Assembly: GCA_013265495.1 (NCBI GenBank)
Contig: MU057552.1
Coordinates: forward strand, 143,740-163,739
Source of the DNA: Vicugna vicugna
Taxonomy: Eukaryota
Direction of reading: 5' to 3'
Length of the DNA: 20,000 bases
The notes under the pieces are model-generated. The model was given only the letters and a program-made list of their open reading frames with translations. It was not told where the DNA came from and did no database searches. Within the stretch, counting starts at the first letter, position 1, and each line of letters starts with the position of its first letter. The position numbers and the translations under genes were made by a program. Of this stretch, positions 1-20,000 are shown in pieces.

Positions 1-1191
1 CTGAGGATAATAACTAAGTGAAATGAAAAAAAAATCTTCGATATTGTAGCCCAGCCTCTGACAGGAATATTACCTTTAGGGAACACTCCAATATCTTAGG
101 ACGAGGCTTTGTTTGAAAAAGAAAGGAGGTCTCGAGGGAAGATCATCCTTGAACTTCTGGCCCGCAGAGGAATGCTTCACTCAGCCCTACAGATGTGGGC
201 CAAGTGCAGCCCTGATTTCTTCAGGGTTTCAATGGCAAAATTGGTGATTTTCTGTGTTTAGAAATGATTTCTTAATATATACGGAGAAATACATGTTCAA
301 AAACTGAAATCAGCAATATTTTATTATTGTTTTTCTTTTAAAAAAAAAGGCCCTTACAGTGTTAGGAAGGCAAAAAAGTGATAAATAGTTTGGGCTTGAT
401 CTCGAAATTAAAGTACCAGCTGCACTGTCTGGAGGGAAATACGTGGGTGGCAGAACACTGAATATCACCACCACTGCTCTGAATTGTGTTATTAGTCCTT
501 TGCTTTTGGTGGCCTCAACCTCCAGAGGGGTGCAACACCGAATCAGGCATTTTCTCTTGTTCATCTGGCCTCTGTCCAGCTGTGATGGCCGGATCCACAT
601 TTCTGGGCACCAGCGATGAGCTGCTGACCAGATTTCTCTAGCCCTGAGCCTATCGACCTGGCTCCACAGACAGAAGCTTACACGGCAGCTCTGTGTAATA
701 TGTAGGCATAATTATTCATTCTGTTTAACAGAATTCTGAGAGTGTGTGCCCCCCATGGCTTCTTAGCTAGAAAGCTGCAGATGGTCTTTGAAGTACTCTC
801 CTCTCTTCACCGAAAAATAGTTTAGGGCCAAAAGCTGAATATTGATGTCTTTTGCCTAAATTGTCTTTGGCTTCTCCATTGTTTTGTATATTGTTCCAAC
901 CAGAAAAAGGCATCTCAGAAATACAGGGACAAAGTGAAAAGGTAGTATTTTTATAAGGCTCTTGCATGGTAGTTGTTCTCATTACAGTTCATTTTAGGAA
1001 ATGATAGTCACACCACAAATTTCCTACTCTTTGACACAGATTAATTTACACAAAATATAAAGGACAGAGGTATGGGGTGTCTTGGGGATAATCTCCCTGT
1101 ACTCAAAACTATTTGAGCTCTGTTTATTTAATTTTTAAATAGAATTGTTGTATTTAAAATATATGCATTTTAGATACATTTTAAATCTATC

Positions 1192-1270
1192 TTTTTGTTC
1201 GAGGTACTAGTGATGGTACCCAGGACCTTGTGCATGCTAAGTGTGCACTCTACTGCTGAGCTCTACCCCC
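1192..1270 (-). mobile_element. Short tRNA-derived SINE, resembling the camelid Vic-1 family
   Basis: Reverse complement reads GGGGGTAGAGCTCAGCAGTAGAGTGCACACTTAGCATGCACAAGGTCCTGGGTACCATCACTAGTACCTC, with a degenerate Pol III A box (AGAGCTCAGCAG) and B box (GGTACCATCAC), followed by a short A-rich tail. Confidence 0.8.
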
Positions 1271-1761
1271 TAAATATTTTCAGTTAATTTTATTCCATAC
1301 TGGGTAGATTCAAAAGAGTAGAAAATATATTAAAGCTGTCTCCCAGTTTAAGGAAAAGAAAATAACTGTTACCCACAAAGTACTATGTTGAATTTCATCC
1401 TCTCACTTTACACTCTAGAAGTAACAACTACAATAAATACTGATTTTTTAACTTTTTTTATTGAGTTATAGTCATTTTACAATGTTGTGTCAAATTCCAG
1501 TGTAAAGAACAATTTTTCAGTTATAACAGAACATACATATATTCACTGTCATATTATCTTTTGCTGTGAGCACCACAAGATCCTATATATATTTCCCTGT
1601 GCTGCACAGCACAATACTATTTATCTATTCTACATTTTGAAATCCCACTTTGTCCCTTCCTACCCCCGTCCCCCTGGCTACCTCAAGTTTGTACTCTATG
1701 TCTATGAATATATTTCTGTTTTGTATTTATGCTTCGTTTTTGTTGTTGTTGTTGTTGTTTT

Positions 1762-4700
1762 TTAGATTCCACATATAAGTGATTTCATGTGGTATTTTTC
1801 TTTCTCTTGCTGGCTTACTTCACTTAGAATGACATTCTCCAGGTGCAAACACGTTGCTGCAAAAGGCATTACGTTGTCGGTTTTTATGGCTGAGTAGTAT
1901 CCCATTGTATAAATATACTACATCTTCTTTATCCAGTCACCTGTTGATGGATATTTAGGCTGTTTCCATGTCTTCACTATTGTAAATAGTGCTGCTATGA
2001 ACATTGGGGTTCAGGTGTCGTTTTGAAGTAGAGTTCTTTCTGGATATATGTCCAGGAGCGGGATTCCTTGGTCATACAGTAAGTCTATTCCTACTCTTTT
2101 GAGGAACCTCCATACTGTTTTCCACAGTGGCTGCACCAAACTGCATTCCCACCAGCAGTGTAGGAGGGCCCCCCTTTCTCCACAGCCTTTCCATCATTTG
2201 CCATTTGTGGATTTTTGAATGATGGCCATTCTGACTAGCTTGAGGTGATACCTCATTGTAGTTTTGATTTGCATTTCTCTGATAATTAATGATATTGAGT
2301 ATTTTTTCTTGTTCCTATTGATCATTTCTATGTCTTCCTGGGACAATTGCTTGTTGAGGTCTTTTGCCCATTTTTGGATTGTGTTGTTTGATTGTTTCTT
2401 ATTAAGTCATATGAGCTGCTTATATATTCTGGAGATCAAGCCTTTGTTGGTTTCCTTTGCAAAAATTTTCTCCCATTCTGTAGGTCTTTTTGTTTTACTT
2501 ATGGTTTCCTTTGCTGTGCAAAAGCTTGTAAGTTTCATAAGGTCCCATTTGTTTATTCTTGATTTTATTTCTATTGCTTGAGATGACTCTTCTAAGAGAG
2601 CATTTTTGATATGCATGTCAGATAATGTTTTGCCTATATTTTCTTCTAGGAGGTTTATTTTATCTTGTCTTATGTTTAAGTCTTTGATCCATTTTGGGTT
2701 GATTTTTGTGTACAGTGTAAGGGAGCATTCTAGCTTCATTTCTTCACATGTTGCTGTCCAGTTTTCCCAACACCACTTGCTGAAGAGGCTGTCTTTTTTC
2801 CATTGTATATTCTTGCCTCCTTTGTCCAGGTTGAGTTGACCAACTGTTTCTGAGTTCATTTCTGGGCTCTCTATTCTGTTCCATTGATCTACATGTCTGT
2901 TCTTGTACCAATACCATGATGTCTTGATGACTGCAGCTCTGTAGTATTGTGTGAAGTCTAGGAGAGTTATTCCTCCAGGCTCTTCCTTTCTCTTCAGTAA
3001 TGCTTTGGCAATTCTAGGTCTTTGATGGTTCCATATAAATTTTATTATGCTTTGTTCTAGTTCTGTGAAGTATGTTCTGGGTAATTTGATAGGGATTGCA
3101 TTAAATCTGTAGATTGCCTTGGGCAGTGTGACCATTTTCACAATATTGATTCTTCCAATCAAAGAACATGGGATATCTTTCCATTTTTAAGAGTCTTCTT
3201 TAATTTCCTTCATCAATGGTTTATAGTTTTCTGTGTATAATTCTTTCACCTCCTTGGTTATATTTATTACAGTGTATTTTATTACTTTGGGTGCTATTTT
3301 AAAGGGGATTGTTTCTTTAGTTTCTTTTTCTGTTGATTCATCATTAGTGTAAAGAAATGCAACTGATTTTTGAAAGTTAACCTTGTCACCTGCTACCTTG
3401 CTGAATTCTTTAAACACATCTAGTAATTTTTTGTGGACCTTTTAGAGTTTTCTATATATAGTAATGTATCATCGGCATATAATGACACTTTTATGTCTTA
3501 TTTTCCAATTTGGATCCCTTTTACTTCTCTCTCTTTCCTGATTGCTGTGGGCAGGACTTCCAAGACTATATTGAATAAGAATGGTGATATTGGACAACAT
3601 TGTCTTGTCCCAGATTTTAGTGGGAAGCTGTTGTGTTTTTCACCATTGAGTTCTATGCTGGCTGTAGGTTTGTCATATATAGCTTTTATTATGTTGAGAT
3701 ATGTTCCCTCTATACCCACCTGGGTGAGAGTTTTTATCATAAATGGGTATTGAATTTTATCATAAGATCTTTCTGCATCTATTGAGATGATCATGTGGTT
3801 TTTGTCCTTTGTCTTGTTGATGTGATGTATTACATTTATTGGTTTGCATATGTTGAAACATCCTTATGTCCCTGGGATGAACCCCACTTGTTCATGATGT
3901 ATAATCTTTCTTATGTGCTGTTGGATTCTATTTGCTAGTATTTTGGTAAGGATTTTTGCATCTGTGTTCATTAGTGATACTGGTCTATAATTCTCTTTTT
4001 TTGTGGTTTTGATATCAGGGTAATGGTGGTTTTGATATCAGGGTAATGGTGGCTTCATAGAATGAGTTTGGGAGTTTTCCCTGTTTTTCAGTCTTCTGGA
4101 AGAGTTTGAGAAGGACTGGTATGAGTTCTTTGTATGTGTGGGAGAATTCCCTGGTGAAGCCTTCCGGTCCTGGAATTTTATTAGTAGGGAGGTTTTCTAT
4201 TGCTAATATGATTTCATTTCTAGTGATTGCTTTGTTCAAGTGGTCAGTTTCTTCTTGATTGAGTCCTGGTAGACTGTATGTTTCCAGAAACTTGTCCATC
4301 TCTTGTATGTTATCCATTTTGGTTCCATACATTTTTCATTATATTCTTGTATGATATTCTGTATTTCTATGATATTTTTTGTAATTTCTCCATTTTCCTT
4401 TCCTATTTTGCTTATTTGTGCTCTTTATTTTTTCTTTGTGAGTTTGACCAGAGGTTTGTGGATTTTATTTACTCTTTCAAAAAAGCAGCTTTTGGTTTGA
4501 TTGACATTTTTCTGCTTTTTTAAAATCTCTATTTTATTTATTTCCTCCCTGATCTTTATTATTTCCTTCCTTCCGCTGACTTTTGGGTGTTTTTGCTCTT
4601 CTTTTTCTTGTTCTTTTAACTGGTGGATTAGACTGTTTTTTCTTCTTTTATGAGGAAGGCCTGCATCACCCTAAACTTCCCTCTTAGCACTGACATTGCT

Positions 4701-5556
4701 GCATCCCATAAGTTGTGTGTGGTTGTGTTTTCATTTTCATTTGTCTCAGGGTATTTTTTAATTTCAACTTTGATTTCCTCATTGACCCATTTTTTTTAAT
4801 AGCATGTTGTTTAATCTCCATGCTTTCCTTTTTTTCTTCTTTGTTTCTCTGTAGTTGATTTCTAGTTTCATGGCATCGTGGTCAGTAAAGATGCCTGAGA
4901 TAATTTCTATCTTAAAATACTTGAGGCTTCTTTTGTGCCCAAGTACATGATCAATCCTAGAAAATGTTTCATGCACACTTGAAAAGAATTTGTATCCTAT
5001 TGTTGGGGGGCATAATGCTCTGAAAATATCCACTAAATCTAATTTTTCTATTGTACCATTTAGTTTCTCTGTTACCTTATTTATTTTCTGTCTGGAAGAT
5101 CTGTCTAGTGATGATAATGCGGTGTTAAAATTTCTGACAATGATTGTATTCCCATCAATATCCCCCTTATCTCTGTTAGTAGTTCTTTTAAGTACTTAGG
5201 TTCTCCTATTTTGGGTGCATATATATTGATGATTATAATATCCTCATCTTGTATTACTCATTTAATCTTTATAAAATGTCCTTATTTAACTTTATGGCCC
5301 TTGTTTTAAAGTGCATTTTGTCTGAAATCAGTACTGTTACACCTGCTCTTTTGGCTTTTCCATTTGCATGGAATATCCTGTTCCATCCTTTCACTCTCAA
5401 TCTATATGTGTCCTTCTCCCAAAAGTGTGTCTGTTTTATGCAGCATATTGAAAGTTCTTGCTTTATTATCCAGTCTGCCACTCTACATCTTTTGACTGGA
5501 GCATTTAGTTCATTAAAATTTACTGTAATTAATAATAGATCAGTGTTTATTTGTAT
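1762..5556 (-). pseudogene. Decayed L1 ORF2 (endonuclease / reverse transcriptase), broken by frameshifts and stops
   Basis: Start-equivalent position at about 5556 (ATA CAA ATA AAC ACT, aligning to the MAINT-type N-terminus with ATG lost). Ends ...EKYHMKSLICGI* with stop at 1764-1762. Span about 3.8 kb, as expected for full ORF2, but split into many short ORFs in different frames. Confidence 0.92.
4003..4052 (+). repeat. 23-bp perfect tandem duplication inside L1 ORF2
   Basis: GTGGTTTTGATATCAGGGTAATG at 4003-4025 and 4026-4048, followed by GTGG. Confidence 0.95.
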
Positions 5557-5824
5557 TTTGAACTTATTTTTGCATTTGATTTGGTATTTCCTCTTTGCTC
5601 CATTCTTCTTCCTTTTGTGGCTTGGCAATTTTCTTTTGTATTATCTTGGATTGTGTTTAGTTTTTGTGAGTCCCTTGTAAGTTTTTGACTTGTGGTTACC
5701 CTTTTTTGTAAGTCTATTAACTTATTACTGTAACTGTGTGTACTAAATAGATAGTAATATAATCTCAAACCCATCCTACAGAGATTAAAAAAAATTTTAC
5801 ACAAAAGAAAGAAAAGAAAATACT

Positions 5825-6652
5825 CAGAGAAATGCAAATCAAAACTACAATGAGGTATCACCTCACACCATCAGAATGGCCTCATTCAGAAATCCATGAA
5901 TGACAAATGTTGGAGAAGCTGTGGAGAAAGGGGAACCCTTCAATACTGCTGGTGGGAATGCAGTTTGATGCAGCCACTATGGAAAACTGTGGAGATTCCT
6001 CAAAAGACTAGGAATAGACTTAACATATGACCAAGGAATCCCACTTCTGGGCTTGTATCCAGAAGGAAATCTACTTCAGGATGACACCTGCACCCCAATG
6101 TTCATAGCAGCACTATTTACAAAAGCCAAAGCATGGAAACAGTCTAAATGTCCATCAACAGGTGACTGGATAAAGAAGATGTGGTATATTTATACAATGG
6201 AATACTACTTATCCATAAAAACTGACAACATAATGCCATTTGCAGCAACGTGTTTGCACCTGGAGAATGTCATTCTAAGTGAAGTAAGCCAGAAAGAGAA
6301 ATGAAAATACCATATGAGATCGCTCATTTGTGGAATCTTAAAACAAAAACAAAAACAAACAAACAAACAAAAACAAAGCATAAATACAGGACAGAAATAG
6401 ACTAACAGACAGAGAATACAGACTTGTGGTTACCAGGGGGGTGGAGGGTGGGAAGGGATAGATTGGGATTTCAAAATTGTAGAATAGATAAACAAGATTA
6501 CACTGTATAGCACAGAGAAATATACACTCACAGAGAATGTGACAGTGAATGTGTATATGTCCATGAATGAGTGAATAATTGTGCTGAACACTGGAATTTG
6601 ACGCAACATTGTAAAATGATTATAAACCAATAAAAATGTTAAAAGAAAAGAG
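5825..6652 (+). mobile_element. 5'-truncated LINE-1 3' end nested in the host L1 in opposite orientation
   Basis: Encodes ORF2 C-terminal motifs (CTPMFIAALFTKAK.WKQ.KCPS, WIKKMWYIYTMEYY). Has 3'UTR, AATAAA at 6629-6634 and an A-rich tail. Flanked by a 12-bp direct repeat AAAGAAAATACT (5813-5824 and 6653-6664). Confidence 0.95.
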
Positions 6653-6664
6653 AAAGAAAATACT

Positions 6665-7308
6665 TCATATTTTCTTGCTTCCCTTTCCCACTCTTAAAGA
6701 TTTAGAAGTCCTCTTTTACAATTTTGTTTTTATTGCATTTGTAAAGCATGGTGGTTATCACCTTTCTGGTTATGAGTTTCTCATTTTTGTAGCATCCTGC
6801 TTCTTTTCTATTTAGAGCAGACTTATCAATTTTTTTTTATCATGGGTTTAATGTTGATAAACTCTTTGAGTTTTTGCTTGTCTGTGAAGATCTTTATCTC
6901 TCCTTCTATTCTAAATGATTGCTTTGCTGGATATAGTATTCTAGGCTGCATTTTTTTTTCATTCAGGACTTTCAATATATCTTGCCACTCCCTTCTGGCC
7001 TGTAGTGTTTGTGTAGAGAAATCTGCTGAGAGCCTTAAGGGGTTCCATTGTAACTCTCTCTTTGTTTTCCTCTTGCCTGAAGGCATTTAGGATCATTTCT
7101 CTATCCTTGACTCTGGCCAACTTGATTAGGATATGTCTTGGTGTGTGTCTGTTTGTGTTCTCCCTGTTTGGCACCCTCTGATCCTCCTGAACTTGGATAT
7201 CTGATTCCTTCTTTAGGTTTGGGAAGGTTTCAGTCATACTTTCTTCAAATACCTTTTCATTCCCCTTTGTTCTTTCTTCCCCTTCTGGAGCCCCTATTAT
7301 GTATAGAT
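6665..7308 (-). mobile_element. LINE-1 host element continued: inter-ORF spacer and C-terminal half of ORF1
   Basis: Minus-strand ORFs give ORF1p RRM/CTD motifs: TPRHILIKL, RLSADFSTQTLQARREWQDILKVL, QPRILYPAK.SFRIEGEIK.FTDKQKLKEF. Confidence 0.93.
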
Positions 7309-7589
7309 TTTTTAAAAATTTTTTATTGATTTATAATCATTTTACAATGTTGTGTCAAATTCCAGTGTTCAGCACAATTTTTCAGTCATTCATGGTCATA
7401 TACACACTCATTGTCACTTTTTTTCTCCGTGAGTTATCATAACATTTTGTGTATATATCCCTGTGCTATACAGTGTAATCTTGTTTATCTATTCTACAAT
7501 TTTGAAATCCCAGTCTATCCCTTCCCACCCTCCACCCCCCTGGTAACCACAAGTCTGTATACTCTGTGAGTCTATTTCTGTCCTGTATC
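7309..7589 (-). mobile_element. Short LINE-1 3'UTR/polyA fragment abutting the truncated 5' end of the host L1
   Basis: T-rich tail, then TTTTATTGATTTATAATCATTTTACAATGTTGTGTCAAATTCCAGTG; a close reverse-complement match to about 6384-6640. Confidence 0.92.
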
Positions 7590-8020
7590 CATTTTTAATT
7601 AGGAAGAAGAGCATGTTCCATTTACCACCTGGGGAAAGTGTATACCTATAACACTTTATGCAAGTGCTCTTTTTCTGGGTAAGAACCTGCCACAGACTTT
7701 TTAAAATCTAATGTGAAATGCTGAGAAAACTGAAAGTCAAGCTGGGAACTATGTAGTCTCATAGAGGAAGCTGTTTCCGGAGAACATCTGTGCCAACACA
7801 GGGAGCCACTCTGGAAGTTCCACAGTGTCTTCTGCTCACAGTGCTTCCCCCAATTCTTTTCACCTCATTTGTTCAAGTCAGATCAGTGGTTTAGGATTCT
7901 TCAGGGTCTGATTAAGAGAACAGAACGAGGCACTAAGAATTCTAAAATTTTCCAAGAGTAACAACAAAGGTAAAATGTCTAAGAATAGCCTAACCAAAGG
8001 ATAATAGGAACTATCAAAAT

Positions 8021-8067
8021 AAATACATACATACATACATACATACATACATACTTGCATACATACT
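8021..8067 (+). repeat. (TACA)n microsatellite
   Basis: About eight consecutive TACA units, then an interrupted continuation. Confidence 0.95.
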
Positions 8068-8842
8068 ACTGAAAGACATAAAAGATACTATAAACACATG
8101 ATTCTAGATTAAAAGACCATATCTCCAAAATATCAGAACTTATAAAATTGACTTGGGGTTTATTGTGAATAAAATCATATTAGTAATATAATAATAAGAT
8201 AATGACAGTTTCACTAGCTCAAGAATAGCCAGATTAGAGAATAGGACAGGAAGTCCAAATATGGGCTCTGATATCAATAATAATTTAATATGCAAGATGG
8301 AAGGAATTACAAATCAGGGAGGTAAATAAAGGTTATTCAATAAATGGAATACTTATTAGCTATTTGGGGGAAAATGTAAATATTGAAATCATACAGTGAA
8401 TTATATATTGTGACAAATTCCAGAAACATTTAAAAAAGTAACACAATTAGAAAAATACTAGAAATAAATATGGATGAATATACAACCTCTAGATGTGTAA
8501 TAAAATTCAGAGGAAAATATATAAAGATTTCCATGCCTCAGAAGCATCCTAAGTTTAAACAAAACACCAGAGGATGTTATTTGTTAACAAATCTGACAAG
8601 GGACTAATTCCTTCAATACATAGAGAGTTCAGATCACTTCAAAGATAACACCAAAAAAATCTCAGAAGCGGAGAAGTCAAAGATGAACACACATTCACAA
8701 AGGAAATAAGTAGATGTCAGGCTCCAATGTAATTCAGTCAGTGCACATCAAAATGAAATAGTTTTCCACCTCTTAAGTGACATAGCTCTGTTTGAGGATG
8801 AAGTGCCAGTAATCACCAATCCCATGCCTAGGCTGCTGGATA

Positions 8843-8893
8843 TTTTTTGTGAAGTATGGTTGATTTACAGTGCTGTATTAGTTTCCGGTGTAC
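8843..8893 (-). mobile_element. Very short L1 3'-tail fragment
   Basis: TTTTTTGTGAAGTATGGTTGATTTACAGTGCTGTATTAGTTTCCGGTGTAC resembles the L1 terminal motif also seen at 18696-18752. Confidence 0.6.
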
Positions 8894-9334
8894 TCCTCCA
8901 GCCTTCTTAGAAAGCAGTCTGGCAGTTCATCTCAAGAGTCAAAAATATTCATATGCTTTAATCCACTAATTCAGCTTTGAAAAACTTTTAATCAGGAAGT
9001 ATTTCAAAAAGGCAGGGAAAAGTCAGTATGGATGTAAGTCACAGGCATATTTTTATATGTATATATATAAAATCTTAGCCAAAATATTCTTCCAACCCTT
9101 CACATAGTAAAATATTATGAAACCATGAAAAAGTGTGTCCATGAAAATATTTTATGACATGTCAAAGTGTTATGCTTATGATAGGCTTGAGAATAAAATT
9201 AATATATAAAATGATTTTTAATATACAAACAATGAACAGTCCTGAAGGAATTATATCTATATGTAGAAGAATTTTTCTTATTTTATTTTTTATTCATTTT
9301 CAGAGTTGGAGTCTTTTGATTGTATATGACAAAA

Positions 9335-9877
9335 TCAATCTCCAATGTATTTAAACAACAACCAAAAAATGGGGATGGATGGTATTTATTGGTTCCTGTA
9401 AATGAAAACCTCAGGTCTGAGGTCTGGCTTCAGTCAAGGAGAGATACTGTAGCCCATATGATGTCAAGGGCTGGTTTTGTCCTGTCTTCATTCTGTGTCC
9501 AAGGGTGTCTCAGCATGCTGCTTCTAGGCACACAGCATCCCAGATCACACATCCATCCAAGCCAAGAGAGGTCTCTTTTGGCAGCTTCCTGTCTTGATAG
9601 AGGAAGCTCATCATTCACATGGGCACCAGCACGTATCTCCTGACAACAGTGGCTCTTAATGAGTTATTTGCCAATTCTCAAATCATGTGCGAGGCCAATG
9701 AGGGGTATTATTTGTCTTAAACCAACTAAGATCTACCTCTGGTGCTTCAGAAAGAGTGGGTCAATCAAGCTTAAATCACAGGACTAAATATAGAAGGGAG
9801 GTTATTTATCCTAAAGCAAAATCTGGGTCCTCTTCTAAGACTGGGGACAGATCCAGGACAGCAGTTCTGTCCACTAC
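9335..9877. mobile_element. Ancient ERVL/MaLR-type solo LTR (MLT1/LTR33-like)
   Basis: Motifs GTATTTATTGGTTCCTGTAAATGAAAA..GGCTTCAG near the start and CTGTCCACTAC at the end; about 540 bp. Subfamily not resolvable by eye. Confidence 0.55.
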
Positions 9878-10082
9878 TGAGTACTTTCAAATTTTCTTTA
9901 ATGAGCAAATATTAAAATTATGATCAGAATAGATGATATGTAAGAAGAAACTTGAGGAAGGAGAATGGAAAGCTTTCCTGTTTCTTAAGAAATACTGAAC
10001 CCATTAAGTGCTTGGAAGGATAATGGAAATGTGTCCAGTTTGTAAATGTTCTGAAATGAATCAGAATTGATTTCACACACCA

Positions 10083-10320
10083 TGTAGGAGGCAGTGCTCT
10101 ACAGTTAGTGTGTCTTTGGGCTCTTTGGGTATTTCAGTTCTTTCACTTAATAGTTGCTTCATTTGGGGCAAATTGCATCATCTCCCAGTGGCTCTATTTC
10201 CTCATATGTAAAAGAGATATAACGTTACCTTCCCCACAGGGCGATTGTGAGGATTTAGAAAAATAGATGTGTGCTGAAGCAATAGTAAGCATTTAAAGAA
10301 TTTTAACTATTATGATTATT
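10083..10320 (+). mobile_element. MIR SINE
   Basis: Core GGGGCAAATTGCAT..CTCTATTTCCTCATATGTAAAA..ACCTTCCCCACAGGGCGATTGTGAGGATTTA and a TATTATGATTATT tail. Confidence 0.8.
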
Positions 10321-10628
10321 AATACATAATTAAAAAATTTATTATGCAGACTTTTTAAAAATGCGTAGTATTTAAATGGCCTATATGTGGTGTACAAGAG
10401 AGGAAGGCTTAATGTAAATTCTACAATACATTTTTCTCAGCCTTAACTAATTTTCACATTTAATCACACACACACACCAAAAAGTTATTCCTTTCACAAG
10501 GATGAAGTCTTAACTGTGAAGAAAAGGATAATGAAAGAGAGTAGAGGAGGAAATAAAATGCTTTCTCTACAAACTCATGGCTTAACAACTAAGAAAAACA
10601 CCTTTTTAAGACTTTGGTCACCATATTC

Positions 10629-10850
10629 ATAGCTAATACTTAGGCAGAGTTTTTCACATGCCTGTGGTTAATGTTCTAATTGTTTTCACAATTCGTACAT
10701 CACTGACTCATCACAATAATCTTATAAATTGCTATTATTATCCCCCCATTATATGGGTGAGGATATTGAAGCCCCTAGAGGTTAAGAAATTTGCACAAGG
10801 CCCCACAGCTAGCATTGGAGTTGGGATCCAGATGCAGGAGTGTGGCTCCA
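10629..10850 (-). mobile_element. MIR SINE
   Basis: CCCCATTATATGGGTGAGGATATTGAAGCCCCTAGAGGTTAAGAAATTTGCACAAGGCCCCACAGCTAG matches the reverse MIR core. Confidence 0.85.
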
Positions 10851-11574
10851 GGAGGGGTTGTAAACACTCCCTCTGCTCTCCCCTGCAGGTGCAAGCCAGC
10901 CTCCCGCTGTTACTGTAAATAACATGATGTGGTTCACTGTCTTGAAATTCACATTCTTTGTAGCTTTCTCTCTGGGGAAGCCATCAGAAACAGCCAGGGA
11001 CACTGAGTACATGCTTCTGGACTATGACCAAGAAGGTAGATGGAAGGAAAACAGTTTAAAAATGGGATCTTTAATGTGCATTCTTCAGTGGTCAGAAAAA
11101 TCCTGCCTAGTGAGGAGCTGAAGCCCTATCAGCCACGTGCAGATTATGCTTCAGACACCCCCGTTGCCCTTGGGTCCACACAGTCAGAACTACAGTGGAT
11201 CAGGGAAATGAATCTTGTGCAAATGCAGGGAGTATGAATACCTGCCATTTTAAGATCTCAAGGAGTATGAAAAGCATGTGAAGCTTTCATCAGCAGAGAC
11301 CTGCTGTCACTTCCAGTATTTCCCTCATGGCATGTCCGCAGATTCACTGGTCCTTTTCAGAATGAAGACGACAGCTAGCACCTGCTGACCCCTGAATCAG
11401 TGATAGCTTCTCCCTTGAAAGGAAGCATATCCCCTTCATGGGTTACAACTAGTTCATAACGTAAGTAATTCTATAGATGTAGAAGGGATATTTTCATTGG
11501 TTCTGCTATCACAGAATTGTCTCAAAAAGAACATGCCACCAGTTACTCCATTGTCACCCATTTAAAGATATACT

Positions 11575-11700
11575 TAACAGGCTTCCTTTTTTAGTGCAGT
11601 TTTAGGTTTACAGAAAAATTCACAGAAAGTGGAGTTCCAATATACACCCTATGCCCTGCACACAGCTGCTCCTGCTGTCAGCATGTTACATTAGTGGATG
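11575..11700 (-). mobile_element. Old L1 (L1MC-like) 3' end fragment
   Basis: TTTTTTAGTGCAGTTTTAGGTTTACAGAAAAATT..GAGTTCCAATATACACCC terminal motif. Confidence 0.7.
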
Positions 11701-11924
11701 CACTCATTCTTTTAGGCATCCTTCATTCCTCCTCCCCTAAAGTTTAACATGCCTGATATTCACATCTCTTGCGGCATTTATGTGCGATTTACATCACTTC
11801 TCATGTTTACATGAGGTTTACAGCACATGCATGTTGTCTGTTCAAGCGTGGGTTGGGGGCAAGTTTTCTGTGTAAAAATACGATCATTAGTGAGTCTCAT
11901 TCTGCTGGGTTTTTGGGTTGTCAG

Positions 11925-12149
11925 GTCCAGATGACCATTGCTTCAGTTATTGGGATCATGGTCTACGGACTCTCAGTGTTGATTGTAATTTCTGCAAAAC
12001 TTCCCAAGCCTGAATGGAAGAGACCCAATCCAGTAGTACCTTACTGTGCAGATTGGCCATGCCCATCACTGCTTCCCTCATCAGTTTTATCATCCTCATG
12101 ACCCTGAAAGCCATATATGAGAAAGTGGCAATCACAATGACTGACTCTG
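11925..12149 (+). pseudogene. ANO6: ANO6/TMEM16F-like pseudo-exon (about human exon 13), 225 bp
   Basis: cag| acceptor and |gtaagc donor. Conceptual translation VQMTIASVIGIMVYGLSVLIVISAKLPK-(fs)-LNGRDPIQ*YLTVQ-(fs)-MAMPITASLISFIILMTLKAIYEKVAITMTDS matches recalled ANO6 ILLIIASVIGIIVYRLSVFIVFSAKLPKNINGTDPIQKYLTPQTATSITASIISFIIIMILNTIYEKVAIMITNF. Apparent -2 nt near 12009, TAG at 12034-12036, +1 nt near 12054. Confidence 0.92.
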
Positions 12150-13205
12150 GTAAGCTCCTCCTGCAGCTGAAGTCATTTCTACGCCACTTTTAGAACCAGG
12201 TCAAAACAGAGACTGTATCTTTTAGGCACTTCAATTCCAGTATATTACAGTCTTTAGAAAACTTCAAGTGTATACCTATTTCTCTAGCCTATATGAGAAG
12301 TTAACTAGCTCCAGCTTTGCATTAGTAAAAAGAACAAAGGAAGCATTAGAATGTCCAAGCTGTGTGTAAACAGGTCAGTGTTGAATAATAAATTCAATTA
12401 CATTACATCACGTTCCCTATTGTTGAAAATAAATAGTCTCTTTATTGCAAATAAGTGGAAGAGGGTCGTGGTTCCAGTGGCAGATTTGCTTGTGTGTTAC
12501 GGAGAGGACAAGTAATCACAGTGTTATGTGTCTTCCCCCAATGCTGTTCCTGTTAGTGTAGTTCCATTCTCATTATCTATAGCTTCTATAATAAATGTTT
12601 CTTCTCTCTGGCTTGTATCCCAGCCAGCAGCTTAGTGGCCCAAGTGCTTCCCACACGTGGCACGTGGCTGGGTCGTTCTCCCAGTGGTTTGCTCAGTAGT
12701 CATCTTCTGAGAACACTAAGACCATTTCAAATTCTGAACTAGGAGGATGACCCGTTTTATGTTACCCAATTTCTTCTAGCAAGTTGCCCCGTGTTTTGTT
12801 TGTTTTCTTTGATAGTCCTACTTTCCTGCCCTTCAGGGAGAAAAGAGAATATCATTTAGCAGGATATTCAAACTAGTTTTCTGTCAGCTTACACCTGACA
12901 GGGGACATTTCTTGCCATTGGATACTGTTGTGCTTATAAATTTTAAGGAACTGCTGACTTTTTTTTTTTTTTTGCCTTGTGGGATATTGCATTCACAGTG
13001 GGAGAAACTCTTAAAACAGAGTGTACACTTGGAATTAACATAGTAACTATGTTAAGGAATTCACAACAGCTTAAATGAAAACAATGTGAACTGTGTATAT
13101 ATATATACATATTTACCATGTTAACTCATGTGTCTGTGCCTTTGATTAGGGTCTCAAAGCCGTTCACAGTTTTACAGACTTACCTTTTCTTTATTCTAGC
13201 TGCAG

Positions 13206-13374
13206 AGCTCCCAAGGACCAGACTGACTGTGAGAACAACCCAGCCATGAAGGTGTTCTTGTTCCAGTTTATCAACTACTACTCTTCGTGTTTCTAAATCG
13301 CATTCTTTAAGGGCAGATTTGTGACTTATCCGGGAGATCCGGTGTATTGGCTGTGAAAATACAGAAATGAAGAG
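13206..13374 (+). pseudogene. ANO6: ANO6-like pseudo-exon (about exon 14), copy 1, 169 bp
   Basis: Polypyrimidine tract and tgcag| acceptor, |gtgtga donor. ELPRT-(fs)[49 protein letters not shown], with TAA at 13294-13296 and TGA at 13354-13356. Confidence 0.95.
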
Positions 13375-13552
13375 GTGTGAATACAGCTTTGTGTTCTGAC
13401 AGTCTAACCTGTTTCATGTTTTCTCTTAGTTGCCCAATGAAGAGTGTCTTTACTGTCTGTTCCTTAGATTTTATTTAGGCATAAAATAATGACTTTATTT
13501 CATGTTAGAGCTATCTAAAATTTAAATGAGAGTTTTCTTTCTAATATTCCAG

Positions 13553-13623
13553 TCTGACCCAGGTGGCTGTCTCCTTGAACTGATGACACAGCTGACAATA
13601 ATCATGGGAGGACAGTCCATCTG
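13553..13623 (+). pseudogene. ANO6: ANO6-like pseudo-exon (about exon 15), copy 1, truncated at the duplication junction
   Basis: ccag| then [23 protein letters not shown]; breaks inside the Trp codon and continues into duplicated intron sequence. Confidence 0.93.
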
Positions 13624-13823
13624 AACTCTTAAAACAGAGTGTACACTTGGAATTAACATAGTAACTATGTTAAGGAATTCACAACAGCTTAAATGAAAAC
13701 AATGTGAACTGTGTATATATATATACATATTTACCATGTTAACTCATGTGTCTGTGCCTTTGATTAGGGTCTCAAAGCCGTTCACAGTTTTACAGACTTA
13801 CCTTTTCTTTATTCTAGCTGCAG

Positions 13824-13992
13824 AGCTCCCAAGGACCAGACTGACTATGAGAACAGCCAAACCATGAAGGTGTTCTTGTTCCAGTTTGTCAATGACTACT
13901 CTTCATGTTCCTACATCACATTCTTTAAGGGCAGATTTGTGACTTATCCAGGAGATCCGGTGTATTGGCTGTGAAAATACAGAAATGAAGAG
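13824..13992 (+). pseudogene. ANO6: ANO6-like pseudo-exon (about exon 14), copy 2, 169 bp
   Basis: ELPRT-(fs)[50 protein letters not shown]. Shares the 1-nt deletion and the TGA with copy 1 but lacks the TAA. Confidence 0.95.
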
Positions 13993-14168
13993 GTGTGAAT
14001 ACAGTTTTGTGTTCTGACAGTCTAACCTGTTTCATGTTTTCTCTTAGTTGCCCAATGAAGAGTGTCTTTACTGTCTGTTCCTTAGATTTTATTTAGGCAT
14101 AAAATAATGACTTTATTTCATGTTAGAGCTATCTAAAATTTAAATGAGTTTTTTTTCTGATATTCCAG

Positions 14169-14266
14169 TGTGACCCAGGTGGCTGTCTCCTTGAACTGAT
14201 GACACAGCTGACAATAATCATGGGAGGACAGTCCATCTGGAATAACATACAAGAGGTGTTACTTCC
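14169..14266 (+). pseudogene. ANO6: ANO6-like pseudo-exon (about exon 15), copy 2, complete 98 bp with mutated donor
   Basis: [33 protein letters not shown] matches the anoctamin pore-region motif; followed by ATGAGT instead of GTGAGT. Confidence 0.95.
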
Positions 14267-14271
14267 ATGAG

Positions 14272-14355
14272 TACTAAGTCATGTGATCTTGGGGTGAGAA
14301 CGGCCCACCCATCCAAGTCATTTTCCTGCATTCCCATCTCTAAAACAGGGGAGAC
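14272..14355 (+). mobile_element. Possible MIR fragment
   Basis: TACTAAGTCATGTGATCTTGGGG..TTCCCATCTCTAAAACAGGGG resembles the MIR core. Confidence 0.45.
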
Positions 14356-14616
14356 TGTCTGCTTATTAAAGGTCTCCAGATAAGATGATCCAGCCAACAG
14401 TGTAAACGTACCTGCTGTTTAATAATTATGCTTAAATACCTTCCTTTTAATGTTTAACTTAAATCCCCAAGTGCTATAGTTTCTGTTTATTAGCCCATCA
14501 CTGGGGACTGACTGATAAGAGCCCTTTGAGTGATGGCCCTTGTTGGGTCCATGATCTAATGTTTTCCACAAATCCCCACAACTTTCTCCTCCTTTTATAC
14601 ATGCATTTAAAATATG

Positions 14617-14855
14617 ATAAGAGGAATTTGTTGAGTGCCTAGTATGTGCTAGTCACTGTACTAAATGTTGTACATATATGTGTGTGTGTGTGTGTGTACA
14701 GTTTAATCACTCAAACAATCCTTACTCTTATCTCCCTTTTGCAAATGAAGATCCTGTGGCTTAAAGAGGGTAAATGATTTGCCCAAGCTCTCATTGCCAA
14801 TAAGACAACTGTGGGACTCAGATGTAAGACCCTATCTCTCTGAATCCAGGTTCTT
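14617..14855 (-). mobile_element. MIR SINE with embedded (TG)n at about 14679-14697
   Basis: ATTTGTTGAGTGCCTAGTATGTGCTAGTCACTGTACTAAATG..CCCTTTTGCAAATGAAGATCCTGTGGCTTAAAGAGGGTAAATGATTTGCCCAAG. Confidence 0.85.
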
Positions 14856-15091
14856 CTAAGAACAGAGGCTCTCTTGGGGTCCTAAGGTACAAGGTTACCT
14901 AATGTTTTAAGAGAAACTTGTCTAAAATAATAACTACAGAGGTTTTGACTTACTGCTCTCTTCCTAAAAATGAGAAAAGTAGATGTTAGCTTAGGTCACC
15001 CTGTCCTTTTGATTTTCACATAAGCCCAATCCCCTGTCAAAGCAGACAGTCCAGTGTTATCTGCAATTTCTGCACAATTCAAGGAGGTTAC

Positions 15092-15536
15092 TGTATTTGC
15101 TTTCTGTTGCTGCTGTAACACGTATCCCCAAACATCATGGTAGTAGGAAGAAAAAAGAAAAAGTCTCCACTAAACAACACAAATTTAACCTTGTAGGGTT
15201 CTTGAACGCAGAAGCCTGCTGAAGTCAAAGTGTTGACACGGCTGTTTCTGAAGGCCTCAGGGGAAACTGTATCTTTGACTTTTCTGTCTTCCAGAGGCCA
15301 CCTGCGTCTCTTGGCCTGTGACCTCTTTTCTCTGTCTCAAGGTCAGCATGGTTGTGTGCCTCTGACTCTGAACCTGTGGTCAGATCTCCTCTCCTCTCTC
15401 CCCTCTTCTGCCTCCTTCTTCCTCCTTTAACGACCCTGGTGATTACACTGAGCCCAAATCTATAATCCAGCTGGTCTCTCTTAGAGTCGACTGGTTAGCA
15501 ACCTTAACCACATCTGCAAATTTTTCTGCCTACCAC
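15092..15536. mobile_element. MaLR solo LTR (MLT1-type)
   Basis: Starts TGTATTTGCTTTCTGTTGCTGCTGTAACA, contains AAACAACACAAATTTA and GAAGTCAAAGTGTTGACACGGCTG, ends TCTGCCTACCACA (TG...CA termini). Confidence 0.85.
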
Positions 15537-15789
15537 ACTAACCTTTCTAAGAGAATTTCTGGCTTTGAGTTCCTGTTCTCATGAAACTGTTGATCTCTCT
15601 TCTATCTTGCCTTCCACACCAGCATTCTGCTCCTGGTCAACCTAACGGCAGAGCTAACCCCTCTCAGTGGTGTCCCCCAAAACCACTTATACAAGCAGGC
15701 CTTACTGATGTTTGGAGCATGGAGGAGAAACTCAACTTGAATTTTGAAATAAAAACATCCATCATTTTAAAATCTTCCATGCCACTATA

Positions 15790-16050
15790 AAAAAATTTAT
15801 TTTTAACTTCATTTTTTAATTTTTAAACTATTTTAAACTTTGTTACTTTTTTTAAACTTTACTTTTTTTTCTTGTCATCCTTCATTCTAGGCTCCAGAAA
15901 CCTGCTATTCTGCCCACCGATCCAAGTTCCCTTTCATTGTTTCTCCTCCCTTCCCTAACCTTCCTTCTCTCTCCCTTACTACCAAGTTTCTGTCCATTCT
16001 CCTTATAGGGCAGTTAAATTCTTTTTTCTTTCTTTCTTTCTGTTTTTCAG
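15790..16050. repeat. T-rich / pyrimidine-rich low-complexity tract
   Basis: Repeated TTTTAAACT-like units at 15798-15870, then CT-rich runs. Confidence 0.6.
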
Positions 16051-17659
16051 AGTGAACACCTTTGGGTGTCAGTGTGTCCTTCCACATTTCTTCACAAGGG
16101 CTTCACCTTCAGCTTCAGTATGGTTTACTGGGGTCTGTCTCTAAGCAAAGGCATTTCCCTCGTCCCCCAGCTCACCACGCCCCTCAAAAAAAGATTCTGG
16201 TCTTCGCTGTGAAATTAATTATTTTTTCCATACTGTGCAGTAGGCAACTCTTACCCTGAGTTCACAGTCGGATTTTTCCAGAGAAGTAAAAGTAGGTCAT
16301 GTGCAAATAATACTATTTTTCTTTGTGAAAAGAAATAGATCAGATAGAGGAAATACTTAACTCAGGTTACCCAAAGCATTTCCTGAAGGAAATAGGTTAA
16401 TTATTTAACGCTAAATTTTGTTGAATCTGGTTGTCAGTGAGCTATTTTAACCAATCAAGGAGAAGGATATATTTTCTAAATTAGTACTGAGAAATTCATG
16501 TGAAATGAAACTTATTCACATGGACTAGTTTAAAGTAAAGGATGCATTATAGTATCTGTGGTCTGTTTTTACCTTTGCTTAAGTAAGCATATTGTTGTAG
16601 GTTCCAGTGAGCTGAATTTTGCCTCCATGTATTTCTACTATGGGCTAAAATATTTAGGGAATATGTTTTGAATTATGTTTACCTTGTTTGAAAACCAGGA
16701 ATGCTGAATGGTAGCCAAGTTCGTGGGTGGCTTGTGTCTTCCTCACTGCCTCTTCTGTTTGTATAAGGTGCCAGTTCCCTTCTTATTTTTTTCATATAAA
16801 ATCCTAACATATCAAAGATCTATCAGTTACTCTTGCTATGCCAAATCTATACCCATCCTCAAAAATACATAGGAAGGGAAAAGAAAACTTATCAAAATTA
16901 GCGACTATTTTCATGCTATTTAAATATGTCTAAAGGAACATAATGAAATGAATTTCACCATAAATCACCTTCTTCCACCCCCCAATTCCATGTGGGGTTC
17001 TTCAGTAGGATTCTGGGAGCAAATGAAGAAGGACAGTGATGCCGTGATCCAGGCTCCCTCTGGGGTCCCCGAGCACTTGGATCGGCACCTGGTATAAAGT
17101 AGGTCTCAGTCCGAGCCAGCTGAGTGAGTGAGTGACTCACAGGCATCAGTGAATTAACAGCATTCTTTGTGGGACTCAGAGAATAAGCTGCAAGCCCTGT
17201 GGCCTTCCCAGTCTCACATACTATTTTGATATTGGGATCATTTCTGGGAATGTAATTCTGTACTTGACAAAAGGCTAGTACAATTCCAGGGTTAAGCAAC
17301 TTGCCCTGGAGAAATTTTATGACAAAGTATTAAGAAAAATAGTTAAATGCCCAAAATGGCACAGAATTGTCCTTTGGTGTTTAGATAAGGTATGGCTGTA
17401 ATTTTCTTACTTTATATGTTTTCTACATTTTCCACTGTGGGTATACACTATTATAAAATAAGAAAAAGAAAATCTCTCTTTTCCAGATACGATTTGGTTA
17501 GAGGATGAGTCAGAGACATGTAATAAGAGAATCTTAAATACATGTGTCCCTAATTCTTTAAATTCAGGAACAGGAAACTCAGGAATGAAATAGATTTAGA
17601 GAATCAAAGATACTTGTATTCAAGATTAGCAAGTGGAAGTGTCCTCAACAGAAGTGGTG

Positions 17660-17770
17660 GTAATCTATAATGCAGGGATTAAATGTGATAATGCAGGTAC
17701 AAACACAACATGAAGTAGAAAATACCACTTGGCAAGCACTGAGTAAAGTGCAATTTACTTTGATTATGCT
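17660..17770 (+). mobile_element. Possible MIR 3' fragment
   Basis: GGGATTAAATGTGATAATGCAGGTACAAACAC..AAGCACTGAGTAAA resembles the MIR 3' segment. Confidence 0.5.
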
Positions 17771-17849
17771 AATATGTGTGGTCAAATCCCAAGCAAATGA
17801 TTGTGTAACCCCTGCTAGAGGGAGAAAGCTTCCAGCCTTGGCTGGAGAG

Positions 17850-17925
17850 GGGGGAGGATCCAGTGTCTGTATTTTTTAAAATGTCTACAGGTGCTTCTCA
17901 TGTGCAAATTGATATCCCTGCATGA
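17850..17925. mobile_element. Possible MER5-like hAT DNA transposon fragment
   Basis: GTCTGTATTTTTTAAAATGTCTACAGGTGCTTCTCATGTGCA resembles the MER5A arm motif. Confidence 0.5.
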
Positions 17926-18695
17926 GAACCATAACCCAACCGAAAACCCAATAGACTGAGGACCATGATGGGTAGATGACAGCCCAAGCTTTTCTGCCAC
18001 AGATGAGTGGTTCCACTCAGGAAGGCTGAGCAAGAGGCTCAGAGTCTTAGCTAAGGACAAGCAAGTCGGGACTTCTAATATGACCTAATGCCATCAGCTG
18101 GGAGGGGAGTTCAGCACAAGAAGGGAGCGCCAGATGAGTTAGCATGGAAGTTTCATCCTGGATCCAAACCGTGATGGATTTGGGTCCCATAGGATAAAAG
18201 TCCTGCTTCCCTGAGACATGGACCGGATTCCACAAGAGGCTGAGACAGGAAGTATGAGGCAGAGAAAAATTCCCCCAGGACACTCCCGAGTCTGGGTGCC
18301 AGGAAGGGTAATGGACAAGCGTGGTCCCAGCACCACTCGCACCACAGGGCCCCGAGTGGCTGTGGAGCTCTGCATTCCTGGCCAAACCTCAGACCTGATT
18401 GCAGTGCTCTGGGCTGCAGCCTGCGGAGTGGCTTCAGCAGCAGGCTGTCCCTGTCATTCTCATAGGTGCTGCAGTGACCCCCACCCCTGTGGCCACAGTG
18501 TCCCCAAGCCAAGGGTCTAAGTGACTTCAACCTTATTTACAGGTGACCACAGCCGGTTAGCCTGTGCTGCTCAAAAGGAAGATCCCACATGGGGTTTTGA
18601 TGTTAGGGGGTTTGCTAATACCTCACCTGCTTTGAATTGTTTCATCCTGACAGCAGCCTGGGCAGTGGAAGTTTCATCTCCCCATTTTATTTCAA

Positions 18696-18774
18696 CTTTT
18701 TTTGTCGGAAGTATAGTTCGTTTACAATATTGTGCTAAATCTTGGTGTACAACATAGTGATTCAGTTATATATG

Positions 18775-18808
<34 letters not shown>

Positions 18809-18891
18809 CCTTTTCATATTCTTTTTCACTATAGGCTACTACAATGTATTGATTGTAGTTCCCTGTGCTATACAGTAGGACCTTGTTGTTT
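18696..18891 (-). mobile_element. L1 3'UTR tail fragment with internal (TA)n at about 18768-18806
   Basis: TTTTTTGTCGGAAGTATAGTTCGTTTACAATATTGTG..GTAGTTCCCTGTGCTATACAGTAGGACCTTGTTGTTT, a typical L1 3' end. Confidence 0.85.
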
Positions 18892-18989
18892 GATGCAAAA
18901 ATTTCTAGACAATTTGCAAACTAAATCTAGCCATGCATATGACAGAGTTCAGTTTATCTCAGGATTTAAATGTGGTTTTGGTCTCTGGG

Positions 18990-19275
18990 ATCTCTTTATC
19001 AATTTATCATAATTAAAGAGCCTATGGACCCCTTTTCAGAAAAATGTTTTAAAATCATAAGATTTAGAGAATATAGAAGGAAGATAATTATACTGAAAAG
19101 CAGATATCAAAATATAGAAATGGACACTTGTGATACAGTAACATCTGAATTATTGGAAGAATGTGTTGAATAAAAGGATCCAGGGGTGGGTCTACTAACC
19201 GCAACATTCTGCCATAGCAGTGAGTGTAAATCATTTTCTGAGATCTGCAACAATTGCATTTTGAATGTAAATAAA
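18990..19275. mobile_element. hAT-Charlie-type DNA transposon remnant
   Basis: AGAGCCTATGGACCCCTTTTCAGAAAAATGTTTTAAAAT..AATTATACTGAAAAGCAGATATCAAAAT..GAGATCTGCAACAATTG motifs. Subfamily and ends uncertain. Confidence 0.6.
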
Positions 19276-19538
19276 GTTAAATAACAAATAAGCCATGAAG
19301 TGTGGATTCAAATTCAAGGGTATCTTGAGTCCATATCCCCATCACTTCCCAGAGCTCCCTGCTCTTCTCCTAATATCATTGAAAGAAGTGGAGAAAGTTT
19401 GCTAAGCGAAGGGCATGTTCCATTGCAAAGAAATCTCGTAGCAAACCTGGAAGCGTGGTCAGTGAACAGTTAACGCTGAGATCAGAGGCAGTAGGAAACC
19501 TAGCAGGGGCAATTCTTTAAAGGTCACATCATATACTC

Positions 19539-19580
19539 TGTGTGTCCGTGTGTGTGTGCATACACATGTGTGTGCATGTA
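19539..19580 (+). repeat. Degenerate (TG)n / alternating purine-pyrimidine tract
   Basis: TGTGTGTCCGTGTGTGTGTGCATACACATGTGTGTGCATGTA. Confidence 0.8.
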
Positions 19581-20000
19581 CAGTGTATACACCAGCCTTT
19601 TGTGTGAAGCCTCCTCATTGTCTAAATTTGAAATCCATCCAAAAGTGCAATGCAGTCAGCCAAAGCTCTGCCAGATGTTCAGTTGTCTGTTGCTGCTCTG
19701 TCTCTTCTGCTGAATTCCATGAGTAAACCAATTGCCAGCTGTTGCTTTCAGGGACAACAGCTTTGTAGGCTACAGGTCCATGCCTTGTTTCACTGTCAAC
19801 TCTGATTTCTTTTCAGGACAAATTGCCATTTGAAAAAGAGAGAAGCATTCAGTTGACCCACAAGCCTCTGAGTGAGGGAAAAAGACAACCTTAGACACAG
19901 CTCTGTGGGACAGCATCCAGGAGGGGGCAGAGCACTGGGCTGTGAGTCGAGGCTGTATTTCTTTCATGTTCTGCACTGACTTTGAGGCGGTATGTCACTT

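Follow-up and report, generated by a model that had tools for sequence, protein, structure and literature searches.

The window, i.e. the whole stretch of 20,000 nucleotides analysed here (C381:143,740-163,739), lies entirely inside one copy derived from the ANO6 gene. Blastn and exon-level tblastn place this copy at C381:133,213-178,791, and it extends past both window edges, where the original prediction proposed to look for neighbouring exons. In a blastn comparison of 80 kb with 80 kb, the copy aligns collinearly with a 57.7-kb stretch of the parent locus (C5495:3,480,331-3,538,001) at 82-85% DNA identity, with introns as similar as exons. The reference used for protein searches, P0004, is a full-length named ANO6 that was reached by cluster look-up from a 412-aa fragment in a vertebrate-poor protein collection (3 homologues). 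The copied stretch spans the exons for ANO6 aa 94-802 (tblastn with P0004; blastn), while the exons for aa 1-93, 333-437 and 803-931 were not found in the C381 copy by tblastn with P0004. The three consecutive ANO6 exons that had been predicted are all present; their extent was underestimated, as the copied piece measures about 58 kb and holds about 15 exons. Exon and lesion positions were obtained by direct reading and by alignment to the genome's own ANO6 exons, with lesions defined relative to that parent and in the letters of the assembly. The features are as follows.

1..20000 (whole window), forward strand: ANO6-derived segmental copy (collinear blocks in blastn; exon-level tblastn with P0004)
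1448..7400, reverse strand: decayed LINE-1 (Pfam RVT_1, Tnp_22_dsRBD and Transposase_22)
7603..7677, forward strand: ANO6-like exon for aa 438-462 of P0004, upstream of exon A (64% identity in tblastn, E 3e-5 to 9e-4)
11925..12149, forward strand: exon A for ANO6 aa 462-538, splice signals AG (acceptor) and GT (donor) both kept
12150..13205, forward strand: intron of 1056 bp, homologous to the parent intron
13004..14240, forward strand: tandem duplication of a 618-bp unit (units 13004-13623 and 13624-14240, 96-97% identical)
13206..13374, forward strand: exon B1, first copy, from alignment to the parent exon
13375..13552, forward strand: intron of 178 bp between B1 and C1
13553..13623, forward strand: exon C1, first copy, 71 of 98 bp, cut by the duplication junction
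13811..14072, forward strand: tract of 262 bp identical to the C7120 copy, with flanks about 12% different
13824..13992, forward strand: exon B2, second copy, from alignment to the parent exon
13993..14168, forward strand: intron of 176 bp between B2 and C2
14169..14266, forward strand: exon C2, second copy, full length (98 bp)
18613..20000, forward strand: sequence repeated beyond an assembly gap, 100% identical to C381:164,741-166,128

The match to ANO6 exons is far beyond chance. The window exons match the Pfam Anoctamin domain (E 5e-13), and in a phmmer search of PDB exon B2 finds ANO6 chains with E-values of 9e-19 to 2e-17 (about 1e-18), compared with 2e-8 for ANO1. ANO5 has no entry among the PDB matches, so the contrast between ANO6 and ANO5 rests on the genome's own loci, where exon B is 84% identical to the C5495 exon and 63% identical to a paralogous anoctamin on C4815. 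These values, together with the 57.7-kb collinearity, bear out the predicted origin from ANO6 over another anoctamin. Both intron lengths (1056 bp and 176-178 bp), the exon order and the intron positions equal those of the parent. A processed retrocopy is excluded, since the copy keeps introns that are homologous to those of the parent. The region is a non-processed (duplicated) pseudogene that has introns and whose parent gene lies elsewhere, in agreement with the predicted origin by segmental duplication.

An uninterrupted ANO6 frame is ruled out: within three exons the frame shifts three times, stops occur at three positions and one donor is lost. All of these lesions, like the exons and intron lengths, sit where the multiply disabled gene copy had been predicted (direct reading and alignment). 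Exon A carries a 2-bp deletion at 12008/12009 that is private to the C381 copy, a TAG at 12034 that 3 of the 17 copies share, and, in all 17 copies covering the exon, a +1 insertion near 12053. In exon B a 1-bp deletion (ACCCAG to ACCAG) is seen at about 13219 in B1 and again at about 13837 in B2; this -1 frameshift is found in 23/23 aligned rows. The same holds for a stop at a Gly codon, GGA to TGA at 13354 (B1) and 13972 (B2), which is TGA in 21 rows and TAA in the other two. A TAA at 13294 in B1 is private. The donor after exon C2 (14267-14268) reads AT instead of GT, a CpG to CpA change, and across copies this donor is GT in 14/21, AT in 5/21 and TT in 2/21. Judged by these letters, the C381 fragment would encode no scramblase.

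Some further features set the C381 copy apart. Its LINE-1, with Pfam matches to RVT_1 (3501-3863), Tnp_22_dsRBD (6829-7086) and Transposase_22 (6962-7330), all on the reverse strand, occupies the place of 22.5 kb of the parent locus, where blastn collinearity is broken between parent positions 16936 and 39483. The missing 22.5 kb corresponds to the four exons for aa 333-437 that are absent in tblastn, and this replacement is private to C381. The upstream exon at 7603-7677 sits at the start of the next collinear block (7593-13623, blastn). Each 618-bp unit holds an intron end, exon B with the short intron after it, and the greater part of exon C, and exons B and C are probably doubled because of this tandem duplication. 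There are 21 differences between the units, 11 of which fall within 13229-13300, and in a genome-wide exon-B search no contig other than C381 shows two exon-B matches 618 bp apart. The 262-bp tract is either an interlocus gene conversion or a chimeric assembly. The 100% protein-level identity of exon B had suggested that C7120 is a haplotig twin of the window; that reading is ruled out by an overall identity of 86-92% and a different structure, with full identity confined to the tract. A gap of 1001 Ns begins right after the window end, and the last 1.4 kb recurring just past it is probably an assembly or gap artefact.

How many such copies are there? Counting relied on exon-level protein searches, as the whole-window DNA search scored only 6 of 43,263 candidates and was unfit for counts. 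The exon-B search returned 49 matches from 58 scored candidates, comprising the parent, three other anoctamin loci and 45 family matches, the last of these representing 44 loci in the assembly. Similar numbers were obtained with other exons, about 38 family matches for aa 285-335 and 36 for aa 116-214 (rows counted by hand). The single decayed paralog that the original prediction favoured thus belongs to an amplified family with 44 loci or more. An identical open frame of 68 aa occurs in 34 of the 45 family matches. One candidate, C7168, was considered as an intronless copy on account of a 540-bp match, which is most likely an alignment entering the intron (35% identity, 7 stops). In sequencing runs of DNA or undeclared type, 22-32% of the sampled words were found in 14 of 24 runs, under five organism codes, and no run reaches half; we do not take these shares as a sign of the family in other species. 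The three-exon family alignment takes in 21 of the 43 other loci, and every sampled copy has in common a +1 frameshift, a -1 frameshift and a stop, which means that the founder had already died when the amplification burst began.

At one point of the query (position 610-621) 33 of 43 matches terminate, and on six contigs two of these ends, oppositely oriented, lie 6.8-10.2 kb from each other. On C4877 the spacer between them consists of two opposed arrays of a 249-bp satellite. The same satellite follows the C381 copy, and the junction position is common to C381, C7854, C4354 and C11069, as inspected in sequence in one contig and inferred from coordinates elsewhere. ANO6 fragments are present on 8 of the 10 contigs matched by the satellite. 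Copies thus adjoin satellite DNA, as expected of a pericentromeric segmental-duplication family, and this adjacency suggests a heterochromatic setting.

The inverted tail-to-tail pairs on six contigs, along with the fragmented assembly around the copies, could also point to an ampliconic array of Y or X palindromes in place of an autosomal pericentromeric block. We consider this unlikely. Sex-chromosome palindromic amplicons have near-identical inverted arms, whereas those of C4877 are old and diverged; across the first satellite monomers their identity is only about 80%, and their exons B are 80% and 69% identical to the query at the amino acid level. Nor was a co-amplified intact gene seen.

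The mean K2P distance from copy to parent is 0.144 (range 0.129-0.154, n=22), and the median from copy to copy is 0.085 (range 0.018-0.106, 231 pairs). A tree of 23 rows is star-like, with a branch of 0.096 between parent and family, a median end branch of 0.036 and 10 of 20 inner forks unresolved. The copy-to-copy p-distance is 0.068 in exon columns versus 0.081 in intron columns, and this lower exon divergence may reflect weak constraint or a composition effect. On these distances, the copies appear to have decayed almost neutrally.

The slightly lower exon divergence would also fit fragments that are kept as RNA, with the palindromic arrays serving as sources of antisense or small RNAs (piRNA-type) against ANO6. 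Inverted pairs could yield double-stranded RNA, and of the sampled words 6-10% occur in each of five RNA-type runs and 15% in one more run that is guessed to be RNA. In marmoset, four pseudogenes, including ANO6-P1, are described as lying antisense within piRNA clusters, the ANO6 pseudogene in one of testis (PMC4105748). Against this, divergence is near neutral, the star-like tree has long end branches and no homogenisation, and the small word shares may come from the conserved parent gene or from DNA carry-over. Such a role seems improbable. The same must be said of a broader speculation, that the ~50-kb dead ANO6 fragment plus the 249-bp satellite would be the building block of a lineage-specific, megabase-scale inverted-repeat array in (peri)centromeric or sex-linked heterochromatin, whose hairpin-prone transcripts would feed germline small RNAs acting on the parent ANO6; we regard this as a long shot.

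The copy number could conversely be inflated by haplotigs or a redundant assembly, leaving a decayed paralog of single or low copy. Many copies do lie on small contigs (among 20 stretches, the contigs measure between 1.4 kb and 3.7 Mb), and the pair C810/C4368 is only 1.8% different. However, the median distance between copies is far over allelic variation, structures differ between copies, as they do between C381 and C7120, and several copies are inside contigs of 0.3-3.7 Mb. This makes an inflated count very improbable.

The working ANO6 is, on the assembled sequence, apparently the gene on C5495, a contig of 8.06 Mb. Exons for aa 25-931 of the reference were found there and read open where assembled; they are 79-94% identical to the reference, and the tblastn matches for aa 95-931 have no in-exon stop. 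The exons for aa 25-52 and 50-94 are found solely on C5495, bar one weak match (44% identity) to the paralogous anoctamin on C4815. The parent exon for aa 251-287 falls in an assembly gap of 1673 Ns (C5495:3,483,621-3,485,293), and aa 1-24 of the reference were not detected on C5495. A tblastn search also gave no match in the parent locus for aa 803-832 of P0004. Mouse ANO6 chains in PDB skip this stretch, running directly from GLGNYTLC to RYRDF, and we read it as a probable quirk of the predicted protein, not as a lesion of the parent. Farther along the same strand, 227 kb downstream, there is an exon for an ARID domain (C5495:3,770,845). The assembly thus holds one apparently intact ANO6 locus, and therefore no gene was lost. 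The original prediction had raised the possibility that the window is the orthologous locus in a lineage without the scramblase, a reading to which its several disabling lesions lend some colour and which we give practically no credence, with the open exons and the ARID exon on C5495, a window copy that is 14% diverged from that locus and lacks both ends of the gene, and 44 such loci all standing against it.

With the parentage, copy number, common lesions, satellite adjacency and inverted pairs in view, we consider it very probable that the region belongs to a single copy within a large family of ANO6 fragments, all non-processed pseudogenes, produced by satellite-associated amplification of a dead founder. 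The family could have arisen in five steps. About 58 kb of ANO6, from the aa 94 exon to the aa 802 exon and introns included, would have been copied once elsewhere, giving a founder without the 5′ exons and without the last exons. The founder frame would then have been destroyed; exons A and B by themselves account for no fewer than two frameshifts and a stop. The dead fragment and its adjoining 249-bp satellite array would next have spread in a burst to 44 or more loci, with many of the copies arranged as inverted tail-to-tail pairs centred in satellite. Almost neutral decay of the copies would have followed. The last step would be private to C381, where four exons gave way to a LINE-1, two more stops, a 2-bp deletion and a lost donor accumulated, exons B-C were duplicated in tandem over 618 bp and a short tract was acquired from another family member. 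The spread itself presumably proceeded by recombination or replication errors in satellite-rich heterochromatin. We infer the dates of founding and burst, as well as the lack of function. At a neutral rate of 1-2.2e-9 per site per year, the founding would date to 33-72 Myr ago and the burst to 19-42 Myr ago.

The kind of object is ordinary, a pseudogene family generated by segmental duplication, and the copy number is unusually high. For annotation this means that more than 40 ANO6-like loci are dead fragments that should not be called genes. Nor should they be taken as a loss of ANO6, as the scramblase gene relevant to Scott syndrome is the one on C5495. An 88-aa public protein, P0002, looks like what such a copy would yield if translated with its intron left in. 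The family can also mislead the mapping of reads to ANO6 and the calling of variants in it. For students of genome structure it offers a datable case of a gene fragment carried with satellite and amplified as inverted pairs, and a useful marker of heterochromatin evolution in the lineage.

A number of known systems are worth comparing. ANO6 (TMEM16F) is a Ca2+-activated phospholipid scramblase. The family resembles the genome's own ANO6 in exon order, intron positions and intron lengths, and has ANO6 as its best PDB matches; it differs in having no open frame, no 5′ or 3′ exons and 44 loci, and in the C381 copy four internal exons are deleted as well. The marmoset ANO6-P1 is likewise a pseudogene of the same parent in a repeat-rich locus, although it belongs to another species and no relation to the present family is shown (PMC4105748). 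Our literature search found no account of ANO6 as ampliconic, pericentromeric, multicopy on the Y chromosome or present as segmentally duplicated pseudogene copies; among the papers retrieved on ANO6 pseudogene copies, the marmoset study alone is relevant.

The arms of classical sex-chromosome palindromes are >99% identical. Large inverted repeats with a short spacer are common to these amplicons and the ANO6 family, but the ANO6 arms are diverged, their spacer is satellite and no intact testis gene family was found. The mouse Sp100-rs cluster is a long-range repeat cluster built on a gene fragment. It too has tens of copies of a unit that spans tens of kb and holds part of a normal gene. Unlike it, the ANO6 family has no fusion gene or open frame that we could see, and its copies, about 8% diverged, are spread over many contigs and are not shown to form one homogeneous array. 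A third comparison is with pericentromeric gene-fragment duplications, for which a 'seeding then swapping' model has been proposed; human examples are the ABCD1/ALD exon 7-10, NF1 and FGF7/KGF fragments. Compared with these, the ANO6 family appears larger, with at least 44 copies in units of about 45-58 kb, and it differs in having many of its copies paired in inverted orientation around a satellite centre. What the two share is a euchromatic piece of exons and introns that was copied once, is dead and has spread beside satellite, and a star-like family that is younger than its founding copy.

Aligned to the genome's own ANO6 exons, positions 11925-14266 read as the original prediction had described them: ANO6-like exons separated by introns of the expected lengths, with the stops, frameshifts and lost donor all in place. 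These exons, three consecutive types (A, B and C), are as follows.

Exons and introns of the ANO6-like copy
11925-12149, exon A, acceptor AG and donor GT retained
12150-13205, intron after exon A, 1056 bp
13206-13374, exon B, first copy
13375-13552, intron after the first exon B, 178 bp
13553-13623, exon C, first copy, truncated
13824-13992, exon B, second copy
13993-14168, intron after the second exon B, 176 bp
14169-14266, exon C, second copy, full length

The second copy of exon B matches the ANO6 chains of the PDB with an E-value of ~1e-18, compared with 2e-8 for ANO1, and it matches the Pfam Anoctamin domain (E 5e-13). Judged by these matches, the window exons derive from ANO6 and the assignment holds.

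A more striking possibility had been that this is the orthologous locus, and that ANO6 has been lost. The genome's own ANO6, the parent, lies on the 8.06-Mb contig C5495. Its exons match the full-length ANO6 of Heterocephalus glaber (P0004) over aa 25-52, 50-94 and 95-931, with 79-94% identity and no stops inside exons. An ARID-domain exon lies 227 kb downstream on the same strand (C5495:3,770,845). This fits the ANO6-ARID2 neighbourhood of human chromosome 12, the ARID2 identity being putative. With the gene open in all assembled exons and this neighbour in place, ANO6 loss is refuted within the limits of the assembly. Three segments of P0004 are without a match here. The acidic aa 1-24 were not detected on C5495. 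The exon for aa 251-287 was not found there and falls in a 1673-N gap (C5495:3,483,621-3,485,293); it is still carried by the pseudogene copies on C381, the contig of the window, and on C7120. Finally, aa 803-832 have no match in the parent locus and are also absent from the aligned mouse ANO6 chains; they are probably a quirk of the H. glaber prediction, i.e. an intron read-through.

The extent of the copy was established by comparing the 80 kb surrounding the window with 80 kb from C5495 and 60 kb from C7120. The copy is collinear with C5495:3,480,331-3,538,001 (57.7 kb) at 82-85% identity, in exons and introns alike, so the window, at C381:143,740-163,739, lies wholly within it. Exon remnants are present for aa 94-798. 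The copy is without 22.5 kb of parent sequence holding four exons (aa 333-437), and in its place is a decayed, near full-length LINE-1 at 1448-7400 on the minus strand, in which RVT_1 and L1 ORF1 domains were found. The exons for aa 25-94 are confined to C5495, barring one weak match (44% identity) at a paralogous anoctamin locus on C4815. Since the last ANO6 exons are also absent from the copy, the family never had the complete gene.

Of 58 candidates scored when the 2.03-Gb assembly (12,405 contigs) was searched with the 45-aa exon B core, 49 matched. One is the parent, three are other anoctamin loci (C4815 twice, C10921), and at least 45, two of them in the window, are family members at at least 44 loci. 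The same 68-aa open frame is found in 34 of these 45. Further searches with a partial ANO6 (P0001) and P0004 gave about 38 family matches for the aa 285-335 exon and about 36 for the aa 116-214 exon, all per-exon counts being lower bounds; exons besides B were thus amplified too. The original prediction of a decayed, duplicated paralog was therefore right in kind, a segmental-duplication pseudogene, and wrong in scale, as this is no lone copy. An 88-aa protein in a public collection (P0002, from a 1208-bp contig) resembles a translated family copy running from intron through exon B to the shared stop, in a by-eye comparison with the window translation only. We regard it as an annotation artefact.

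Exons A, B and C, with the introns between them, were aligned from the parent, the window and 21 further loci. The lesions, relative to the parent, are distributed as follows.

Lesions and their occurrence in the alignment
12008/9, exon A, 2-bp deletion, window only among the aligned copies
12034, exon A, TAG, 3 of 17 copies
near 12053, exon A, +1 insertion, 17 of 17 copies covering the site
near 13219 and near 13837, exon B, 1-bp deletion (ACCCAG to ACCAG), 23 of 23 rows
13294, exon B first copy, TAA, window only among the aligned copies
13354 and 13972, exon B, Gly codon GGA to TGA, stop in 23 of 23 rows (21 TGA, 2 TAA)
14267, donor after the second exon C, GT to AT; AT in 5 of 21, TT in 2 of 21, GT in 14 of 21

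The exon C donor lies on a CpG site and so has probably been mutated more than once. The mean K2P distance between copy and parent is 0.144 and the median between copies is 0.085. Copies differ at 0.068 of exon columns and 0.081 of intron columns (p-distance), which suggests divergence close to neutral. The tree is star-like, with a parent-to-family branch of 0.096, a median end branch of 0.036 and 10 of 20 inner forks unresolved; the window's sister is the copy on C9118. Together, the common lesions, the divergence and the star-like tree point to a single founder: one ANO6 fragment copy would have lost its frame, and this dead founder would later have been amplified in a burst. If neutral sites are assumed to change at 1-2.2e-9 per site per year, the burst is roughly 19-42 Myr old and the founder roughly 33-72 Myr. 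The closest pair of copies, on C810 and C4368, is 1.8% apart (K2P 0.018, against the family median of 8.5%) and represents either a duplication of recent date or two haplotypes that were assembled separately.

A tandem duplication of a 618-bp unit in the assembly (13004-13623 and 13624-14240) accounts for the double occurrence of exons B and C in the window. An exon-B pair with this spacing occurs on no contig besides C381 among the 49 exon-B matches. The two units differ at 21 sites, 11 of them within 13229-13300. The second unit is identical to C7120 over 13811-14072 (262 bp), with flanks ~12% different. Either gene conversion between loci or chimeric assembly in this multi-copy region may account for the tract. 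The C7120 copy has its own local tandem duplication, with the aa 640-671 exon at 578,348-578,443 and 583,188-583,283, 4.8 kb apart. Directly after the window, a 1001-N gap is flanked on both sides by a 1.39-kb repeat at 100% identity (18613-20000 and C381:164,741-166,128), probably an artefact of gap filling or scaffolding.

A query across the 3' end of ANO6 homology (40 of 17,056 candidates scored) distinguished two forms. At least four other loci (C5723, C2325, C10364, C9118) match the entire query, like C381. Past the ANO6 break (C5495:3,538,001-3,538,106) this long form is homologous to C5495:3,581,581 onward, a site another 43.5 kb downstream at the parent locus; C5495:3,581,581-3,582,684 and the long-form continuation (L013:5418-6500) are 88% identical. 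This jump suggests either that 43.5 kb was deleted from the founder or that two pieces were joined to make it. In the short form, at least 33 matches end at one point (query position 610-621), and on at least six contigs (C4877, C6690, C6542, C8618, C6382, C8623) two of these ends face opposite ways, with 6.8-10.2 kb between them. On C4877 the spacer begins and ends with ANO6 sequence that reaches C5495:3,537,555, within the aa 739-802 exon, and its 7-kb middle consists of two arrays of a 249-bp satellite, in opposite orientation and meeting centrally. The satellite also follows the C381 copy, again with an inversion point.

Opposed arrays of the 249-bp-period satellite
L014:1-10000 (C381:183,740-193,739), inversion at ~6445, 72-78% matches
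L049:283-7314 (C4877:75,182-82,213), inversion at ~4600, 72-78% matches

With three junction monomers as query (1026 first-look candidates, 11 scored), at least 10 contigs were matched, and 8 of 10 host ANO6 fragments. Junction-proximal monomers are 88-91% alike among the copies on C7854, C4354 and C11069, and ~80% alike between the two C4877 arms. This co-occurrence and likeness argue for joint amplification of fragment and satellite. At the 5' end, homology among copies begins at the ANO6 boundary on C2134 and C4877 and extends ~245 bp past it on C7120; on C381 a LINE insertion interrupts the boundary.

No description of an amplified ANO6 fragment was found in the literature searched. The only related item found, a paper on marmoset, places an ANO6 pseudogene within a piRNA cluster (PMC4105748). 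By analogy, a functional, piRNA-type reading of the family can be entertained, with low probability. The age and divergence of the arms argue against a classical sex-chromosome palindrome. By its sequence features the family is a non-processed pseudogene family from segmental duplication, a known kind, and nothing suggests a new mechanism. The copy number, unit size and satellite-centred inverted pairs deserve the attention of assemblers and annotators of this genome. Gene-fragment duplications beside satellites occur in primate pericentromeres, and mouse Sp100-rs forms a long-range repeat cluster; such satellite-flanked duplications and long-range repeat clusters are the closest analogues of the ANO6 family.

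Follow-up and report, generated by a model that had tools for sequence, protein, structure and literature searches.

How can two copies of a short gene fragment, lying head to tail, be identical over most of their length and differ densely in a few patches? This question is posed by two ANO6-like units found in the window (the whole 20,000-nt stretch of DNA analysed here), which were examined with respect to their origin, the distribution of their differences and their relationship to other copies of the gene.

An unprocessed ANO6 pseudogene fragment

The locus comprises at least four exons of ANO6 and represents a dead, unprocessed piece of that gene. The open part of the exon in the second unit (B) matches residues 545-588 of mouse TMEM16F/ANO6 (best PDB match: Anoctamin-6, E-value about 1e-17), the match to Anoctamin-1 being much weaker (3e-8), which agrees with the assignment to ANO6 made in the original prediction. 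A vole anoctamin (P0008) aligns to four exons, in order and on the + strand, the aligned parts of the two upstream ones being 7603-7674 and 11925-12145. The exons, one of which is present complete in both units, are as follows:

7603-7679, + strand: furthest upstream of the ANO6 exons found, with both an AG and a GT site and an amino acid identity of 58% over 24 residues
11925-12150, + strand: upstream ANO6 exon, frameshifted, with a stop
13206-13374, + strand: dead ANO6 exon, copy A, with a 1-bp frameshift near the start, TAA at 13294 and TGA near 13354
13824-13992, + strand: dead ANO6 exon, copy B, with the frameshift and TGA as in copy A
14169-14266, + strand: next ANO6 exon, complete in B and cut short in A, followed by ATGAGT in place of the expected GT donor

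The homology is accompanied by retained introns: the four ordered exons have AG/GT sites, with one donor apparently lost (the one after exon 14169-14266, presumably dead). Disabling mutations, namely frameshifts and stops, are present in two exons. Both units carry derived changes relative to ANO6, as had been proposed. The exon at 7603-7679 is located directly to the right of an L1 end and lengthens the fragment by 4 kb upstream of the other three exons.

Two adjoining units and their differences

Global alignment of 13006-13623 with 13624-14239 revealed 16 substitutions and one 2-bp indel in total, and it reproduced the difference positions reported in the original prediction. The units adjoin each other head to tail, with the following features:

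13006-13623, + strand: unit A, 618 bp, comprising an intron end, the ANO6-like exon, a 178-bp intron and 71 bp from the start of the following exon
13624-14239, + strand: unit B, 616 bp, running on unbroken into the remaining exon (to about 14266)
13623/13624, no strand: junction, blunt, without microhomology and without N, leading from mid-exon to mid-intron
13229-13332, + strand: diverged patch 1, 104 bp with 12 substitutions, corresponding to 13847-13950 in B, a putative conversion tract
13528-13554, + strand: diverged patch 2, a 2-bp indel and 3 substitutions, largely within the polypyrimidine tract, corresponding to about 14145-14170 in B

The blocks 13006-13228 and 13555-13623 are identical in A and B, a lone substitution (13387) is located between the patches, and the substitutions of patch 2 fall at 13537, 13543 and 13554, while the GA indel can be placed ambiguously, at any site in 13528-13532. 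Outside the patches the units differ at 1/487 bp (95% CI 0.005-1.1%), compared with 12/104 (6-20%) and 4/27 inside them. The substitutions comprise 12 transitions and 4 transversions and include three CpG decays, all in B; this spectrum looks evolutionary rather than error-like, and sequencing error as the origin of the differences was ruled out by the 12:4 ratio. Unit A retains 4 CpG dinucleotides in 13229-13345 and B just 1 in 13847-13963, numbers too small for significance. The TRF program did not report the duplicate unit because its period is >500.

The original prediction held that uniform decay would be unable to produce such patches, and the statistical analysis leads to the same view. 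With 17 events placed at random (200,000 placements), the Sawyer-type sum of squared identical runs indicated that the differences are clustered beyond chance, as expected for gene conversion (p=0.0019). The same placements yielded p=0.008 for the longest identical run and p=9e-5 for 12 events within 104 bp, the latter with the size of the interval picked after viewing the data. A two-state model exceeded the uniform one by 8.6 log-likelihood units, with three extra parameters set by grid search.

A third copy and the genealogy of the patches

If the patches were acquired by recombination with diverged paralogs, further ANO6-like copies should exist, as the original prediction pointed out, and one was found. 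P0002 is an 88-residue ORF on a 1208-bp NCBI contig, known here as protein only, which has the frameshift, the stop codon and three changed residues in common with both units. It reads through the equivalent intron, in which the frame is changed relative to A/B, into the frameshifted exon, and ends at the TGA of A and B. Where A and B are identical, P0002 differs from them in 7/50 codons (4/32 + 3/18). In patch 1 the codon differences are 6/35 between A and P0002, 6/35 between B and P0002 and 9/35 between A and B; because the three copies are about equidistant there, patch 1 appears to be at paralog distance. So, judging from the sequences compared, A and B would be allele-like (1 change in 487 bp) apart from patches that are apparently diverged like paralogs, and the best explanation of the locus is that it is probably one of several ANO6 copies in the lineage.

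The genealogy of the three copies, determined at the protein level, pairs A with B in the flanks, while in the tract two sites (13238, 13243) pair A with P0002 against B, opposite to the flanks, and one (13300, a CpG site) pairs B with P0002. Inside the patch both units retain the marks of the pseudogene family at 13252, 13315 and 13324, which argues that the donor was a pseudogene and not intact ANO6, and the latter was ruled out as the donor of the tract on these grounds. The codon at 13241 encodes Pro in A, Gln in B and Leu in both P0002 and intact ANO6, that is, two hits in one codon.

P0002 was the only other broken ANO6 copy among 41 matches, with no more among the database proteins compared; the representative search reported intact anoctamin exons only among the matches listed (150 of 311), and the short-protein search with P0001 as a query gave no match. 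A donor matching either patch variant was not found among the protein matches or in the metagenome scans (23-mer: 0 matches; 17-mer: 32 matches, all due to chance, the best of 26 bp). Another protein, P0155, is a spliced in-frame ANO6 fragment that has two unusual residues in common with P0002 and one with unit B; neither of the two shared with P0002 occurs in any of 32 further proteins compared.

Origin of the patches

We propose that the patches probably arose by gene conversion, as short tracts derived from other pseudogene copies of ANO6. A and B would be two allele-like versions of one 0.6 kb sequence that split very recently, and one of them would have gained two tracts, one of about 100-150 bp and the other of about 30 bp, via non-allelic gene conversion from an older pseudogene paralog, roughly 6-10% diverged, with B as the likelier recipient of tract 1. 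That conversion was responsible, and in which direction it went, we infer from the sequences. The predicted tract sizes fit the published mean length of 250 bp (CI 63-1000; 10.1101/135152), which counts in favor of conversion; the same source indicates that conversion slows with the divergence of the copies, so that donors diverged by 6-10% are expected to convert slowly. Interlocus gene conversion is common in segmental duplications, according to PMC10172114. Against this explanation, no donor was found in the searches described above, it requires two separate tracts, P0002 matches neither patch variant (and may come from another species, as an ortholog and not a paralog), and the grouping of A with P0002 depends on two sites and is opposed by 13300. 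Of the two possibilities raised in the original prediction, a mosaic formed with diverged paralogs fits best, while an older pair homogenised by conversion is less likely.

An old tandem, dating from the paralog radiation, in which conversion or unequal crossing-over between the two units homogenised them in part while the patches escaped, appears unlikely to us. It would account for the derived changes that each unit carries and for the paralog-like distance within the patch with no need of an outside donor, it is compatible with the grouping of A with P0002 in the patch, and adjacent copies convert readily, tracts of 69-223 bp being within the published range. However, it demands that three stretches (223, 195 and 69 bp; 79% of the unit) were corrected recently, while two patches escaped. 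Moreover, the identity reaches both breakpoints (probability 0.04 for 20 unconverted bases at both ends with an 8% background), although this argument is weak, since tracts can extend to an end.

A consensus or polishing chimera, in which reads of several collapsed paralogs were mixed and neither unit is a real molecule, is in our opinion quite improbable. It would be in line with the multi-copy family indicated by P0002 and with the word content of the sequencing runs, since 20 of the 24 listed runs contain part of 12700-14500 and none contains half of the sampled words. However, each unit has private patch changes, absent from P0002 and intact ANO6, which majority polishing should have erased, and copies 10% apart normally draw their own reads. 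As to the runs themselves, 14 of them (DNA or unrecorded kind; 8 studies, 5 organism codes) contain 0.27-0.40 of 140 words, which corresponds to a difference of 3-4%, if uniform, and 6 further ones (5 RNA, 1 guessed RNA) contain 0.08-0.19 of 140 words; these fractions are not taken as evidence on copy number, species or transcription.

Exon versus intron

The locus had been described as having identical introns and a divergent exon, which is true of patch 1, as it is wholly exonic, but not of the units as a whole: 4/17 events lie in the intron (the indel and positions 13387, 13537 and 13543; 13/17 are exonic), and the following exon in A is equal to B in 69/71 bp. The exon parts 13333-13374 and 13555-13623 exhibit no change between A and B. 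The exon excess reached p=0.002 (Fisher) with the events treated as independent; this value is not reliable, because the 17 events are non-independent (tracts). Of 618 circular shifts of the cluster pattern, 18% gave at least 13 exonic events, and the chance that a 104-bp tract is placed wholly inside the exon is 13%. Exon-specific divergence was rejected, with p=0.18 once the changes are counted as tracts. The exon limits used in the statistics were 13205-13375, while the splice sites indicate 13206-13374, with all counts unaffected.

The changes between A and B in the exon are neutral. Patch 1 contains 9 nonsynonymous or nonsense and 3 synonymous changes; our recount confirmed this split and its interpretation as approximately neutral, the observed 9/12 being in agreement with a neutral expectation of 0.72-0.81 for the replacement share (p 0.48-1.0). 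Divergence maintained by selection should exhibit an open frame and an excess of replacements, and we found stops, a frameshift and the neutral proportion instead; selection on the exon was ruled out by the neutral ratio and the dead frame. An exon diversified by selection or directed change (through neofunctionalisation, or through RNA-templated rewriting limited to exons) is therefore very hard to credit, since the exonic position of patch 1 and the naive exon excess that would speak for it are outweighed by the frameshift and TGA in both units, the TAA in A, the neutral share of replacements, the mostly intronic patch 2 and the results of the circular shift and chance placement given above.

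Placement of the two units

The assembly caveat expressed in the original prediction stands, and it deserves more weight than was given to it there: the side-by-side placement of A and B may be an assembly error. It is conceivable, at somewhat less than even chances, that two haplotypes or near-identical copies, with an overlap of ~617 bp, were placed one after the other by the assembler; the patch would have blocked the merging of the overlapping copies. The whole window contains 0 N bases and the copies are not separated by an assembly gap, which counts against such a join; gaps are the usual mark of false duplications, with read-depth gaps resulting from wrong gap-filling also counted (PMC9516828). 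That the tandem is a real young duplication is slightly less likely again; two rare events would be needed in one 0.6 kb.

Relationship to known systems

The processes behind the patchy duplicate are ordinary and already known. As in interlocus gene conversion (PMC10172114; 10.1101/135152), tract-size clusters of differences are found in near-identical duplicates and are neutral; on the other hand, the implied donor divergence (6-10%) is high for frequent conversion and the unit has just 0.6 kb. As in false heterotype duplications (PMC9516828), adjacent copies are allele-like save for a dense patch of differences and the junction is blunt; unlike in those, there is no N gap between A and B. 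The locus also resembles unprocessed pseudogene fragments in mosaic duplication blocks in that the introns and splice sites are kept, several disabling changes are present, and at least one other copy shares them. Our literature search found no publication on camelid ANO6 pseudogenes, and ANO6 is mentioned 0 times in the main text of an alpaca genome paper (PMC6598621), the supplementary copy-number tables of which could include the locus.

Whether it reflects neutral movement of sequence within a dead gene fragment or a slip of the assembly, the locus is of little consequence alone, apart from the warning that in this lineage pseudogene copies can confound the reads and copy-number calls for ANO6. 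For the locus to gain importance, its copies would have to exchange sequence with working ANO6, and the residues that P0155 shares with P0002 and unit B are a hint of such exchange. We speculate that there could be a transcribed multi-copy family of ANO6 pseudogenes that swap short tracts among themselves and with the working scramblase gene, a highly improbable scenario.

Genomic surroundings

Analysis of the neighborhood revealed a nest of pieces at 1444-7588, which we take to be L1-like, including a long minus-strand element. The nest also contains a second, inverted L1-like copy (about 5820-6650; 87% over 381 nt). A short L1-like end at 7308-7588 is 97% complementary over 119 nt to the inverted copy/element of the nest. 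A perfect 23-bp tandem duplication is located at 4003-4052, within the L1-like element.
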